Source: an uncultured Chloroflexia bacterium (lineage in GTDB: Bacteria > Chloroflexota > Limnocylindria > Limnocylindrales > CSP1-4). Taken from it: a stretch of DNA of 64,000 bases. The stretch covers positions 96,001-160,000 of the forward strand of contig CAVTHS010000004.1 of assembly GCA_963734535.1 (NCBI GenBank). The letters run 5' to 3'. Positions 1 through 64,000 of the stretch are shown here, piece after piece. A program made the position numbers and the translations under genes. The number at the start of each line of letters is the position of its first letter. The stretch's first letter is position 1. The notes under the pieces are model-generated. The model saw nothing but the letters and a program-made list of their open reading frames with translations, ran no database searches and was not told where the DNA came from.

Positions 1-2
1 CG

Positions 3-206
3 GCGATGGCGAAGCTCGTGCGGCCGGAGGACTTCCGCAACCGCGTCCTGATGTCGTCGGACCTCGGGGTCCACGTCGCGAACATCCAGCACTACGTCGA
101 CATGGGCTTCGACGAGATCCACCTCCACAACGTCGGCCGAAACCAGGCCGAGTTCATCGAGGTCTTCGGCGCCGAGGTTCTCCCTGCGCTTCGGCTGGGC
201 GCCTGA
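3..206 (+). CDS. LLM-class (probably F420-dependent, G6PDH-like) oxidoreductase, C-terminal part; gene starts before the window
   Basis: C-terminal pattern 'YVDMGFDEIHLHNVGRNQAEFIEVFGAEVLPAL' typical of luciferase-like F420 enzymes. Confidence 0.7.
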   Translation, partial: AMAKLVRPEDFRNRVLMSSDLGVHVANIQHYVDMGFDEIHLHNVGRNQAEFIEVFGAEVLPALRLGA

Positions 207-214
207 GCGATCCG

Positions 215-844
215 ATGGCGCTGGCCGTCGCCTTCGATCGACCCGCCGATCGCGATGCCGAGGTCCGGGGCCGTCCCGGCGAAGTCCGGTTCCTGGAGAT
301 CGCCCCGGTCCGCGCCGTGATGATCGACGGCGAGGGCCAGGTGGGCGAGACGACTTTCGCCCCGCGGATGCCCGGCCTCTTCGCGACCGCGTACGGGCTC
401 CGTTTCGCGCTGAAGCGGCGCGGCGTCCAGCGTCGCACGGGGATGCTCGAGGGGTTCTTCTGGATGGCGGACGGATCGACGGACTTCGACGCGATCCTGG
501 GGCCCGACCGGGATACGTGGCGCTGGACCGTGCTGATCTCGCTGCCCGGTGAGGCATCGGACCAGGAGCTCGCGTCCGCGCTTGCCGGCGGACGAGCGAA
601 GCTTCCGCCCGAGCTCGCGGCCAACCTCCGGATCGAGACGATCGCGGAGGGCCGAGTCGCCCAGGTCCTCCACCTCGGCCCGTACGCGGAAGAGCGCCCC
701 ACGATCGAGCTGCTCCACGCGGCGATCGCCGCCGCCGGCCTGCGCCCGCGGGGCCGGCACCACGAGCTCTACCTTGGCGACCCGCGGCGGTCGGCGCCCG
801 AGCGCCTCCGGACGCTCATCCGCCAGCCGGTCGAGCCGGCCTGA
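215..844 (+). CDS. GyrI-like small-molecule-binding domain protein
   Basis: Motifs 'LEGFFW', 'WRWTVLI', 'AQVLHLGPYAEE', 'HHELYLGDPRRSAPERLRTLIRQPV'. Confidence 0.85.
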   Translation: MALAVAFDRPADRDAEVRGRPGEVRFLEIAPVRAVMIDGEGQVGETTFAPRMPGLFATAYGLRFALKRRGVQRRTGMLEGFFWMADGSTDFDAILGPDRDTWRWTVLISLPGEASDQELASALAGGRAKLPPELAANLRIETIAEGRVAQVLHLGPYAEERPTIELLHAAIAAAGLRPRGRHHELYLGDPRRSAPERLRTLIRQPVEPA

Positions 845-957
845 CGCGCACCGCCGGCGCGGCCCTGGCCGCCGGTGCTGCGCTTCGCCGCCGGCCACGG
901 GCATCGGCGGTCACGGCCCTTCGCCGCCGGGCACGGGCCACGGCGGTCGACTCGAAA

Positions 958-1202
958 TCCTCGCCAATGCGGTTTGCTGCATCACTATCCGAATTCGATC
1001 CGGTCCGGCACGCCCTCGGCGGCGGCGAGAACCGGCGCCGGCGTCGGGAACTCTCCTCAATGCGGCGATTGCGACGCACAGGCGAGGAAATCTCCGGCTG
1101 ACGGCGCATCCACAACGGCCGGACGTGCGCGCCGATTCGGTCGCGCGGCGCGATCGGCCCGCGTTACCGGGGTAGTGATTGCCCGCGAGGCATTGACGAG
1201 GA
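958..1202. repeat. Long imperfect inverted repeat element between convergent genes
   Basis: Arm 958-990 (TCCTCGCCAATGC-N10-ATCACTATCC) matches the reverse complement of 1170-1202 (TCCTCGTCAATGC-N10-ATCACTACCC). Confidence 0.7.
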
Positions 1203-1257
1203 AGGCCCGGTCTGGCGGCCGTCCGCCGCACCACCAGGGCTGCCACCTCCGCGCGGC

Positions 1258-3927
1258 TCAGATGCCGAGGAAACGCTCCACGACCCGGTACCGCCACACG
1301 GCGTGGAGCGCCACGGCCCAGGCCACGACCGCCACGAGGACGATCGCGAGCTCCGCCGCGCCCAGGGTGTGGAGCGCGAAGATCGTCCGCCCCGCCGGCA
1401 TCGCGAGCATCACCAGGTAGAGCGCGGCGAGCCCCCCGGCCAGGATCGTCGGTCGCCGATCGGGTGACCGCGGCTCGATGACCGCGAGCCACGCAACCGG
1501 CGGCTCCACGAAGACCACGAGCACGAGGCCCGCGAACACCAGGAACGACGTGAGGGCCGACTGGGCGATGGTGACCGCCGCGTCGAGGTCAGCCGGGTCC
1601 ACCGATCCTCGGCCCGCGATCGCCTCGAGGCCGCCAAGCTGGTGGACGATGACGCCGAACAGGACCGCCAGTCCGGCGAGGCTCGAGAGGACCGCCGCGG
1701 GCACCACGAACCGGGCCAGGGTCCGGCCGAGCGAGTCGTGGTCCCGGGCGCCTGGCTGCGCCCAGACGGCGAGGAGTGCCGTCGGGATCCCCACCGTGAA
1801 CAGCACGAGCGCCGAGCCGTTCCGCAGGTCGATCGGGAAGATCCCGATCACGAGCGAGGTGACGATCAGGAGGCCGACGGTCGTGATCCGGCTGAGGAAC
1901 AGTCGCAGGATGTCCTGCATCCCGTTCCGGATCCGCTGGCCCTCCTCGACCGCCGGCGCCAGCGAGGCGAACGAGTCGTTCGTCAGCACGATGTCCGCGA
2001 CACCGCGGGCCGCCTGGCTTCCGCTCTGCATGGCAATCCCCAGGTTCGCCTTCTTGAGCGAGAGGACGTCGTTGACGCCGTCGCCGATCATCGCCACGTA
2101 GCGGCCCCGCGACCGCAGGGCGTCCACGAGCCGCTCCTTCTGGGCCGGCGTGATCCGCCCGAAGACCGTGGTCTCGAGCGCAACGCCCGCCAGCTGCTCG
2201 TCGTCCATCGCGTCGAGCGCCGGCCCCGCGATCGAGCGGAGATCCGGTCCAAGCCCGGCCTGGACGGCCAGCGCGACCACGGTCTCCGGGTCGTCGCCGG
2301 AGATGACCTTCGGCGTGACGCCGGCGGCGGCGAAGCGGGCGAGCGTCGCGGCGGCATCCGGCCGCAGCTCGTCCGCCAGCACGGCCAAGCCGATCGCGCG
2401 CATCCCGGCCGGCAGGGTCGGCGCGTCGTCCTCGCCGGCGAGGCCGCCCGGGTCGTCGAACGCCGCAACCACCAGCACCCGCAGCCCGCGGCTCGTGTAC
2501 GGCTCCATGCGCGCCCGGAGCTCCGTCCAGGCCTCCTCGTCCTCCATCCCGCGGCCGAGGACCGGCCGGAGAAACTCCGCCGCCCCCATCGCCACCACGC
2601 CGGTCCGGCCGGGGCCGGTGGCCGCCCCCACCCGATCGGGTCCGGCGTCCGGCGCGAACGCGACGGCGCTCCACTTTCGCGCAGACGAGAACGCCACGTC
2701 GCGGGCGAGCGGCCTGGCGGTCCCCGGGCAGGCGGCGGCGATCGCCTCGGCCGTCTTGTTGCGTACGGCCGCGCTCGCCACGACGTCGCCGAGGAGCGTG
2801 CGAAGGTCCACCTCGCTGCCCTCGAGCGGGACGATCTCTGTGACGGAGAGCTTGTTCGCCGTGAGCGTGCCCGTCTTGTCCAGGCAGAGGACGTTGACGT
2901 TGCTCAGCGACTCGATCGCGTTCGCCTGCTGCACCAGCGCCCCGAACCGGATGATCCGGACCGCGCCGAGCGCGTAGGCGATCGCGATCGAGACGAACAG
3001 CCCGTTCGGCACCAGGCCGACCAGGAGCGCCGCCTCGCCCACCGTCCGGCCAGCCGCCACGAGCTTCAGCACGTTGTTGAGGACCAGCACGATCTCGAGG
3101 TAGACGACCACCGCGAGGGCGATCCGGATCACGAGGTTGATCTCGGACTGGAGCGGCGTGAGGACCCGGCGGAACGTCCGGGCGCCCGCCGTGATCCGGT
3201 TTGCCAGGCTGTCCGCGCCGACCGCGGTCACCACGAAGCTGCCGCCGCCGTTGACCACGAAGCTGCCGGAGAAGACCGCGTCGCCGGGGAGCTTCGGGAT
3301 CAGGTCCGACTCACCGGTCAGCTGCGACTCGTCGGCTTCCAGGCGGCCCAGCGTCAGACGCCCATCGAGGACGACCTGGTCGCCCGCGCCCACGCGCAGG
3401 AGGTCGCCGACGACGAGCTCCTCGGGTCCCACGGACCGTTCGGCACCGTCGCGGATGAGCGCCGCCATCGGCCGTGTCAGGAGGGCGATCCGGTCGAGCG
3501 TCCGCTTCGCGCGCACCTCCTGGACGACGCTCACCGCGATGTTCACCCCGATCACGCCCAGCGAGACGGCGGCGTCGAGCGGCCGACCCACGATGACGAG
3601 CAGCACGCCGAGCACGAAGATCACGTCGTTGATGAACGTGAAGACGTTCTCCCGGACGATCTGGGCGTACGTCCGGCCGGTGGCGAGCGGGGCGGTGTTC
3701 CCACGGCCGGCGGCTCGCCGGGCCGTTGCCTCCGCCTCGGTCAGGCCGGTTGCCGGCGTTCCCGCGACGATCGCGTCGGCGGCCGCTGTGCTCGTGGCGT
3801 CCGCGGCCGTGTCTCCGGTCCTCTTGCCAGCCGCGCCGGGGGCGGCGTCGGCAGGCTCGGCGTGCCCGCCCGCGTCGTCGGGCGGCGTCGGGAGCGTGGG
3901 GTCGCTGATGGGCGAGGCGGCACTCAC
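1258..3927 (-). CDS. Cation-translocating P-type ATPase (CtpE-like)
   Basis: TGES, DKTGTLT, ISGDD and GDGVND motifs plus TM helices. GTG start at 3927 lies 6 nt after a TACGCT -10 motif; the longer ORF to 4395 runs through a different relic gene. Confidence 0.9.
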   Translation of the reverse strand: MSAASPISDPTLPTPPDDAGGHAEPADAAPGAAGKRTGDTAADATSTAAADAIVAGTPATGLTEAEATARRAAGRGNTAPLATGRTYAQIVRENVFTFINDVIFVLGVLLVIVGRPLDAAVSLGVIGVNIAVSVVQEVRAKRTLDRIALLTRPMAALIRDGAERSVGPEELVVGDLLRVGAGDQVVLDGRLTLGRLEADESQLTGESDLIPKLPGDAVFSGSFVVNGGGSFVVTAVGADSLANRITAGARTFRRVLTPLQSEINLVIRIALAVVVYLEIVLVLNNVLKLVAAGRTVGEAALLVGLVPNGLFVSIAIAYALGAVRIIRFGALVQQANAIESLSNVNVLCLDKTGTLTANKLSVTEIVPLEGSEVDLRTLLGDVVASAAVRNKTAEAIAAACPGTARPLARDVAFSSARKWSAVAFAPDAGPDRVGAATGPGRTGVVAMGAAEFLRPVLGRGMEDEEAWTELRARMEPYTSRGLRVLVVAAFDDPGGLAGEDDAPTLPAGMRAIGLAVLADELRPDAAATLARFAAAGVTPKVISGDDPETVVALAVQAGLGPDLRSIAGPALDAMDDEQLAGVALETTVFGRITPAQKERLVDALRSRGRYVAMIGDGVNDVLSLKKANLGIAMQSGSQAARGVADIVLTNDSFASLAPAVEEGQRIRNGMQDILRLFLSRITTVGLLIVTSLVIGIFPIDLRNGSALVLFTVGIPTALLAVWAQPGARDHDSLGRTLARFVVPAAVLSSLAGLAVLFGVIVHQLGGLEAIAGRGSVDPADLDAAVTIAQSALTSFLVFAGLVLVVFVEPPVAWLAVIEPRSPDRRPTILAGGLAALYLVMLAMPAGRTIFALHTLGAAELAIVLVAVVAWAVALHAVWRYRVVERFLGI

Positions 3928-3989
3928 CCGCGGAGCGTACGGCCGCGGGTCAAGGTCCGATGGACGGACGTGCGACAGGGACCGATTCA

Positions 3990-4240
3990 CGTTTACCGCT
4001 GGTCCGCCGGCTGCGTCACGGATTCGTTCTCGCTTCTCGCGGCAGCGCCGGACGACCGCATCCCACGCCCGGATGTGCGTCTTCACCTCGATCGCGACGG
4101 CCTCCCGGAGCGCCTCGAGTCGAACGTCGGTCGACAATCGTCCGGGCCGGGCGCCCGCACCGCTGACACCGATCGCGCGCGACCTCAGCCTGCGGCACGC
4201 CCAGCCCGAGCCGGAGCTCCCCCAACTCCTGTCCCGGTCG
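3990..4240 (-). pseudogene. Degenerate XRE-family HTH plus PD-(D/E)xK nuclease-like gene fragment
   Basis: 'GQELGELRLGLGVPQAEVAR', then a frameshift to 'AIGVS' (XRE HTH), joined directly to 'STDVRLEALREAVAIEVKTHIRAWDAVVRR' (D..ExK motif). Confidence 0.55.
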
Positions 4241-4612
4241 AGTGGCGTCGAGGCGAGCCAGGCGGGAAGCTTCACGCTCGACGATCCGACGTGAGCCGGC
4301 GCGTTGCTACCGAGGACGCACGCGGGACTCCAAAGGCGACGGAGTGATCGGCCGTGCGAGCCTTCCATCCGGCTCTGCCCCGCGACCGTTCCCACGGGAG
4401 AACAGATCGCCCGTATGCCGGAGTCTTCGAGGATCTCGGTGGCTTGTAGTTCCGTCCTGTTCGTGGGACGCGAACGTACTGGCGCCCAGGGTGAGCGGAC
4501 GAACCCGCGCCGTCCTCATCTGCGCCTTCTGGTCGCCTGGGGCGACGTTACGCACACGGGCGGGATGGACGAACCCCGTCACCGAGAGCGGACCACATTC
4601 CGCCATCTCGGC

Positions 4613-6863
4613 CTACCGCCAGCCGCGGACCTCGTCGGGGTAGAGGCGGACTCGCCGGTACGGCTCGCGACCGCGCGAGCGCGAGACGAGGTTCGCCCGC
4701 TCTGCCATCTGGTGCTGGAGCCGCCGGATGTACGCGCTCTGCGGTGCCAGTTCCACGGCCTGCGACTCGCGGACGACCATCCCGATCGCCTCCTCCGTCT
4801 CGAGGAGCGCGGCCTGGCGCGGATCGACCTCCAGGCTGAAGACGGAGGTGAGGCTCGCCTGCATCTGGATCGTCGTGTTCGCCTTCAGGACGTAGATCGG
4901 GAGCGCTCGGCTCTCGGCGTCCCGGATCGTCTGACCCTTCTGGCGATACTCGCTGCGCAGCGTCATCACGACATCGGTCTCGTCGAGATCCCGCGCCACG
5001 ATCACGGGGAGCTGGAGCTCGCGGATCGCCTGCTCGAGACGCTTGCGGCTGATGCCGAACGGGAAGACCCGCAGCGTGGGGAGGATGCCGTGCTCCACGC
5101 GCAGCGCCGGGCCGTCCTCGTCGCGGGCCGCCGCGATCGCCCGATCTGCGAGCGCCTCGTCATCGGCGACGAGGTCGGCCGCGTTCACCGGCCCGGTCCC
5201 CTCTTCCGCCTTGAACGCCTCCAGCGCGCGGCTGGCCTGGTCACGCCACTCGCGGTGGCGGTCGAGCTCGCGGGCCTCGCGTGCGCGAACCTCCGTTGCC
5301 GCGAGGGACGCTGGAGCCGCGCCGGGTGTCGCTGCGGCGCCGGGTGTCGCTGCGGCGCCGGGTGTCGCTGCGGCGACGGATGTGCCTGCCCGCTCGACCG
5401 GGCCGCGGTCGGCGATCTCGCCGGCGACGAACGGTGCGTCGGTGATCGCGAGGCGGCTGGCTGCTCTGTGACTGGGCCTGACGCTCCTCGCGCGGCCGTC
5501 GGGCGGTCCGCCGCCAGGCGGGCCGTCATCCGCCGAACTGCCGCCCACGGGCCCTCGATCGTCGCGATTCGCGATTCGCTCGCCGGGCATCGTCCGGCCG
5601 GATTCGGCGCCGGTCGCGGACCGATCGCCGCCCCCGGACGACCGGCCACCCCTCGATTCGCGCCAGCCGCCGCTCGCGCCCGGGCGGAACGCCGGCGGTC
5701 GGCTGGACCGACCCGCGATCCCCTTCCCAGGTCGCGCTCCGGTAGCTCGTGTCCCCGCGCCAGCCGGGCTCCTGCCGCCAGCCGCCGCCGCCCGCGCCGA
5801 CCAGGCCCGCGAATCGCTCGCGGCCCAGCTGCTCGCGCGGCGACGGCCGTGGCCGCGACTGCGAGCGATGGACGCCACCCTCGTCCTTCCAGCGCAGCTC
5901 CGGCGCGACCGGGTCGCCGCGGAGCATCGCATCGATCGTCTCGCCGACGTCGGCGTGGACCATGACCCGCTCGCGGTCCTGGATCTCCACGATCACGTCG
6001 AACGTCGGCGGCGCCTTGCGCTCGAGGACGCTCTTCTGGGTCCGGCGGCGGCGCGCCTCTTCGTCCCCGAGGGTGACGCTCTGGATCCCGCCGATCAGGT
6101 CGGAGAGCGTCGGGTTGAGCATCAGGTTGTCGAGATTGTTGCCGTGGGCCGTCCCGATCAGCTGCACGCCCCGCTCGGCGATCGTGCGGGCGGCCAGCGC
6201 CTCCAGCTCCGTCCCGATCTCGTCGATGACGATGACCTGCGGCATGTGGTTCTCCACCGCCTCGATCATCACCTCGTGCTGGAGCGACGGCGTGCGGACC
6301 TGCATCCGGCGGGCCTTGCCGATGGCCGGGTGGGGGATGTCGCCGTCGCCCGCGATCTCGTTCGAGGTGTCGACGACCACGACCCGCTTGCCCAGGTCAT
6401 CGGCAAGCACGCGGGCTGCCTCGCGGAGCATCGTGGTCTTGCCGATGCCGGGGCGGCCCATGATGAGGATCGACTTCCCCGACTCGACGAAGTCGCCGAT
6501 GATCTCGATCGTGCCGTAGACGGCGCGCCCGATCCGGCAGGTCAGCCCCACGATCTTGCCGGCCCGGTTCCGGATCGCGGAGATGCGGTGGAGCGTCCGC
6601 TCGATGCCGGCCCGGTTGTCGTCGCCGAACGAGCCGATCTTCTCGACAACCAGGGCGATGTCCGCCTCGGTCACCTCGCGGTCCAGGAGGGTCACCTCGC
6701 TGTCGGGGAAGCGCGCCTCCGGGACGCGGCCCAGGTCCAGCACGACCTCGATGAGCGCGGTCTGGTTCGGCAGGGCATGGATGGCCGCCACGATCTCCGG
6801 CGGCAGCGCGCCGAGGAGCGCGTCGAGGTCGTCGATCAGTTCGCGGGTCGGATGGTCGGCCAT
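4613..6863 (-). CDS. Ycf45/SpoIIIAA-like AAA ATPase with C-terminal R3H domain; apparent frameshift near 5690
   Basis: Walker [10 protein letters not shown], 'DTSNEI', '[14 protein letters not shown]' and 'GTAHG' in ORF 5526-6863; R3H '[22 protein letters not shown]' in ORF 4613-5932. Confidence 0.85.
5321..5374. repeat. 18-bp tandem repeat x3 encoding AAATPG in the ATPase-R3H linker
   Basis: gccgggtgtcgctgcggc repeated three times. Confidence 0.9.
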
Positions 6864-6873
6864 TCCCTCCCCT

Positions 6874-7942
6874 TCAGCGGATGGCCGGCACCATGGCCGG
6901 CTCGGCGACGCGGACCAGGGTCTCCTTCATGAGGAGCGTGACGGTCGCGACGGTCGCGAATCCCGCCTCCTCGACCCGGTGCTCGAGCGGTGATTCGTAC
7001 GTGCGGATCGGGCAGATCACGCCGTGGTCGTGGCCGTGGTCGCGCTTCTCCGCCCGGGCGCCGATCACGCCCAGGCCGAACCGGATGAGCGACGTGGCGT
7101 CGGTCCCGGGCCGGACCAGGACCCGCAGGTAGTGCGGCTGGTCCTCCTTGGCGACGCCAACCTGGACGAAGCCCTGGAGCTGGGTCGGGTCGGCGGAGCC
7201 CTCCGGGGCCTCCTGCAGGAACGACTCGACGTCGGCGAAGCGGAGGATCGGGGTCAGGCTGGAGCGCGGCATCGATCGACCCGGAGCCGTGGCGCTCCCA
7301 GTCGGCGATCCGGTGGATCTCCAGGCGCGCAACGGGCGCCGGCGTCACCGCGTTGTAGAGGCGGAAGAGCGCGACCGCATCCGTCCCCCCGACCGGGCGA
7401 ATCCCCAGCTCGCCGGCCTCCTGGTCCGTGAACGGCTCGGGGAGCGGCACGCTCGATGGGCGGAAGGAGACCAGCTCGTCCCCGTAGCGCATGAAGCCGG
7501 CCTGCATGAACAGCTCCACGTTGCCGTCCACGTCAGCGCAGGCGACGTGGAAGCGGGTCGCCCCGCGCTTCGTGCCGTCGCGGAGGCACGCCTGCACCAT
7601 CCGGTAGCGGATGTCGCCCGCGTCGGCCAGGCCCACTGCGTCGAGCTCCACGATCGTCCACTCGTCGCGCGCGCTGTCGCGCTCCACGCGGAGGAGCCCG
7701 CCCACGTGCCCGTCGCGCTCGTGGACGTAGAGCAGGTCGTTCGGACGGAACGCGCCCAGCGGGAGCCGAAAGAGCGTGAACACGCCGATCGGCGGACCCG
7801 CGAGCGGAAGCCCCAGCGAGCGAGCGCCGGTGCCCTCGGCCTGGGCCAGGCGCGAGAGCTCGCCGAGCGCGGAGAGGTCGGTGAGGCGCGCCGGGCGAAC
7901 CTTGCCGCCCCGACCCGCGGACGATCCGGGCCGGCCGGTCAC
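6874..7942 (-). CDS. Tandem GNAT-fold hypothetical protein; apparent frameshift near 7275
   Basis: N-part 'VRPARLTDL...ELFMQAGF' (ORF 6836-7942) continues as '[12 protein letters not shown]...VEEAGFATV' (ORF 6874-7332). Confidence 0.6.
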
Positions 7943-7985
7943 GACCCGGCCCTCGTGCGCCGCGTGGGGTGGTCAAGGCGGCCGA

Positions 7986-8624
7986 TCATGGCTCGGTCCT
8001 CGCACGGCGCGTGGGGTGGTGCCGCCGGCCGCTCCCCTCACCGGGATCCGCGTGCTCCGCCGCCATCGTCGCGACCAGGCGGTGGAAGCGCGTCTCACCG
8101 GCCAGCTCCGGGTGGAACGCGGTGGCGATCACGTTCTTCTCGCGCACCGCCACGATCCGCCCGTCGTCGAGACGCGCGAGCACATCCACGTCAGCGCCGA
8201 TCTCCTCGACGATCGGGGCGCGGATGAAGATCGCGTGGACCGGCGTGTCACCGAGGATCGGCACGTGGAGCTGGGTCTCGAAGGAATCGAGCTGGCGCCC
8301 GAACGCGTTGCGCTCGACGACGACGTGGAGGAGCGGCAGCACGGGCAGCTCGCCGCCGGCGATCTCGGTCGAGAGGATGATCATCCCGGCGCACGTCCCG
8401 AAGATCGGCGCACCGGATCGGCCGAGCGCGAGGATCGGCTCGCGCAGCCCCCACCGGTCGATCAAGTGGCGCATCGTCGTGCTCTCGCCACCGGGCAGGA
8501 TCAGGCCGGCGACGTCGTCGAGATCCGCGGGCAGGCGCACCTCGACGCCCTCGACGCCGATCGCGGCGAGGGTCGCCATGTGCTCGCGGAAGGCGCCCTG
8601 CACGGCCAGGACACCGATCTTCAC
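7986..8624 (-). CDS. pdxT: PLP synthase glutaminase subunit PdxT
   Basis: 'KIGVLAVQGAFREH', 'PGGESTT', 'GTCAG', 'FHPEL'. Confidence 0.95.
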   Translation of the reverse strand: MKIGVLAVQGAFREHMATLAAIGVEGVEVRLPADLDDVAGLILPGGESTTMRHLIDRWGLREPILALGRSGAPIFGTCAGMIILSTEIAGGELPVLPLLHVVVERNAFGRQLDSFETQLHVPILGDTPVHAIFIRAPIVEEIGADVDVLARLDDGRIVAVREKNVIATAFHPELAGETRFHRLVATMAAEHADPGEGSGRRHHPTRRARTEP

Positions 8625-8733
8625 GACGTTGCTCCGGTCGGGGGTCGTCGATCGCCGGCGGGACGTCGCGGCGGGGTCCGGACGGCCGAGGTCACCGGCC
8701 GGGTCCGCCGAGGCGCGCGTCGGGTGTCGTCGA

Positions 8734-9621
8734 CTACCAGCCCCGGGTCGCGAGGCGCTCGGCATCGGGGATTGCCTCCAGCGCGATTCCGCGCATGGCT
8801 GCCCCCAGGCCCTTCGAGACCTCGGCCAGGATCTTCGGGTTGTCGAAATGGGTCGTCGCCTGGACGATCGCGTTCGCCATGCGGGCCGGCTCCTCGCTCT
8901 TGAAGATGCCCGACCCGACGAAGACGCCGTCAGCGCCCAGCTGCATGGCGAGCGCCGCGTCCGCGGGGGTGGCGATGCCGCCTGCCACGAAGTTGACGAC
9001 CGGCAGGCCGCCGGCCCGCGCGACCTCGCGGACCAGCTCGATCGGCGCGCGCAGCTCCTTCGCGGCGACGAACAGCTCGTCCTCGCGCATCGACGCGAGG
9101 CGCCGCAGCTCCGCGTTGACGGTGCGGATGTGGCGGACAGCCTCGACGATGTTGCCGGTGCCAGCCTCGCCCTTCGTGCGCACCATGGCGGCGCCCTCGG
9201 AGATCCGGCGGAGCGCCTCGCCCAGGTCGCGGCAGCCGCACACGAACGGGACCTTGAAGGCGTGCTTGTCGATGTGGTTCGTCTCGTCGGCCGGCGTCAG
9301 GACCTCGGACTCGTCGATGTAGTCGACCCCGAGCGCCTCGAGGATCTGCGCCTCGACGAAGTGGCCGATGCGGGCCTTCGCCATGACCGGGATGCTCACC
9401 GCGGCCATGATCCCCTCGATCATCGCCGGGTCGCTCATGCGCGCGACGCCACCGGTGGCGCGGATGTCGGACGGGACGCGCTCGAGCGCCATGACGGCGA
9501 CCGCGCCGGCATCCTCCGCGATCTTCGCGTGGTCGGGCGTGACGACGTCCATGATGACGCCGCCCTTGAGCATTTGGGCGAGGCCCTTCTTCGTGGCCCA
9601 GGTGGACGTTTCGACGGTCAT
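8734..9621 (-). CDS. pdxS: PLP synthase lyase subunit PdxS
   Basis: 'LKGGVIMDV', '[12 protein letters not shown]', 'RTKGEAGTG', '[10 protein letters not shown]'. Confidence 0.97.
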
Positions 9622-9723
9622 GTCTGGCAGCGTTCCCTGATCTGGTGGGCGGAGGTTCCGGGAGCAACCGACCGGGGGGTCATGCCCGCCTTGGGTCGCG
9701 CCGTCGCCCGCGCGCGTTGCCCG

Positions 9724-9729
9724 ATTATA
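9724..9729 (-). promoter_or_regulatory. Perfect -10 hexamer for pdxST
   Basis: TATAAT on the minus strand about 100 nt upstream of the pdxS ATG. Confidence 0.55.
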
Positions 9730-10141
9730 GCCGAGGGCCCGGGAGCACCCGGAAGGTGCCGTTCGGGGCGTGGGTCCCGGCGCGGCGGGCTCGGAGCCCG
9801 CTCCGCGATATTCGTGGGCACTCTCGTGGGCGACTCTCGTGGGCGACTCCCCCGGCGCCCACGACCGCCCGCCTCGTGCGCGACATCCGTGGGACGACTA
9901 CCCGGCGCGCCTGACGGCCGATTTGCTCGCCATATGCGTCCCGCTGCTGTTATGCGCGTCTCGCAGCCCGGATCACGGCTCCGCCCGTCCCCCGGCGACG
10001 ACTCCGAGCGTGGCCCGTGCCCACTCGGGGCGCAGACCGCGCGTCCGGCGCGCTTAGCAGTCGCGTGGCTGCTATCCCGGGACGCTCTGCGACGACGCAA
10101 CCCGCGTGTCCCCCGCCCCGGGCCTTCGGTACGATCGGGTG

Positions 10142-10843
10142 ATGCAGGACGACCTCGACGCGCTCGCCGCGGAGATCGCCGCGTGCCGCGCGTGCCCGCG
10201 CCTCGTGGCGTGGCGCGAGGATGCGGCTGGGAACCCGCCGGCACGGTTCCGTGGCGAGCCGTACTGGGCGCGGCCGGTCCCCGGCTGGGGAGACGCCGCG
10301 GCCCGGATCGTGCTCATCGGGCTGGCTCCGGCCGCGCACGGCGGCAATCGCACCGGCCGCGTCTTCACGGGCGACCGTTCCGGGGATTTCCTGTTCGCCG
10401 CGCTCCACCGGGCCGGGCTCGCGAACCAGGCAACCTCGACCCGGACGGGCGACGGCCTCCGGCTCTCTGGCGCCTACGTGACCGCCGCCGTGCGATGCGC
10501 GCCGCCGGCCAACGCACCCACGCCGGAGGAACGCGACCGCTGCGCGCCGTTCCTGCACCGAGAGCTCGCCCTGCTGGCCGACGCACGGGTGATCGTCGCG
10601 CTCGGCGCGTTCGGCTGGGCCGCGGCGCTCCGCGCGATCGAGGCCATCGGCGCTCCGATGCCGCGCCCGCTGCCGCGCTTCGGCCACGGCGTTGAGGTGG
10701 TCGCCGGCCCCTACACGCTCCTCGGCACGTTCCACCCGAGCCAGCAGAACACGTTCACCGGCCGCCTGACCGCCGCCATGCTCGACGCGGTCCTGGCGCG
10801 AGCGGTCGCGCTGGCGGGCGCAGCCCGCGGCGACCTCCGGTAG
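10142..10843 (+). CDS. Uracil-DNA glycosylase family 5 (UdgB-like, Fe-S)
   Basis: CxxCPRL, '[19 protein letters not shown]', 'HPSQQN'. Confidence 0.92.
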
Positions 10844-10854
10844 CCTTCCCGGTC

Positions 10855-11355
10855 ATGAGCACCAGCGTCCCCGGCCGAACCGGCCGCGTCAACCAGGTCA
10901 ACGTCTCGAGGGGCGGTGTGCCGAAGCTGCCCGTGGCCGGCACGCAGGTGCGCCGACTCGGCCTCGACGGCGACGGGCACACGGAACCCGAGCCGATCCA
11001 TGGCGGTGAGCCGCAGGCCGTCTCGCTCTACTGCGTCGAAGCGATCGCACGGGTCGCCGCCGATGGCCACCAGGCGTTCCCTGGCGCGTACGGCGAGAAC
11101 CTGACGCTCGAAGGCATCGAGTGGTCGAGCCTCGGCCCGGGCGACCGCCTCGCGATCGGCGCTGGGGGCCTTCTCGTCGAGCTCACGAAACACGCGGCGC
11201 CGTGCCAGACGATCGCCCACTGGTTCGTCGATCGGCAGATCGCGCGCATCAGCCCGAAGATTCACCCCGAGGATGCGCGCTGGTACGCGCGGGTGATCGT
11301 CGAGGGCCCGGTCGCGACCGGTGACGCGGTCGAGGTGATCGCGGCGACCGGGTAG
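10855..11355 (+). CDS. MOSC domain protein
   Basis: 'GGVPK', 'HGG..QAV', 'GAYGENL', 'PC', 'YARVIVEGPVATGD'. Confidence 0.9.
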   Translation: MSTSVPGRTGRVNQVNVSRGGVPKLPVAGTQVRRLGLDGDGHTEPEPIHGGEPQAVSLYCVEAIARVAADGHQAFPGAYGENLTLEGIEWSSLGPGDRLAIGAGGLLVELTKHAAPCQTIAHWFVDRQIARISPKIHPEDARWYARVIVEGPVATGDAVEVIAATG

Positions 11356-11549
11356 GCCCGCGGATCGACCCTGGGCCCGGAGAGCCTCGGCGGCGACCGC
11401 GGCGACGGTAGGCTCCCGGCAACCACGGCGACTGCGGCGACGGCGGCGGCCGCCGCGACCTCGGCCACCGAGGCGACGAGCACCCTCGCCTCCCGCCAGT
11501 CGCGGCGGCACCGCCCCGGTAACGGAAGTCTCACCATGGCCTGGCGGCT

Positions 11550-12452
11550 TCACAATCGCGCGAAACGCACCCCATAGAGCTCGACGAGCAGGTGCTCGCC
11601 AGCGGTCGCCAGGATGCCGACGCGGGCGGTCGGGTCGGCGGGCCCCGATCCCGTTCCCGATGCCGATCCCATGCCCGATGCCGGCCCGGACCCGGATTCC
11701 AGCCCGGGCTCGGTCCCGGCCGCGCGGCCAGACCCGGCCATGCCTCCCGCGGCGGCCATGGCTCCCGAGGCGGGCGCCGCTGTCGCTGCTACGAGCCGGA
11801 TCGATTGGTCGCCGACGAGCGCCTCCAGCTCGCCCGGACCGGCGGCGGGTGCCGGGCGAAATGCGAGACCGATGGTCCTCGCGAATGCCACTGCGACGTC
11901 GGCGGGCCGCGCGACGGCCAGCTCGAGCCCCACGATCCGCGCCCGTCCGCCGAACGGGTGGACGAAGGCGGCGCGCGCCTGGCGCGCCTCGTCGCTCCAC
12001 TCGGGGCCGCCCGGCTCGTGCTCGATCAGGAAGGGCGGCCGCTCGGAGGCCAGGGGCGGCGCGATCGCCACGTGCCAGCGAACCACGCCGCCATCCGGAC
12101 GGACTCGCTCGCCGGGCTGCGCGTCGCCGATCGACGAGCCGGCCTCTCGGAGCACCGCCGCTTCTCGACGCGCGTCGTCCGTCGCGATCGCCCACGTGAC
12201 GAGGCCGGGCGTCCCCGCGTCGAGGGCGGCGAGCGCGGCAGCCCCGATGGGGTTCGCGGTCGCACGGGCCCGATCCCAGACGCCGATCAGCTCGAGGTAC
12301 GTGTCGCCCAGGAAGATGAGCCGATTGAACGTGCCCGCATTCTCGTGGCGGCCGCCACCCGTGGCGGCGAGCCCGAGCGCTGCCTCGAGGTCGGCCGCGG
12401 CGGCATCCGGATCCGCAACGGCGATCACGAGGTGGTCGATGCCAAGCAGCAT
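11550..12452 (-). CDS. VOC/glyoxalase-like family protein
   Basis: 'IDHLVIAV..GGRH..GTFNRLI..YLELI', 'RPDG..VRW', 'PPFLIE'. Confidence 0.85.
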   Translation of the reverse strand: MLLGIDHLVIAVADPDAAAADLEAALGLAATGGGRHENAGTFNRLIFLGDTYLELIGVWDRARATANPIGAAALAALDAGTPGLVTWAIATDDARREAAVLREAGSSIGDAQPGERVRPDGGVVRWHVAIAPPLASERPPFLIEHEPGGPEWSDEARQARAAFVHPFGGRARIVGLELAVARPADVAVAFARTIGLAFRPAPAAGPGELEALVGDQSIRLVAATAAPASGAMAAAGGMAGSGRAAGTEPGLESGSGPASGMGSASGTGSGPADPTARVGILATAGEHLLVELYGVRFARL

Positions 12453-12570
12453 CCGCGCAGCGTACCCGGCCGAGCGTGCCGCAGGCGCCCAGGGGTCACG
12501 CCACGCGGCCCGAGACCCCGTGCCCTTCGGCCCATTGACGAACCCGTGACCCGGAGGCCACCCTCGGAGC

Positions 12571-13029
12571 ATGTTCATGCGTCTCCGCCGGGTCCACCCG
12601 GCGCTCATCCTCATTGCGCTCGACCTGTTCGGTCTCGCGGTCGCCTCCTACCTGTCCGTCGTCGAGCTCGGCGGCGGCGTCCCCGTCTGCGGCCCGATCA
12701 AGGGCTGCGAGATCGTGGCGACGTCCCAGTACAGCCGAATCAACGGCATCCCCGTGGCCGTGTTCGGGGTCGGCCTCAGCCTGATCCTGCTTGTCGCCGC
12801 AATCGGCTGGTGGAGGACGGGTGATCGACGCCTGCTCGCGACCCACTACGGGTTCAGCCTGGTCGGCGTGACGTTCGAGGCCTACTTCACGTACCTCCAG
12901 GTCTTCGTGATCGACGCCATCTGCGTCTGGTGCGCGTCGTACGGGATCAGCCTGGTCCTCCGGTTCCTCGTCGCGCTCTGGGTCTGGGTGCGCCGGGATC
13001 GAATGGCGACCCAGGCAACCGGCTGGTAG
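12571..13029 (+). CDS. Vitamin K epoxide reductase (VKOR) family membrane protein
   Basis: Loop C..C ('VCGPIKGC'), 'S.YS..GIP', CxxC ('ICVWC'), four TM segments. Confidence 0.9.
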   Translation: MFMRLRRVHPALILIALDLFGLAVASYLSVVELGGGVPVCGPIKGCEIVATSQYSRINGIPVAVFGVGLSLILLVAAIGWWRTGDRRLLATHYGFSLVGVTFEAYFTYLQVFVIDAICVWCASYGISLVLRFLVALWVWVRRDRMATQATGW

Positions 13030-13080
13030 CGGCAGCGGTCCGTGCGTCCGCCCGGGGAACGCCCGACCTCGCGAGAACCT

Positions 13081-13228
13081 GCGGAATCGCACGTCATCTG
13101 AACACCGGCGCCGGCCGGAGCATCGCGGCAGCCGGCACCTTGCGGTTCGGGTCGCCGTCCCGCGGGCGCGAGGTGGTCATCCCGAGCGCAGCCCGTCCCG
13201 GGAGTGTTGACTTCACGTGCAATTCCGC
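13081..13228. repeat. Intergenic imperfect inverted repeat with 25-bp arms
   Basis: GCGGAATCGCACGTCATCTGAACAC versus reverse complement of 13204-13228 (GCGGAATTGCACGTGAAGTCAACAC), 20/25 identical. Confidence 0.65.
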
Positions 13229-13366
13229 GCGAATGGACGGTCGATCGCCACCGCGAGCAGCGGTCCGGGATCCTCGATATGAGCGCGATTGCCCGCCCGC
13301 CCGACCGGCCGCCCAGGCGCGCCCGCCCGACTCGCGTGCCGCGCGCTCCTGCTACGATCCGGCCGC

Positions 13367-13882
13367 ATGGACGGCGTGGTGCTCGTGCTCAACCAGAACT
13401 ACGAGCCGCTGAACGTCTGCAACGTGCCCCGGGCATTCCGCCTCGTCTTCGGGTTCAAGGCGGAGGTCGTGGAGTACGACCACCAGACGTTCCGGACGCC
13501 TCGCGCCGCCTACCGTGCGCCGTCGGTGATCCGCCTCCAGCACCAGGTCCGCAGGCCCCGTCCGCGCGTCAAGCTCAGCCGTCGCGAGGTCTTCGCCCGC
13601 GACCACCACACCTGCCAGTACTGCGGGCGCCAGGGCAACGACCTCACGCTCGACCACGTGGTCCCGCGTCACCGCGGCGGTCTCCACACGTGGGAGAACC
13701 TGGCGACCGCCTGCCGCACCTGCAACCACCGAAAGGGCGGCCGCACCCCCGAGGAGGCCCGCTTTCGCCTGCTGCGCCCACCGTTCGAGCCGCGGAGTGA
13801 CGTGTACTCGATCTTCACCCCGTTCCTGGCGGACGTCCGGAACGAGCCCTGGCGCGACTACCTCTTCCTCGGCAAGAATTGA
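13367..13882 (+). CDS. HNH endonuclease
   Basis: 'VLVLNQNYEPL', 'RD..CQYCG', 'TLDHVVPR..GG..WENL..C..CN..KG'. Confidence 0.92.
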   Translation: MDGVVLVLNQNYEPLNVCNVPRAFRLVFGFKAEVVEYDHQTFRTPRAAYRAPSVIRLQHQVRRPRPRVKLSRREVFARDHHTCQYCGRQGNDLTLDHVVPRHRGGLHTWENLATACRTCNHRKGGRTPEEARFRLLRPPFEPRSDVYSIFTPFLADVRNEPWRDYLFLGKN

Positions 13883-15510
13883 CGCCGCCCGAGCCCGCTG
13901 CCGGGGCAGACGCACCAGAAGGACCAGCGCCGGCGGCCGACTCGCCGCTCGAGGCAGGGGCAACGGCCGATCCGTCGCCCGGTCCGCGCGACCCGATCCC
14001 GGCCGCCGTGCGCGCCATCGCGGCGACGCTCCGGACCGCCGGTCACGAAGCGCATCTCGTGGGCGGCTGCGTGCGCGACCTCCTGCGCGGCGTCGAGCCC
14101 GCCGACTGGGACCTGACCACGAACGCGCGACCGGAGCAGGTCGTCGCGCTCTTCCCGGGCGCTCGGTACGAGAACCGGTTCGGGACGGTCGAGATCGACG
14201 AGGACGGCGGGACCTACGAGGTCACGACCTACCGGCACGACGGCCCGTACACCGACCACCGCCGGCCGGATGCCGTCATGTTCGGTGAGCGGCTCGACGA
14301 CGACCTGGCGCGGCGGGACTTCACGGTGAACGCGATGGCGCTCGACGTGGGCGCGGGGGCCGGGGTCGAATCGCGCCCAGGGCCCGGCGCGGAACCCGGG
14401 TCGGCAGAACCGGGGGGCGAGCCCGGCACGGACGACAGCCCGGAACACGTGGCCGGACCCCGTGGGATCCATGACCCGTTCGGCGGACGGGCCGACCTCG
14501 CCGCGAGGCTCCTGCGGGCAGTCGGCGATCCCGGGGCACGGTTCCGCGAGGACTCGCTGCGCATGCTGCGCGCGGTCCGGTTTGCGGCGACGCTCGGCTT
14601 CGCCGTGGAGGAGCGAACGCTCGCGGCGATCGAGGCGAACGCGCCGCTCGCGGGCTCTCTCTCCGGCGAGCGGGTGCTCGCCGAGCTGCTCACGCTGCTC
14701 ACGGCACCCGTGCCCTCCGTCGGGCTGCGGCTCGCGCAGGCGACCGGCCTCCTTGCGGCGATCGCCCCGGAGCTGGCCCGGCAGCGGGGCGTGCCGCAGG
14801 GCAAGGTGCCCGGCGAGGATCTCTGGGACCACACCTGCAGAACGGTGGACGCCGCGCCCCGGCCGCGGCCCGACGAGCCGCCGCTGCTCCGCCTTGCGGC
14901 GCTGCTCCACGACGTCGGCAAGCCCGCGACCTTCGCGGACGGCCACTTCGTGGGCCACGACGCCGTCGGCGCATCGCTCAGCGAGGCATGGCTCACGGAG
15001 CTCCACGCGCCGCGGTTCCTGACGGCTGACACCGCGAACCTGGTCCGCCACCACATGTTCGCCTACGACGAGAGCTGGACCGACGCGGCCGTGCGCCGAT
15101 TCATTCGTCGCTGCGGCGCGACCGCCGTCGACGACCTCCTGGACCTGCGTGCGGCCGACAACGTCGGGAGCGGGCTCGCGGCGGAGGTCGACGGCCTGGA
15201 ATCGCTGCGGGCGCGATGCCACGAGCAGCTGGAGGCGCGCGTGGCGCTGGACCTGTCCGGCCTCGCTGTCGACGGCGACGACCTGATGAAGGCCCTCGAC
15301 ATCCCCCCCGGGCCGGCGGTGGGCGGTCTCCTCGATCGCCTGTTGGAGATGGTGGTCCTCGACCCGATGCTCAACGACCGTTCGCGTCTGCTTACCATGG
15401 CGCGTGAGCTCGTGGCGCCCGGCATCGTCGCGCCCGGGAACGAGACACTCGGTGGCGGGGATGCCGGTGGCGGGGATGCCGGCGCCTCGGACGACATGGG
15501 GACGGCGTGA
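13879..15510 (+). CDS. cca: tRNA nucleotidyltransferase (CCA-adding class II) with HD domain
   Basis: 'VGGCVRD..DWD', 'DLARRDFTVNAMA', 'EDSLRMLRAVRF', 'LLHDVGK'. Confidence 0.88.
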   Translation: MTPPEPAAGADAPEGPAPAADSPLEAGATADPSPGPRDPIPAAVRAIAATLRTAGHEAHLVGGCVRDLLRGVEPADWDLTTNARPEQVVALFPGARYENRFGTVEIDEDGGTYEVTTYRHDGPYTDHRRPDAVMFGERLDDDLARRDFTVNAMALDVGAGAGVESRPGPGAEPGSAEPGGEPGTDDSPEHVAGPRGIHDPFGGRADLAARLLRAVGDPGARFREDSLRMLRAVRFAATLGFAVEERTLAAIEANAPLAGSLSGERVLAELLTLLTAPVPSVGLRLAQATGLLAAIAPELARQRGVPQGKVPGEDLWDHTCRTVDAAPRPRPDEPPLLRLAALLHDVGKPATFADGHFVGHDAVGASLSEAWLTELHAPRFLTADTANLVRHHMFAYDESWTDAAVRRFIRRCGATAVDDLLDLRAADNVGSGLAAEVDGLESLRARCHEQLEARVALDLSGLAVDGDDLMKALDIPPGPAVGGLLDRLLEMVVLDPMLNDRSRLLTMARELVAPGIVAPGNETLGGGDAGGGDAGASDDMGTA

Positions 15511-15905
15511 TCGAGCAGCTCCTCCGGGCGGAGAACGCGCTCGCCCTCGGCCTTCTCGACCAGGCCGAGCAGATCTACGCGCAGACGTTGGCCCATGACC
15601 CCGCGAATGCGATCGCGGTCGTGGGACTCTCGCGCGTCGCCCTCGAGCGCGGCGACGAACGCGCGTCCCTGGACCTCGCCCGGCGCGCCCTCTCGATCGA
15701 CCCGGAGAACGCGCAGGCGGGCCGGATGGCCGATCGGCTCGAGGAGGTCATGCGCGAGCGCGGGGACGCGGTCCCGCCAGCGGCGATCCTGCGGGTAGTC
15801 ATCGGATCCTCGGCGATCCCGCACACCGATTCTCCGACGAGGGCCGCCGAGCCCGTCGCGGCACCGAAACGCGGCTTCCTGCGCCGCCTCACCGGGAGAT
15901 CCTGA
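15507..15905 (+). CDS. Tetratricopeptide repeat protein
   Basis: 'AEQIYAQTLAHDPAN', 'ARRALSIDPEN'; overlaps the cca stop (GTGA). Confidence 0.75.
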   Translation: MIEQLLRAENALALGLLDQAEQIYAQTLAHDPANAIAVVGLSRVALERGDERASLDLARRALSIDPENAQAGRMADRLEEVMRERGDAVPPAAILRVVIGSSAIPHTDSPTRAAEPVAAPKRGFLRRLTGRS

Positions 15906-15906
15906 G

Positions 15907-16935
15907 ATGCGCGTGCTCGTCACCGGCGGCGCCGGCTACGTCGGCTCGATCTCGGTCGAGGCGCTCGTCGCGGCGGGCCACGAGGTGGTGGTCCTCGACG
16001 ACCTCTCCACGGGGCACCGGGACGCGCTCCCGGATGGCGTCCGCCTCGTGCAGGGCAGCTACGGCGATGGGGCGGCGGTCGCGTCGCTGCTCGCGAGCTC
16101 GCCGATCGACGCGGTCCTCCACTGCGCGGCACGCTCGCTCGTCGGCGAGTCGATCGCGAACCCGGCGCTCTACTACCGCGAGAACGTGGCGGGGGGCGTC
16201 GCCTTCCTGGAGGCGCTTCGCGTGGCGGGCATCCGCCGCCTGGTCTTCAGCTCGACCGCCGCGGTCTACGGGACGCCGGCCAGCATCCCGATCCGCGAGG
16301 ACGCGGTGCTTGCCCCGATCAACCCGTATGGGGAGACGAAGCGGACGTTCGAGGGTGGCCTTCGCTGGTACGCGGCTGCCTACGGAGTGCGGAGCGTGAG
16401 CCTGCGCTACTTCAACGTTGCCGGCGCGTCCGAACGCAACGGCGAGGTTCACGTACCGGAAACGCATCTCATCCCCAACGTGCTGGCCGCGGCCGATGGG
16501 CATGCCGCGCTCACCGTGTTCGGCACCGACTACCCGACGCCCGACGGAACGTGCGTTCGCGATTACCTGCACGTGGAGGACCTCGCGCGCGCCCACGTGC
16601 TCGCGCTCGAGGCCACGGCGCCGGACGATCTGCGCACGGCCGCGAATCCCAGCCTGCCCGGGGAAGATGTCGGTGCGGCGGCGCTCACCATCAACCTGGG
16701 GAATGGGGGCGGCTTCAGCGTCCGCGAGGTGCTCGCGGCGGCCGAGGCCGTCGTCGGTCGCCCGATCCCGCACGCGATCGGCGAGCGGCGCGCGGGCGAT
16801 CCCCCGGTGCTCGTGGCCGATGCCAGCCGCGCGGGCGAGATCCTCGGCTGGCGGGCCGAGCATCCCGACATCATCGAGATCGTCCGGTCCGCGTGGGCGT
16901 GGCGCGCGGCCCACCCGGACGGCTATCGCGCCTGA
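15907..16935 (+). CDS. galE: UDP-glucose 4-epimerase
   Basis: 'TGGAGYVG', YxxxK (YGETK), 'LRYFNVAGA', 'DGTCVRDYLH'. Confidence 0.95.
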   Translation: MRVLVTGGAGYVGSISVEALVAAGHEVVVLDDLSTGHRDALPDGVRLVQGSYGDGAAVASLLASSPIDAVLHCAARSLVGESIANPALYYRENVAGGVAFLEALRVAGIRRLVFSSTAAVYGTPASIPIREDAVLAPINPYGETKRTFEGGLRWYAAAYGVRSVSLRYFNVAGASERNGEVHVPETHLIPNVLAAADGHAALTVFGTDYPTPDGTCVRDYLHVEDLARAHVLALEATAPDDLRTAANPSLPGEDVGAAALTINLGNGGGFSVREVLAAAEAVVGRPIPHAIGERRAGDPPVLVADASRAGEILGWRAEHPDIIEIVRSAWAWRAAHPDGYRA

Positions 16936-17137
16936 CCCCGAGCCGGTCATTGCGCGAGCGACCCGAACGCACCCGCGGCATCCCTGCAACCGAATCGAAA
17001 CGGAAGCGCGTCCCGGGTGTCACTGACCAGGACGCAGGGCTGCAGGTACGGTCATCCTCCCGGGACGCTGTCCCCGGCGGCAGGCCTGCTGGCCGCGTCG
17101 CTGTCCTGCGGGCCACCGCCCAGCTGAGGACGAACCC

Positions 17138-17389
17138 ATGAGCGCACTCGACCTGCAGGCCTCCATCTCCTCCCACCTGCGCATGCCCCGCCAGGTTGCC
17201 GTCGCGAGCCGGCTCGAGACCGGCACCGTCGTCTGTGACGCCTGTGGCTGCCGCCTGACCACCCGCGACAGCGTCGACGACAGCGGATTCGGCGGCGCTC
17301 GCACCTGGTGGCACTTCGCCGGCCACGCGGGTCGCGACGCCCGCGGGTGCACGGTCGATTGCGTGGAGATGGCCCACCGCCTCGCCTGA
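17138..17389 (+). CDS. Small Cys/His-rich putative zinc-binding protein
   Basis: CxxCxC..H..CxxxC..H pattern; GAGG RBS upstream; GC3-rich codons. Confidence 0.65.
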   Translation: MSALDLQASISSHLRMPRQVAVASRLETGTVVCDACGCRLTTRDSVDDSGFGGARTWWHFAGHAGRDARGCTVDCVEMAHRLA

Positions 17390-17577
17390 ACCCGGGCCGG
17401 TGTTCGGCCCGTCACACGTCCTCGAGCGAACCCTGGACGCCCCGGACCTTCCTGGCCGGGGCGTTCGTGTGCTCCACGCGGGCACTCCGCCGTGCGCCCG
17501 GCACCCGTCGCGCCGGGTTGAGCTCGCGCGCGGGCAATCCGCCGGGGTCGCGATGACCGGCGCGTATGATCGCGGCC

Positions 17578-18282
17578 ATGAAGCCAGAACCGCGCGCGTT
17601 GCGCCCGCAGGCATTCGGGAATCGTCGCGTCAGGGATGTTGCGGATCCGGTGATCGAACCAGCCTGGGATGGCGTCCGGGTCCTTGCCCATCTCGACGTC
17701 GCAGCGGCACGGGCGGCGATCCGCGATTCGAGCGGCGACGACCTGACCCGGGACCACGCGCCGATCGCCCGCGCGCTGCTCGCCGCGCTCACCGCGGACA
17801 GCGCCATCGTCGATGGCTACCTCACCGACCAGGCGACGCGCGCAAGCGAGGGTCGCGCGATCGTGACGAGCGAGATCCCGTCGCTCAGCGAGCATGCGAG
17901 CCAGTTCTTCCTGGGCCGGCAGGGCTCCGAGCTGCTGGGCGGACGCGGCCGTCCTGGCCGAACCGACCTTGGCCGGGCGGCCGACGAGCAGGAGCGGCTC
18001 GAGGACGCGCCGGTCGCGTTCGTCGCCGTCGACCTGGTCGAGCTCGATGGCGTGCCCTTGTTCGAGATCCCGCTCCTGGAGCGCAAGCGGCTCCTGGAGA
18101 GCGCGCTCGGGGAGGGCGACCTCGTGCGCCGGACTCCGTACGTTCGCGAGCCGGCCGGCACGTTCATCATCACCTGGCGTTCGTTCGGCTTCGGCGGCCT
18201 CGCCTACAAGGCCGCGAACAGCCGCTACCTCCCCGGCAGCGCCAACGACGACTGGTGCATGACGCCGATGCCGCGCCGCTGA
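17578..18282 (+). CDS. ATP-dependent DNA ligase adenylation-domain homolog lacking catalytic residues (pseudo-ligase)
   Basis: 'EPAWDGVR', 'IVDGY', 'VDLVELDG..PLLERKRLLE', 'GGLAYK..SRYLPG..W'; TATGAT -10 lies 7 nt before ATG 17578. Confidence 0.8.
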   Translation: MKPEPRALRPQAFGNRRVRDVADPVIEPAWDGVRVLAHLDVAAARAAIRDSSGDDLTRDHAPIARALLAALTADSAIVDGYLTDQATRASEGRAIVTSEIPSLSEHASQFFLGRQGSELLGGRGRPGRTDLGRAADEQERLEDAPVAFVAVDLVELDGVPLFEIPLLERKRLLESALGEGDLVRRTPYVREPAGTFIITWRSFGFGGLAYKAANSRYLPGSANDDWCMTPMPRR

Positions 18283-18393
18283 CGATGGCGGCCGGCGCCG
18301 AGGACCGCGACCGGCGCTTGTAGCCGCGGCGGTCGAGCCGGATCGCGACCGCCTCGCCGCGGACGATCCCGGCCGTCGTGGTACGGTGCGTCC

Positions 18394-19839
18394 GTGCCCG
18401 CTTCCCTCCTGACCCCGGCCATCTCGGCCGAGCTCCAGCGCCTGGGACACGCCGACATCATGGTCGGCATTCCCAGCTTCAAGAACGCGGCGACGATCGG
18501 CCATGTCGTGCGCGCCGCGCAGGCCGGGCTGGTCCAGTACTTCCCGGACCTTCGGCCCCTGCTCGTGAACGCGGATGCCGGGTCGCCTGACGGGACGCAG
18601 CGCGTCGTCGCGGAGACGGAGCCGCCCGACTACGTCGAGCGGATCCTGCTCGTGCGACCCACCAACCGCCTCGAGCGCCTGACCCTGACCTATCCCGAGG
18701 TGAACGGGATCGGCGGCAAGGGGGCGGCGCTTCACACGATCTTCGAGATCGCGGCCGCGCTCGAGGTCCGCGCGCTCGTGGTGGTCGACTCCGACCTTCG
18801 CTCGATCGGCCCTGAATGGGTCGAGCTCCTCTCGGGGCCGATCCTCAAGGGCGGCTTCGATTTCGTCACGCCGCTCTACGCGCGTCACAAGTACGACGGC
18901 ACGATCACGAACACGGTCACCTACCCGCTCACCCGGGCGCTCTACGGCCGGCGGATCCGACAGCCGATCGGGGGCGACTTCGGGGTGTCCGGCGATCTCG
19001 TCCGCCACTACCTCGCCCAGGAGGACTGGACCCCGGAGGTGAGCCGTTTCGGGATCGACATCTGGATGACGACCCACGCGCTCACCGGCGGCTTCGCCGT
19101 CTGCGAGGCGCGACTCGGCGCGAAGATCCACGACCCGAAGGACCCCTCGGGTGACCTTGGGCCGATGTTCCGCCAGGTCGTCGGGACGATCCTCGCCATG
19201 GCCGGCCGCCACCCCGAGGCCTGGCTCGACGTCCACGCCAGCCACGAGATCCCGGCCTACGGCTTCGAGCGCTGGGTCGAGCCCACCCCGCTCCACGTCA
19301 ACACGCTGCGCCTGCTCTCCGAGTTCGACGCCGGGCGGCTGACGCTCGCGCCGACGTGGCGAGCCATGCTCGCGCCGAACCATGCGAGCGCCGCCATCGA
19401 GATCTCGGAGGTTGCCGGGGAGCTTGCCGAGGCGGCCGCGAGGCGCCTCGGCCTGGGCGGCGAGGCCGGCCCGGACCACCCCGTCTCGACGGACGAGATG
19501 TCCGAGGCGGTTGCGCCCTACTGCTTCCCGGACGAGCTGTGGGCCGGCATCGTCTACGACCTGGTCGTCGCGGCGCACGCGAAGGTCCTGCCCCTGGAGA
19601 CGCTCGTGGCCGCGCTCGTCCCGCTCTATTTCGGGCGGGTCGGCAGCCTTATCGTGGAGGCCCGCCACATGGGCCAGGCCGACGCGGAGGAACGAGTGGA
19701 GCGCCAGGCGCGCGCCTTCGAGCTTCGCAAGCCGTATCTCGTCGAGCGCTGGAATGCGGCGGAGGAGGCGCGCATCGCGGCGGATGCGGCTGCCTTGGAT
19801 GCCTCGGCGAGCCTCCGCGCCGGCGAGGCCGCAGGGTGA
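18394..19839 (+). CDS. GT-A glycosyltransferase, glucosylglycerate/mannosylglycerate synthase-like
   Basis: 'VGIPSFKNAATI', 'DAGSPDGT', 'GKGAA', 'DSDLRSI', 'Y.RHKYDGTITN', 'RQPIGGDF', 'FGIDIWMT'. Confidence 0.8.
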   Translation: MPASLLTPAISAELQRLGHADIMVGIPSFKNAATIGHVVRAAQAGLVQYFPDLRPLLVNADAGSPDGTQRVVAETEPPDYVERILLVRPTNRLERLTLTYPEVNGIGGKGAALHTIFEIAAALEVRALVVVDSDLRSIGPEWVELLSGPILKGGFDFVTPLYARHKYDGTITNTVTYPLTRALYGRRIRQPIGGDFGVSGDLVRHYLAQEDWTPEVSRFGIDIWMTTHALTGGFAVCEARLGAKIHDPKDPSGDLGPMFRQVVGTILAMAGRHPEAWLDVHASHEIPAYGFERWVEPTPLHVNTLRLLSEFDAGRLTLAPTWRAMLAPNHASAAIEISEVAGELAEAAARRLGLGGEAGPDHPVSTDEMSEAVAPYCFPDELWAGIVYDLVVAAHAKVLPLETLVAALVPLYFGRVGSLIVEARHMGQADAEERVERQARAFELRKPYLVERWNAAEEARIAADAAALDASASLRAGEAAG

Positions 19840-21806
19840 CGCCCCGGCCGCCGCTCCCCGGCCGGATCCTGATCCCGGTCGCGAACCCCGCCACTGCAGA
19901 GGAGCTGATCCGCATCGGCGCGGCACTCCTCGATCCGCGCTCCGGCGAGCTGACCGCGCTCGGGATCGTGGAGGTCCCGGAGGAGATGCCGCTCTCCGAG
20001 GGCGCGACGAAGGCGCGCCAGGCCCGCAGGTTGCTCCAGAAGGTGCTCGACTACGCACCGGAGGGTACGCACGTCCGCCCCGTGGTCCGGATCGGGCGCC
20101 GCGCGGCCGAAGGGATCGTGGAGGCTGCCATCGAGCTCGAGGCGGACCTCGTCATCTTCGGCTGGGGCGGCCGCGTCGGCGGTCGTTCCACGAGAAGCGC
20201 GAGAGCCGCGGCGAAGGCAGGGTCCGGCGACGCCGACGCGGCGGTCCCGGCCGCTTCCGTCTTCAGCCCGACCATCGACGCGGTGGTCCGCGAGTCGCCC
20301 TGCGATATCGCCGTCGTCAAGCAGCGCCCGATGACCGACATCCACCGGATCCTGGTTCCCGTCCGCGGCGGACCGCATGCGGAGCTTGCCCTCGACTTCG
20401 CCGACGCACTCGCCCGCCGGCACGGCGCCCGCGTCACGGTGCTCCACGTCGTGCCACCCGGCCTGACCCCCGCGGTCCGGACCCAGGCGGAGCACGCACT
20501 GGCCCTCTTCCTGAAGCAGCACGTGCGCGGCCATGCCGACGGGCTCCTGCGCGAGGCCCCGAACGTGCGGAACGCGATCCTTCGCGAAGCGGACAAGTCC
20601 GATCTCGTGATCATGGGTGCGTCCGCCGCGCCCGAGGGTTCCGTCGACGACAACTTCCTGTTCGGCGTCCTCCCCGAGACGATCGCCGCGCGCGCCAGGC
20701 CGCCCGTCATCGTGGTGAAGACGCGGGAGCGGATCGACACGGCGACGTTCGAGGAGCTCGCCGCTCGGGCCGAATCACTCGCCGCCGCCGAGCGAGCCGC
20801 GGAGGAATCCCGGGCCGTGCCCGCCCGTGTCGAGCGCTGGTTCGGCGAATCGAACTTCCACCACGCGGAGTTCCGCGACCTTCGACGCCTCGTCGCGCTC
20901 AAGGAGAAGCAGGGCGTTACCGTGAGCCTCATCTTACCGACCCTGAACGAGGGGGCGACCATCGGGCCGATCGTGCGCCGTGCCCGGATGCTGCTCATGG
21001 AGGCCGTGCCGCTCGTGGACGAGCTGCTGGTGATCGACTCGGCATCCGATGACAGGACGTGCGAGATCGCGGCCCGCGAGGGCGCCCGGGTCGTGCAGCA
21101 CGCGGACGTCCTGACCCGCTACGGCTCCTACCGTGGGAAGGGCGAGTCACTCTGGAAGAGCCTCTACGAGTCCTTTGGCGACATCGTCGTGTGGTGCGAT
21201 ACCGACGTCCGCAACTGGCACCCGCGGATGGCCTACGGGACCCTGGGGCCGCTCCTCGTCGAGCCCCGGATCCAGTACGTCAAGGGCTACTACCAGCGCC
21301 CCATCGTGGAGGGCGGCGTGCTGCGCGAAGGCGGCGGGGGCCGCGTCACCGAGCTGGTCGCGCGGCCCCTGATCAACCTGTTCTACCCGGACCTCTCGGG
21401 GTTCATCCAGCCGCTCGCCGGCGAGTACGCCGGGCGCCGAAGCCTGCTCGAGTCGATCCCCTTCTTCACCGGCTACGCCGTCGAGATCGGGCATCTCATC
21501 GACATCGCGGAGCGGGCCGGCCTGGAGGCGCTTGGCCAGGTGGACCTGGAGCGCCGCATCCACCGCAACCAGGAGCTCGAGGGTCTCTCGCGGATGAGCT
21601 TCGTGATCATCCAGGCCGTCATGAAGCGGCTGGAGGAGCGCCGCCGCGCCCGGCTCTTCGCGGAGATGGGATCGACGATGAAGCTGCCTCGTTCGGGGGC
21701 CGACCGGCTGGGCCTCGAGGTCATCGAGCTCGCCGACCGCGAGCGCCCGCCGATGGTCCGCATCCCCGAGTACCTCGAGAAGCGCGCCGCGAACGAGGGC
21801 GGATAG
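19836..21806 (+). CDS. gpgS: Tandem universal stress protein domains fused to glucosyl-3-phosphoglycerate synthase
   Basis: Two USP domains ('ILIPVAN', 'ILVPVRGGPHA'); GpgS motifs 'PTLNEG', 'GKGESLW', 'GGRVTELVARP', 'QPLAGEY'; start overlaps the previous stop. Confidence 0.88.
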   Translation: MTPRPPLPGRILIPVANPATAEELIRIGAALLDPRSGELTALGIVEVPEEMPLSEGATKARQARRLLQKVLDYAPEGTHVRPVVRIGRRAAEGIVEAAIELEADLVIFGWGGRVGGRSTRSARAAAKAGSGDADAAVPAASVFSPTIDAVVRESPCDIAVVKQRPMTDIHRILVPVRGGPHAELALDFADALARRHGARVTVLHVVPPGLTPAVRTQAEHALALFLKQHVRGHADGLLREAPNVRNAILREADKSDLVIMGASAAPEGSVDDNFLFGVLPETIAARARPPVIVVKTRERIDTATFEELAARAESLAAAERAAEESRAVPARVERWFGESNFHHAEFRDLRRLVALKEKQGVTVSLILPTLNEGATIGPIVRRARMLLMEAVPLVDELLVIDSASDDRTCEIAAREGARVVQHADVLTRYGSYRGKGESLWKSLYESFGDIVVWCDTDVRNWHPRMAYGTLGPLLVEPRIQYVKGYYQRPIVEGGVLREGGGGRVTELVARPLINLFYPDLSGFIQPLAGEYAGRRSLLESIPFFTGYAVEIGHLIDIAERAGLEALGQVDLERRIHRNQELEGLSRMSFVIIQAVMKRLEERRRARLFAEMGSTMKLPRSGADRLGLEVIELADRERPPMVRIPEYLEKRAANEGG

Positions 21807-21809
21807 CGG

Positions 21810-23093
21810 GTGCCGGCGGAGGATGACGGGCCTGGCGCCGCCACGGCTGTCCGCGCGAGTGTCGGCCCGCGCGGCCGACCGCTCACCGTTCTCGTCGCGC
21901 CGGACTCCTTCAAGGGGTCGCTGACGTCCGTCGAGGTGGCGCGGGCCCTCGCGTCCGGCTGGGCGCGCGCTCGCCCGGACGACCGCCTGGTCCTCGCGCC
22001 GCTCGCCGACGGCGGGGAGGGGACGCTCGTCGCCATCGAGGCCGCTGGCGGCTGGACGTGGCAGGAAGCCGAAGCGCACGATCCGCTGGGCCGGCCGCTC
22101 ACCGCGAGGTGGCTCCGCAGCACCGACGGAACCCGCGCGGTCGTGGAGCTCGCGGCGGCATCCGGCCTCTCGCGACTGTCGCCCGCGGAACGGGATCCCG
22201 CGGGCGCCTCGACGTACGGGACCGGAGAGGTGCTCCGTGCGGTCCTCGACGCGGGGGTCAGGCGGATCGACCTGGGCGTCGGCGGCAGCGCGACCACCGA
22301 CGGCGGTCTCGGCATCCTCGCGGCGCTTGGGCTCGCGATGACGATCCAGCCGGCGGTTGCCGTCCACCTGGAGGAGCTGGACCCGCGCCTCGCGGAGGTC
22401 TCCCTGCGAATCGCGTGCGACGTGACGAACCCGCTCCTGGGGCCGCGCGGCGCAGCAGCGGTCTACGGGCCGCAGAAGGGTGCGAGCCCGCCCGACGTGC
22501 ACGAGCTCGACGGGGCGCTCGGCCGCTGGGCGGATGCCCTCGAGGCCGCAACCGGTCGCCGCGAGCGCGACACGCCCGGGGCCGGCGCGGCCGGCGGGGC
22601 CACGTTCGGGCTCGCCTGCCTGCGCGACCGCTTTGCAGGGTTCGCCATCCGGCCCGGTGTCGAGCTCGTGATGGACGCCGCGGGCTTCGCGGCGTCGCTC
22701 GCGCGGGCCGATCTCGTCGTCACCGGCGAGGGCCGGATCGACGGCCAGACCGCATTCGGCAAGACCGCGCTCGGCGTGGCCCAGCGAGCCGCCGCGGCCG
22801 GGGTCGGGTGCATCGCCGTCGGCGGCGGCGTGGAACCGGACGGGATCCTGGCGCTTGCCGGTGTCGGCGCGATCGCGGTGCCGGTGGCAGAGCGCCCGCA
22901 GTCCGTCGAGGAGGCGATGGCGGCCGGCGCGGCGCCCCTCGAACGCTGCGGCGAGCGCCTCGCGCGGCTGGTCGGGATCGGGCGGGACATGTCTGCCCCG
23001 GATACGCGTTCGCCGCGCGTCCCCGGACATGGCCAGGTCGTGATCCAGGACAACGCACACGACCCTCGCGCGGAGTTCGAGAAGCACTCGTGA
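21810..23093 (+). CDS. glxK: Glycerate kinase (GlxK/GarK family)
   Basis: 'APDSFKGSL', 'ADGGEGT', 'GGSATTDGG', 'GAGAAGG', 'TGEGRID.QT..GK'. Confidence 0.92.
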   Translation: MPAEDDGPGAATAVRASVGPRGRPLTVLVAPDSFKGSLTSVEVARALASGWARARPDDRLVLAPLADGGEGTLVAIEAAGGWTWQEAEAHDPLGRPLTARWLRSTDGTRAVVELAAASGLSRLSPAERDPAGASTYGTGEVLRAVLDAGVRRIDLGVGGSATTDGGLGILAALGLAMTIQPAVAVHLEELDPRLAEVSLRIACDVTNPLLGPRGAAAVYGPQKGASPPDVHELDGALGRWADALEAATGRRERDTPGAGAAGGATFGLACLRDRFAGFAIRPGVELVMDAAGFAASLARADLVVTGEGRIDGQTAFGKTALGVAQRAAAAGVGCIAVGGGVEPDGILALAGVGAIAVPVAERPQSVEEAMAAGAAPLERCGERLARLVGIGRDMSAPDTRSPRVPGHGQVVIQDNAHDPRAEFEKHS

Positions 23094-23941
23094 GGGCGCG
23101 GCTTCCGACGCCCGCGGGACGACGCTCGCGCCGCCGGCCCGACCCCGCAGTCACCTGGGCCCGCAGCCTGCGTCGTCGCCGGCCCGGGCTCGTCGAGTTC
23201 ATGATCGAGCGGCTGAGCGGCCTCTACGGCGTCCCGGCGCCCGCGCAGCGCCTGGACCCGGTCAGCGAGCTTGTCCTCACGATCCTCTCCCAGAACACCG
23301 CCGACCTGAACTCGGAGCGTGCCTTCGAGGCGCTCCGCGCGGCCTACCCGTCGGGCGCGCCGGTCACGACCCACCGCGTGGTCGGGCCCGACGGAGCGGA
23401 GGCCCCGCCGGAGGGTTGGGGTGGCATCGGGCTGGCGCCCGGCGCGCCGCCGGACTGGTCGGCGGTCGAGGATGCCGACGTCGGCGCCGTGATCGACGTC
23501 ATCCGGATCGGCGGGCTTGCGAACCAGAAGGGGCCGCGGATCCAGGCGGCGCTGCGCACCATCCGCGAACGCAGCGGCGGCTACGACCTGGGCTTCCTTG
23601 CCGCGCTGCCGCCCCGCGACGCCCGCGACTGGCTGGTCGCGATCCCGGGGATCGGGCGCAAGACCGCGTCGATCGTGCTGCTCTTCTGCTTCGGGATGCC
23701 GCTCATGCCCGTCGACACGCACGTTGAACGCGTGAGCAGGCGGATCGGGCTCGCGCCGCCGTCGGCGGGCCCGGACGAGCAGCACGAGATCTATGCGCAC
23801 CTCCTCGCCCCCGACCAGTTCTACGCGGCCCACGTCCTGCTGATCCAGCACGGCCGCCGGACCTGCGACGCCCGCCGCCCCGCCTGCGACCGCTGCCCGA
23901 TCGCCCCTCGCTGCCGCTTCTTCGACCCGAAGGCTGCCTGA
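23090..23941 (+). CDS. nth: Endonuclease III family DNA glycosylase (HhH-GPD, Fe-S)
   Basis: 'ILSQNT', HhH 'IPGIGRKTA', 'PVDTH', C-x6-C-x2-C-x5-C. Confidence 0.88.
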   Translation: MRARLPTPAGRRSRRRPDPAVTWARSLRRRRPGLVEFMIERLSGLYGVPAPAQRLDPVSELVLTILSQNTADLNSERAFEALRAAYPSGAPVTTHRVVGPDGAEAPPEGWGGIGLAPGAPPDWSAVEDADVGAVIDVIRIGGLANQKGPRIQAALRTIRERSGGYDLGFLAALPPRDARDWLVAIPGIGRKTASIVLLFCFGMPLMPVDTHVERVSRRIGLAPPSAGPDEQHEIYAHLLAPDQFYAAHVLLIQHGRRTCDARRPACDRCPIAPRCRFFDPKAA

Positions 23942-24015
23942 GGGGAAGCGGCGGCCGACGAGCTTCCTCACGCGTCCCCGGCATCGCCTGCACGAGCGTG
24001 GGCTATCCTCCGAGC

Positions 24016-24738
24016 GTGCTGATCCCCGGTGGGCCGGGCGGCCGCGAACGCCCGGCGCGACTCCTCCTGGTCGACGACGACGCGAACCTGCTGGTCGTCC
24101 TCGCCGAGCAGCTGCGCGCCGACGGCTACGAGGTGGCGACGGCGCGCGACGGCATCGAGGCGCTGCGCCGCCTGGAGAATTCCTGGCCCGACCTCGTCCT
24201 GCTCGACATGATGATGCCGCGCCTCGACGGGATCTCCCTCGCGCGCGAGATCAAGGCCCGCGCCGACCTTCCGATCATTGTCCTGACCGCGATCGACGCC
24301 GCCGACTCGAAGGCGGAGCTCCTCGACGAGGTGGCCGAGGACTACGTCACGAAGCCGTACCACTACCCCGAGCTGCGAGCACGGATCAACCGCGTGCTTC
24401 GACGCCTGGGCGACCGCCTGCCGGGCCAGCGGATCGTGCTGGGACCTGAGCTCGCGCTCGAGCTCGGCCGGCGCGCCGCGACGGTCAACGGTGCGGACGT
24501 GTCGCTGACGCCAACGGAGTCAAGGCTCCTGTACGCGCTCGCTGCCAACCTGGGCAAGACCGTCACGACCGAGACGCTCGTGGCCCGAGGCTGGGCCGAC
24601 ACGGACGGTGCCGATCCCTCGTACGTCTGGGTCACGATGCGCCGGCTGCGGCAGAAGATCGAGCCCGACGCGAACCGCCCCCGCCACCTGATCACCGTCC
24701 GCGGGATCGGCTACCGCCTCGAGGCGGATGCGAGGTGA
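24016..24738 (+). CDS. OmpR-family response regulator
   Basis: Receiver 'LVDDD', 'LLDMMMP', 'KPY'; winged helix 'LTPTE..LRQKIE..TVRGIGY'. Confidence 0.92.
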   Translation: MLIPGGPGGRERPARLLLVDDDANLLVVLAEQLRADGYEVATARDGIEALRRLENSWPDLVLLDMMMPRLDGISLAREIKARADLPIIVLTAIDAADSKAELLDEVAEDYVTKPYHYPELRARINRVLRRLGDRLPGQRIVLGPELALELGRRAATVNGADVSLTPTESRLLYALAANLGKTVTTETLVARGWADTDGADPSYVWVTMRRLRQKIEPDANRPRHLITVRGIGYRLEADAR

Positions 24739-26209
24739 TCCCCTTCCGGATCCGGATCCTGGCCGCCCTGCTGATCGCGGCGCTGGCACCGCTCTCTGCG
24801 TTCGGCGCGCTGCTCGTGATCACCGGGCGGCCGGACAGTGACGGCAGCCTCTTCCGGATCCTGCTCACGTCGTTCGTGATCGCCGCGCTGGTCGGCCTCG
24901 GAATCGCCTTCGTCGTGGCCGGCAGTCTCACCGCACCCCTTCGAGCCCTTGCCACGGCCCTCGACCGGATCGCGGCGGGCGACACGAGCGCGCCGCTCCC
25001 CGCTCTTGCGGACGACGAGCTGGGCCGTCTCGCGGAGCGCCAGAACCAGCTCGCCGGCGACCTCCTGCGCCGCAACCGACAGGTTGCGAAGGTCGTCGAC
25101 GCGGTTGGCACCTACTCACCACGCGAGGGCGCCGACCGCCTCGTGGACCTCGCGATCGCCGATGCGCGGTCGGCGTTCGGACTGATCGACGCTCGGATCG
25201 TGCTCGGCGACCCGTCGGACATCCCCATCGAGGAACGCGTCCCGGGCGACCCACTGCCGGTGCGCGCAGACCTGCTGGCCGGTGCCGAGCCGCTCGGTGC
25301 GCTCGTCGGCCACGCTTCTGCGACGGCGCGGTGGGATCGCGCCGACCAGGACCTCCTCGAGCTGTTCGCGGCGGTCGTTGGCGTCGGCCTGCGCAACGCG
25401 GAGCTGTTCGCCCGCGTGGCCGACCAGAACGACCGGCTCCGGGAGCTGGACGCGGCGAAGGACGACTTCCTGCGCGGCGTCAGCCACAACCTCCAGACGC
25501 CGCTGGCCCGGATTCGCGCCTACGCCGATCAGCTGGCTGCCGAGGTCCCCGACCGACGCCTCGGGATCATCGCCGAGCAGAGCGACCGGCTGTCGCGGAT
25601 GGTGCGCCAGCTCCTGACCGTCAGCCGGCTGGACTCCGGCGTCCTCCGCCCCATTGCCGAGGTCTTCGCGCTCGGACCGCGCGTCCGGCGTGCGTGGGAG
25701 GCACTCGGTGCAGTCGGGGTCCCGTTCACGCTCGACGATCGCGCCGGCGGCTGGCTTGCCCTCGCCGACCCCGACCAGGTGGACCAGGTGATCTGGGGTC
25801 TGCTCGACAACGCGGTGAAGTACGGGGCAGGGTCACCGATCACGGTGAGCGTGTCGCTCGTCCGCGGCGAGGGCGACGCGGAGGGCGGTGCCGAAGGGCG
25901 GCCGGCGGGCGGCGGCACCCTGCGGATGCGGGTCGCGGACGCGGGACCCGGGATCACCGACTCCGATCGCGGGCGCCTCTTCGAACGCTACGCGCGGGGC
26001 ACGCTTCTCGGCGCCGAAGGCACGGGCCTCGGCCTCTACGTCGCGCGCGAGCTGGCGCGCGCCAACGGCGGCGACCTGCTGCTATGCCCGCTGGACCGGA
26101 TGTCCGGCGATCAGCCGACGGGGAACGCGCGGGCTCGGTCGACGCGTCGGCCGCGACCGGCGCTGCGTTCACGCTGTCGCTCCCGGCGGAATCCCCCACC
26201 GAGGGATAG
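24735..26209 (+). CDS. HAMP-GAF sensor histidine kinase; apparent frameshift near 26080-26160
   Basis: Two TM segments, HAMP, 'SHNLQTPL', 'LLDNAVKY', 'DAGPG', 'GTGLGL'; the terminal 'GAAFTLSLP' is in the -1 frame ending at 26209. Confidence 0.85.
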
Positions 26210-26261
26210 CCCTCCGGGGCGCCGGCAGGAGCCGGTCGCCCGCGCGACGTTCGGCGTTTCG

Positions 26262-26927
26262 CTAGAGAACGCTGCGCCCTCGAACCATGCCGGGTTGGAG
26301 CTCGGTCGCGGCGACGATGTGGCGACGGTTGACCAGCGCAAAGCCATACCGCGAGATGACCCGGCGGTCCGCGAGCGAGCGGGTGCGGACGTCGGTCATC
26401 GGGATCCACATCGGGCTGGGCGACTCGATGAAGGACGCGAGGACGGCCTCCCGATTGAGATGGACCTCACCCGTGAGCGTGTGACCAGGCGTCACCACGA
26501 TGAGCTGGAAGGCGCGCTTATCCATGAATTCCAGACCCGCCGTCTCACGCTCGTCGACGTCCGTCGCCTGCCCGATCAGGGTCACCTCTTCGGGGCTCAC
26601 CCAGAGGTTCGGTGAGGTCACCTTCGTCGGATCGCCGTTGCGGCGGAGGACCGTGACGTCGCGCAGCGAGATCAGCCCTTCGTGGTTGTTCACGAAATCG
26701 GAAAGCCGGCGATGAAAGCCGATGATCACGGTCCCCGATAGCCGCAGGTGCTGGCCCACCAGCTCGATCGGGAGCCCCTCGGCCCCGGCCTGCGGGGGTT
26801 CCGGCGCAACCGCACCGAAGACCAGCGCTTCCAGGTGCGTCGCGGCGTCGCCGTCCACGATCTGGTCGTCGCGATCTGCGGAGTCCGCGAACGCCTGGCT
26901 GGCGTCGGCTCGAGGTTGCTCGGTCAT
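26262..26927 (-). CDS. Hypothetical protein with two tandem beta-rich repeats (DUF6812-like)
   Basis: 'LRLSGTV..RRLSDFVN..ISLRDV' and 'HTLTGEVH..LASFIE..IPMTDV..LVNRRHI'. Confidence 0.6.
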   Translation of the reverse strand: MTEQPRADASQAFADSADRDDQIVDGDAATHLEALVFGAVAPEPPQAGAEGLPIELVGQHLRLSGTVIIGFHRRLSDFVNNHEGLISLRDVTVLRRNGDPTKVTSPNLWVSPEEVTLIGQATDVDERETAGLEFMDKRAFQLIVVTPGHTLTGEVHLNREAVLASFIESPSPMWIPMTDVRTRSLADRRVISRYGFALVNRRHIVAATELQPGMVRGRSVL

Positions 26928-27336
26928 CGTACGGCTCCGTCCTGCATGGATGTCCGCGACGGCGATCGGGGCCCGCCACGGTGAGTACGCGGCCGCGCAC
27001 CCCCGCCGCGGAGCATGGCGCTTCCGGCCCGCGCCGTTGCCTGCCACAGGGTCCGAGCCACGCCGGGGTGCTCCCATCGTACCGCAGCCGTGCGGGTCCG
27101 CTCGGGACGACCCTGGGCCACGCACCTGGGAGGTGGCACCTCGTGCCGACGTTTCGCGACCATGTTGGCCCACCTGCCCATGGAATCGGCAGGATCGGCG
27201 GCCTCGTCCTTGTCGAGCGCCGGAGTACCCTGAGCGTATCGCGGGTCTGCCCGTGGAGTGGAATTGACGCGGCGACGGCGACGGCGGCGGCGGCGGGAGT
27301 GCAACGGCGCCAGGTGGCGTCCGCCAACGAACCGAG

Positions 27337-28206
27337 GTGATCTCGATCGCATTCCTTCGGCGGCTGCTGGGCCTGGACCACCCGGAGGTCACGCTCGACC
27401 CCGAGGAGGTGGTCGCGTCGCCGCAGCCCGTGCCGACCGCGCCCGCGCCCATCACGTCGGTCGCGTGCCCGAACTGCGGGATCGCGCTGGACCCGCCTCC
27501 CGATCACACGCGACGGTGCCCACGCTGCCGGCGCCAGATCGTGGTCCGCCACTCCGATGGTCGTGCGATCTACCTGACGGCGGCGGCCGTGGAGGTCTTC
27601 GAAGCGGAACGCGAGCACGAGATCGAGGAGCAGCTGTGGGCACGCGAACGGCGCAGGTGGCTCCAGCTGGCACAGCGTGTTGGCGCCCCGCCCGAACGAC
27701 GGCGGCGCCTGGCCGCCGCTGCGTTGACCGCCGCGTCGGTCACGGCTTCGAGGAGTCTCTACCTGGCCGCTGCCGAGCACGCCGTACGAGCAGCCCGGCG
27801 CGACAAGCGCTGGGCCGAATTGGCGCAGATCCGGCGGCGCCAGGCCACCGCGCTCCACGAGGAGGCGGGCGCCCATCTCCCGCCGTCGGACGAGATCGTC
27901 GCCCTCTATCGCGAGGGCGTCGCGGCCACCCTCCGGAAGCTCGCCCAGGTCTCGCGCGACGCGGAGCTCGTCGGGGCCTCCTGCTGCCAGGCGTGTCGCG
28001 CCGACAACGAGCGCATCTTCCGGATCGCCGATGAGCTTCGTACGCCCCGGCTGCCACATGCCGGCTGCCCGCGCGGCCTCTGCACGTGCGACTGGTGGCC
28101 AACGCTGACCGGCGCCGCGAAGAAGCCTCGCCGCCGCCGGGCGCCGGCGCCTCCCCGGACCGCGGATGACGTGACACCGGTGGGCGACGTCGGCTCCGAC
28201 GCCTGA
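27337..28206 (+). CDS. Hypothetical protein with two Cys clusters
   Basis: CPNC..CPRC near the N-terminus; CCxxC..PHxxCxxxxCxC near the C-terminus; GAGG RBS. Confidence 0.65.
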   Translation: MISIAFLRRLLGLDHPEVTLDPEEVVASPQPVPTAPAPITSVACPNCGIALDPPPDHTRRCPRCRRQIVVRHSDGRAIYLTAAAVEVFEAEREHEIEEQLWARERRRWLQLAQRVGAPPERRRRLAAAALTAASVTASRSLYLAAAEHAVRAARRDKRWAELAQIRRRQATALHEEAGAHLPPSDEIVALYREGVAATLRKLAQVSRDAELVGASCCQACRADNERIFRIADELRTPRLPHAGCPRGLCTCDWWPTLTGAAKKPRRRRAPAPPRTADDVTPVGDVGSDA

Positions 28207-28227
28207 CCGTGGTAGCCTCAGCACGCC

Positions 28228-28704
28228 ATGAACGCTGACGCCGGACCGCGCGGAGAGCCAGCTTCTCTCGCGCCACGCCGCGTCCACATGGTCCGGCGAT
28301 TCGGGGCCCCACCGTCGCGCGTGTATCGCTGCTGGACGGTGCCCGAGGAGCTGATCCGCTGGTTCCCGCAGCGGGTGGAGGGCTCGCTTGCGGTGGGAAC
28401 CCGGAGCACCCTGGTCTTCCCCGACCAGCGAGTCTGGTGGGACGTGACCGTCGTCGAGAGCGACCGCCGCTTCGAGTTCCGCTGGCCGTGGCTGCCGGGC
28501 GAGAGCTGGGAGACAACGGTCTCGGTGCGCCTGGAGCCGGCCGGCTACGGGACGCTCCTGACCCTCACGGACGGCCCGTTCGACCTGGGCGTCCCGGGCG
28601 TCCTCGACGCGTACGCCGAGGCGCTCGAGGGCTGGGCCGAGGCGCTCGCCTGGCTTCGCGGCGTCGTGGACTTCTCCTCGGACCTGCGCACCCGCCCGTA
28701 CTGA
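28228..28704 (+). CDS. SRPBCC (AHA1/START-like) domain protein
   Basis: 'APPSRVYRCWT.PEEL.RWF', 'FEFRW', 'GT.LTLT', 'GW...L..L'. Confidence 0.85.
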   Translation: MNADAGPRGEPASLAPRRVHMVRRFGAPPSRVYRCWTVPEELIRWFPQRVEGSLAVGTRSTLVFPDQRVWWDVTVVESDRRFEFRWPWLPGESWETTVSVRLEPAGYGTLLTLTDGPFDLGVPGVLDAYAEALEGWAEALAWLRGVVDFSSDLRTRPY

Positions 28705-28743
28705 TCACCCGGTCGCGAAGAGGCGCTGCTGCTGCTCCGCGCC

Positions 28744-30069
28744 CTACCCGCGGTGCGCGAACGCCGCGGTGAAGAGCGCGCGGGCGCTCGGCTTCTGGCC
28801 GTAGGTGAGGACACCCGCGGCGTAGATGCGGGCGGCGACCCACAGGCACACGACGATCGCGATGACCAGGAGCCCGGACGCGAGCGCCAGGTCCAGCGGG
28901 CCGGCCAGGCCGGTCGCGAACCGCGAGAGCATCAGGTAGGGACTCACGAAGGGCACGTACGAGAGGATGACCACCCAGCCGGCATCGGCCGGGATGAGCC
29001 CGGACGAGGTGTACACGGCGATGAAGTAGCCGGCCATGCCGACGAGCGTCATCGGCGCGGCGACGGAGTTGATGTCCTCCATCCGGCTCACCAGCGACCC
29101 GGCGGCCGCGTACAGGACTGCGTAGAGCAGGAAACCGAGCACGAACAGCACGGCAAACGCGAACAGGAGTGTTGGTGTCAGGCCGGACGCCGCGGGTGCA
29201 GCCGCCGCTGCCGCGTCGCCGAGGAGGATCGCCGCTATCCGGTCCTGGAGCATGAGCGCGATCACTGCCGGGATGATCGCCGCCACGTACTGGGTAAGAC
29301 CGAGCGATCCGACGCCGACCACCTTGCCGGCAAGCAGCTCGAACGGGCTCGCCGCGTTGAGGACGATCTCCATGACCCGGTTGCTCTTCTCCTCCGCGAC
29401 GGACATCGCGACCCACTGGCCGTAGAGGATGATCGCCATGAACAGGAAGATGACGAGCGCCTGGCCGGTCAGCGGCCCACTCATCTCCCCGGCGAAGTCC
29501 TTGGGCTGCTCTCCGGGCTTGGGAGGCGTGGGTCCGACCACGGTGACCGAGGGCGGGACGCCGAGCGAATCGAGCTTGTCGGCCGGGTAGCCGCCGCGCA
29601 GCAGCCGGTCCGTGGTGGCCAGCACGCTGGCGCCCTGCCGCAGGTAGAGCGGGGTCCGAAGCGTGGGGCCGTCCTTCGAGACGATCGTGAAGACGAGGTC
29701 GCCGGCCGGGTCCCGGGTCATGTCGAGGACGGCGGAGAGATCGCCCTTCTCGACCGCTTCACGCCCGGCGGCGGAGTCCGAGACCGTGCTGAACGTGAAC
29801 GGGCCCTTGCCGCCCGGGGTGGCCGGCAGGTTGATGGTCGCGTCGAGGCGCGCGATCGGGTCGAACGAGAGCGTGGTCGACGTGTGGATGCCGACCTTGG
29901 CGGTCGAGTCGCGGTCGAGCCAGCGGACCGCGAGCGGCGCCAGCGTCACGAGGACGGCGGCCACGACGAGGAAGACGGTCGCGACCTTGAAGGAGCGGGT
30001 CCGCGCCCGGACCAGGTACTCGCGGCGCGCAATGGTGACGATGTTGGCGATCCGGATGTTCATCGTCAT
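28744..30069 (-). CDS. ABC-2 type transporter permease (NatB/YhaP-like)
   Basis: 'IARREY', 'VAEEKSNRVME', 'GKV.G', multiple TM segments. Confidence 0.9.
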   Translation of the reverse strand: MTMNIRIANIVTIARREYLVRARTRSFKVATVFLVVAAVLVTLAPLAVRWLDRDSTAKVGIHTSTTLSFDPIARLDATINLPATPGGKGPFTFSTVSDSAAGREAVEKGDLSAVLDMTRDPAGDLVFTIVSKDGPTLRTPLYLRQGASVLATTDRLLRGGYPADKLDSLGVPPSVTVVGPTPPKPGEQPKDFAGEMSGPLTGQALVIFLFMAIILYGQWVAMSVAEEKSNRVMEIVLNAASPFELLAGKVVGVGSLGLTQYVAAIIPAVIALMLQDRIAAILLGDAAAAAAPAASGLTPTLLFAFAVLFVLGFLLYAVLYAAAGSLVSRMEDINSVAAPMTLVGMAGYFIAVYTSSGLIPADAGWVVILSYVPFVSPYLMLSRFATGLAGPLDLALASGLLVIAIVVCLWVAARIYAAGVLTYGQKPSARALFTAAFAHRG

Positions 30070-31040
30070 GCCCTCCCGTTCGTGGGGAGGTGGGCGAGCG
30101 TGCGCTCCTCGTCGGGCGCGGCCCGCCGGCCGACCAGGTCCACGAAGACCTGCTCCAGCGATGGATCCGCGATCTCGAACAGGGTGACGTGCTCGCCGCG
30201 CTCGATCGCCGCGTGGAGGATGGTCTCCGGGTCGCGCGGCGGCACCACCTCGATCTCGCTGTAGTCACGCCCGGACCGGCCGACGCGGACGCCGTCGAGC
30301 TCCGCGAGCCACGGCATCTCCGGGTCCCCGGTCACCCCCAGCCGGACGACGCGCTTCCCGCTGGACCGCTTCACGTCGGCGGTCGGCCCGTTCGCGACCA
30401 GGCGGCCGGCATCGATGATCGCGACGGCATCGCACAGCTCCTCGACGGTCTCCATCTGGTGCGTGGAGAAGATCAGGGTCTTGCCACGCTCGCGCATCTC
30501 GAGGAAGGCGGCCTTGAGGAGCGCCACGTTGACCGGGTCCAGGCCGCTGAACGGCTCGTCCATGATCAGGACGTCGGGGTCGTGGAGGACCGCCGCGATG
30601 AACTGGATCTTCTGCTGGTTGCCCTTCGAGAGCTCCTCGGCTCGCCGATCCGCGTATTCCGGCACCCGGAACCGCGTCAGCCAGCCGCGAACGTCGGCCG
30701 CGGCCGTCTTCCGGGGGACGCCGTAGAGGCCGGCGAAGAAGACGAGCTGCTCGAGGACCTGCATCCGCGGGTACAGGCCGCGCTCCTCGGGCAGGTAGCC
30801 GAACGTCCGCCGCGGAAGGTCCGTCGAGGGCCTGCCCTGCCAGGTGACGGTGCCGGTGTCGGCGCGCAGGATGTCGAGGACGATGCGCATCGTCGTGGTC
30901 TTGCCCGCCCCGTTCGCGCCGAGGAAGCCGAAGACCTGGCCGGGCTCGACCGCGAAGCTGATCCCGTCGAGGGCCTGCGTCTCGCCGAAGCGCTTCCGGA
31001 GGTCGGTGATCTGGAGGCTCATGGCCGCGTGGTTCTCCAT
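30066..31040 (-). CDS. ABC transporter ATP-binding protein (YhaQ-like)
   Basis: GANGAGKTT, 'GYLPEERGLY', LSKGN, DEPFSGLD. Confidence 0.93.
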   Translation of the reverse strand: MENHAAMSLQITDLRKRFGETQALDGISFAVEPGQVFGFLGANGAGKTTTMRIVLDILRADTGTVTWQGRPSTDLPRRTFGYLPEERGLYPRMQVLEQLVFFAGLYGVPRKTAAADVRGWLTRFRVPEYADRRAEELSKGNQQKIQFIAAVLHDPDVLIMDEPFSGLDPVNVALLKAAFLEMRERGKTLIFSTHQMETVEELCDAVAIIDAGRLVANGPTADVKRSSGKRVVRLGVTGDPEMPWLAELDGVRVGRSGRDYSEIEVVPPRDPETILHAAIERGEHVTLFEIADPSLEQVFVDLVGRRAAPDEERTLAHLPTNGRA

Positions 31041-31272
31041 TCGGCGCGGCGACTCGGTGCTGCGACCGGCTCCGCTCGCGATTGCGTCCGGCGCCCAGCC
31101 TAGCGGCTGCGACGCGACGGGTCGTGGGCAAGCCGGCCCGTCGGACGGTCCACTTGGACCCTTTTCGAGGCGGGGTCGACGCCGAACGGATGATCGTGGC
31201 CGGCCCTTCCCGGAAGTGCCCGGATGGCCGGCCAGTCATCATCAGCTCCCTGAGCGCGTACGATCGTGGGCA

Positions 31273-33180
31273 ATGGATCCCGCGGACGCGCTCATCGAGA
31301 CGATCCGGCGCTCCGTCATCGGCGACGACGAGGCGGTGGCCGGACCCTTCGGCGTCCGTCGCGTCACCTACGCCGACTACACCGCGTCGGGCCGATCCCT
31401 CACGTTCATCGAGGACTACCTCCGCGACGCGGTCCTGCCGCTCTACGCGAACACCCACACCGAATCAAGCGGGACCGGCCTGCAGACGAGCCGCTTCCGG
31501 GGAGAGGCGCGCGAGCTGATCCGGCGGGCCGTGGGGGCAACCGACGAGCACGCCGTGATCTTCGTGGGCTCGGGCTCCACCGGCGCGATCAACCGGCTCG
31601 TGGATGTCCTGCAGATTCGCCTGCCAGCCGACCTCGACGAGCGCTACGGCCTGCGAGCGATGGTCCCGCCGGGGGAGCGCCCGGTCGTGCTCGTGGGGCC
31701 GTACGAGCACCATTCGAACGAGCTGCCCTGGCGCGAGTCACTCGTCGATGTCGTCGTGATCCACGAGGACCAGGACGGGCGGATCGACGCCGGGCACCTG
31801 GTCGCGGAGCTGGAGCGCCACGCGGACCGCCCGCTGAAGATCGGCTCGTTCTCTGCCGCGTCCAACGTCACCGGGATCCTGTCCGACGTTCGTGGCATCA
31901 GCGCGATCCTCCACGCGCACGGCGCGCTGGCATGCTGGGACTACGCGGCGGCCGCGCCGTACGTCGCGATCGACATGGCCGGGGACGGCCTCGACGCGAT
32001 CTTCGTCTCGCCGCACAAGTTCATCGGCGGGCCCGGCACCCCCGGGTTGCTCGTGGCCCGGAAGGCGCTGTTCCGGAACCGCGTCCCGTCCGTGCCGGGC
32101 GGCGGGACGGTCGCCTACGTCAACCCGTCCGAGCACCTCTACCTCGCCGACATCGAGCAGCGCGAGGAGGGCGGCACGCCGGCCATCGTCGAATCGATCC
32201 GGGCCGGCCTCGTCTTCGGGCTGAAGCAGGCGGTCGGCGTCGAGGCGATCCGTGCGCGCGAGGAGTCGTTCATCCACCGGGCCATCACCCGATGGTCGGC
32301 CAACCCGGACCTCGAGATCCTGGGCAACCCGCGCGCCGAGCGGCTCTCGATCGTCTCGTTCGTGGTGCGCCATCGGCGGGGCGACGAGCCAGCCCGCTAC
32401 CTTCACCACAACTACCTGGTCGCGCTGCTCAACGATCTCTTCGGGATCCAGGCGCGGGGCGGCTGCTCGTGTGCAGGTCCGTACGGCCACCGGCTGCTCG
32501 GGATCGACCTCGAGCACTCGCACGCGTTCGAGCGAGAGATCGCGCGCGGCTGCGAGGGGATCAAGCCCGGCTGGGTGCGGGTGAACTTCAACTACTTCAT
32601 CAGCGAGGCAGTCTTCGCGTACGTTCTCGACGCGGTCGACCTGGTGGCATCCGAAGGCTGGCGGCTCCTCCCCGCGTACCGATTCGACCCGGCGAGCGGC
32701 TTCTGGAGCCACCGCGGCGGGTCCGTCGAGCCACCGCTGTCGCTCGGCGCCATTCGGTATGACGACGGCGCGATGCGCTATGCCGCGCATCGGCACCGCG
32801 AGCCCGAGTCACGCCTGGCCGACTACCTCGCGGAGGCGCGGACGCTCCTGGCCGGCCTGCCGTCGGCGACGCCCGGCGGCGGCACGATGCTCGACGCAGA
32901 CTCGCTCGAGGTTGGGGCGGCCCTCGACGGCAACGTGGCGCCCGACAGCGGCGCGGCGGGCAACGGCGACACACTCGATGTCGGCGCCACGCTCGGTGGG
33001 GACGCGACGCTCGACGACGCCCTGGACGTCGGGGCCGACTTCGAGCACCTCCGCTGGTTCTGGCTTCCCTCCGAGGCAGCCGACGAGCTCGCCTGGTCGT
33101 CGCGACCGATGCGAGCGCTCGTCGACGTCGACGATCCGGGGCGCCTCGCAGGGCGCTCGACGCGCGCTGAGCTTCACTGA
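31273..33180 (+). CDS. Class V PLP-dependent aminotransferase / cysteine desulfurase-like protein
   Basis: 'YADYTASGR', 'EHHSN', 'SPHKF', 'RGGCSCAGPY', 'KPGWVR'. Confidence 0.9.
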   Translation: MDPADALIETIRRSVIGDDEAVAGPFGVRRVTYADYTASGRSLTFIEDYLRDAVLPLYANTHTESSGTGLQTSRFRGEARELIRRAVGATDEHAVIFVGSGSTGAINRLVDVLQIRLPADLDERYGLRAMVPPGERPVVLVGPYEHHSNELPWRESLVDVVVIHEDQDGRIDAGHLVAELERHADRPLKIGSFSAASNVTGILSDVRGISAILHAHGALACWDYAAAAPYVAIDMAGDGLDAIFVSPHKFIGGPGTPGLLVARKALFRNRVPSVPGGGTVAYVNPSEHLYLADIEQREEGGTPAIVESIRAGLVFGLKQAVGVEAIRAREESFIHRAITRWSANPDLEILGNPRAERLSIVSFVVRHRRGDEPARYLHHNYLVALLNDLFGIQARGGCSCAGPYGHRLLGIDLEHSHAFEREIARGCEGIKPGWVRVNFNYFISEAVFAYVLDAVDLVASEGWRLLPAYRFDPASGFWSHRGGSVEPPLSLGAIRYDDGAMRYAAHRHREPESRLADYLAEARTLLAGLPSATPGGGTMLDADSLEVGAALDGNVAPDSGAAGNGDTLDVGATLGGDATLDDALDVGADFEHLRWFWLPSEAADELAWSSRPMRALVDVDDPGRLAGRSTRAELH

Positions 33181-33517
33181 CGACGCGAACGTCGTCTCTC
33201 GTGGGGCCGGCTGGCCGTGCGACGACTCCGCCGAATCAACGGGAGCCGGAGCCCCGGCCGCGCGGTCGATCGAGGCCGCTGCGCCATGCACACGACGACG
33301 ATCGGCTGAGCCGATCAGATTCGGGAGCCAGGAGCGTGGGCGCGCACGAACCTCGGGTTTGCCTGCAACCGGCAGCGTGCCGCGGGCGTCTGATCGCGCC
33401 ATCCGATATCGGGCGCCCGGGCGGCGGGCCGTGTTCGGCTCGGTTTGGCGTGGGTTCGGCCCGGTCGGGCCGGGTAGGTGCGGGCTGCGGGCACATCCCG
33501 AAGTCCGGGTCGAGAAG

Positions 33518-33547
33518 AAGGGCCGCCGGCGCATGCCGACGGCCCTT
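33518..33547. terminator. Hairpin between convergent genes, probable terminator
   Basis: AAGGGCCGCCGGC-gcat-GCCGACGGCCCTT. Confidence 0.5.
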
Positions 33548-33591
33548 GGGTTGGCGGGACCCGGCGGCCCGCTCGGAGCGGCGATCAAGCG

Positions 33592-35355
33592 CTATTCGTG
33601 CGGGGGGCGGCCCCCCGCGAGCGCCGAGCCGAGGTCATTGACGGCCGCGTCGCGTGTCGAGACGGCCGGCAGCCCGTACCGCTTCTCGATCGTCCGGAGG
33701 ATCGAGGTGGTGTCGTAGACCGTGTGATCCACGCCCGAGCGGGTGAGGCTGCGGGCAACCAGGAGCGTCGGCACGCGGGAGCCAGGGCCGAACTGGTCGG
33801 ACTGGCCGGGCGCCGCACGTGTGCCGAGGCCCGGTGGCGAGACGTGGTCCCACTGCCCGCCGAACTCGTCATACGTCACGACGATGAGGGTATTGCCGGC
33901 CTGTGGGCCGGTCTCGACCGCGTTGATCAGGTCGACCAGGTGGTCGCTGCCGTTCGGCTCGCTCGTGTATCCGGGGTGCTCGTTGTCGATCCCGAGCGGC
34001 TTGACGAAGCTGACCGAGGGCAGCCGTCCAGCCTTCACGGCCGCGAGGAAGTCCTGCTCGTCCTGGAGGTGGCTGCGGCCGGGCTGGCCCGGTGCGTAGC
34101 GTGCGAAGTAGTTGAACGGCTGGTGGTGCGTCTGGAACGACTTGTCGGGGCAGAACGGGAAGCCGCCGGTCGCCGTGCCGACCGTGGCCGCGGGTGCCGA
34201 GTTCGGATCCGCGCAGGTCGGCCCGCTCCCGTTCGTCCAGCCACGCCCGGTCGTGATCCCCGCGGCGTTGTCCCAGCCACCCGAGTACCACGCCCAGCTC
34301 ACGCCGGCGTCGCTCAGCTCGTCGCCGATGGTCATGGCCTTGGTCGTGTCGTCGACCGGCGCCATCTGGGTGCCAAAGACACTGGTCGGCTGGTACGGAG
34401 GCTGGACGGTGTTGACGGCGTAGTTGCCGCAGGCAAAGCCCGTGACCGTCGTCGGGAGCCCGCACGCCTGCGTCAGGTTGCCGTCGACGACGCTCGTGGC
34501 GGGATGGTAGAGCGGGTAGGTGTTGTTCGGGAACCCGCTCGCGTCGAGGACCGCGTGCGTCCCGATTGTCGACGGGAGCGGCGCCGCGGCGATCAGGTAC
34601 TGGTGATTGAGGAACGACCCGCCGAACGCAGCCTGGAAGAAGTTGTCGGCGATGACGTACCTCGGCGCGCCTTTCTGGTGGAGGTAGGCGTAGATGGGCA
34701 GCTTCGTCGTGTCGTAGTAGCCCATCGTCATGGCGGCCGAGTCGCTGCCGGTCACGTACCGGTTCATCTGCCCGCCGTTGAGCTGGTACTGCTCCTGGTA
34801 GAAGCGGTGGACCAGGTCGCGCGTGCATCCGCCGGGATTGCCGGCCGCATCGCCCGCGAGGATCCCGAACGTGAAGCTGAAGAGGTGACCCCGGTCCGGG
34901 CAGGTGGCCGCCGTCGCGGGAATGAACCGGTCGATGTTGTACGGCGCGTTGCCGAAGTGATACGCCGTCGTCGGCTTGCCCGTCCCGAAGGAGAAGGTGG
35001 CGCTGCTACAGTCGGGCGACAGCGGGGGCGACATGAGGTTGACGTCGCTCATCAGCAGGCACTGGTAGGCGCTGCCGTCCTGGGCGACCTGCGTCGTGTG
35101 CGCCGCCGTCGCATCGGCCCGGCCGACCACGTGCTGGCCATTCACCGAACCCCAGTTCCCGTAGAGGTTGTCGAAGCTGTGGTTCTCCTCGTAGATGACC
35201 ACGATGTGCTTGAAGTGGTCCAGCGGGCCGCTCTTCGGGCCTTCCCTCGGGCCGTCCTTGGCGAGGGCAAGCGGTGCGGCCGGCGCGAAGCCCACCGCCA
35301 CGAGCGCCAGCGAGACGAGCACCGAACGCATGGAACGAGCAGGTCGACGTTGCAT
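33592..35355 (-). CDS. Secreted acid phosphatase / phosphoesterase (AcpA/PLC family)
   Basis: Signal peptide, 'HIVVIYEENHSFDNLYG', 'DLVHRFY', 'TYDE.GG.WDHV.PP', 'GPG.RVP'. Confidence 0.9.
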   Translation of the reverse strand: MQRRPARSMRSVLVSLALVAVGFAPAAPLALAKDGPREGPKSGPLDHFKHIVVIYEENHSFDNLYGNWGSVNGQHVVGRADATAAHTTQVAQDGSAYQCLLMSDVNLMSPPLSPDCSSATFSFGTGKPTTAYHFGNAPYNIDRFIPATAATCPDRGHLFSFTFGILAGDAAGNPGGCTRDLVHRFYQEQYQLNGGQMNRYVTGSDSAAMTMGYYDTTKLPIYAYLHQKGAPRYVIADNFFQAAFGGSFLNHQYLIAAAPLPSTIGTHAVLDASGFPNNTYPLYHPATSVVDGNLTQACGLPTTVTGFACGNYAVNTVQPPYQPTSVFGTQMAPVDDTTKAMTIGDELSDAGVSWAWYSGGWDNAAGITTGRGWTNGSGPTCADPNSAPAATVGTATGGFPFCPDKSFQTHHQPFNYFARYAPGQPGRSHLQDEQDFLAAVKAGRLPSVSFVKPLGIDNEHPGYTSEPNGSDHLVDLINAVETGPQAGNTLIVVTYDEFGGQWDHVSPPGLGTRAAPGQSDQFGPGSRVPTLLVARSLTRSGVDHTVYDTTSILRTIEKRYGLPAVSTRDAAVNDLGSALAGGRPPHE

Positions 35356-35493
35356 GGGTCCCCCCCTTGACGCTTCATCCAACGGCCGTCGTGGAAGATC
35401 GGAGGGTAGCCCGTGGCGCCGAGGCATGCAAGGCAGCGCGCCGAAGCAAGCTGACTCAGGCGGACTCCCGGTGGCCGCGTCGCAGCACCGGGA

Positions 35494-36624
35494 TCAGGCC
35501 CCGGTGGGAGCCGATGTCGATCGCCGGACCACGAGCTCCACGGGCAGGTCCAGCTCGTCCCGCGCGGGCTCGGCAGCGGGCGCCGCCGCCCGGCCCGCCT
35601 CCGCCGCGCTGGGCACGCCCGGGGCGTCGAGCAGCAGCCGCGCGGCCGCGTAGCCCTTGAGGCGAAGCGGCTGGTGCACGGTCGTGAGCGAAGGGCGGCT
35701 ATGGGACGCGGCGGCGATGTCGTCGAATCCAACCACGGAGAGCTGCTTCGGGACGTCGACCCGCAGCTCCCGCGCGGCAGCGAGGACACCGAGGGCAAGG
35801 CGGTCGCTCATCGCGAGGATCGCGGTCACCGGATCGGAGCCCTCGAGGAGGTGGCGCCCGGCCTGCTCTCCCAGGTCGGCGTTGCTGTGGCCGCATTCGT
35901 AGATCGGTACGTCGTCGGCGGAGAGGCCCGCCTCGCCGAGCGCCGCGAGGTAGCCCTCGAGACGGCGGGTCGAGACATCGAACGTGGATTCGGAGACCCG
36001 GCCGGCGATCCCGGGGCCCGTGTACCCGTCGGGCTTGAACGGCAGGGCGACGATGCCGAAGCGCCGATGCCCCAGCTGGACAAGGTATTGGGCCGCCATG
36101 CGGGCACCCGCCCGGTCGTCCACGCGGACCGTCGGGACCCCGGCCATCCTGGGCTCGTCGACGATGACGACGGGGGCGCCGCGGACCAGCAGCTGCGCGA
36201 GCACAGGGACGTCGCGCGGCAGCGAGTAGGCGATGAACCCGTCGACCGCGACGTCGATGATGTCCCTGGGGTCCCGCGCCCGGATTGCGCCGGGGATGAT
36301 GAGGAGCCCAAGGCGCCGCTCCTCGCACGCGTCGGCGATCCCGCGGATCAGCTCGTTCGTCGTCGGGTCGTCCAGCGCATACGGGAGTGACTCCGGCAGG
36401 ACCAGGCCCAGAGCCCCGGCCCGGCCTGTTCGGAGCATGCGGGCCACCGGGTCCGGCCCGGCGTATCCAGCCGCGCGCGCCGCCTCGAGCACCCGGTCGC
36501 GGAGGTCGGGCGAGAGCTGATCGGGCCGGCTGAACGCGTTGGAGATGGTCGTCTTGGAGACGCCCAGGGATTCGGCGAGGTCCCGCAGCGTCAGCCGGCG
36601 GCGACTCTTCGGTCCCTGGTTCAT
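35494..36624 (-). CDS. LacI-family transcriptional regulator
   Basis: HTH 'TLRDLAESLGVSKTTISNAF', 'SDRLALG', 'LSVVGFDD', 'LTTVHQP'. Confidence 0.93.
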   Translation of the reverse strand: MNQGPKSRRRLTLRDLAESLGVSKTTISNAFSRPDQLSPDLRDRVLEAARAAGYAGPDPVARMLRTGRAGALGLVLPESLPYALDDPTTNELIRGIADACEERRLGLLIIPGAIRARDPRDIIDVAVDGFIAYSLPRDVPVLAQLLVRGAPVVIVDEPRMAGVPTVRVDDRAGARMAAQYLVQLGHRRFGIVALPFKPDGYTGPGIAGRVSESTFDVSTRRLEGYLAALGEAGLSADDVPIYECGHSNADLGEQAGRHLLEGSDPVTAILAMSDRLALGVLAAARELRVDVPKQLSVVGFDDIAAASHSRPSLTTVHQPLRLKGYAAARLLLDAPGVPSAAEAGRAAAPAAEPARDELDLPVELVVRRSTSAPTGA

Positions 36625-36632
36625 GACACACA

Positions 36633-36687
36633 TCTTGACCGATCCAGACCCGTCGCGTACGATGGTCCTGTTCTTGACCGATCCAGA
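36633..36687. promoter_or_regulatory. Two identical LacI-type operators flanking a sigma70 promoter (TTGACC-17-TACGAT)
   Basis: TCTTGACCGATCCAGA (CG-centred pseudo-palindrome) at 36633-36648 and 36672-36687; -35 at 36635, -10 at 36658. Confidence 0.8.
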
Positions 36688-36723
36688 ACCCAACGCACGC
36701 GATCGGCCGGGACAGGAGACACG

Positions 36724-36972
36724 ATGGACACCCACACCCCAGCGACCGACGCCGACCCCCTGCGCGAGCGCATCAAGCTCGCCTGGAGCAACTACGAGTT
36801 CTGCAACGAGTGCGGCATGCCGATGGTCATCGAGACGCACGGATCGCGGCTGTGGATCGAGTGCAGGACGTTGCGATCCCTGAGCGGACTTCGGCTCTAC
36901 CTCTCGGCGTGCTTGCACGACCGCTTCGCGATCGAACCCTTCGAAGAGGCGGCCGAACAGGCAGCGGCCTGA
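36724..36972 (+). CDS. Small putative zinc-ribbon protein divergent from LacI
   Basis: AGGAG RBS; 'FCNECGMPM..LWIEC..CLH'. Confidence 0.7.
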   Translation: MDTHTPATDADPLRERIKLAWSNYEFCNECGMPMVIETHGSRLWIECRTLRSLSGLRLYLSACLHDRFAIEPFEEAAEQAAA

Positions 36973-37090
36973 TCCTGCTCACCCCGGCCCCGCCATGACT
37001 GGCAGTGCCGCCGCGATCTGGCGGGCCGCGCCGGCCCCGGTGGCAGGGCCGATCTCGAGCGGAGAGGCGCATGGTAGGATGACCGTCCGC

Positions 37091-37165
37091 GCCGACATAG
37101 CTCAGCGGTAGAGCAGCTGTTTCGTAAACAGCAGGTCCTCGGTTCAAATCCGAGTGTCGGCTCCA
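37091..37165 (+). tRNA. tRNA-Thr(CGT)
   Basis: Cloverleaf: acceptor GCCGACA/TGTCGGC, anticodon stem GCTGT-TTCGTAA-ACAGC, T-loop GGTTCAAATCC, encoded CCA. Confidence 0.97.
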
Positions 37166-37179
37166 GCGATCTGAAGGTG

Positions 37180-37210
37180 AAAGCCGGCCGTTTGGGGCCG
37201 GCTTCCTGTT
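37180..37210 (+). terminator. Intrinsic terminator-like hairpin after the tRNA
   Basis: AAGCCGGCC-gtttgg-GGCCGGCTT followed by cctgtt. Confidence 0.6.
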
Positions 37211-37440
37211 GCATCAGTTTGCATGGACCCCGACGGTGACCCTTGGGCGATCAGCCCGACGGATGTGCTCGACATCGGCGAGCCCGCCCACGCAGCGCTC
37301 GCGTCGCCGCCCCCTCGCGCGAGCGCACTGCGATCACGCAGCCGTCAGCTCCTTCGCCACCCCGGAGCTCATGACGGAGGTGGGCCTCCCGCCGGGCCAC
37401 CGACGCGTGGTGTCGCAGGTTCGAAGGGAGTCTGGTCCGG

Positions 37441-39024
37441 TCAGGACACCATCACGAGGATCCGGTGGTGCCCGCGTGCCCCGTCGGGGGCGGGATCGGA
37501 GCGCTGGTCCGTCTGGACGTCCCCGCTTCCGTCCGTGGCGCGGACCTCCAGGTTGTGCGCGCCGGGCGTGGCGGTCCAGGCCAGCGTCCACTGGACCCAG
37601 GTTGCCGTCGAGATCGGCCGGCTGATCCGGGCCGCCTGCCAGGACCCGTCGTCGATCTTCACCTCGACCGCGGTGATCCCGCGGTCGGGCGCCCAGGCGA
37701 CGCCCGCGATGGCAACCACGCCCGCCCGCACCGAGGCACCGTCGGCCGGCACGTCGATCCGTGACTGGGTCAGGATGGGCCCGTCCTTGGCCCAGCCGAG
37801 GGGCACCCAGTAGCCATCGACCGCCTCGCGGGTCGTGAGCTCGATCTCCGAGAGCCACTTGGTCGCCGAGACGTAGCCGTAGAGCCCGGGCACGATGAGG
37901 CGGGCCGGGAAGCCGTGGTTGGTCGGCAGCGGCTGGCGGTTCATGCCGACCGCGATCATCGGCTCCCGCCCGGGCGCCATCGCCCAGGCCGTCGGGAACC
38001 CCACCGTGAAGCCGTCGACCGAGCGCCCCACGATCTGGGTCGCGCCGGGAGCGACGCCTGCGCTCTCCAGCACGTCCTTGAGGCGCACCCCGGTCCACAG
38101 GGCGTTTCCCACCAGGTGGTCGCCGACCCGGTTGCTGACGCAGGCGATCGTGACGTACTGCTCGTAGAGGGGCATCGCGAGCAGCTCGTCGTAGGTGAAC
38201 GTGAGGGGATGCGCGACCATGCCTTTCACGTCCAGCTTCCAGGTGGCGGGGTCCACGCGCGGGACGAGCAGCGTCGTGTCGATCTTGTAGAAGTCGGCGT
38301 TCGGGATCACGAGCGGCGTGATGCCCGGGACCGCCAGCGCCTGGTCGGCCGCGAGCGGAGAAACCGCGAGGAACGGGGCCGGGATCTTCGAGGAGCTCAC
38401 GACCGCGTCGGCATGCTGCACGTCGATGAGCGACCGGCCCACCCCGCCCGCGACGATGACGCCACCGAGCGTGCCTGCGCTCGCGATCAGGAATCGGCGA
38501 CGGTTCCACTCGGGGCTCTCGAAGGCCGTGACCGGGTCGTCGGTGCCGCGCCGGGCGGCGGCGGCGCTCGCGAGCCCGAGCAGGCCCAGCAGCGTGACGA
38601 TGCCCGCGCTCACCGCGACGGCGGCATTGCCCACGGCGAGCGCCTGTGACGCGAGCGGGTCGCGGAGCGCGGCCGCGCCCGCGAGAAGCCCGACCGCCCC
38701 GAACGTGACCACCCCCAGCCAGCGCCGTCGCGCCGCGAGGATGCCGGCGAGGGCGGCGAGCACCAGCGCGACGACGACCACGGCGACGTTGAGGGCGACC
38801 TTGTCGTTGGTCCCGAACAGATTGACCACGAGGTCCTTGGCGCCGGGTGGCTGCAGGCTGATCACCAGCGACCCGATCGCCGCGACCAGGGAGGGCGCGC
38901 CCTGGACCAGGCCCGCGACAAGCTCGGACGCCGCGATCGCCACGCCCGCCGCGAGGGCCCCTGCGACGGCGCCGGGCCAGCGAAAGGAGAGGCGGCGCGC
39001 GTTCGGATTGCTCATGTCCGACAC
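37441..39024 (-). CDS. Membrane-anchored molybdopterin-dependent oxidoreductase (sulfite oxidase/MsrP family)
   Basis: N-terminal TM segments, 'RRRFL', 'FYKID', 'CVSN', 'HGFPARL.VPG.YG..KW'. Confidence 0.9.
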   Translation of the reverse strand: MSDMSNPNARRLSFRWPGAVAGALAAGVAIAASELVAGLVQGAPSLVAAIGSLVISLQPPGAKDLVVNLFGTNDKVALNVAVVVVALVLAALAGILAARRRWLGVVTFGAVGLLAGAAALRDPLASQALAVGNAAVAVSAGIVTLLGLLGLASAAAARRGTDDPVTAFESPEWNRRRFLIASAGTLGGVIVAGGVGRSLIDVQHADAVVSSSKIPAPFLAVSPLAADQALAVPGITPLVIPNADFYKIDTTLLVPRVDPATWKLDVKGMVAHPLTFTYDELLAMPLYEQYVTIACVSNRVGDHLVGNALWTGVRLKDVLESAGVAPGATQIVGRSVDGFTVGFPTAWAMAPGREPMIAVGMNRQPLPTNHGFPARLIVPGLYGYVSATKWLSEIELTTREAVDGYWVPLGWAKDGPILTQSRIDVPADGASVRAGVVAIAGVAWAPDRGITAVEVKIDDGSWQAARISRPISTATWVQWTLAWTATPGAHNLEVRATDGSGDVQTDQRSDPAPDGARGHHRILVMVS

Positions 39025-39038
39025 CGTATCCGCCGCGT

Positions 39039-39098
39039 GTTACCGGCCGATGACAGGACCTCGGGCTTCGTCGGGTGCGTCTGTCATCAGGCCGTCAT
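39039..39098. promoter_or_regulatory. Divergent direct-repeat boxes (GTCAT-N6-GTCAT/GTAAC)
   Basis: Plus strand GTCAT at 39083 and 39094; minus strand GTCAT (39050-54) with GTAAC (39039-43). Confidence 0.55.
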
Positions 39099-39152
39099 CT
39101 ACCGGCCGCAGCCTGTCGTGCACCCACACCTCAGCGACTGGAGAACGACAAC

Positions 39153-39686
39153 ATGGACTGGCATCCGACCTCACGACTTACTTCGCTTGCCGCCGCCGGG
39201 TTCGCCGTCGCCCTCGTTGCGGGAGCCTGTACGAGCGCCGGCGCAACCTCGTCGCCGAGCCCGGCGATGATCGAATCCAGCCCATCGCCGAGCGGGGCGA
39301 TGATGGAGGAGAGCCCATCGCCGAGCGGGGCGATGATGGAGGAGAGCCCATCGCCCGTCTCCATGGGGACGTTCCACGCCGTCGATGGCACGGCGACCGG
39401 GACCGCGGGCCTCTTCCACCGGCCCGACGGATCCTTCGTCGTAACCTTCGAGAGCTTCTCGATCGAGAGCGCGGCCAACATCAACGTCATCCTCGTCCCC
39501 AACAAGGACGTGAAAGCAGACGGCGACATCGACAAGGCGTCGATCGTCGACCTCGGGCCGCTCAAGGGGACGAGCGGGATGCAGGACTTCGCGGTCCCGG
39601 CTTCCGCCAACGCCATGACCTACCACGCCGTCGTGCTGTGGGACACGCAGATGGCCCACGCGATCGCCGCCGCGCCGCTGCAGTAG
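39153..39686 (+). CDS. DM13-domain lipoprotein with Met-rich repeat linker
   Basis: Lipobox 'AGAC', (SPSPSGAMMEE) repeats, 'GTF..G.A', 'DLGPLKG..G.Q', 'VVLW'. Confidence 0.8.
   Translation: MDWHPTSRLTSLAAAGFAVALVAGACTSAGATSSPSPAMIESSPSPSGAMMEESPSPSGAMMEESPSPVSMGTFHAVDGTATGTAGLFHRPDGSFVVTFESFSIESAANINVILVPNKDVKADGDIDKASIVDLGPLKGTSGMQDFAVPASANAMTYHAVVLWDTQMAHAIAAAPLQ
39279..39355 (+). repeat. 33-bp tandem repeat x2.3 encoding SPSPSGAMMEE
   Basis: agcccatcgccgagcggggcgatgatggaggag repeated. Confidence 0.9.
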
Positions 39687-39859
39687 GTCCCCGACGCTGA
39701 CCCCGGTCGCCTCGCGATCGTCAGACAGCTCGTGGAGTCGGCAGGCGGCCTCGTCGGCGCCGAGTCCGGCGAAGGCCTGACCGGTCCTGGATCAGCCTGC
39801 CCGGCTGAAATGACACCGCCCCGGAACGGCGCGTCCGGGCCCAGGAGCATCCGGCCGGC

Positions 39860-39875
39860 GTCATCAGGTCGTCAT
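39860..39875 (+). promoter_or_regulatory. GTCAT-N6-GTCAT box upstream of dipZ
   Basis: GTCATCAGGTCGTCAT, nearly identical to GTCATCAGGCCGTCAT before the DM13 gene. Confidence 0.6.
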
Positions 39876-39897
39876 TCGGCGCGCCGAAGATGTCCCC

Positions 39898-41220
39898 GTG
39901 CTCCTCCTCCTTGTCGGTGCCTTCATCGCCGGGATCGTCACCATCCTTGCCCCCTGCATCGCGCCGGTGGTCCCCCTCGTGCTGGGGGCGGCATCCACCG
40001 GCGGGCGGAGACGGTCCCTCGGTATCCTCTCGGGGTTCGGCCTCGCATTCCTCGCGGTCACGGTCATCCTTGCGTCGGCCCTCGCCGCGACGGGCCTGAC
40101 CACCGATCGCCTTCGGATGGCCAGCGCCGTCTTCCTTGGCCTCGTCGGGTTGACGGTCGCCCTGCCGGGCATCGGATCCCACCTGGGCGAGCGCCTCGCG
40201 CCGCTCGCGAACCTGGCCGACCGCGCGGCGCGCCGACGGCCTGGGGACGGCCTGGCCGGAGGCCTCGTGCTCGGCGGCGCGATCGGAGTCATCTGGGCAC
40301 CGTGTGCGGGCCCGATCATGGCCGGCGTGATCGCCGCAGCGGCCGTTCGCGGTCCCGGCCTGGACACGCTGCTCATCGCGAACGCCTACGTCGCCGGGGT
40401 GGCGCTCCCTCTCACGCTCGTGGCACGCTGGGGCAGCCGGGCGGGGGACGTGGCGAGCGGCGTCGCGCGGGATGGGCGCCTGCGTCGAGTGTTCGGTGTC
40501 TTGATGCTGGCGAGCGCCCTCCTCGTTCTCACCGGCCAGGACGTCGTGGTCGAAGGCAGCCTGGCAGCGTTCCTCCCTGCTGGACTGAGCAGCGCGCTGG
40601 CGCGAGTCGAGGCACAGCCGGAGGTCCAGCGGGAGCTCAACTTGCTCCGAGCCGGTTCGGCGGCGACGGGGGGACCGGGGGGCGCTCCACGTGCCTCGGC
40701 CCCGGGCCCGGGCGGCGCGGCCACCACACTGCCGGCGCCGATCGCGCAGCCCCTGCCCGGGCGCGTCGAGCTCGAAGACCTCGGTCCGGCGCCGGACTTC
40801 ACCGGCATCGAGGCCTGGATCAATTCCACCCCGCTGACGCTGCTCTCGCTGCATGGCAAGGTGGTGCTCGTCGAGTTCTGGACGTTCGCCTGCATCAACT
40901 GCGTCCACGTCCAGCCGTCCATCACGGCCTGGCACGATCGCTATTCGTCCGCCGGCCTTGTCGTGGTTGGCGTCCACACACCCGAGCTGTCGTTCGAGCG
41001 CGAGCTCGGCAACGTGCGCGAGGCGGTCACCAGGGCCGGCATCGATTACCCGATCGCGGTGGATCCCGCGTTCGCGACCTGGAATGCCTACCGGAACAGC
41101 TACTGGCCCGCCATGTACTTCATCGATCGATCCGGCCGCATCCGGCACGCCCACTTCGGCGAGGGCGACTACGACGGCTCCGAGCAGGTGATCCGCGAGT
41201 TGCTTGTCGAACCGTCGTGA
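39898..41220 (+). CDS. dipZ: DipZ-like CcdA + thioredoxin fusion
   Basis: CcdA 'PC..P' and 'W.PC.GP'; thioredoxin 'FWTFACINC', 'GVHTPE', 'YWPA.Y', 'HFGEG.Y'. Confidence 0.88.
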   Translation: MLLLLVGAFIAGIVTILAPCIAPVVPLVLGAASTGGRRRSLGILSGFGLAFLAVTVILASALAATGLTTDRLRMASAVFLGLVGLTVALPGIGSHLGERLAPLANLADRAARRRPGDGLAGGLVLGGAIGVIWAPCAGPIMAGVIAAAAVRGPGLDTLLIANAYVAGVALPLTLVARWGSRAGDVASGVARDGRLRRVFGVLMLASALLVLTGQDVVVEGSLAAFLPAGLSSALARVEAQPEVQRELNLLRAGSAATGGPGGAPRASAPGPGGAATTLPAPIAQPLPGRVELEDLGPAPDFTGIEAWINSTPLTLLSLHGKVVLVEFWTFACINCVHVQPSITAWHDRYSSAGLVVVGVHTPELSFERELGNVREAVTRAGIDYPIAVDPAFATWNAYRNSYWPAMYFIDRSGRIRHAHFGEGDYDGSEQVIRELLVEPS

Positions 41221-41294
41221 CCGTCCGGACATGCTGGCACGCTCCGATTCCAATCCCGACGACTGCACGATTCGCGCCGGTACCGAGGCGCGTG

Positions 41295-42101
41295 TCACGC
41301 GGCCGCGACGTCGCGCCGGGCGACGCTCATGACGCCGATTCCCGCGAGGACGAGGGAGGGGATGGCGAGCGCCAGGTAGCGCCAGGCCCCCGTCGTGTGC
41401 TCGAGCGGGTCGCCTCCGAACGCCCAGTCCCAGGGCGAGAGATGCTGCCATGGGGCCAGCACGGTGCTGAGCGGGAACAGGGCGACGACGAGGAACCCGG
41501 TCAACGCCACTGCGAGGCCGATGCCCATGACCAGGGACGGCCGGCCCCACAGGCCGGCGATGGCGAGCGCCAGGCTGCCGTGGAACACCGCGAGCAAGGC
41601 ACACAGCGCGATCGTGGAGAGCAGGTAGCTCGACTCCATCTGCAGGCCGACGGCCGCATCCGCCCCGACCTGGACCCCGGTGATCACGGCAGTGATCACC
41701 GCGAGGGCCACCAGCGTGGCGATCGCTCGGCCGAGGAAGACCATCCGGCGATCGACCGGCTGGGCGAGGTAGAGCTCGAGGCGGCCACCTGACTCCTCAC
41801 CCGCCGTCTGGCCGTTCACGAGTATCACGGCCGCGGCGGCGAGCAGCAGCGGCAGGAAGAAGTCGTAGAGGTTGCCGCGCAGGAAGCCCGCGGGGGTGCC
41901 GAAGTCCTCGAGCCCGAATGCTTGCACGACACCCGCCGGGAGCTGGTCGATCGCCGCGGAGATGCCCGACGAGCCCTGGAATGCCGGCCAGAAGGCGACC
42001 GTGATGCCGACGATGCTGGCGAGCCCGACCGACCACCAGAACGTCGCTCGCCGCATGGCTCGCAGGGGCCCCATGACGAGCTCCCGCAGCGGGGCGCTCA
42101 T
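41295..42101 (-). CDS. ABC-2 type transporter permease
   Basis: 'AGEESGGRLELYLAQPV.R', TM segments, 'LSPW'. Confidence 0.85.
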   Translation of the reverse strand: MSAPLRELVMGPLRAMRRATFWWSVGLASIVGITVAFWPAFQGSSGISAAIDQLPAGVVQAFGLEDFGTPAGFLRGNLYDFFLPLLLAAAAVILVNGQTAGEESGGRLELYLAQPVDRRMVFLGRAIATLVALAVITAVITGVQVGADAAVGLQMESSYLLSTIALCALLAVFHGSLALAIAGLWGRPSLVMGIGLAVALTGFLVVALFPLSTVLAPWQHLSPWDWAFGGDPLEHTTGAWRYLALAIPSLVLAGIGVMSVARRDVAAA

Positions 42102-42997
42102 GCGGCACCCGCGTACAGGTCGAGGAAGGCCTCCTCGAGATCCGGCTCCTCGACGAGCATGGAGCTGACGTGGCAGTGGGCGAGCAGGTCGAGGAGCGGC
42201 TGGATCGACCCCGAGAGGGTGGCAGTGAACCGGTGGCCGTCGATGATCGGGTCGACGACGCCGGACAGCGAGCGGAGCTCGGCCGCAGGCGCCTCGTCCT
42301 CGAACCAGACCTCGATCCGCTGGCGTGCGCGCCCCCGCAGCTCGGCCACCGAACCCTCCGCCACGACCTTGCCCGCCCGCAGGACGGCCACGCGGTCGGC
42401 CGCCCGCTGGACCTCGGAGAGGACGTGAGAGGAGAGGAAGACGGTCGCCCCGGCGGCGCGGGCCTCGCGGACGAGGACCAGGAACTCGTGCTGGATCAAC
42501 GGGTCGAGACCGCTCGTGGGCTCGTCGAGGACGAGAAGCTCGGCGTCAGCGAGGAAGGCGAGGAGCAAGGCGACCTTGCGCCGGTTGCCGCTCGAGAGGT
42601 CGCGCAGCGGACGGTGCAGGTCCAGCTTGAGGCGCTCAGCGAGCCCGTCGCGCCGGGCTGCATCGAAGCCGCCCCGCAGCCGCCCGATGCTCGCGACGAG
42701 CTCCATGCCGGACAGCCGCTCGGGAAGCCGCAGCTCGCCCGGCAGGTAGGCGAGCCGGCGGCGCAGGGCTACCCCGTCGCGCGTCGAATCCAGCCCGAAG
42801 GCGCCGATCCGGCCGGCAGTCGGCCGCAGCAGACCGAGCAGACAGCGGATGGTCGTACTCTTGCCCGCGCCGTTCGGCCCGAGGAAGCCATAGACCTCGC
42901 CCCGGCGCACCTCGAGGTCGATCCCGCGCACGGCCTCGACCTTCCCGTAGTGCTTGACGAGGCCGTCGATCCTGACGACAACGTCGGTCTCGCTCAT
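42098..42997 (-). CDS. ABC transporter ATP-binding protein
   Basis: GPNGAGKST, LSSGN, DEPTSGLDP, SSH. Confidence 0.92.
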   Translation of the reverse strand: MSETDVVVRIDGLVKHYGKVEAVRGIDLEVRRGEVYGFLGPNGAGKSTTIRCLLGLLRPTAGRIGAFGLDSTRDGVALRRRLAYLPGELRLPERLSGMELVASIGRLRGGFDAARRDGLAERLKLDLHRPLRDLSSGNRRKVALLLAFLADAELLVLDEPTSGLDPLIQHEFLVLVREARAAGATVFLSSHVLSEVQRAADRVAVLRAGKVVAEGSVAELRGRARQRIEVWFEDEAPAAELRSLSGVVDPIIDGHRFTATLSGSIQPLLDLLAHCHVSSMLVEEPDLEEAFLDLYAGAA

Positions 42998-45024
42998 CCC
43001 TCGACCTCCCCAGCTGCGATCTCGCTCCCGAGGAGCGCCTCGAGCGGCTCGCGGGCCCCGGGGGCGCAGAAGACCGTCAGGCGATCGCCCGCCCGGAGCG
43101 TGACGTCCCCGCGGGGCACGATGACCCGATCGCCGCGCAGGATCGAGACGAGCACGCTGTCCCTTGGCCAGGCCGCCTCCTCGACCATCCTTCCGGCGAG
43201 GACCGACGAAGGCGCGACCTCGGATTCGAGGAGCGTCCCGGTGGACCCCACTGCCCGCACCTGGCGCACGTTGGCGGCGAGGGCGCGGCGATAGGCACCC
43301 ACCACGTCGCGCGCCGAGATGGTCCCCGCCAGCCGGTCGCCGGCCACGACGGGAGCCCATGAGCGGTGCGCGTCGGCGAGGAGCCCGAGGACGTCGTCGA
43401 GCGGATCGTCGGCCTCGACGATCGGGCCGTCCGGGCCGAGCTCCCCGACCGCAACGGCCGGGTCCGCCGCGACGAGGCTCGCGAGGTCGAGGCTGCCACG
43501 CACGGTGCCGTCCCGGTCGACGACGGGGGCGCCGGGCACGCCCGCGGCCTCGAGGCGTGCGCGCCCGACCCCGGCCATCTCGTCGGCGCGCAACACGGCG
43601 CGCGGGGCCCGCGTCGCGTCGCTGGCCGGGATCGCCCCCATCAGGGGCAGCGCGAACCGGAACCGGTGCGCCGACGACTCGGCCCGGCTGCGGAGCTGCG
43701 AGGTGTAGATCGAGCGGTCGCCGACGATGAGCGTGGCGAGGCCGATCGCGAGCATCGCCGGACCGAGCATCGCGAGGCTGTCGGTCATCTCGGCGACCAT
43801 GAGCATCACCGCCAGCGGCGCATGGGCGATGCTCCCGAAGAGCGCCATCATCGCCACGATCACGAAGGTCGACGGATCGACCGGGACGCCCGGGGCGATC
43901 GGCTCGAGGAGGCGCCAGATCCCGGCGCCGAGGAGGCCGCCGATGACCATCCCGGGGCCGAAGATCCCGCCCGACCCGCCGGAGCCGACCGAGAGCGAGG
44001 TCGCCAGGATCTTGGCGAACGGGAGGACGAGGACCACCCACAGCGGGAGGCCGAGCAGCGTCGTCCGATCCAGCCCGGCCTGGACCCAGCCGTAGCCGGT
44101 GCCGAGCGCGCCGGGGAGGGCGATCCCGATGCACCCGACGCCGAACCCCGCGATCGCCGGCCGCAGCTCGCGTGGGATCGACCAACCCGCGAACCAGCGG
44201 GTCAGGCCGTAGAAGCCGCCGATGTAGAGCCGGCCCACGAGCCCCGCGGCGACGCCGATCAGCGCGTAGTAGGCGAGCTGGCGCGGATCGGTGAACCCGG
44301 CGCCGGCAACGCGGCCGAAGATCGGAGCGAAGCCGACGAGCGCCCCGAAGATCGAGAACGCGACGATCGACGCGACGAAGGCCGGCACGAGAGCCTCGGA
44401 CTCGACGTCCTCGCGATACGGGATCTCGGCGGCGAGAACCGCACCGCCGAGCGGGGCGCGGAAGATCGCGCCGATCCCGGCGCCCATGCCGCTGCTGACC
44501 GCGATTCGCGCATCGCGGGCGTCGAGGTCGAGGACGCGGGCGAGGAACGACCCGAACCCGGCCCCGATCTGGGCCGTCGGGCCCTCGCGGCCACCCGAGC
44601 CGCCCGATCCGATCGTGATGGCCGAGGCGACGAGCTTGACGAGCGGGATCCGCGCGCGGATCCGGCGTGCCCCGTGGTGGAAGGCTGCGATCGCGGCGTC
44701 CGTGCCGTGGCCCTCGGCCTCGGGCGCGAGGCGGAACACGATGATCCCCGAGAGGAGACCGCCGAGCCCGACGACGAACGGAAGCGCCCACGGCCGGGCG
44801 GCGTCCGTGATCGGCTGCGCGCCCTCCCCGAGCGGCGAGGCCGGCACGAGCCCCGCGAGCGTGCCGAGGAAGAACCGGGTCCCGGCCTCGAGCGCGAGGA
44901 AGAAGAGCGCGGCCCCGAGGCCGCTGATGACCCCGATGACCGCCCCGAGCACGACCCACTTGCGGAGGTACGCAGCCGAGCGAACCTGACGCCGGAGTCT
45001 CCGCAGGAGGAGGGCGCCGCTCAC
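42994..45024 (-). CDS. CLC chloride channel/antiporter with CBS pair and TrkA_C domain
   Basis: 'GHGTD', 'GGREGP', 'GTGYG', 'GIFGP', CBS region, C-terminal 'R..VIVPRGD..L..GD'. Confidence 0.9.
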   Translation of the reverse strand: MSGALLLRRLRRQVRSAAYLRKWVVLGAVIGVISGLGAALFFLALEAGTRFFLGTLAGLVPASPLGEGAQPITDAARPWALPFVVGLGGLLSGIIVFRLAPEAEGHGTDAAIAAFHHGARRIRARIPLVKLVASAITIGSGGSGGREGPTAQIGAGFGSFLARVLDLDARDARIAVSSGMGAGIGAIFRAPLGGAVLAAEIPYREDVESEALVPAFVASIVAFSIFGALVGFAPIFGRVAGAGFTDPRQLAYYALIGVAAGLVGRLYIGGFYGLTRWFAGWSIPRELRPAIAGFGVGCIGIALPGALGTGYGWVQAGLDRTTLLGLPLWVVLVLPFAKILATSLSVGSGGSGGIFGPGMVIGGLLGAGIWRLLEPIAPGVPVDPSTFVIVAMMALFGSIAHAPLAVMLMVAEMTDSLAMLGPAMLAIGLATLIVGDRSIYTSQLRSRAESSAHRFRFALPLMGAIPASDATRAPRAVLRADEMAGVGRARLEAAGVPGAPVVDRDGTVRGSLDLASLVAADPAVAVGELGPDGPIVEADDPLDDVLGLLADAHRSWAPVVAGDRLAGTISARDVVGAYRRALAANVRQVRAVGSTGTLLESEVAPSSVLAGRMVEEAAWPRDSVLVSILRGDRVIVPRGDVTLRAGDRLTVFCAPGAREPLEALLGSEIAAGEVEG

Positions 45025-45447
45025 CGGAACGGCTCGAACGATCGGGCCAGCCTGGCGATTGCCCCGACCTCGGCCGGCGTCATCGGCCCCGCTCCGATCA
45101 CCGCGGCGAGGTCGCGCCGGCGGTGGTCGAGCACCTGCGTGCGCATCGCCTGGCCGGCCTCGGTCAGGCCGACCCGTGTGACGCGGCCGTCGGTGGCGTC
45201 CCGTGCCGTCCACACGACGCCGCGACGCTTCAGGCGCGACACGAGCCGGCTTGCCGGCGACTCGTTCGCCCCGATCCGCGATGCGATCTCTCCGACGGTC
45301 GCGCCGCCCGGGATGCTCACCGACGATGAGCAGCACGCGCCACTGCACGAACGTCAGGTCGGCACCCGCCGCGGCGATCGCCCGCTCGGTCATCGCCACC
45401 GCGCCCACGACGAGGCGCTCGAGCAGGTCGATCGGCAGTTCGGGCAC
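45021..45447 (-). CDS. MarR-family regulator; apparent +1 frameshift near 45310
   Basis: 'LTFVQWRVL' then 'TVGEIA..SPASRLVSRL..G.V..D..DGR...V.LT..G' in the next frame. Confidence 0.8.
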
Positions 45448-45464
45448 GTCCTCATCATATCCCA

Positions 45465-45488
45465 GATAGGTTCCATGTGGAACCTATC
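45465..45488. promoter_or_regulatory. Perfect palindrome, probable MarR operator
   Basis: GATAGGTTCCA-TG-TGGAACCTATC immediately upstream of the marR -10 (TATGAT). Confidence 0.75.
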
Positions 45489-45769
45489 CACTCCCCACAC
45501 GATCGACACCGCCGCCGCGGCACGCGTGGGGAGTGGGATCGCGATCTCGATCAGCAGGAACGCCGCACCGATCGGGCCGAAGGCGACGAGATCGCACACG
45601 ACTGCTGTGGTCGAATCTCGCGTTTCATGGGCCGAGGACCACTTCGCCCGACGGTCCGCCGTCAAGGTAGACTCCCCGCCTGAAGCACCGGGTTGAGCGG
45701 CCGGGTTCCGTGTCGCCACCGGGGCATGGACGTGCCAGGCCGGACGCGACCTGGCTGGGGGGTTGCCCG

Positions 45770-46030
45770 ATGAGCGGATCTGACCAGGACCACATGGGCT
45801 CGTTCGCGGACGGCGAGCGGACCACCCCGCATGCTGCTGCCGACGACGCGCCGGGCCACTTCAGCGAGGGACAGGAGACCGCCCACGCGGAGCATCTCCG
45901 GATGGGGTCGTTTGCCGACACCTCATGCGCGGGGTGCGTCGCGATCGAGAGCGCGCACGCCGAGCACGTCCGAAAGGGCACCTTCGCCGACACCAGCTGC
46001 CCGAAGTGCCAGGTGATGCCCGCGGGGTAG
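45770..46030 (+). CDS. Small His/Cys-rich repeat protein
   Basis: Four G[SHT]F[AS][DE] motifs; duplicated AHAEHxRxGxFADTSCxxC with synonymous divergence. Confidence 0.65.
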   Translation: MSGSDQDHMGSFADGERTTPHAAADDAPGHFSEGQETAHAEHLRMGSFADTSCAGCVAIESAHAEHVRKGTFADTSCPKCQVMPAG

Positions 46031-46063
46031 GCCGCCAGCAGGTTGATCCAGATGTCGGGGCGG

Positions 46064-47134
46064 TCACCCCGGGAGACTGAACCACACGCGCGTCACGCCG
46101 TCGGCTGACTCCGCCCCGACCCTGCCGCCGTGGCCTTCCACGAGCTGCTTCACGATCGACAGGCCGATGCCGGCGCCACCCCGTTCCCGGTCCCGCGACT
46201 TCTCGACGCGGTAGAACCGCTCGAAGACATGCGGCAGGGCGTCGGCAGGGATGCCATCCCCACTCGTCGTAACGGAGACGAGGATGTCGGCCGGCCGCCG
46301 CTCCGCCCGGATGCCGACCTGCCCTCCGGGCGTGCTGTACCGAACGGCGTTCTGGAGCAGGTTGCCCAGGACCTGCGCAAGCTGGTCGGGGTTGCCGCGG
46401 GCCGGCAGCCGCGCCGGCACCGCAAGGGTGATCTCGAGCCCGGACGCTCGAGCCGCCGGCAGGACGAGCTCGACGGCGGAGCGGATTGCGATCGCGAGGT
46501 CCACGTCGACCGGCGCCGGCGGTCCGGCAGCGTCCCCGTCGGCCAGGGTGTCGAGCCCCCGGGAGAGGCGGACGAGGCGCTCCGTCTCCTCCCAGAGCGA
46601 CTCGAACGTGGCCCGATCAGGTGGGATGACCCCATCCCGCAGGGCCTCGAGATATCCCTTGAGGTTGGTCAGCGGGGTCCGGAGCTCGTGGGCCGCGTTC
46701 GCGATGAACTCGCGGCGCATGCGCTCCTGCTCCTCGAGTGAGGCCGCCATCTGGTTGAACGAGTCGGCCAGGCTGAGGATCTCCTCGGGCCCCCGCCGAT
46801 CGATGCGCGACTCGTAGCGGCCCTCGGCGATCCTGCGCGCCGCTGCCCCGATCTCCCGCAGGGGCCGGACCAGGCGGGCGGCGATCACCGCGGCGAGCGC
46901 GATCGCGGCCACCACCGCGACGGACGCAGCGACCAGAACCACCTGGACCACCGAGCTCTGGAACATCGCGTCGCTCGATGCCGTGCTGATGCCGTGGCTC
47001 GCCATCAGGGCCGCGAACGACTGCGAGCCGACCACGATCACGCCGGCGGCCAGGATGAGCAGGGCAACCCCGGCGACGAGGATCGCCGCCGCTGCGATGC
47101 GCAGCGCGACCCCGCCGCGTATCCGTCGGCTCAC
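46064..47134 (-). CDS. HAMP sensor histidine kinase (BaeS-like)
   Basis: 'AHELRTPL', 'NLLQNA', 'FERFYR.EKSR', 'GAGIGL'. Confidence 0.92.
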   Translation of the reverse strand: MSRRIRGGVALRIAAAAILVAGVALLILAAGVIVVGSQSFAALMASHGISTASSDAMFQSSVVQVVLVAASVAVVAAIALAAVIAARLVRPLREIGAAARRIAEGRYESRIDRRGPEEILSLADSFNQMAASLEEQERMRREFIANAAHELRTPLTNLKGYLEALRDGVIPPDRATFESLWEETERLVRLSRGLDTLADGDAAGPPAPVDVDLAIAIRSAVELVLPAARASGLEITLAVPARLPARGNPDQLAQVLGNLLQNAVRYSTPGGQVGIRAERRPADILVSVTTSGDGIPADALPHVFERFYRVEKSRDRERGGAGIGLSIVKQLVEGHGGRVGAESADGVTRVWFSLPG

Positions 47135-47856
47135 GGTTCGGGCGCGGACGGCGCCGCCCGGTACCCGACGCCGCGCACCGTCGCGACATAGCGGGGGCGG
47201 TTGGGATCGTCGCCCAGCTTCTGGCGGAGCCGCCGAACGTGCACGTCGATCGTGCGGTCCAGGACCTCCGAGTCTCCGTGTCCGTAGACCGCGTCGAGCA
47301 GCTGGTCGCGGGTGAGAACCCGGCCGCCGGCGGCGAGCACTGCTGTGAGCAGGCGGAACTCGACGGCCGTCAGCGCGACCGGCCGCCCGGCGACAGTCAC
47401 CTCGTGGCGATCGGGGTCGACGACAAGGTCGCCGAGCCGCAGCGGCTCCGATGGCGGGCTCGACCCCACCTCCGATCCCGCCCGCCCCGTGCGCTCGAGA
47501 ATCCGCCGGACCCGGAGCACGAGCTCGGCGGGCGAGAATGGCTTTGGCAGGTAGTCGTCGGCGCCCTCGGTGAGCCCGGCGATGCGATCGGCGGTGGTCC
47601 CCCGGGCGGAGAGGACCAGGATCGGGGTCGGGTCCGTGCGGCGGACCGCCCGGATCACCGCCAGGCCATCGATCTCGGGCAGCATGAGATCGAGAACCAC
47701 GAGCGCAGGCGCCTCGAGGGCAATGGCTGCGAGTGCGCTCCGCCCGTCGGCTGCCTCGACCACGCGGAGTCCCTCGCGTTCGAGGTACGTCCGCACGAGG
47801 CGGACGATCTTCGGATCGTCGTCGACGACGAGGATGGGTGCCGGGCCAGTCGTCAC
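47131..47856 (-). CDS. OmpR-family response regulator
   Basis: 'VVDDD', 'LDLMLP', 'KPFS', 'RTIDVHVRRLR.K', 'TVRGVGY'. Confidence 0.95.
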   Translation of the reverse strand: MTTGPAPILVVDDDPKIVRLVRTYLEREGLRVVEAADGRSALAAIALEAPALVVLDLMLPEIDGLAVIRAVRRTDPTPILVLSARGTTADRIAGLTEGADDYLPKPFSPAELVLRVRRILERTGRAGSEVGSSPPSEPLRLGDLVVDPDRHEVTVAGRPVALTAVEFRLLTAVLAAGGRVLTRDQLLDAVYGHGDSEVLDRTIDVHVRRLRQKLGDDPNRPRYVATVRGVGYRAAPSAPEP

Positions 47857-47956
47857 GCGGCCATCCTATGTCAGACAGTGGGGCTCGCAACCGGGCATCG
47901 ACAGCCGGAAGCGGCGGCCGGCGCCGCCGCTTCCCAGCCGACGTGGATCGGGTTGG

Positions 47957-49054
47957 CTACGAAGCCGCCAGGCCGCCCGAGCCGGACGGCAGCCCGGGGG
48001 TGCTTCCGGTCGAGGTCAGGCTGCCGCCCGGACCGATCCGGAACGAATCGATCGCGCCGGCCCCAACGTCGACGACGTAGAGGAAGCGCCCATCACCGCT
48101 CACCGATGCGTCGAGGAGCGGCGCTGTGGACGAACCGCCCGCGGTGGCGTTGACCAGCGTGAGGCTGCCATCGGCGGCGATGGCATAGGAGGAGATCCGG
48201 GCAGGGCTGTGGGCGTCGATCGTGAACGCATAGCGACCGTCTGGTGTGAGGGTCACCCAGCAGGCCGCCTGCTGACCGTTGGCGATCGAGGCCGAGATCA
48301 CGCTCGGCACGCCTCCGCGCGAGACCGCGTAGGAGGACAGCGCACTGCCGGCCGCCTCGGTGACGAACAGCCGGCCGCGACCGTCGAAGGCGAAGCCGTA
48401 CGGGGCAGCGCCTGCCGAGGCATGAACGCTCGGGGGACCGGCGATCCCGAAGAAGCCGACGCGGTAGGTGACGAGCTCACCGGCGCCCTTCTCGGTGACC
48501 ACGAGCACGCGGCCGTCGGGTCCGAAGGCGATCTGCTCGGGCGAGGTCCCCGCTCCGCTCAGCGGCTGGATCGAACCGGGGAGCGCAACGAGGTGCCGGC
48601 CGATCCGGGCGAAGCCTGCGATGTTGCCGCTGCCCCCGGCGTCGAGCACGTACAGGATGGGACCGTGGAGCGTGACGCTGATCGGGCTGGTGCCCCCGGA
48701 TGCAATGCTGTCGGCGAGGTGCAGGTCGCCCTTTGGCCCGACGGCGAAGAGCGCCACGTCATTGCTGCCGGCATCGACGGCGGCCAGCCACCGACCATCG
48801 GCGCTGAGCGTCACCGCGCCCTGGGAGCCGAGACCGACGCCCGTGCCCAGGCCGCCGGTCGGGAAGGTTCCGCGCAGGCTGAGGCTGCCATCAGCCATTC
48901 GCGCATAGGCCAGGACGGCATTGCCGGCCGCCGAGTTGGTCATCGTGTAGACGGTTTCGCCGCCATCGAAGTCGTGCGCGGCAACCGTCACGGGAACGCT
49001 GAAGGACAGTAGGGCGGCAAGGAGTCCGAGTCCTGCCATCAACCTGCGACGCAT
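47957..49054 (-). CDS. Secreted beta-propeller, lactonase (6-phosphogluconolactonase-like) family
   Basis: Signal peptide, 'VYTMTN..GN.V', 'TGG.G..LGSQG', 'AACW', repeated 'DG.L' blades. Confidence 0.82.
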   Translation of the reverse strand: MRRRLMAGLGLLAALLSFSVPVTVAAHDFDGGETVYTMTNSAAGNAVLAYARMADGSLSLRGTFPTGGLGTGVGLGSQGAVTLSADGRWLAAVDAGSNDVALFAVGPKGDLHLADSIASGGTSPISVTLHGPILYVLDAGGSGNIAGFARIGRHLVALPGSIQPLSGAGTSPEQIAFGPDGRVLVVTEKGAGELVTYRVGFFGIAGPPSVHASAGAAPYGFAFDGRGRLFVTEAAGSALSSYAVSRGGVPSVISASIANGQQAACWVTLTPDGRYAFTIDAHSPARISSYAIAADGSLTLVNATAGGSSTAPLLDASVSGDGRFLYVVDVGAGAIDSFRIGPGGSLTSTGSTPGLPSGSGGLAAS

Positions 49055-49120
49055 ACGGCGAAATCTCCTCGAGTCTGCCCGGAGACGCCTCCGGGTCGGC
49101 CCCGAGCGTGTTCCATCGGG

Positions 49121-49158
49121 ATGACGTCGGAATGACGGCCTCGTGTCGGATCGATGAC
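49121..49158 (-). promoter_or_regulatory. Four-unit direct repeat with 11-bp period (GTCAT/GACAC/GTCAT/GTCAT) upstream of lactonase-RR-HK
   Basis: ATGAC at 49121, 49132 and 49154 and GTGTC at 49143 on the plus strand. Confidence 0.6.
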
Positions 49159-49423
49159 GACTGCGCGAGCTGTCGACGACTGCAAGCCGCGCGATGAGTG
49201 CGTCGTGCGACGCATGGTCGCTCGCGGTCGCTCGCGGTCGCTCGCGGCCGCCCGCGGCAAGGGATGCAGCGTCGGCCTCGGCGATCAGCGGGTCGCGTGA
49301 TCCGTATGACCACGCGGCGCCGGCGACCTCGTTGGCGCGGATCTCCGGCCCAACCATCGCGCACGAATTGGCGGGTCCAAACGGGAACTTTCCTCCACAG
49401 GGACTGCCCGTCATCATCGTTCG

Positions 49424-50740
49424 GTGAGTCAGGCAATCCCGGCGATCGACCGACTCCTCGCTCCATTCCGCGAGTTCACCAGCAGCAGCGCCGCAAGCGG
49501 GATCCTGCTGATGGCCGCGGCCGTCATCGCGCTGCTCTGGGCCAACTCGCCACTCGCCTTCTCCTACGTCGCGCTCTGGGACACGCATCTCACGATCGGC
49601 GTCGGCGACGCGGTGCTATCGAAGACCCTCGGACATTGGATCAACGACGGCCTGATGGCGGTCTTCTTCTTCGTCGTCGGTCTCGAGATCAAGCGCGAAG
49701 TCCTCGTCGGCGAGCTCGGGTCGGTTCGCCGCGCAGCACTCCCGATCGCGGCTGCGCTTGGTGGGGCGCTCGTGCCCGCGCTCGTCTTCCTTCTCATCGC
49801 CGGGTCCGGCGAGGGCGCTCGCGGCTGGGCCATCCCGATGGCGACCGACATCGCATTCGCCCTCGGGGTGCTCGCCCTGCTCGGCGATCGTATCCCGATC
49901 GGCCTTCGCGTCTTCATGGCTGCCCTGGCCATCGTCGACGATCTGCTGGCAGTCGTGATCATCGGCCTCTTCTACACGTCCGACGTCTCCGTCACCGCGC
50001 TCGCCGCGGCGGGAGGTTGTCTCGCAGCGCTCGCCGCAGCGAACGTGCTCGGGGTCCGCCGGCCGGCCGTCTACGGCGTGCTCGGGCTCGCGCTCTGGCT
50101 GGCGATCCTCCAGTCGGGCGTGCACGCGACGATCGCGGGTGTGCTCCTCGCCTTGACGATCCCGGCTCGAACCAGGCTCGACAGCGCCGACTTCGCGGCT
50201 CGTGCCCGACGGATCGTGGATCACCTGGTTCGGCGCGAGAACAGCGACGAGCCGGCAACCATGGAAGAGCACCACGACGCCCTCTGGGACCTGGAGACGA
50301 TCACCGAGCGTGCCCAGGCGCCGATGCTCCGATTCGAGCATGCGCTCCAGCCCTGGGTGGCCTTCGTCGTCGTCCCGATCTTCGCGCTGGCCAATGCGGG
50401 CGTCGCGTTGGGCGGCAGCGTCGGGACGATGCTCGGCGATCCTGTCGTCCTGGGTGTCGCGATCGGTCTGATCGCGGGCAAGCAGGTCGGCATCACGACG
50501 GCGACCCTGCTGGTCGTGCGAGCTGGTCTCGCATCGCTGCCTTCAGGCGTGACCATGAAGCACATCTATGGTGCGGCCTGGCTTGGCGGCATCGGCTTCA
50601 CGATGAGCCTGTTCATCAGCGACCTGGCCTTTGGCGGCGGGCCGATCCTCGCGCTCGCGAAGGTCGGGATCCTGGTCGCATCGGTCGTCGCCGGCGTGGG
50701 CGGTTACCTGATCCTGCGGTACGCGACCCGGGTCCGCTAG
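49424..50740 (+). CDS. nhaA: Na+/H+ antiporter NhaA
   Basis: 'WINDGLM..FF..VGLEIKRE', 'GWAIPMATDIAF', 'AIVDD', 'GIGFTMSLFI'. Confidence 0.95.
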   Translation: MSQAIPAIDRLLAPFREFTSSSAASGILLMAAAVIALLWANSPLAFSYVALWDTHLTIGVGDAVLSKTLGHWINDGLMAVFFFVVGLEIKREVLVGELGSVRRAALPIAAALGGALVPALVFLLIAGSGEGARGWAIPMATDIAFALGVLALLGDRIPIGLRVFMAALAIVDDLLAVVIIGLFYTSDVSVTALAAAGGCLAALAAANVLGVRRPAVYGVLGLALWLAILQSGVHATIAGVLLALTIPARTRLDSADFAARARRIVDHLVRRENSDEPATMEEHHDALWDLETITERAQAPMLRFEHALQPWVAFVVVPIFALANAGVALGGSVGTMLGDPVVLGVAIGLIAGKQVGITTATLLVVRAGLASLPSGVTMKHIYGAAWLGGIGFTMSLFISDLAFGGGPILALAKVGILVASVVAGVGGYLILRYATRVR

Positions 50741-50959
50741 CCCGCCGACGGCCCATGTATCCTGTGACGGTCATGGATGCACGCGAGATGATGAACGTGG
50801 GCCTCGGGCACGCGTCGCTGGTGGTGGCGGCCAGCGACGGCCCGGGTGGATGAGGCAGGACCGAACTCCTCCCTGCTTCCCGACCCGCCGGCTCGACGCC
50901 GCTGCTGACCTTCCAGTCCATCTGACCCCGCGCTCCCGCGCGACCGGGGCGGCCTGACC

Positions 50960-52225
50960 GTGGACGTCTTCCTGGCCGGCGGCGTCTTCCTGGTCGCCTA
51001 CGCACTCATCGCGTCCGAGCGATTTGACCGGACCCTGATCGCCCTGCTCGGCGGTCTGCTGGTCGTCGCCCTCGGCGTCATCGACCAGGAGGAGGCGTTT
51101 GCGGCGATCGACTTCAACGTCATCTTCCTGCTGGCCGGGATGATGGTCCTCGCCGGTGGCCTGGCGACGACGGGCTTCTTCGAGTTCGTCGCCGGCCACG
51201 CCATCCACCTCTCGCGTGGCGAGCCTTTTCGCCTGCTGGTCATCCTGACCCTCGTCACGGCGGCCCTCGCGGCGCTCCTCGACAACGTGACGACGGTCGT
51301 CCTCCTGACCCCTGTCACGCTCTCGATCGCGCGGACGCTGAGGGTGTCGCCCTTCCCGTACCTGATCAGCCAGATCTTCGCCTCGAACATCGGCGGCACG
51401 GCCACGCTCATCGGGGATCCGCCGAACATCCTCATCGGCTCGGCGGCCGGCCTCGACTTCGGCGACTTCCTGCTCAACCTCGCGCCGGTGGTGCTCCTGA
51501 TCATGGTCGCCTTCCTGGTGATCATGCGGTTGGCCTTCGCCCGACACATGGACGACGACGCCGACCGCCTGGACATCCTCGCCACCGTGGATCCCGGCGC
51601 CGCCATCAGGGACCGGCCATTGATGATCCGGGCGCTGGTCGTCCTGGGCCTGACGATCGTCGGGTTCCTGTTCCACTCGCTCCTCGGACTTGAGGCCGCC
51701 ACGATCGCCCTGCTCGGTGCCACCGTCCTGATGATCGTTGGCGGGCTCGATCCGCACGAGGCGCTGCGCGACATCGAGTGGAGCACGCTCTTCTTCTTCG
51801 TCGGCCTGTTCATGCTCATCGAGGCTGTCGTCCACGTCGGCATCATCGGCGGGATCGCCGACGCCCTGGCCAATGCGACCGGCGGGAGCCTGACTGTGGC
51901 GACGATGGGAACTCTTTGGTTCTCGGCGCTGGCCTCGGCCGTTGTCGACAACATCCCGTACACCGCGACGGCCATCCCGATCGTCCAGCAACTGGCAGAC
52001 ACCGGCCTCAAGGCGGATCCGATGTGGTGGGCGTTGGCACTCGGCGCCTGCCTGGGCGGAAACCTGACCATCGTCGGCGCCTCGGCGAACATCGTGGTCG
52101 CCAACCTGGCCGCGCGTGACGGCCACCCGATCACGTTCATGCAGTTCCTCCGCTACGGACTGGGCGTCGTCGTGGTTTCACTTCTCATCTCGACCGGGTA
52201 CCTCTGGATCCGCTACCTGGGGTGA
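50960..52225 (+). CDS. ArsB/NhaD (CitMHS/SLC13-like) ion transporter
   Basis: 'LDNVTTV', 'SNIGGTATLIGDPPN', 'DNIP', 'GGNLT..GASAN'. Confidence 0.9.
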   Translation: MDVFLAGGVFLVAYALIASERFDRTLIALLGGLLVVALGVIDQEEAFAAIDFNVIFLLAGMMVLAGGLATTGFFEFVAGHAIHLSRGEPFRLLVILTLVTAALAALLDNVTTVVLLTPVTLSIARTLRVSPFPYLISQIFASNIGGTATLIGDPPNILIGSAAGLDFGDFLLNLAPVVLLIMVAFLVIMRLAFARHMDDDADRLDILATVDPGAAIRDRPLMIRALVVLGLTIVGFLFHSLLGLEAATIALLGATVLMIVGGLDPHEALRDIEWSTLFFFVGLFMLIEAVVHVGIIGGIADALANATGGSLTVATMGTLWFSALASAVVDNIPYTATAIPIVQQLADTGLKADPMWWALALGACLGGNLTIVGASANIVVANLAARDGHPITFMQFLRYGLGVVVVSLLISTGYLWIRYLG

Positions 52226-52497
52226 TGGACCTGCGTGACCAAGGAGAACCGATCGGCCGCGGGCAGCTGGATCGTCGCGGGGCGGATGCACGGGCGTTTC
52301 GGGATGGGCTGTTCAGCGTGGCGTTCTTCACCACGATCTTGCTCGTCAACGGCATCCTCGTGATCCTCCTGATCGGCCTGCTGCAAGCCATCGGCTGGTG
52401 GGAGACGGCGGACGCCGCGCGAGGCCCCGAAGGGCCTTGGCTCTCGCTGTGCGCCAGGGCTGGGACCGGCATGCAAGCCGACGTTCGGCCGGAGTAG
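52225..52497 (+). CDS. Small single-TM hypothetical protein
   Basis: ATG overlaps the previous stop; hydrophobic segment 'FSVAFFTTILLVNGILVILLIGLL'. Confidence 0.4.
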   Translation: MDLRDQGEPIGRGQLDRRGADARAFRDGLFSVAFFTTILLVNGILVILLIGLLQAIGWWETADAARGPEGPWLSLCARAGTGMQADVRPE

Positions 52498-52763
52498 CAG
52501 GAGCCTGACGTCCCAGAGATTCCTCGCGTGGCCGTCCCATCCTCAGGGATCTCGGCTGGCGGTAAGCGGACCAGACGCGCCCGTGGAGGCCACGCGAGCC
52601 CGCGTGGCGCCATCTCACGAGCGAAAGCGGGTCCGCGACTCTCCGTGGCTCGACGCGTCCGCTTCGATCGATCTCGCCGAAAGCGATCTCGGCAGGGCAC
52701 GTGTACCGTGGCCGATCAGGGGGCGCGACAGCGCACCCGCTGATCTCCACCTCGAGGTCGATC

Positions 52764-53265
52764 TTGAAACGCCCGGTTATCCTCGTGGCGGTCGTGACAG
52801 CAGCGCTCCTCGCCGGGTGTGCCGGTGGCGGTTCGACAGCTCCGTCCACCTCCGGCGCGCCTTCCAGCTCGGGCGCTGCGCCAGGCCAGCAGTCGGCGGT
52901 GCCGAGTGCGTCCGATCTCCGGATCGTCGGGCGACACTTCTGCCCAGTTCGGCGGAGACGTCTGCTCGGCGCTCACGAAGGCCGACATCGAGGCCGCGAC
53001 CTATCCGCAGGGGGTCGCGACCTTTGATAGCACCGACACCCAGAAGGACGTGACGACCGGAAAGGCCGTCGTCTGCCAATACCTCGTCGTGTTCGCTGGA
53101 AAGCCCTCCATCGTCGGCGCCTTCGTGAACCTCGTGACCGACGACGAGGTCACGCACCGCCAGCAGGTCGCGCTCATCTTCACTCCGGAGCCCGTCAGCG
53201 GAATCGGCACGGAGGCCTCCGTGGTGCAGGCAGCCCCCGGCCTGTACGAGGTCTGGGTGACGTGA
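52764..53265 (+). pseudogene. Lipoprotein (DUF3558-like), frameshift near 52913 and 3'-truncated
   Basis: Lipobox 'LAGC', Ser-rich linker, 'DVCSALTKADI..VCQY..PVSGIG.EA'. Confidence 0.55.
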
Positions 53266-53428
53266 CCAGCTGGAAGATGCCTGCCTGGTCCGGATCGAGA
53301 AGTCGTTCGTCGGCAAGCGCCCCAATACCAGCGCCTCGCTGACCGCGGCCGGCAGGGAGCGGACCGCGGCGCACTGGAAGCAGCTCGACCGGCTGAAGGG
53401 ACGGGCGGCCTCCTCGACGGACCCGTAG
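53264..53428 (+). pseudogene. C-terminal remnant of a winged-helix (HTH_34/MarR-like) regulator
   Basis: 'QLEDACLVRIEKSFVGKRPNTSASLTAAGR..HW..L' with no start codon or N-terminus. Confidence 0.6.
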
Positions 53429-53567
53429 TCCGGCCCGAAAGGCGTGGGGGCGCCCCGAGCGTTTGCTCAGGGCGCCCCCGCCGGGTGCGTTGACTGGCGA
53501 ACCGTCGGTGAGCCGTCGAGGCGCCGACGGGGTTCTCGGCGGCGCGTCCGCCGAGGGCCGGGATCCG

Positions 53568-55040
53568 TTACGCCCGCCCGGCCGCCAGGTCGTACTGCAG
53601 GTAGACGACGTGGGTCCGGGTGTACTCGAGCACGCCGTACTTGCCGTCCGCGCCGCCGATCCCTGACTTGCGCCAGCCGGCGTGGAACCCCTGCATGTTC
53701 TCCATCATGTTCTCGCGGTTGACGTACGTCTCGCCGAACCGGAGCTCCTTGCACGCTCGCATGATCACGTCGACGTTCTTGGTGAAGATCGACGAGGCGA
53801 GACCGTAGATCGAGTCGTTCGCCCAGGCGATCGCCTCGTCGAGGTCGTGGAACGTGACGACTGGCATCACCGGCCCGAAGATCTCTTCCCGGACGATGGG
53901 CATGTCCTGCCGGCAGTTGGCGATGACGGTCGCCGGATAGTAGTGGCCTTCCGGCTTGTCCTCGGCACGCTTGCCGCCCGTCACGACCTGGCCCCCGTCG
54001 GCGACGGCTCGCTCCACGCGTCCGCTGACTGCGTCGAGCTGCCGTGCGCTCACCATCGGACCCAGGTCGCGACCCTCGTCGACGAGCGCATTCCCGTATG
54101 TTGCCTTGCTCATGGCCGCGGCCAGCCGGTCGGTGAACTCGGCGGCGATGCTTTCGTGCACGTAGGTCCGGTCGGGTGCGCCGCACACCTGGCCCGTGTT
54201 CAGGAGGCGACCCGCCTTGATGGACCTGACCGCGAGGTCCTGGTCGGCGTCCGGCATCACGATGACCGGGTGGCTGCCGCCGAGCTCCAGGCTGACCTTC
54301 GTGATGTTCTGCGCGGCGAGCTCCATGACCCGGGAGCCCGTCCTGATGCTGCCGGTGACGGTCACCATGCCGATGAGCGGGTTCGAGGCCAGCTCCTCGC
54401 CAACGATCGGGCCGTAGCCGCACACGATGTTGGCGACGCCGGCCGGCACGCCCGCCTCGTCGAAGATGCGGCCGAGCTCGAGGGTGCTGTTCGGCGTGAT
54501 CTCGCTCGGCTTCACGACGATGGAGTTGCCCATGAGAAGCGCGGGCGCCACCTTGCGCGCGAGCACGTAGAGCGGGAAGTTCCAGGGCACGATCCCGCCG
54601 ATGACGCCGATGGGCTGCCGCAGGAGCAGCTGCATGTCGTTCGGCTCGTCGCTGGCGATGACCTCGCCCTCGACGCGGCGCGCCCACTCCGCCGTGTAGT
54701 CGAAGTAGTTCGCCGTGCCGTTCGCCTCACCCCGGGCCTGGTCCAGGGGCTTCCCCTGCTCCTCGGACAGGACGTGGGCGAGGTGGTCGGCGTCCTTCCG
54801 GATCCCCGCGGCGATCTTGTGGAGGACGTTCGCCCGCTCGATCGGGGCCAGCTTCTCCCACTTCCGCTGGGCTTTGTCGGCGAGCTCGATCGCCTCCCGC
54901 GCGTCCTCGACCGACGAATCGGGGACGTTCGAGACCGCCGCGCCGGTGGCCGGGTTCTCGACCGCCAGCGTCTTCTCGCCCGAGGCGCTGACGAAGCGAC
55001 CGTTCACGTAGTTCTGGTAGAGGCGGGTAGCGACAGCCAT
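53568..55040 (-). CDS. aldA: NAD-dependent aldehyde dehydrogenase (AldA lactaldehyde/glycolaldehyde type)
   Basis: 'PWNFP', 'LELGG', catalytic 'GQVC', 'EEIFGPV', 'GFHAGWRKSGIGGADGK.G'. Confidence 0.88.
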   Translation of the reverse strand: MAVATRLYQNYVNGRFVSASGEKTLAVENPATGAAVSNVPDSSVEDAREAIELADKAQRKWEKLAPIERANVLHKIAAGIRKDADHLAHVLSEEQGKPLDQARGEANGTANYFDYTAEWARRVEGEVIASDEPNDMQLLLRQPIGVIGGIVPWNFPLYVLARKVAPALLMGNSIVVKPSEITPNSTLELGRIFDEAGVPAGVANIVCGYGPIVGEELASNPLIGMVTVTGSIRTGSRVMELAAQNITKVSLELGGSHPVIVMPDADQDLAVRSIKAGRLLNTGQVCGAPDRTYVHESIAAEFTDRLAAAMSKATYGNALVDEGRDLGPMVSARQLDAVSGRVERAVADGGQVVTGGKRAEDKPEGHYYPATVIANCRQDMPIVREEIFGPVMPVVTFHDLDEAIAWANDSIYGLASSIFTKNVDVIMRACKELRFGETYVNRENMMENMQGFHAGWRKSGIGGADGKYGVLEYTRTHVVYLQYDLAAGRA

Positions 55041-55161
55041 CGTGATCCTCCGTGTTGACCGGCCGCATCCTGGGGGCGCGGCCACGACCGTGGGTGGCAG
55101 TGCGCGGAGCGGGGTCAGCCCTCCACCCGCTCCGCGCCCGCCGTTGACATCAGACGCAGAC

Positions 55162-56298
55162 CTAGCCGAGGACGAGCGCCGACAGGCTCAGGTCGGCATG
55201 GGTGGGGCTTCCGGGCTCCGAGCAGCCCTGCTCGCCGAAGGCGAGATAGCCAATCGTGGGCAGGACGCCGACGGTGTGCTCGAGTTCGCCCGGGATCTCC
55301 CGGATCCGGTCGCCGAGCGCGATCGCGCGGCCACCGCAATGGGCCAGCAGGACGGCCTTGGGGTGCTTCACGCCCTTGGCCGCCTCGTGGACGGCATTGC
55401 CGGCCTCCGCGACCAGCCCGTTCACCGATGCCTCGCCCAGCTCCAGCTCCATCCCGTCTTCCATGGCCGCCCCGAAGTCCATCGAGCCGTCCGCGTTGCT
55501 GTTGACCGGGTGGGCGGAGTAGGCGATCCCGCCGTGCCGGAACAGCAGGGGATACTGGACGCTGAACGAGACGAGGGCGCCGCCGCCGATCTCGGATTCG
55601 GGCTTGGCCACCCACTCGGAGTAGACGTCCATCGCGCGCCGGCCGTCGAGCTCGAACACCTTCCGGCCCGAGGCCCGGGTCACCTTGGCCTTCTTGCCCG
55701 TGACCCGATAGCCGTTGGTGAACGCGTAGCCGACCTCGCCGCCGAGGGCGGCGACGGCCAGGTGGTCCTTGAACGCGTGGCCGTTGGCGATCTGCTGGAA
55801 CTTGCTCTCCGCAGCGTGGTCCGAAGCAGAACCGCCGACAACCGGCACGCCCGGGGCCACACTTGCGATCCCGCGCAGCAGCTCCTCCTCCGGCCCCATG
55901 AAGGCGAGGGTCAGCAGCGCCCCTGGGGTGCTGCCGAGCTGCTTCACGACCTCTTCGGCAGCCTTCCTGCCGGCGGCGAAGGCGTCATCGCCAACGGGCA
56001 CGACCGCGACCGCCCCCGCCCGGTCGGCGATCAGCATCAGGCTGGCCGCCCCGCCGGCGCTCGTGACCCAGCCGTCGTCCCGGAACACGCCGGTGGACGA
56101 CGAGCCGCCCCACATGGGGATTCCGCCGAGCAGCTCGGAGACGCTGCTCGCAAGGGCATCCGTGTCGTACTGCGACGTGGCGAAGAGGATGGCCAGGGTC
56201 GGGGCGCCTTCCAGCCCGGCCTTCGCCTGTGAGACGAGTTCGGCTGCCGCCGCCCGCGGATCCGTGGACGTCGTGCTGCCGGTTCCAATGCCGCTCAT
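55162..56298 (-). CDS. Stand-alone FIST domain protein
   Basis: 'VGGSA.D', 'VTRASG..V.ELDGR.A', 'CGGR', 'G...FGEQ'. Confidence 0.85.
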   Translation of the reverse strand: MSGIGTGSTTSTDPRAAAAELVSQAKAGLEGAPTLAILFATSQYDTDALASSVSELLGGIPMWGGSSSTGVFRDDGWVTSAGGAASLMLIADRAGAVAVVPVGDDAFAAGRKAAEEVVKQLGSTPGALLTLAFMGPEEELLRGIASVAPGVPVVGGSASDHAAESKFQQIANGHAFKDHLAVAALGGEVGYAFTNGYRVTGKKAKVTRASGRKVFELDGRRAMDVYSEWVAKPESEIGGGALVSFSVQYPLLFRHGGIAYSAHPVNSNADGSMDFGAAMEDGMELELGEASVNGLVAEAGNAVHEAAKGVKHPKAVLLAHCGGRAIALGDRIREIPGELEHTVGVLPTIGYLAFGEQGCSEPGSPTHADLSLSALVLG

Positions 56299-57707
56299 GA
56301 GAGTGCCTCCTGCAACGTTTCCGGACTGATCTGCCTGGAGCCCGGCAGCTGTCCGGTTTGACTGATCTGGCCGAGGATCGCCGCCCCGAGCAGCGAAGAC
56401 TGGTCCTGGAACTGGTACTCGAAGTCGCCGGTCCAGCGCCGCCTGGCTTCGAGCATCCCCCGAATCCTGGCCCCGCCGCCGGAGATCCCCACCCTGTGGC
56501 CGAGATCGACGACCTCGGCGACTTCTGCGAGATGCCCGCCCAGGTATCTCGCGTTGCCGCGGACGACGCTGAGCAACAGGTCGTCGCGCGTGGTCTGGAG
56601 CGTCAGGCCGCTGAAGCGGCCGGTAAGAGGCTCGAGGGAGTACCGGCTGCCGCCGATGTAGGGGACGTACTCGGGGAGATCGGCTTCACGGGCGTCCGGA
56701 TCCGGACCCAGGAGGAACGCATCAAGCACGCCGGGAACGTAGTGGCCGTAGAACTCGTCGGCGTCCAGCTCGCTGCAGGCGGTCCGGCGGAACCAGTCCA
56801 GCGCCTCGCCGCCCGCATTCAGCACGAAGAACGTGAGCCACCGACCCGGGATGACGTGGCAGCGGACGTTGAAGGTTGGGGATGCGATGGGGCGGTCGGT
56901 GCACACGCTGGCGATGTCGCACGTCCCGCTGATGATGTTGATGTCGCCGCGCTCGGTGAGGCCCCCGGAGAAGGCGGCGAGCACCGCGTCGTTGCCACCG
57001 CAGAGGACCGTGCAGCCGCGAGGCAGGCCAAGCTCGTCGGCGACGGCGGGCCGGATGGGACCGACCGGCTCATGGGACTGCCGCAGCGGCGGCAGCATGC
57101 CCTCGTCGATGCCGGCCAGACCGAGGACCGCCTGGTTCCAGGTGAGGTCGTTGCTCGCCGTGTTGTAGAGGCCGGTGATCGAGGTCGTCGACGGATCGAT
57201 CGCCCAGCGGCCGGTCATCCGCTTGACGAGATAGGTGTTGCAGTGGCCGAACTTCGCGGTCGCCGCCCAGATGTCCGGGCGCTCGTCCCGGAACCAGAGC
57301 ATGGACGACAGCGACGAGCCGCCGGACACGGGAAGATTGCACGTCTCGGCCAGGAACCTCCTCTCTCCCACAAGGGCACGGATGGCGGCCGACTGCGTGC
57401 GCGACCGCCCGTCAAGGAACAGGACGGCAGGCGCGAGCGCCGTGCCGTCGCCCGCCATCGGCGTGAGTCCCGGAGTGGTGACCGACAGGGAGACGACCTC
57501 CACGCCGGCGAGGCTGGGGGACGCCTCCGCGCAGCACTCGCGCAGCGCCTCCCACCAGACCGCAGGGTCGACGTCCGCCTTGCCGTGGTCGTAGAGGTGC
57601 GGGGCGTAACGGCGCTGCGCCTCGGATCGCTTCACCAGGTCGGCACTGAAGACGGCGATCTTGAGGGCGGTCGTCCCGACGTCGATGGCGAGGATGTCTC
57701 CGCTCAC
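56295..57707 (-). CDS. FGGY-family carbohydrate kinase (xylulokinase-like)
   Basis: 'AIDVGTTALK', 'D.R', 'GGND', 'SGGGA'. Confidence 0.85.
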   Translation of the reverse strand: MSGDILAIDVGTTALKIAVFSADLVKRSEAQRRYAPHLYDHGKADVDPAVWWEALRECCAEASPSLAGVEVVSLSVTTPGLTPMAGDGTALAPAVLFLDGRSRTQSAAIRALVGERRFLAETCNLPVSGGSSLSSMLWFRDERPDIWAATAKFGHCNTYLVKRMTGRWAIDPSTTSITGLYNTASNDLTWNQAVLGLAGIDEGMLPPLRQSHEPVGPIRPAVADELGLPRGCTVLCGGNDAVLAAFSGGLTERGDINIISGTCDIASVCTDRPIASPTFNVRCHVIPGRWLTFFVLNAGGEALDWFRRTACSELDADEFYGHYVPGVLDAFLLGPDPDAREADLPEYVPYIGGSRYSLEPLTGRFSGLTLQTTRDDLLLSVVRGNARYLGGHLAEVAEVVDLGHRVGISGGGARIRGMLEARRRWTGDFEYQFQDQSSLLGAAILGQISQTGQLPGSRQISPETLQEALS

Positions 57708-58607
57708 GACAGGAGTCCCTCGGCGCTGAGGAGCGCCTTCAAGGCCTGGACCTGTCCCGAGTCGAGCGGAAGCAACGGTCGTCGCGGGATGCCGCCCCGG
57801 AAGCCTGCCAGCGTCATCGCTGCCTTGACGCCCGCCACCCCATGGGTCCCCGAGATCGCCGCGTTGATGCGGCTGACTCGATCCTGGAGCGGGACCCCAT
57901 TCGGCTCGTCGCGGGCACGTCCGTAGCTCGAACAGCTGCAGGGCGAGCTGCGGGAACGAGTTGGCGAGCGAGACCGTGCCGCCGGGCGAGCCGCCCAGCA
58001 TGGCCCGGAACAGGAAGTTGGCCGAGCCCGCCAGCACGTGGAACGAGGGGCCCTGGAAGGGAAGGAAGGCTTCGATGCCACTCGACGCGCTGTCCTTGAG
58101 GCCCACGATGTTTTCGTGGGCTGCGAGGCGTCCAACCAGGTCAGGGCTCAGCGTGACACCGCAGAAGCCCGGCGCGTTGTAGAGGAGAAGCGGGACCCGC
58201 GCGTCGTCCGCCAGGGACGAGAAGAAGCGGTAGAGGACCTCGTCGGTCATCTGCGCCCGGAAGTAGCCCGGCGACAACACGAGCCCGAAATCGGCCCCGA
58301 TATCTGCCGCAGCTGCCAGGAAGCGCTCCGCTTCACGCTGGCCGTCGTACGCGGCCCCGGCGAGGACCACCTGCGCAGGCCCCTTGTGCCCGACGACGGT
58401 CTCGAGCACACGCAGCTTCTCGCCCTCCGCCAGGCTCCGGTTCTCTCCGTTGGACCCAAGCGCGAGATAGCCGAGGATCCCGCTCTGTGCATAGCGCGCG
58501 AGGTTGAACCGGAGGGCGTCGTAGTCCACGTCCTCGTTCGGCGCGAAGGGCGTGCTGATCGGCGCGAATACGCCGGCGAGCCTGGACTGGACATCACGTC
58601 CGGCCAT
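57704..58607 (-). CDS. DHDPS/HOGA-like class I aldolase; apparent +1 frameshift near 57926
   Basis: 'TPF', 'GSNGE', 'LYNAP', Schiff-base Lys in 'GLKDS'; C-terminus 'GVKAAM..PRRPL.PL' in the next frame. Confidence 0.85.
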
Positions 58608-59405
58608 CACGTCGCCTCGCGGATCTCGCGGCGGCCATCCTCGGCCGTCTCGATCGCGTCGGCCCCGAGCTCGCTGGCAATTCCCCCAGCGACAGCCCGC
58701 ACCCGTTCGCCGAAGTACTCGAGCCGATCGTGGATCCGGAAGTGGGGCCCCGCGATGCTGATGGCGCCGACCGGCCTGCCGTCGGCTCCGATGATCGCCG
58801 CTCCCACGCACGCACCGAACGGCTCGTTCTCGCGGTCATCGGTGGAGTAGCCGCGGCACTCCGTCCGCCGGATCTCCTCCCGGAACGTGGCCAGGTCACA
58901 GATCGTCCGATCCGTCCGGGGCAGAAAATCCATGCGTGCGTAGATCCGTTCGCGCTCCACGCCGGGGAGCGCGGCGAGCATGGCCTTGCCCAACGACGTG
59001 GAGTGAAGCGGCATCGTCTGGCCGACCGCGGAGACCAGCTGGATGCTGTTCTCGGCCTCCAGCTTGTCCACGTAGATGATTTGGAGGTCCTCGATCACCC
59101 CAAGGTGCACGGTCTCCCCGAGCTCATCGCGAAGGGCTGTGAGGTGCGGGCGCGCAATGCTCCGGAGATCCAGGCCAATCGTGACGCGGTGGGCCAGCCA
59201 CAGGATCTTGCCGCTGAGGCGATAGCGCCGCGTCGACTCGTTCTGGGTCACGTACCCGGCCTCGACGAGCGTCCGAAGGAGGCGTGTCACGGTGGCCTTG
59301 TCGAGGCCCAGCCTGCTGGCCGATTGCCGATGGGCCGAGCCCGTACCCGTCTCCGCGCGCCAGCGTCTCCATGACATCGAGGCCGCGACTGAGGGTCCGA
59401 GTCAC
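58607..59405 (-). CDS. IclR-family regulator; apparent +1 frameshift near 59310-59320
   Basis: 'TLSRGLDVME', then 'GLDKATVTRLL.TL', 'ETVHL', 'HSTSLGKA', 'AISIAGP'. Confidence 0.85.
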
Positions 59406-59411
59406 CGCTGT

Positions 59412-59424
59412 TTCACCTAGTGAA
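59412..59424. promoter_or_regulatory. Probable IclR operator palindrome
   Basis: TTCAC-CTA-GTGAA between the TATAAT (59448-53, minus strand) and the iclR start. Confidence 0.5.
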
Positions 59425-59661
59425 CTCACGGTACGGTGTGCGCACTCATTATAGCGGCCGTTCAAGCCCGGGGTGGGTAGTCCGCGCAACTCCTGGAATG
59501 CCTCGGGCCGGTGCGTACATGAGCTTGCCGTCGTGCGGTATGTCGGCAGCCCACAGGACCCCATAGGCCTTTCAGTCGATTCCCCGCCGGGGCCGGCGTG
59601 TGCACACTGCAGACAGGGCCACGGTCCATCCCACGGCAGGTTCTGGCGTGGTGTTGAGCCC

Positions 59662-60984
59662 GTGAACGCTTGGGATGTGGTGTTGGGCACGCTCGCCGAA
59701 GAGGCGCGATTGCGACTTCAGCGGCTCCGGAGTCTCCTCGAGGCTAAGGAGTACTTCGACGTGGGCGCGAGCGCGCGCTTCAGGGCCGTCCACCGTCGCG
59801 TGACCTGGCAGGCGAGCAGGGCCGCGATGTTGGTCATCGGATTCGGGGCGCCGCTTCACGTCGTTGTTCTCACGATCCTCCATCCGTCCGCATTCGTCCC
59901 GATCGCGATGGTCGACACTGTGCTCGCTGCGGCGGCAGCGCTCGGTTGGTGGTGCCTTGGTGGTGTACTGCGACACTGGCCCGAGCCCGTCGCTTTCGTC
60001 ATGAGCCTGGCAGTCGGGGCAGCGGCGATGCTCCTGGCGGTCTCTGGTCCTCACCTCGTCGCACTGGCGGTCGGATACCTGCTCTTCATCCCGCCGGTCG
60101 TAGCGCTCGTCGTCCCATGGCGCAGCCAGGCGGAGGTTCGCTGGCTGGCCGTCTACGGGGCTGCCGTCATGGTCTTCCTCGCGACCGTCGCCCCGGATGG
60201 CTGGCCTGCCGCCGCCGAGCGACGCGACCTGGTCGTCGCGCTGCTGGTGTCGCTGGCGGCGGCCTTCACCGGCCACGCGCTGGTGTTCCGGCGCCAGGTG
60301 CGCAGCTTCGCGCAGGTCCAGGCCCTCGGAAGGCTTCAGCGCCGTGAAACGCGCCAGTGGGCCGAGCTCCAGCGGGTCCACAGCTCGCTGGAGGTTATCG
60401 CTCGCACCGACGATCTGACGGGCACCGGCAACCGCAAGAAGCTCGACGAGGATCTCAGAATCGCCCGCGGTCGTCTTGCCCGCACAGGTGGCCGCTTCGG
60501 GCTCCTGGAGATCGACCTTGATCACTTCAAGGCGATCAACGACACCTTCGGTCATGTTGCCGGTGACGAGATCCTTCGGCGGGTCTCCAGCGCCCTGCGC
60601 GACGCCGTTCGCAGCGACGATGCCGTGTATCGCTTCGGTGGGGAGGAGTTTCTCGTTCTCCTTGGCAACGTGTCGGGCGGTGTTCTCAGCGCAGGTGAAC
60701 GGGTCCGCGAGGCCGTCGAGGACCTGGGCCTGCTCCATCCTGCGAACGCGCCGTTCGAGCACGTGACGGTCAGTGTCGGCGCGTCCTTGATCAGTCGGGC
60801 CGACCTCGCTGCGAGCAATGACGAGTGGTTCAGTCGCGTCGACGTCGCGCTGTACCAGGCGAAAGCCGATGGGCGCAACCGTGTCGCCGTCGCGCAGCCA
60901 ACCGCGGCGATCGTCGAGGTCCGCACGCTCCGGGCGAATGCGGCGCCTGTCCCCAGGGTCCCGTCCCTCCAGTACCTCCCGTAG
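59662..60984 (+). CDS. Membrane-bound diguanylate cyclase (GGDEF); start uncertain
   Basis: About six TM segments, 'DDLTG..NR', 'DLDHFK.INDTFGH..GD', 'RFGGEEF', 'ALYQAK..GRN'. Confidence 0.9.
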   Translation: MNAWDVVLGTLAEEARLRLQRLRSLLEAKEYFDVGASARFRAVHRRVTWQASRAAMLVIGFGAPLHVVVLTILHPSAFVPIAMVDTVLAAAAALGWWCLGGVLRHWPEPVAFVMSLAVGAAAMLLAVSGPHLVALAVGYLLFIPPVVALVVPWRSQAEVRWLAVYGAAVMVFLATVAPDGWPAAAERRDLVVALLVSLAAAFTGHALVFRRQVRSFAQVQALGRLQRRETRQWAELQRVHSSLEVIARTDDLTGTGNRKKLDEDLRIARGRLARTGGRFGLLEIDLDHFKAINDTFGHVAGDEILRRVSSALRDAVRSDDAVYRFGGEEFLVLLGNVSGGVLSAGERVREAVEDLGLLHPANAPFEHVTVSVGASLISRADLAASNDEWFSRVDVALYQAKADGRNRVAVAQPTAAIVEVRTLRANAAPVPRVPSLQYLP

Positions 60985-61020
60985 CGACGCCACCGTGGAT
61001 TCGCTGAGAGAGCAGGCGAC

Positions 61021-61431
61021 TTGACGGGCGAGCCTGTCCATGTCGCGCGCGACGCTCGGGTGGCCAACGAGCACCTGGCGCTCATGGAGGGCAGATGCCG
61101 CGGGCTCCTGGAGTCCGCTCCGGACGCGATGGTGGTCGTCAACCCGGCCGGCGAGATCGTCGAGCTCACGCCGGACCTCGTGAAGCTCGACATGGGTCTC
61201 ATCCGTGGGATCAACGCCGACCCTGCACGCCAGGCGCTCGTCGCCGGGATGGGCTACTTCGCCACGAGGCGCAAGATCCGCCTGGTCGCCGAGGGGATCG
61301 AGACCCTCGCCGAGCTCGAGACGCTGCGCTCCCTCGCGATCCGCTACGGCCAGGGCTACCTCCTGGGCCGGCCGCAGGATGGTCGCGGGCGGGGACCGTG
61401 GCCGACGAGCATCGCCGTCCCCGCGTCGTAG
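61021..61431 (+). pseudogene. PAS N-terminal fragment fused in frame to an EAL C-terminal half (internal deletion)
   Basis: 'LLESAPDAMVVVN..GEIV' directly followed by 'ELTPDLVKLD..VAEGIET..QGYLLGRP'. Confidence 0.7.
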
Positions 61432-61844
61432 CTGCCACGGGCAGCATCGCTTGCGGGTCCTGCGTGCGGCTGCTCGACCCCGGACAGGACGGGTTGATCG
61501 TGTCGGGCTTTCGGCCCAGGTCCGGTTGAGAACGCCGAAGGTCAGCCGGGCACCATCGCACCGTCGAACCGATCCGCGTCGACGCCGACACGGATGAGGT
61601 GAAGCGGCAGGGCACTCATGACAGGCACTCCCCCCCCTGATCTCGCACGGGACGACGTGGATCTGATCGGGCACGGGTAGACGAACCTCGACCGAACAGC
61701 CCGGGCCGCGCCAGCCGTGCGATGCGAGTCCCCCGGGTCGATCCCGATGACCGTAGTGGACCACGGCGGGTCCCGGATGCGGTAGCCCCTACGTTCGAAT
61801 CTCGCGTGATGATCGACCGAGCCTCCGCGTCCCGGCCTGACCCC

Positions 61845-61871
61845 GATGAGGTCATTCGGTCGGACCTCATC
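61845..61871. promoter_or_regulatory. Inverted repeat, candidate regulator binding site
   Basis: GATGAGGTC-N9-GACCTCATC about 120 bp upstream of a lipoprotein gene. Confidence 0.45.
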
Positions 61872-61989
61872 CTGGATACGAAGACTGATAGAGTCACGCC
61901 GCAGTTCTCCTCGACGAACAGGTCGTCCGGGATGACAACGGCGGGAGGGTCGAATCCGTGTCCATCACCGGGCGCACGTGGCGCGCGTA

Positions 61990-62409
61990 ATGCACTTCAG
62001 GGTGGCGGCCGTGACGCTCGTGGCGGTCGGCTCGATGGCGATCGCGGGCTGCGGCGGGGGCAACAGCAGCACCCAGTCCCCATCGTCGAGCGCGGCGTCG
62101 CCGGCTCCGGTCGCGGCGTCAGCGACAGCGGGGACGGGCTCGGGCTCCTGTGGTGAAGCCACGGCTGCCCTCGTCAAGCAGCACCTGGCCAGACCGGACG
62201 TCGTCTCGGTCACGACCGAGGGCGGGTGCCACGATGCCACCATCGTCACGTCGCTGGGGCCGGGAGATTCGGCGACGGGTCTCGCGATCTGCGACAGCGC
62301 CGCCGACGTGGCCTACACGGGTGACATCAGCTCGATCACGGTCCTCGCTGCGAACAACAAGGAGCTGGCGATCGGCATCAAGGGCCAGCCCTGCATTGGT
62401 GAGCCGTAG
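61990..62409 (+). CDS. Hypothetical lipoprotein
   Basis: Lipobox 'IAGC', Ser/Ala linker, four Cys in the mature domain. Confidence 0.65.
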   Translation: MHFRVAAVTLVAVGSMAIAGCGGGNSSTQSPSSSAASPAPVAASATAGTGSGSCGEATAALVKQHLARPDVVSVTTEGGCHDATIVTSLGPGDSATGLAICDSAADVAYTGDISSITVLAANNKELAIGIKGQPCIGEP

Positions 62410-62579
62410 CAGCCTGCCGCCTCGCGGACCCGAGCCCGCCGTGGTTCGGGCCCGAGAGCCGGGAACCGCGCCCACCGGGCCAGGGCAATATCCATGGAGA
62501 TCGAGGCGCGAGCGACACGGCGATGCCGGTCCGGGCAGAGCCGGACCGGCATCGGTCGGGAGGGGGAGGAGGAGGAGGG

Positions 62580-63470
62580 TCAGCGTGTGCGGGACCGAGC
62601 TCCAGCGAGGCGGAGCGCGCCGAGCGACACGACCCCGAGGAGGGCGACGAAGCCGAGCACCAGCGTAAGCGAGGTGCCGGACGGTGACGTCGTCGCGCCC
62701 GCCGTGGCGGTCGGCGGTGGCGTCACGGTCGGGGCTGTCGAGGCCACCGGGGTTTCCGAAGGCATCGGCGCGGTCGGGGTCGCGGTCGCGTCGACGGCGA
62801 CGATCGCCTTGAGGCCGTTCCCCCCGACTGCCGGGCTCGCCGCCGAACCGACGACGAAGACGCTGTAGCTGTTGCAGTCGGCGACGTTCAGCGTGCCGAG
62901 CGCGAGCGCGACCGTCGTCGTCGCGGCAAGGCGGACGTCGAGGTCATAGGCGCCCGCCTTGACCGCCATGTAGCCGGTGTTCTTCGGATAGACGAGGCCC
63001 TTCACGATGGCAGCATCGGCGGCCGAGCCGTTGGGTGCCACGTCGACGGCCGGCGCATCGGCGCTGAGGTGGATTGCCCGGATCTGGGCAGTGGAGCAGG
63101 AGGCCGCCGGGTCATCGACGATGACCTGGGCCTCGATCTTGGCCACCGCGTTGGTGGCGGCGACGGTATACGCCTTGCCGGCGTCGAGGGTGAGGTTCGC
63201 GTCGATGACGGCGCCGGTGGTGGTGCCGGTCGCGAAGACCTGCACGTGGTGGGCGCCAGCCGGAATGGTGAGGTAGTCGGAGATCACACCGAAGGGGACG
63301 GAGGTAAGGACCTTCGAGTCGTCGACGACGACGTCGACGGCCGGGGCGTCGGGCGAGCCGTGGAGGACGCGGACCTTGGCCGTGTCCGCAGCTGCGGCAC
63401 TGCCGACGGCCCCGAGGAAGAGCGCGCCTGCAACGGCAAACGCCGCGAGGGATCCGATGCGACGGTTCAT
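62580..63470 (-). CDS. DUF4397 domain secreted/surface protein
   Basis: Signal peptide; two 'R..H.S.DAPAVDV' repeats; Pro/Thr stalk, TM segment and basic tail. Confidence 0.88.
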   Translation of the reverse strand: MNRRIGSLAAFAVAGALFLGAVGSAAAADTAKVRVLHGSPDAPAVDVVVDDSKVLTSVPFGVISDYLTIPAGAHHVQVFATGTTTGAVIDANLTLDAGKAYTVAATNAVAKIEAQVIVDDPAASCSTAQIRAIHLSADAPAVDVAPNGSAADAAIVKGLVYPKNTGYMAVKAGAYDLDVRLAATTTVALALGTLNVADCNSYSVFVVGSAASPAVGGNGLKAIVAVDATATPTAPMPSETPVASTAPTVTPPPTATAGATTSPSGTSLTLVLGFVALLGVVSLGALRLAGARSRTR

Positions 63471-63537
63471 GGGCGAATGCTTCCTTTCGTCGATCGCGCT
63501 GGTCGAGTGCCCAGCATCGGTTGGCTGACAACCCCTC

Positions 63538-63565
63538 TTCGGGCGTAACCAGCGCGGCGGATTGG
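63538..63565 (-). promoter_or_regulatory. ECF sigma (SigK-like) promoter candidate for the DUF4397 gene
   Basis: CCAATCC-N16-CCGAA on the minus strand. Confidence 0.4.
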
Positions 63566-64000
63566 TGTCGAGGTGGCGCTGGCGGGTGGCGCGTTCGGCT
63601 CAACCCTCGTCTTCAACGTGCCCCTGCCGCGTGGCGCTGCGGCCCGGCGACTCCTCCTTCAGCATCGGGGGGCACCAGCAGGTGCTCTTCACCCGCAACC
63701 TGACGAGCTACTGGGAGACCGACTTCAATACGATCCTCGGGCTCACCAGGGCCGGTGGCGGCCGGCTGGTACGGGCTCAGCTCGACAGCCTTGGCGACGG
63801 CATGACAAGCGCGGGCGCGCTGGACGAGACGTTGGCCCGCAGGTGGGAGCAGGTCTTCGACCGCGCCAGCCTGGATGGCCTGTACGTCCTGGGCAGGCTG
63901 TCACGCTCTCCGTGCCGGGACTGCTCGTCGACGCCGGCACTGGCGCTTCCATGACACGGCCACGGCACGAAGATCACGAGCTGGTCGGTCGTGACCAGGC

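Follow-up and report, generated by a model that had tools for sequence, protein, structure and literature searches.

Stand-alone relatives of the LigD adenylation domain that lack the ligase nucleophile in a class of Chloroflexota

Minimal ATP-dependent DNA ligases (LigC-type and Lig E) are small proteins built around an NTase (adenylation) domain that keep all catalytic motifs as well as an OB domain. In ATP-dependent ligases, the OB domain is needed for the closed adenylylation conformation, and an aromatic residue in motif IIIa stacks on the adenine. The same NTase domain forms part of the NHEJ ligase LigD (1VS0, 6NHZ), which additionally carries OB, phosphoesterase and polymerase domains. 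In M. tuberculosis LigD, Glu479, Trp482, Arg486 and Lys618 hold the adenine and ribose, and the nucleophile, phosphate and metal positions are Lys481, Arg501, Glu530, Glu613, Arg629, Lys635 and Lys637, as given in excerpts of a LigD review (PMC8656161). Conserved enzyme homologs that are under selection without the canonical catalytic residues are known as pseudoenzymes, in the wording of excerpts from two papers (PMC10211241, PMC7586955). A literature search of titles and abstracts listed neither a report of a ligase-domain family without the Lys nor one of the gene analysed here, and turned up no description of a bacterial pseudo-ligase among the ATP-dependent DNA ligases. Here, we describe such a family. 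It is a new pseudoenzyme instance, outside the described pseudoenzyme families, and shares with pseudoenzymes such as pseudokinases a conserved homology, the loss of catalytic residues and selection.

The gene lies in the window (the whole stretch of DNA that was analysed, 64,000 nucleotides from an uncultured Chloroflexia bacterium; Table 1). Its open frame (17557-18282, forward strand) has a GC3 of 0.87 versus a GC2 of 0.53. The start codon at 17578 encodes a Met that is invariant across 28 aligned relatives, and an in-frame ATG at 17566, within the -10 hexamer, is probably not the start codon. Pfam assigns residues 27-230 to PF01068, the domain of ATP-dependent DNA ligases, with a score of 35.6 bits, above the cut-off of 26.2. 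This is the sole Pfam family at E<=10, so the OB domain (PF04679) has no match at that threshold, and the protein ends only 8 residues past the motif V Trp. In this it is unlike the real LigD of the same genome, in which PF04679 is present. A search for longer, fused relatives yielded one 481-aa protein with 37% of the query covered, and no credible second domain was found in six longer database matches. Matches in the ESM Atlas are solely to clusters of the protein's own kind, named ligase-domain proteins. PADLOC and PHROGs gave zero matches for the protein, for a Ku-adjacent paralog (see below) and for the conserved 83-aa ORF upstream, which has no match in Pfam or NCBIfam either. An Rfam scan of 15000-25000 at E<=1 gave zero matches.

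Table 1. Features of the ligase-like gene and its surroundings (positions in the window)
Feature	Position	Strand	Evidence or remark
UDP-glucose 4-epimerase GalE	15907..16935	+	TIGR01179, 351 bits (cut-off 262)
83-aa Cys/His-rich conserved ORF, between GalE and the ligase-like gene	17138..17389	+	tblastn matches in at least 28 loci
-10-like hexamer TATGAT	17565..17570	+	7 nt upstream of ATG
CDS, Lys-less protein with ligase NTase fold	17578..18282	+	234 aa plus stop; Pfam, 1VS0 alignment, GC3, invariant Met, AlphaFold2, Foldseek
Motif I equivalent E-P-A-W-D-G-V-R	17656..17679	+	Lys replaced by Ala; Glu, Trp, Gly and Arg kept
Motif III equivalent D-G-Y	17812..17820	+	DGE in ligases
Family-specific extra segment, motifs III-IIIa	17833..18000	+	~41 aa longer than LigD; Gly/Arg-rich
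Motif IIIa equivalent V-D	18028..18033	+	F-D in ligases (LigD AFD, here AVD)
Motif IV equivalent G-F-G-G-L-A-Y-K	18187..18210	+	metal-binding Glu gone; adenine-contacting Lys retained
Motif V equivalent W-C-M-T-P	18253..18267	+	two lysines after Trp gone (Met and Pro instead)
-10-like hexamer TACGGT	18382..18387	+	GTG start of the following gene (18394) lies 6 nt downstream; probable separate transcription start
481-aa GT-A glycosyltransferase (GT481), distant relative of GpgS and mannosylglycerate synthase	18394..19839	+	PF21969, 23.4 bits (below cut-off 27); NCBIfam GpgS, 54 (cut-off 262)
USP-domain and glucosyl-3-phosphoglycerate synthase fusion (USP-GpgS)	19836..21806	+	PF00582, PF00535; NF010496, 366 bits (cut-off 262); start codon not fixed
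Glycerate kinase	21810..23093	+	PF02595, 375 bits; TIGR00045, 347 bits

The original prediction held that the ligase fold is kept and the catalytic positions are changed, and a residue-by-residue alignment to M. tuberculosis LigD (1VS0) bears this out. An AlphaFold2 model of the protein has a mean pLDDT of 85.9 and a pTM of 0.79. Compared with the PDB by Foldseek, it gives 118 matches at E<=0.001, the best being archaeal ATP-dependent ligases (E 1.5e-12); the best 50 are ligases plus one capping enzyme, and the LigD ligase domain 1VS0 is found at E 8e-11 with a TM of 0.63. By sequence, 1VS0 is the best solved-structure match (E 1e-7). Motifs I, III, IIIa, IV and V follow one another as they do in LigD. 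Motif I reads FEGKWDG in LigD versus IEPAWDG here; among 66 genomic members, Glu, Trp and Gly are each kept in 66 and Arg in 63, and the Lys position is occupied by Leu (27), Ala (26), Val (4), His (3), Phe (2), Gly, Arg, Ile or Gln (1 each). Lys itself occurs there in 0/66 genomic and 1/72 database members. The Glu position of motif III holds Tyr (55), Phe (5), Trp, Val or His (2 each) and never Glu. At the motif IIIa position of the stacking aromatic, the family has an aliphatic residue (Val 47, Ile 15, Thr 3, Leu 1), followed by an Asp that is kept in all 66 members. Motif IV is EGVIAK in LigD versus GGLAYK here, with Glu at its former position in 2/66 members, and Lys (64) or Arg (2) at the Lys position. 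In motif V, Lys is present at neither lysine position in any of the 66 rows. The predicted insert after motif III does exist, at about 41 aa net rather than the proposed ~60 aa (the motif spacing is 71 residues versus 30 in LigD). It coincides with low-scoring blocks of the AlphaFold2 model (pLDDT 39-57 over residues 91-140), and a few of its positions are conserved among closer relatives.

Residue roles can be transferred from the excerpted LigD review (PMC8656161) through the alignment to 1VS0 and counted over the 66 genomic members. On the adenine and ribose side, conservation is almost complete: the equivalent of Glu479 is present in 66, Trp482 in 66, Arg486 in 63 and Lys618 in 64. The phosphate side is now hydrophobic or variable, as the equivalents of Lys481, Arg501 and Glu530 are kept in none, Glu613 in 2, Arg629 in 7, and Lys635 and Lys637 in none. 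From these losses, we infer that the protein would be capable of neither self-adenylylation nor DNA sealing. It probably acts by binding rather than catalysis, since the fold is kept and the residues for DNA joining are lost. The mechanism that we prefer, tentatively, is that of a small adaptor or sensor that would bind an adenosine-containing ligand without reacting with it; the preference stems from the near-invariant adenine and ribose contacts combined with the hydrophobic or variable phosphate side. As an alternative or an addition, a less likely one, the protein may attach to Ku or another NHEJ partner, by analogy with the LigD NTase domain. The pocket argument is built from the sequence alignment and the contact list in the review excerpts (PMC8656161), the aliphatic residue in place of the motif IIIa aromatic counts against it, and the kept Glu, Lys and Arg could serve fold stability alone. 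A family that has retained the adenosine contacts of the pocket but not those for phosphate, metals and nucleophile amounts to a natural experiment on a chemistry-free NTase fold.

Most of the genomes searched in the window's Chloroflexota class (Candidatus Limnocylindrales in the record titles) encode a family member. At E<=1e-10, 281/301 class genomes and 148/154 high-quality genomes have a match, a tally that takes in some LigD cross-matches; three of the positive genomes (G029, G047 and G179; E 1e-14 to 1e-17) nonetheless lack a family member near the glycosyltransferase. Outside the class, 2/354 genomes of the phylum matched, both through LigD frames of ~920 aa. Of 8000 database sequences scored, 784 are relatives at E<=1e-3, mostly ~235 aa long; 854 representative clusters match at the same threshold, and the family is found in 213 species genomes. 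The tallies for the ligase-like gene, as well as those for Ku and the Ku-adjacent paralog given below, include a few genomes marked unpublished. The ORF is intact and its length conserved in related genomes, NG86 dN/dS values are 0.14-0.47 in 91/91 pairs (14 sequences), and an alignment from 66 species-level genomes has 22 invariant columns. The catalytic residues are thus gone family-wide under purifying selection. This agrees with the proposal of a repurposed pseudoenzyme rather than a decaying ligase, and the contrary outcome that had been named in advance, homologs that keep the Lys beside a decaying copy in the window, was not what we found. Some close relatives lack the gene with all its surroundings kept, so its role is dispensable there. 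Taken as a whole, we lean towards the reading that the protein is a non-catalytic descendant of the LigD NTase domain, a pseudoenzyme limited, as far as searched, to one Chloroflexota class.

Descent from LigD raises the alternative that the protein is a non-catalytic NHEJ accessory, a scaffold, decoy or regulator whose binding target would be the C-terminal arm of Ku, or LigD, or DNA ends; we regard this as rather unlikely. The best NCBIfam matches are LigD models, far below their cut-offs (48.4 bits versus 227.75 and 47.6 versus 989; TIGR02779 / PRK09632), and motif I of the genome's own LigD is FEPKWDG versus EPAWDG in the ligase-like protein. Ku is encoded by 112/121 class genomes and is absent from the same small-genome family, f2 (0/5), in which the ligase-like gene is nearly missing. 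This correlation is uninformative, because Ku and the ligase-like gene are both near-universal in the class. In addition, the ligase-like gene never adjoins Ku or LigD in the loci examined, and in the window's genome these two are on a different contig. In M. tuberculosis, the LigD ligase domain provides a Ku-binding surface, with D522, K579 and L580 contacting the Ku C-terminus, according to excerpts of one paper (PMC13717202). K579 and L580 align with R175 and L176 of the ligase-like protein, in an invariant LERKRLLE helix. A helix of this type is also conserved in ordinary ligases, so its conservation is not specific for Ku docking.

Also in favour of an NHEJ role is a second Lys-less, NTase-only paralog in the same genome, independently derived and encoded between Ku and LigD (G000 contig 2, 22658-23398, minus strand). 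It is ~230-250 aa long with 33% identity to the neighbouring LigD, and its motif I reads EPWWPG in 11/11 sequences. A Ku match lies within ~1.1 kb for 28 of its 29 best places, as compared by eye, and we found no published description of it. Like the ligase-like protein, it is a LigD-derived NTase domain alone in which the motif I Lys is replaced, and a profile comparison links the two families with a probability of 98.2% (E 3.7e-14). It differs in forming a separate clade, in lying beside Ku instead of sugar genes, in having Arg for the motif IV Lys, and in lacking the long insert. As the two are separate and not necessarily sister clades, function is not simply transferable from one to the other. 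Going further, one may speculate, with little expectation of being right, that this class has twice made the LigD adenylation domain into a catalytically dead stand-alone protein, once in the copy fixed beside Ku and once in the gene analysed here, and that both are non-catalytic NHEJ factors that dock on the Ku arm or DNA ends, perhaps sensing an adenine nucleotide. If true, bacteria would have an equivalent of the scaffold proteins without enzymatic activity that serve end joining in eukaryotes, and these would be the first pseudo-ligases to be described. The Ku-linked paralog, together with the ligase-like family, in any case raises the question of whether NHEJ, usually described as Ku plus LigD, has non-catalytic accessory factors in some lineages.

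The ligase-like gene had been predicted to carry its own -10, and it does: in 75/79 loci, an in-frame start is preceded by a TANNNT hexamer at a distance of 6-7 nt (TAnnAT in its summary form, for the same loci), against a background of 290/21,197 ATG/GTG sites (1.4%) in these loci. A scan for two-hexamer promoters gave 0 sites, and upstream of the gene in the 75 loci, nothing is shared in the way of an operator or -35 except the -10. The position of the hexamer, 6-7 nt before the start codon in nearly all loci, suggests that the mRNA is leaderless, and the gene would then be transcribed on its own. For the glycosyltransferase gene that follows, a separate conserved -10 with its start codon is found in 69/78 loci, and glycerate kinase shows no such signature in 67 loci. 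No terminator-like site was found on the plus strand 3' of the ligase-like gene. In one soil RNA library, contigs of relatives overlap parts of the gene at a depth of 2-3.6; these may stem from DNA and show neither transcript ends nor strand. The -10-only, putatively leaderless arrangement offers a clean example for annotating promoters and starts in high-GC uncultured bacteria.

The genes that follow are those that had been predicted (a GpgS-like glycosyltransferase, USP-GpgS, glycerate kinase, an HhH-GPD/EndoIII-like gene, and a response regulator with a histidine kinase), with GpgS and glycerate kinase scoring above family cut-offs. This setting suggests a further alternative, that the protein serves the glucosylglycerate pathway as a sensing or regulatory subunit, binding a nucleotide or nucleotide sugar and controlling the GpgS-like glycosyltransferase, USP-GpgS or glycerate kinase. 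The ligase-like gene is adjacent to the glycosyltransferase gene on the same strand in 78/80 loci, at protein identities of 40-94%, and the block of GalE, ligase-like gene, glycosyltransferase, USP-GpgS and glycerate kinase is kept throughout the class. The glycosyltransferase itself is 66-97% identical over 65 loci. As it resembles GpgS/MGS-type enzymes, we ruled it out as MggA of mannosylglucosylglycerate synthesis, which is described as GT4/GT1 in excerpts of one paper (PMC3736172). Synteny extends to the wider surroundings (HNH, CCA-adding enzyme, GalE and others), so adjacency singles out no partner. In f2, the three genes are missing together (ligase-like gene matched in 1/12, glycosyltransferase in 0/5, GpgS above cut-off in 0/5), which is weak evidence because small genomes lose many genes. 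The genes also occur apart: one genome (G655) has an intact ligase-like gene beside glycerate kinase, without the glycosyltransferase and with no GpgS above cut-off, and at least four (G047, G179, G029 and G266) hold the glycosyltransferase without a ligase-like gene nearby, GalE being directly followed by the glycosyltransferase in G047. Together with the separate -10 of the next gene, this leaves the proposal that the ligase-like gene heads a glucosylglycerate operon unsupported. We describe the gene only as adjacent to the glucosylglycerate genes, and consider a role of its product as a subunit of the pathway unlikely.

It is very improbable that the protein has remained an enzyme, whether through a nucleophile that has moved elsewhere or through a different chemistry (non-covalent nucleotidyl transfer or hydrolysis). 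In favour of this, numerous polar positions do not vary among the 66 members (E27, D79, D152, D157, E168, R169, K170, R171, R184, N214 and Y217), and the excerpts of one of the papers cited above (PMC10211241) describe pseudoenzymes whose catalytic residues have migrated. However, most invariant residues belong to structural ligase motifs that are present in LigD as well, all seven phosphate, metal and nucleophile positions were lost together, and there is no OB domain. That the frame is a ligase gene in decay, or is open by chance, can be set aside almost entirely, since the conservation data already refute it: spurious long frames do abound in such GC-rich DNA (59 ORFs of at least 80 aa in the 12 kb around the locus), but the GC3, the Pfam match above cut-off, the intact ORFs of conserved length, the dN/dS below 0.5 and the invariant columns all contradict it.

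Public sources label members of the family as "ATP-dependent DNA ligase" or "LigD". Through such labels, ligases and NHEJ capacity will be overestimated in any inventory of this lineage, which is abundant in soil and freshwater. Compared with LigC-type and Lig E ligases, the ligase-like protein has neither the catalytic motifs nor the OB domain; the window's genome also encodes a canonical small ligase, with EPKWDG, DGE and WIKVK motifs.

Because the window has a G+C content of ~72%, long chance ORFs are abundant in it (the stretch 15000-27000 holds 59 ORFs of at least 80 aa). The frame of the ligase-like gene (17557-18282) has GC fractions of 0.74, 0.53 and 0.87 at codon positions 1, 2 and 3, the same coding pattern as in the genes around it. 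It has two possible starts, 17566 and 17578. All 28 aligned relatives share the Met at 17578 and most relatives begin with it, and the CDS was therefore taken from this Met, giving exactly the interval of the original prediction.

Features of the window, with related genes elsewhere in its genome (G000) and in fetched loci
Feature	Position	Strand	Remarks
UDG-family gene	10058-10843		upstream of sugar genes
HNH endonuclease overlapping CCA-adding enzyme	13283-15510		upstream of sugar genes
GalE			5′ of ligase-like gene; 351 bits, cut-off 262
Cys/His-rich 83-aa ORF	17138-17389	+	between GalE and ligase-like gene; CxxC ... H..GH ... C...C; conserved
-10-like hexamer TATGAT	17565-17570	+	7 nt 5′ of ATG (17578)
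Ligase-like CDS	17578-18282	+	234 aa; conserved Met, GC3 0.87, PF01068
GT481 hexamer TACGGT	18382-18387	+	6 nt before GTG 18394
GT481, GT-A glycosyltransferase	18394-19839	+	distantly GpgS-like, 54 bits
USP-GpgS fusion	~19836-21806	+	366 bits, cut-off 262; N-terminal universal-stress-protein domains and glucosyl-3-phosphoglycerate synthase
Glycerate kinase			after USP-GpgS; 347 bits
HhH-GPD/EndoIII-like glycosylase gene	23096-23938	+	directly after glycerate kinase
Two-component system			after HhH-GPD/EndoIII-like gene
GNAT acetyltransferase ORF	L057, 3812-5170	+	~450 aa
Lys-less NTase-only LigD paralog	G000 contig 2, 22658-23398; L100, 5659-6399	- (contig 2)	between Ku and LigD
Full LigD	G000 contig 2		phosphoesterase, ligase, OB and polymerase domains; adjoins Ku
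LigC-like ligase (L083)	G000 contig 4, ~194822-195389	-	EPKWDG, DGE, DGVIAK, WIKVK
Canonical ATP-dependent ligase	G000 contig 11		150 bits to PF01068

Only one Pfam family, PF01068 (adenylation domain of ATP-dependent DNA ligases), matches the protein at E ≤ 10, over residues 27-230 (35.6 bits against a cut-off of 26.2); the ligase OB domain, predicted to be absent, has no match at this threshold. The top NCBIfam matches are LigD-type models, all far under their cut-offs (TIGR02779, 48.4 against 227.75 bits), and among solved structures the closest in sequence is PDB 1VS0, the ligase domain of the NHEJ ligase LigD from M. tuberculosis (E 1e-7). Aligned with 1VS0, the protein reads IEPAWDG for FEGKWDG in motif I, DGY for DGE in motif III, AVD for AFD in motif IIIa and GGLAYK for EGVIAK in motif IV, and the motif V Trp, followed in LigD by two Lys, stands in WCMTP with no Lys after it; all substitutions predicted in these five motifs are there. 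The predicted insertion after motif III exists too, but not at the proposed size of ~60 aa: motifs III and IIIa are 71 residues apart, against 30 in LigD, giving a net insertion of ~41 aa. An AlphaFold2 model made from an alignment of 72 family members has a mean pLDDT of 85.9 and a pTM of 0.79; 166 of its 234 residues reach at least 90, and the insertion-bearing blocks (residues 91-140) score 39-57. Foldseek returned 404 PDB matches at E ≤ 10, 118 of them at E ≤ 0.001, and its top 50 consist of ATP-dependent DNA ligases and one mRNA capping enzyme (best E 1.5e-12; 1VS0 at E 8e-11, TM 0.63 on the query). Model and matches together make the claim of a ligase fold sound.

The roles of LigD residues, as given in an excerpt of PMC8656161, were mapped through the 1VS0 alignment onto 66 genome-derived family members. 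Lys is missing at the position of the nucleophile, Lys481 (L27 A26 V4 H3 F2 G1 R1 I1 Q1), and at those of Lys635 and Lys637, which serve the alpha-phosphate and the transition state (0/66 at each). Arg501 and Arg629, contacting the gamma-phosphate, are Arg in none and seven of the 66 rows, respectively, Glu613, of the catalytic metal, is Glu in two, and Glu530, a ribose contact via water, is never Glu (Y55 F5 W2 V2 H2). The adenine contact Glu479 and Trp482, whose backbone contacts adenine, are kept in 66/66, and the ribose contact Arg486 in 63/66; at Lys618, another adenine contact, there are 64 Lys and two Arg (all roles from the same excerpt of PMC8656161). Among 72 database members, the motif I Lys is present in one, the rest having A, L, V, H, Q, Y, G, R or F, the pattern expected where selection for Lys has ceased. 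Judged from residue conservation, the side of the pocket that handles phosphate, metal and nucleophile has been dismantled and the adenosine side is intact. This partition is the main basis of the mechanism we prefer, in which the protein would bind an adenosine moiety without chemistry; a sensor or adaptor binding an adenosine-containing ligand is a plausible, if tentative, role, against which it may be said that the kept residues could have been retained for stability. The motif IIIa position, where ligases have an aromatic residue that stacks on adenine, is aliphatic in the family (V47 I15 T3 L1 in 66 rows). We infer that the protein lacks ligase activity and acts by binding.

The other ligases of the genome include a LigD with FEPKWDG as motif I, and the EPAWDG of the ligase-like protein is this same motif with the Lys replaced. 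The LigC-like gene has all motifs, but its frame apparently shifts between motifs IIIa and IV, through either an assembly error or a recent break in the gene. Beside Ku lies a further Lys-less paralog, whose ORF has a GC3 of 0.88 and matches PF01068 weakly; it shares 33% identity with the NTase domain of the neighbouring LigD and matches the profile of the ligase-like family with 98.2% probability. Its motif I is EPWWPG, without the nucleophile, in 11/11 sequences from different genomes, and its motif III is DVT or DGT. Of its 29 best-scoring places, compared by eye with one unpublished genome left out, all but the one in G134 (28) have a Ku match no further than ~1.1 kb away on the same contig. 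In a tree of ligase domains (45 rows, root unknown), the ligase-like family (19 rows) and the Ku-adjacent Lys-less group (8 rows) form separate clades, each with support of 100/100 and their sister status unsupported; the lineage thus has at least two separate stand-alone Lys-less LigD-NTase proteins, one of them Ku-linked. A third group, of short ligases that lie beside Ku in another family of the class, keeps the Lys (ELKWDG).

The place of this paralog beside Ku would fit the ligase-like protein being an NHEJ accessory that docks on Ku, LigD or DNA ends, a role compatible with adenosine binding. A precedent comes from M. tuberculosis, where, according to an excerpt of PMC13717202, the Ku C-terminus contacts D522, K579 and L580 of the LigD ligase domain. 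K579 and L580 align with R175 and L176 in an invariant LERKRLLE helix of the ligase-like protein. Helices of this type are conserved in ordinary ligases as well, which makes the alignment a precedent rather than evidence. We regard that role as rather unlikely; interest would climb sharply if either Lys-less domain proved to be an NHEJ factor.

The original prediction placed the ligase-like gene at the head of a glucosylglycerate operon. The neighbours it listed (glycosyltransferase, USP-GpgS, kinase, EndoIII-like gene and two-component system) are all present by family matches and, given the glycosylase, UDG, HNH and CCA-adding genes nearby, DNA/RNA repair-type genes are interleaved with the sugar genes. 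The 83-aa ORF matches no family; two RNA libraries have contigs that cover this stretch of relatives, more deeply than the sequence around it. GT481, the glycosyltransferase that follows the ligase-like gene, shows extreme conservation across the class (66-97% identity, ~180 invariant columns) but only distant kinship with GpgS and mannosylglycerate synthase, and its C-terminal ~200 aa match no family. It lies 3′ of the ligase-like gene on the same strand at 78 of 80 loci, in ~11-13 of which an extra 1-1.7 kb separates the two. In L057, the one locus scanned, this space holds the GNAT acetyltransferase ORF; similar ORFs are seen by eye in L048, L065, L066, L076 and L080, all of one sub-lineage. 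Since the block from HNH to kinase is syntenic as a whole across loci, adjacency singles out no partner. The genes also occur apart. In genome G655, the CCA-adding enzyme and glycerate kinase flank an intact ligase-like gene that shows every hallmark of the family; this genome has no GT481 match and no GpgS above the cut-off, both of which a control genome yielded. G047 has GT481 straight after GalE and no ligase-like gene there, and G179 (a single 4.2-Mb contig), G029 and G266 have GT481 with no ligase-like family member inside the fetched flanks. Family f2, with genomes of ~1.1 Mb, has GT481, GpgS above the cut-off and Ku in 0/5 genomes each and a ligase-like match in 1/12.

A generic two-hexamer promoter scan gave no site for the ligase-like gene. 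At 75 of 79 related loci (one more, too near a contig end, was left out), TANNNT stands 6-7 nt 5′ of its in-frame ATG/GTG start, against 290 of the 21,197 ATG/GTG sites that these loci contain (1.4%). This hexamer, most commonly TATGAT, TATCAT, TACGAT, TAGGAT, TAGCAT or TACAAT, is the only conserved element upstream; in the window it happens to contain an in-frame ATG, which does not explain its conservation because the sequence varies while TA..AT stays. Leaderless mRNAs typically have a -10 this close to the start codon. The gene has a conserved -10 at leaderless distance, bearing out the "own -10" first proposed, and is probably transcribed as a separate leaderless mRNA. More distant relatives (L033, L040, L048, L056, L070, L074 and others) repeatedly have another short element, GATGATAG or GATCATAC, 15-25 nt 5′ of the -10; in L033 it contains an in-frame ATG. 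A hexamer with start is also found for GT481 (69/78 loci), whose start is of the leaderless type, the response regulator (26/33) and GalE (14/60), and for none of the glycerate kinase (0/67), the small upstream ORF (0/28), the CCA-adding enzyme (0/49) and HNH (0/53). From these signals we predict one unit of the ligase-like gene alone, then one of GT481, USP-GpgS and glycerate kinase; read-through is possible, as a scan found no terminator-like site on the + strand after the ligase-like gene. With the uncoupling in both directions and the block synteny, we therefore regard the gene as a neighbour of the pathway and not its head, contrary to the original prediction. That its product regulates the glucosylglycerate enzymes, as the adjacency to GT481 might suggest, is improbable in view of G655 on the one side and G047, G179, G029 and G266 on the other.

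We found no literature description of a Lys-less ligase-domain family like this one, and PADLOC and PHROGs gave no match; new here are the contact-by-contact partition of the pocket, the evidence for a leaderless promoter, the occurrence apart from the sugar genes and the paralog linked to Ku. Of 8000 proteins scored in a word-indexed search, 784 reached E ≤ 1e-3; the best 120 are nearly all 229-260 aa, with identity down to 53%, and those named at source are called "ATP-dependent DNA ligase", "LigD" or "hypothetical". An exhaustive search of 50%-identity representatives gave 854 at E ≤ 1e-3, 168 at E ≤ 1e-10 and 41 at E ≤ 1e-30, and 213 of 274 pattern matches in species-representative genomes encode a relative. 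The 80 retained loci are nearly all titled as Chloroflexota or Candidatus Limnocylindrales MAGs; of three otherwise labelled, L060 and L073 agree with them in gene neighbourhood, and the short L055 does not allow a judgement. In the window's GTDB class, Limnocylindria, a match at E ≤ 1e-10 is present in 281 of 301 genomes, and in 148 of the 154 of high quality, true prevalence being slightly lower because this threshold admits cross-matches of real LigD (up to ~93 bits in ~900 aa frames), and the class tallies for this gene, Ku and the Ku-adjacent paralog taking in a few unpublished genomes. In a phylum-wide sample at E ≤ 1e-18, matches occur in 40 of 46 class genomes (the window's own left out) and in two of 354 genomes outside the class, where the ~920 aa frames (70-72 bits) are LigD. 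As far as searched, the family is limited to the window's class.

When the window's gene and 13 close relatives are compared in pairs, NG86 dN/dS falls at 0.14-0.47 in 91/91 pairs; synonymous distances are crude in GC3-rich genes, but no pair comes near 1. This purifying selection, the family-wide loss of the Lys and the intact relatives uphold the predicted pseudoenzyme rather than a decaying ligase. A cryptic enzyme is very improbable, and a pseudogene is effectively dismissed by the dN/dS values and by 22 columns invariant in the 66 members.
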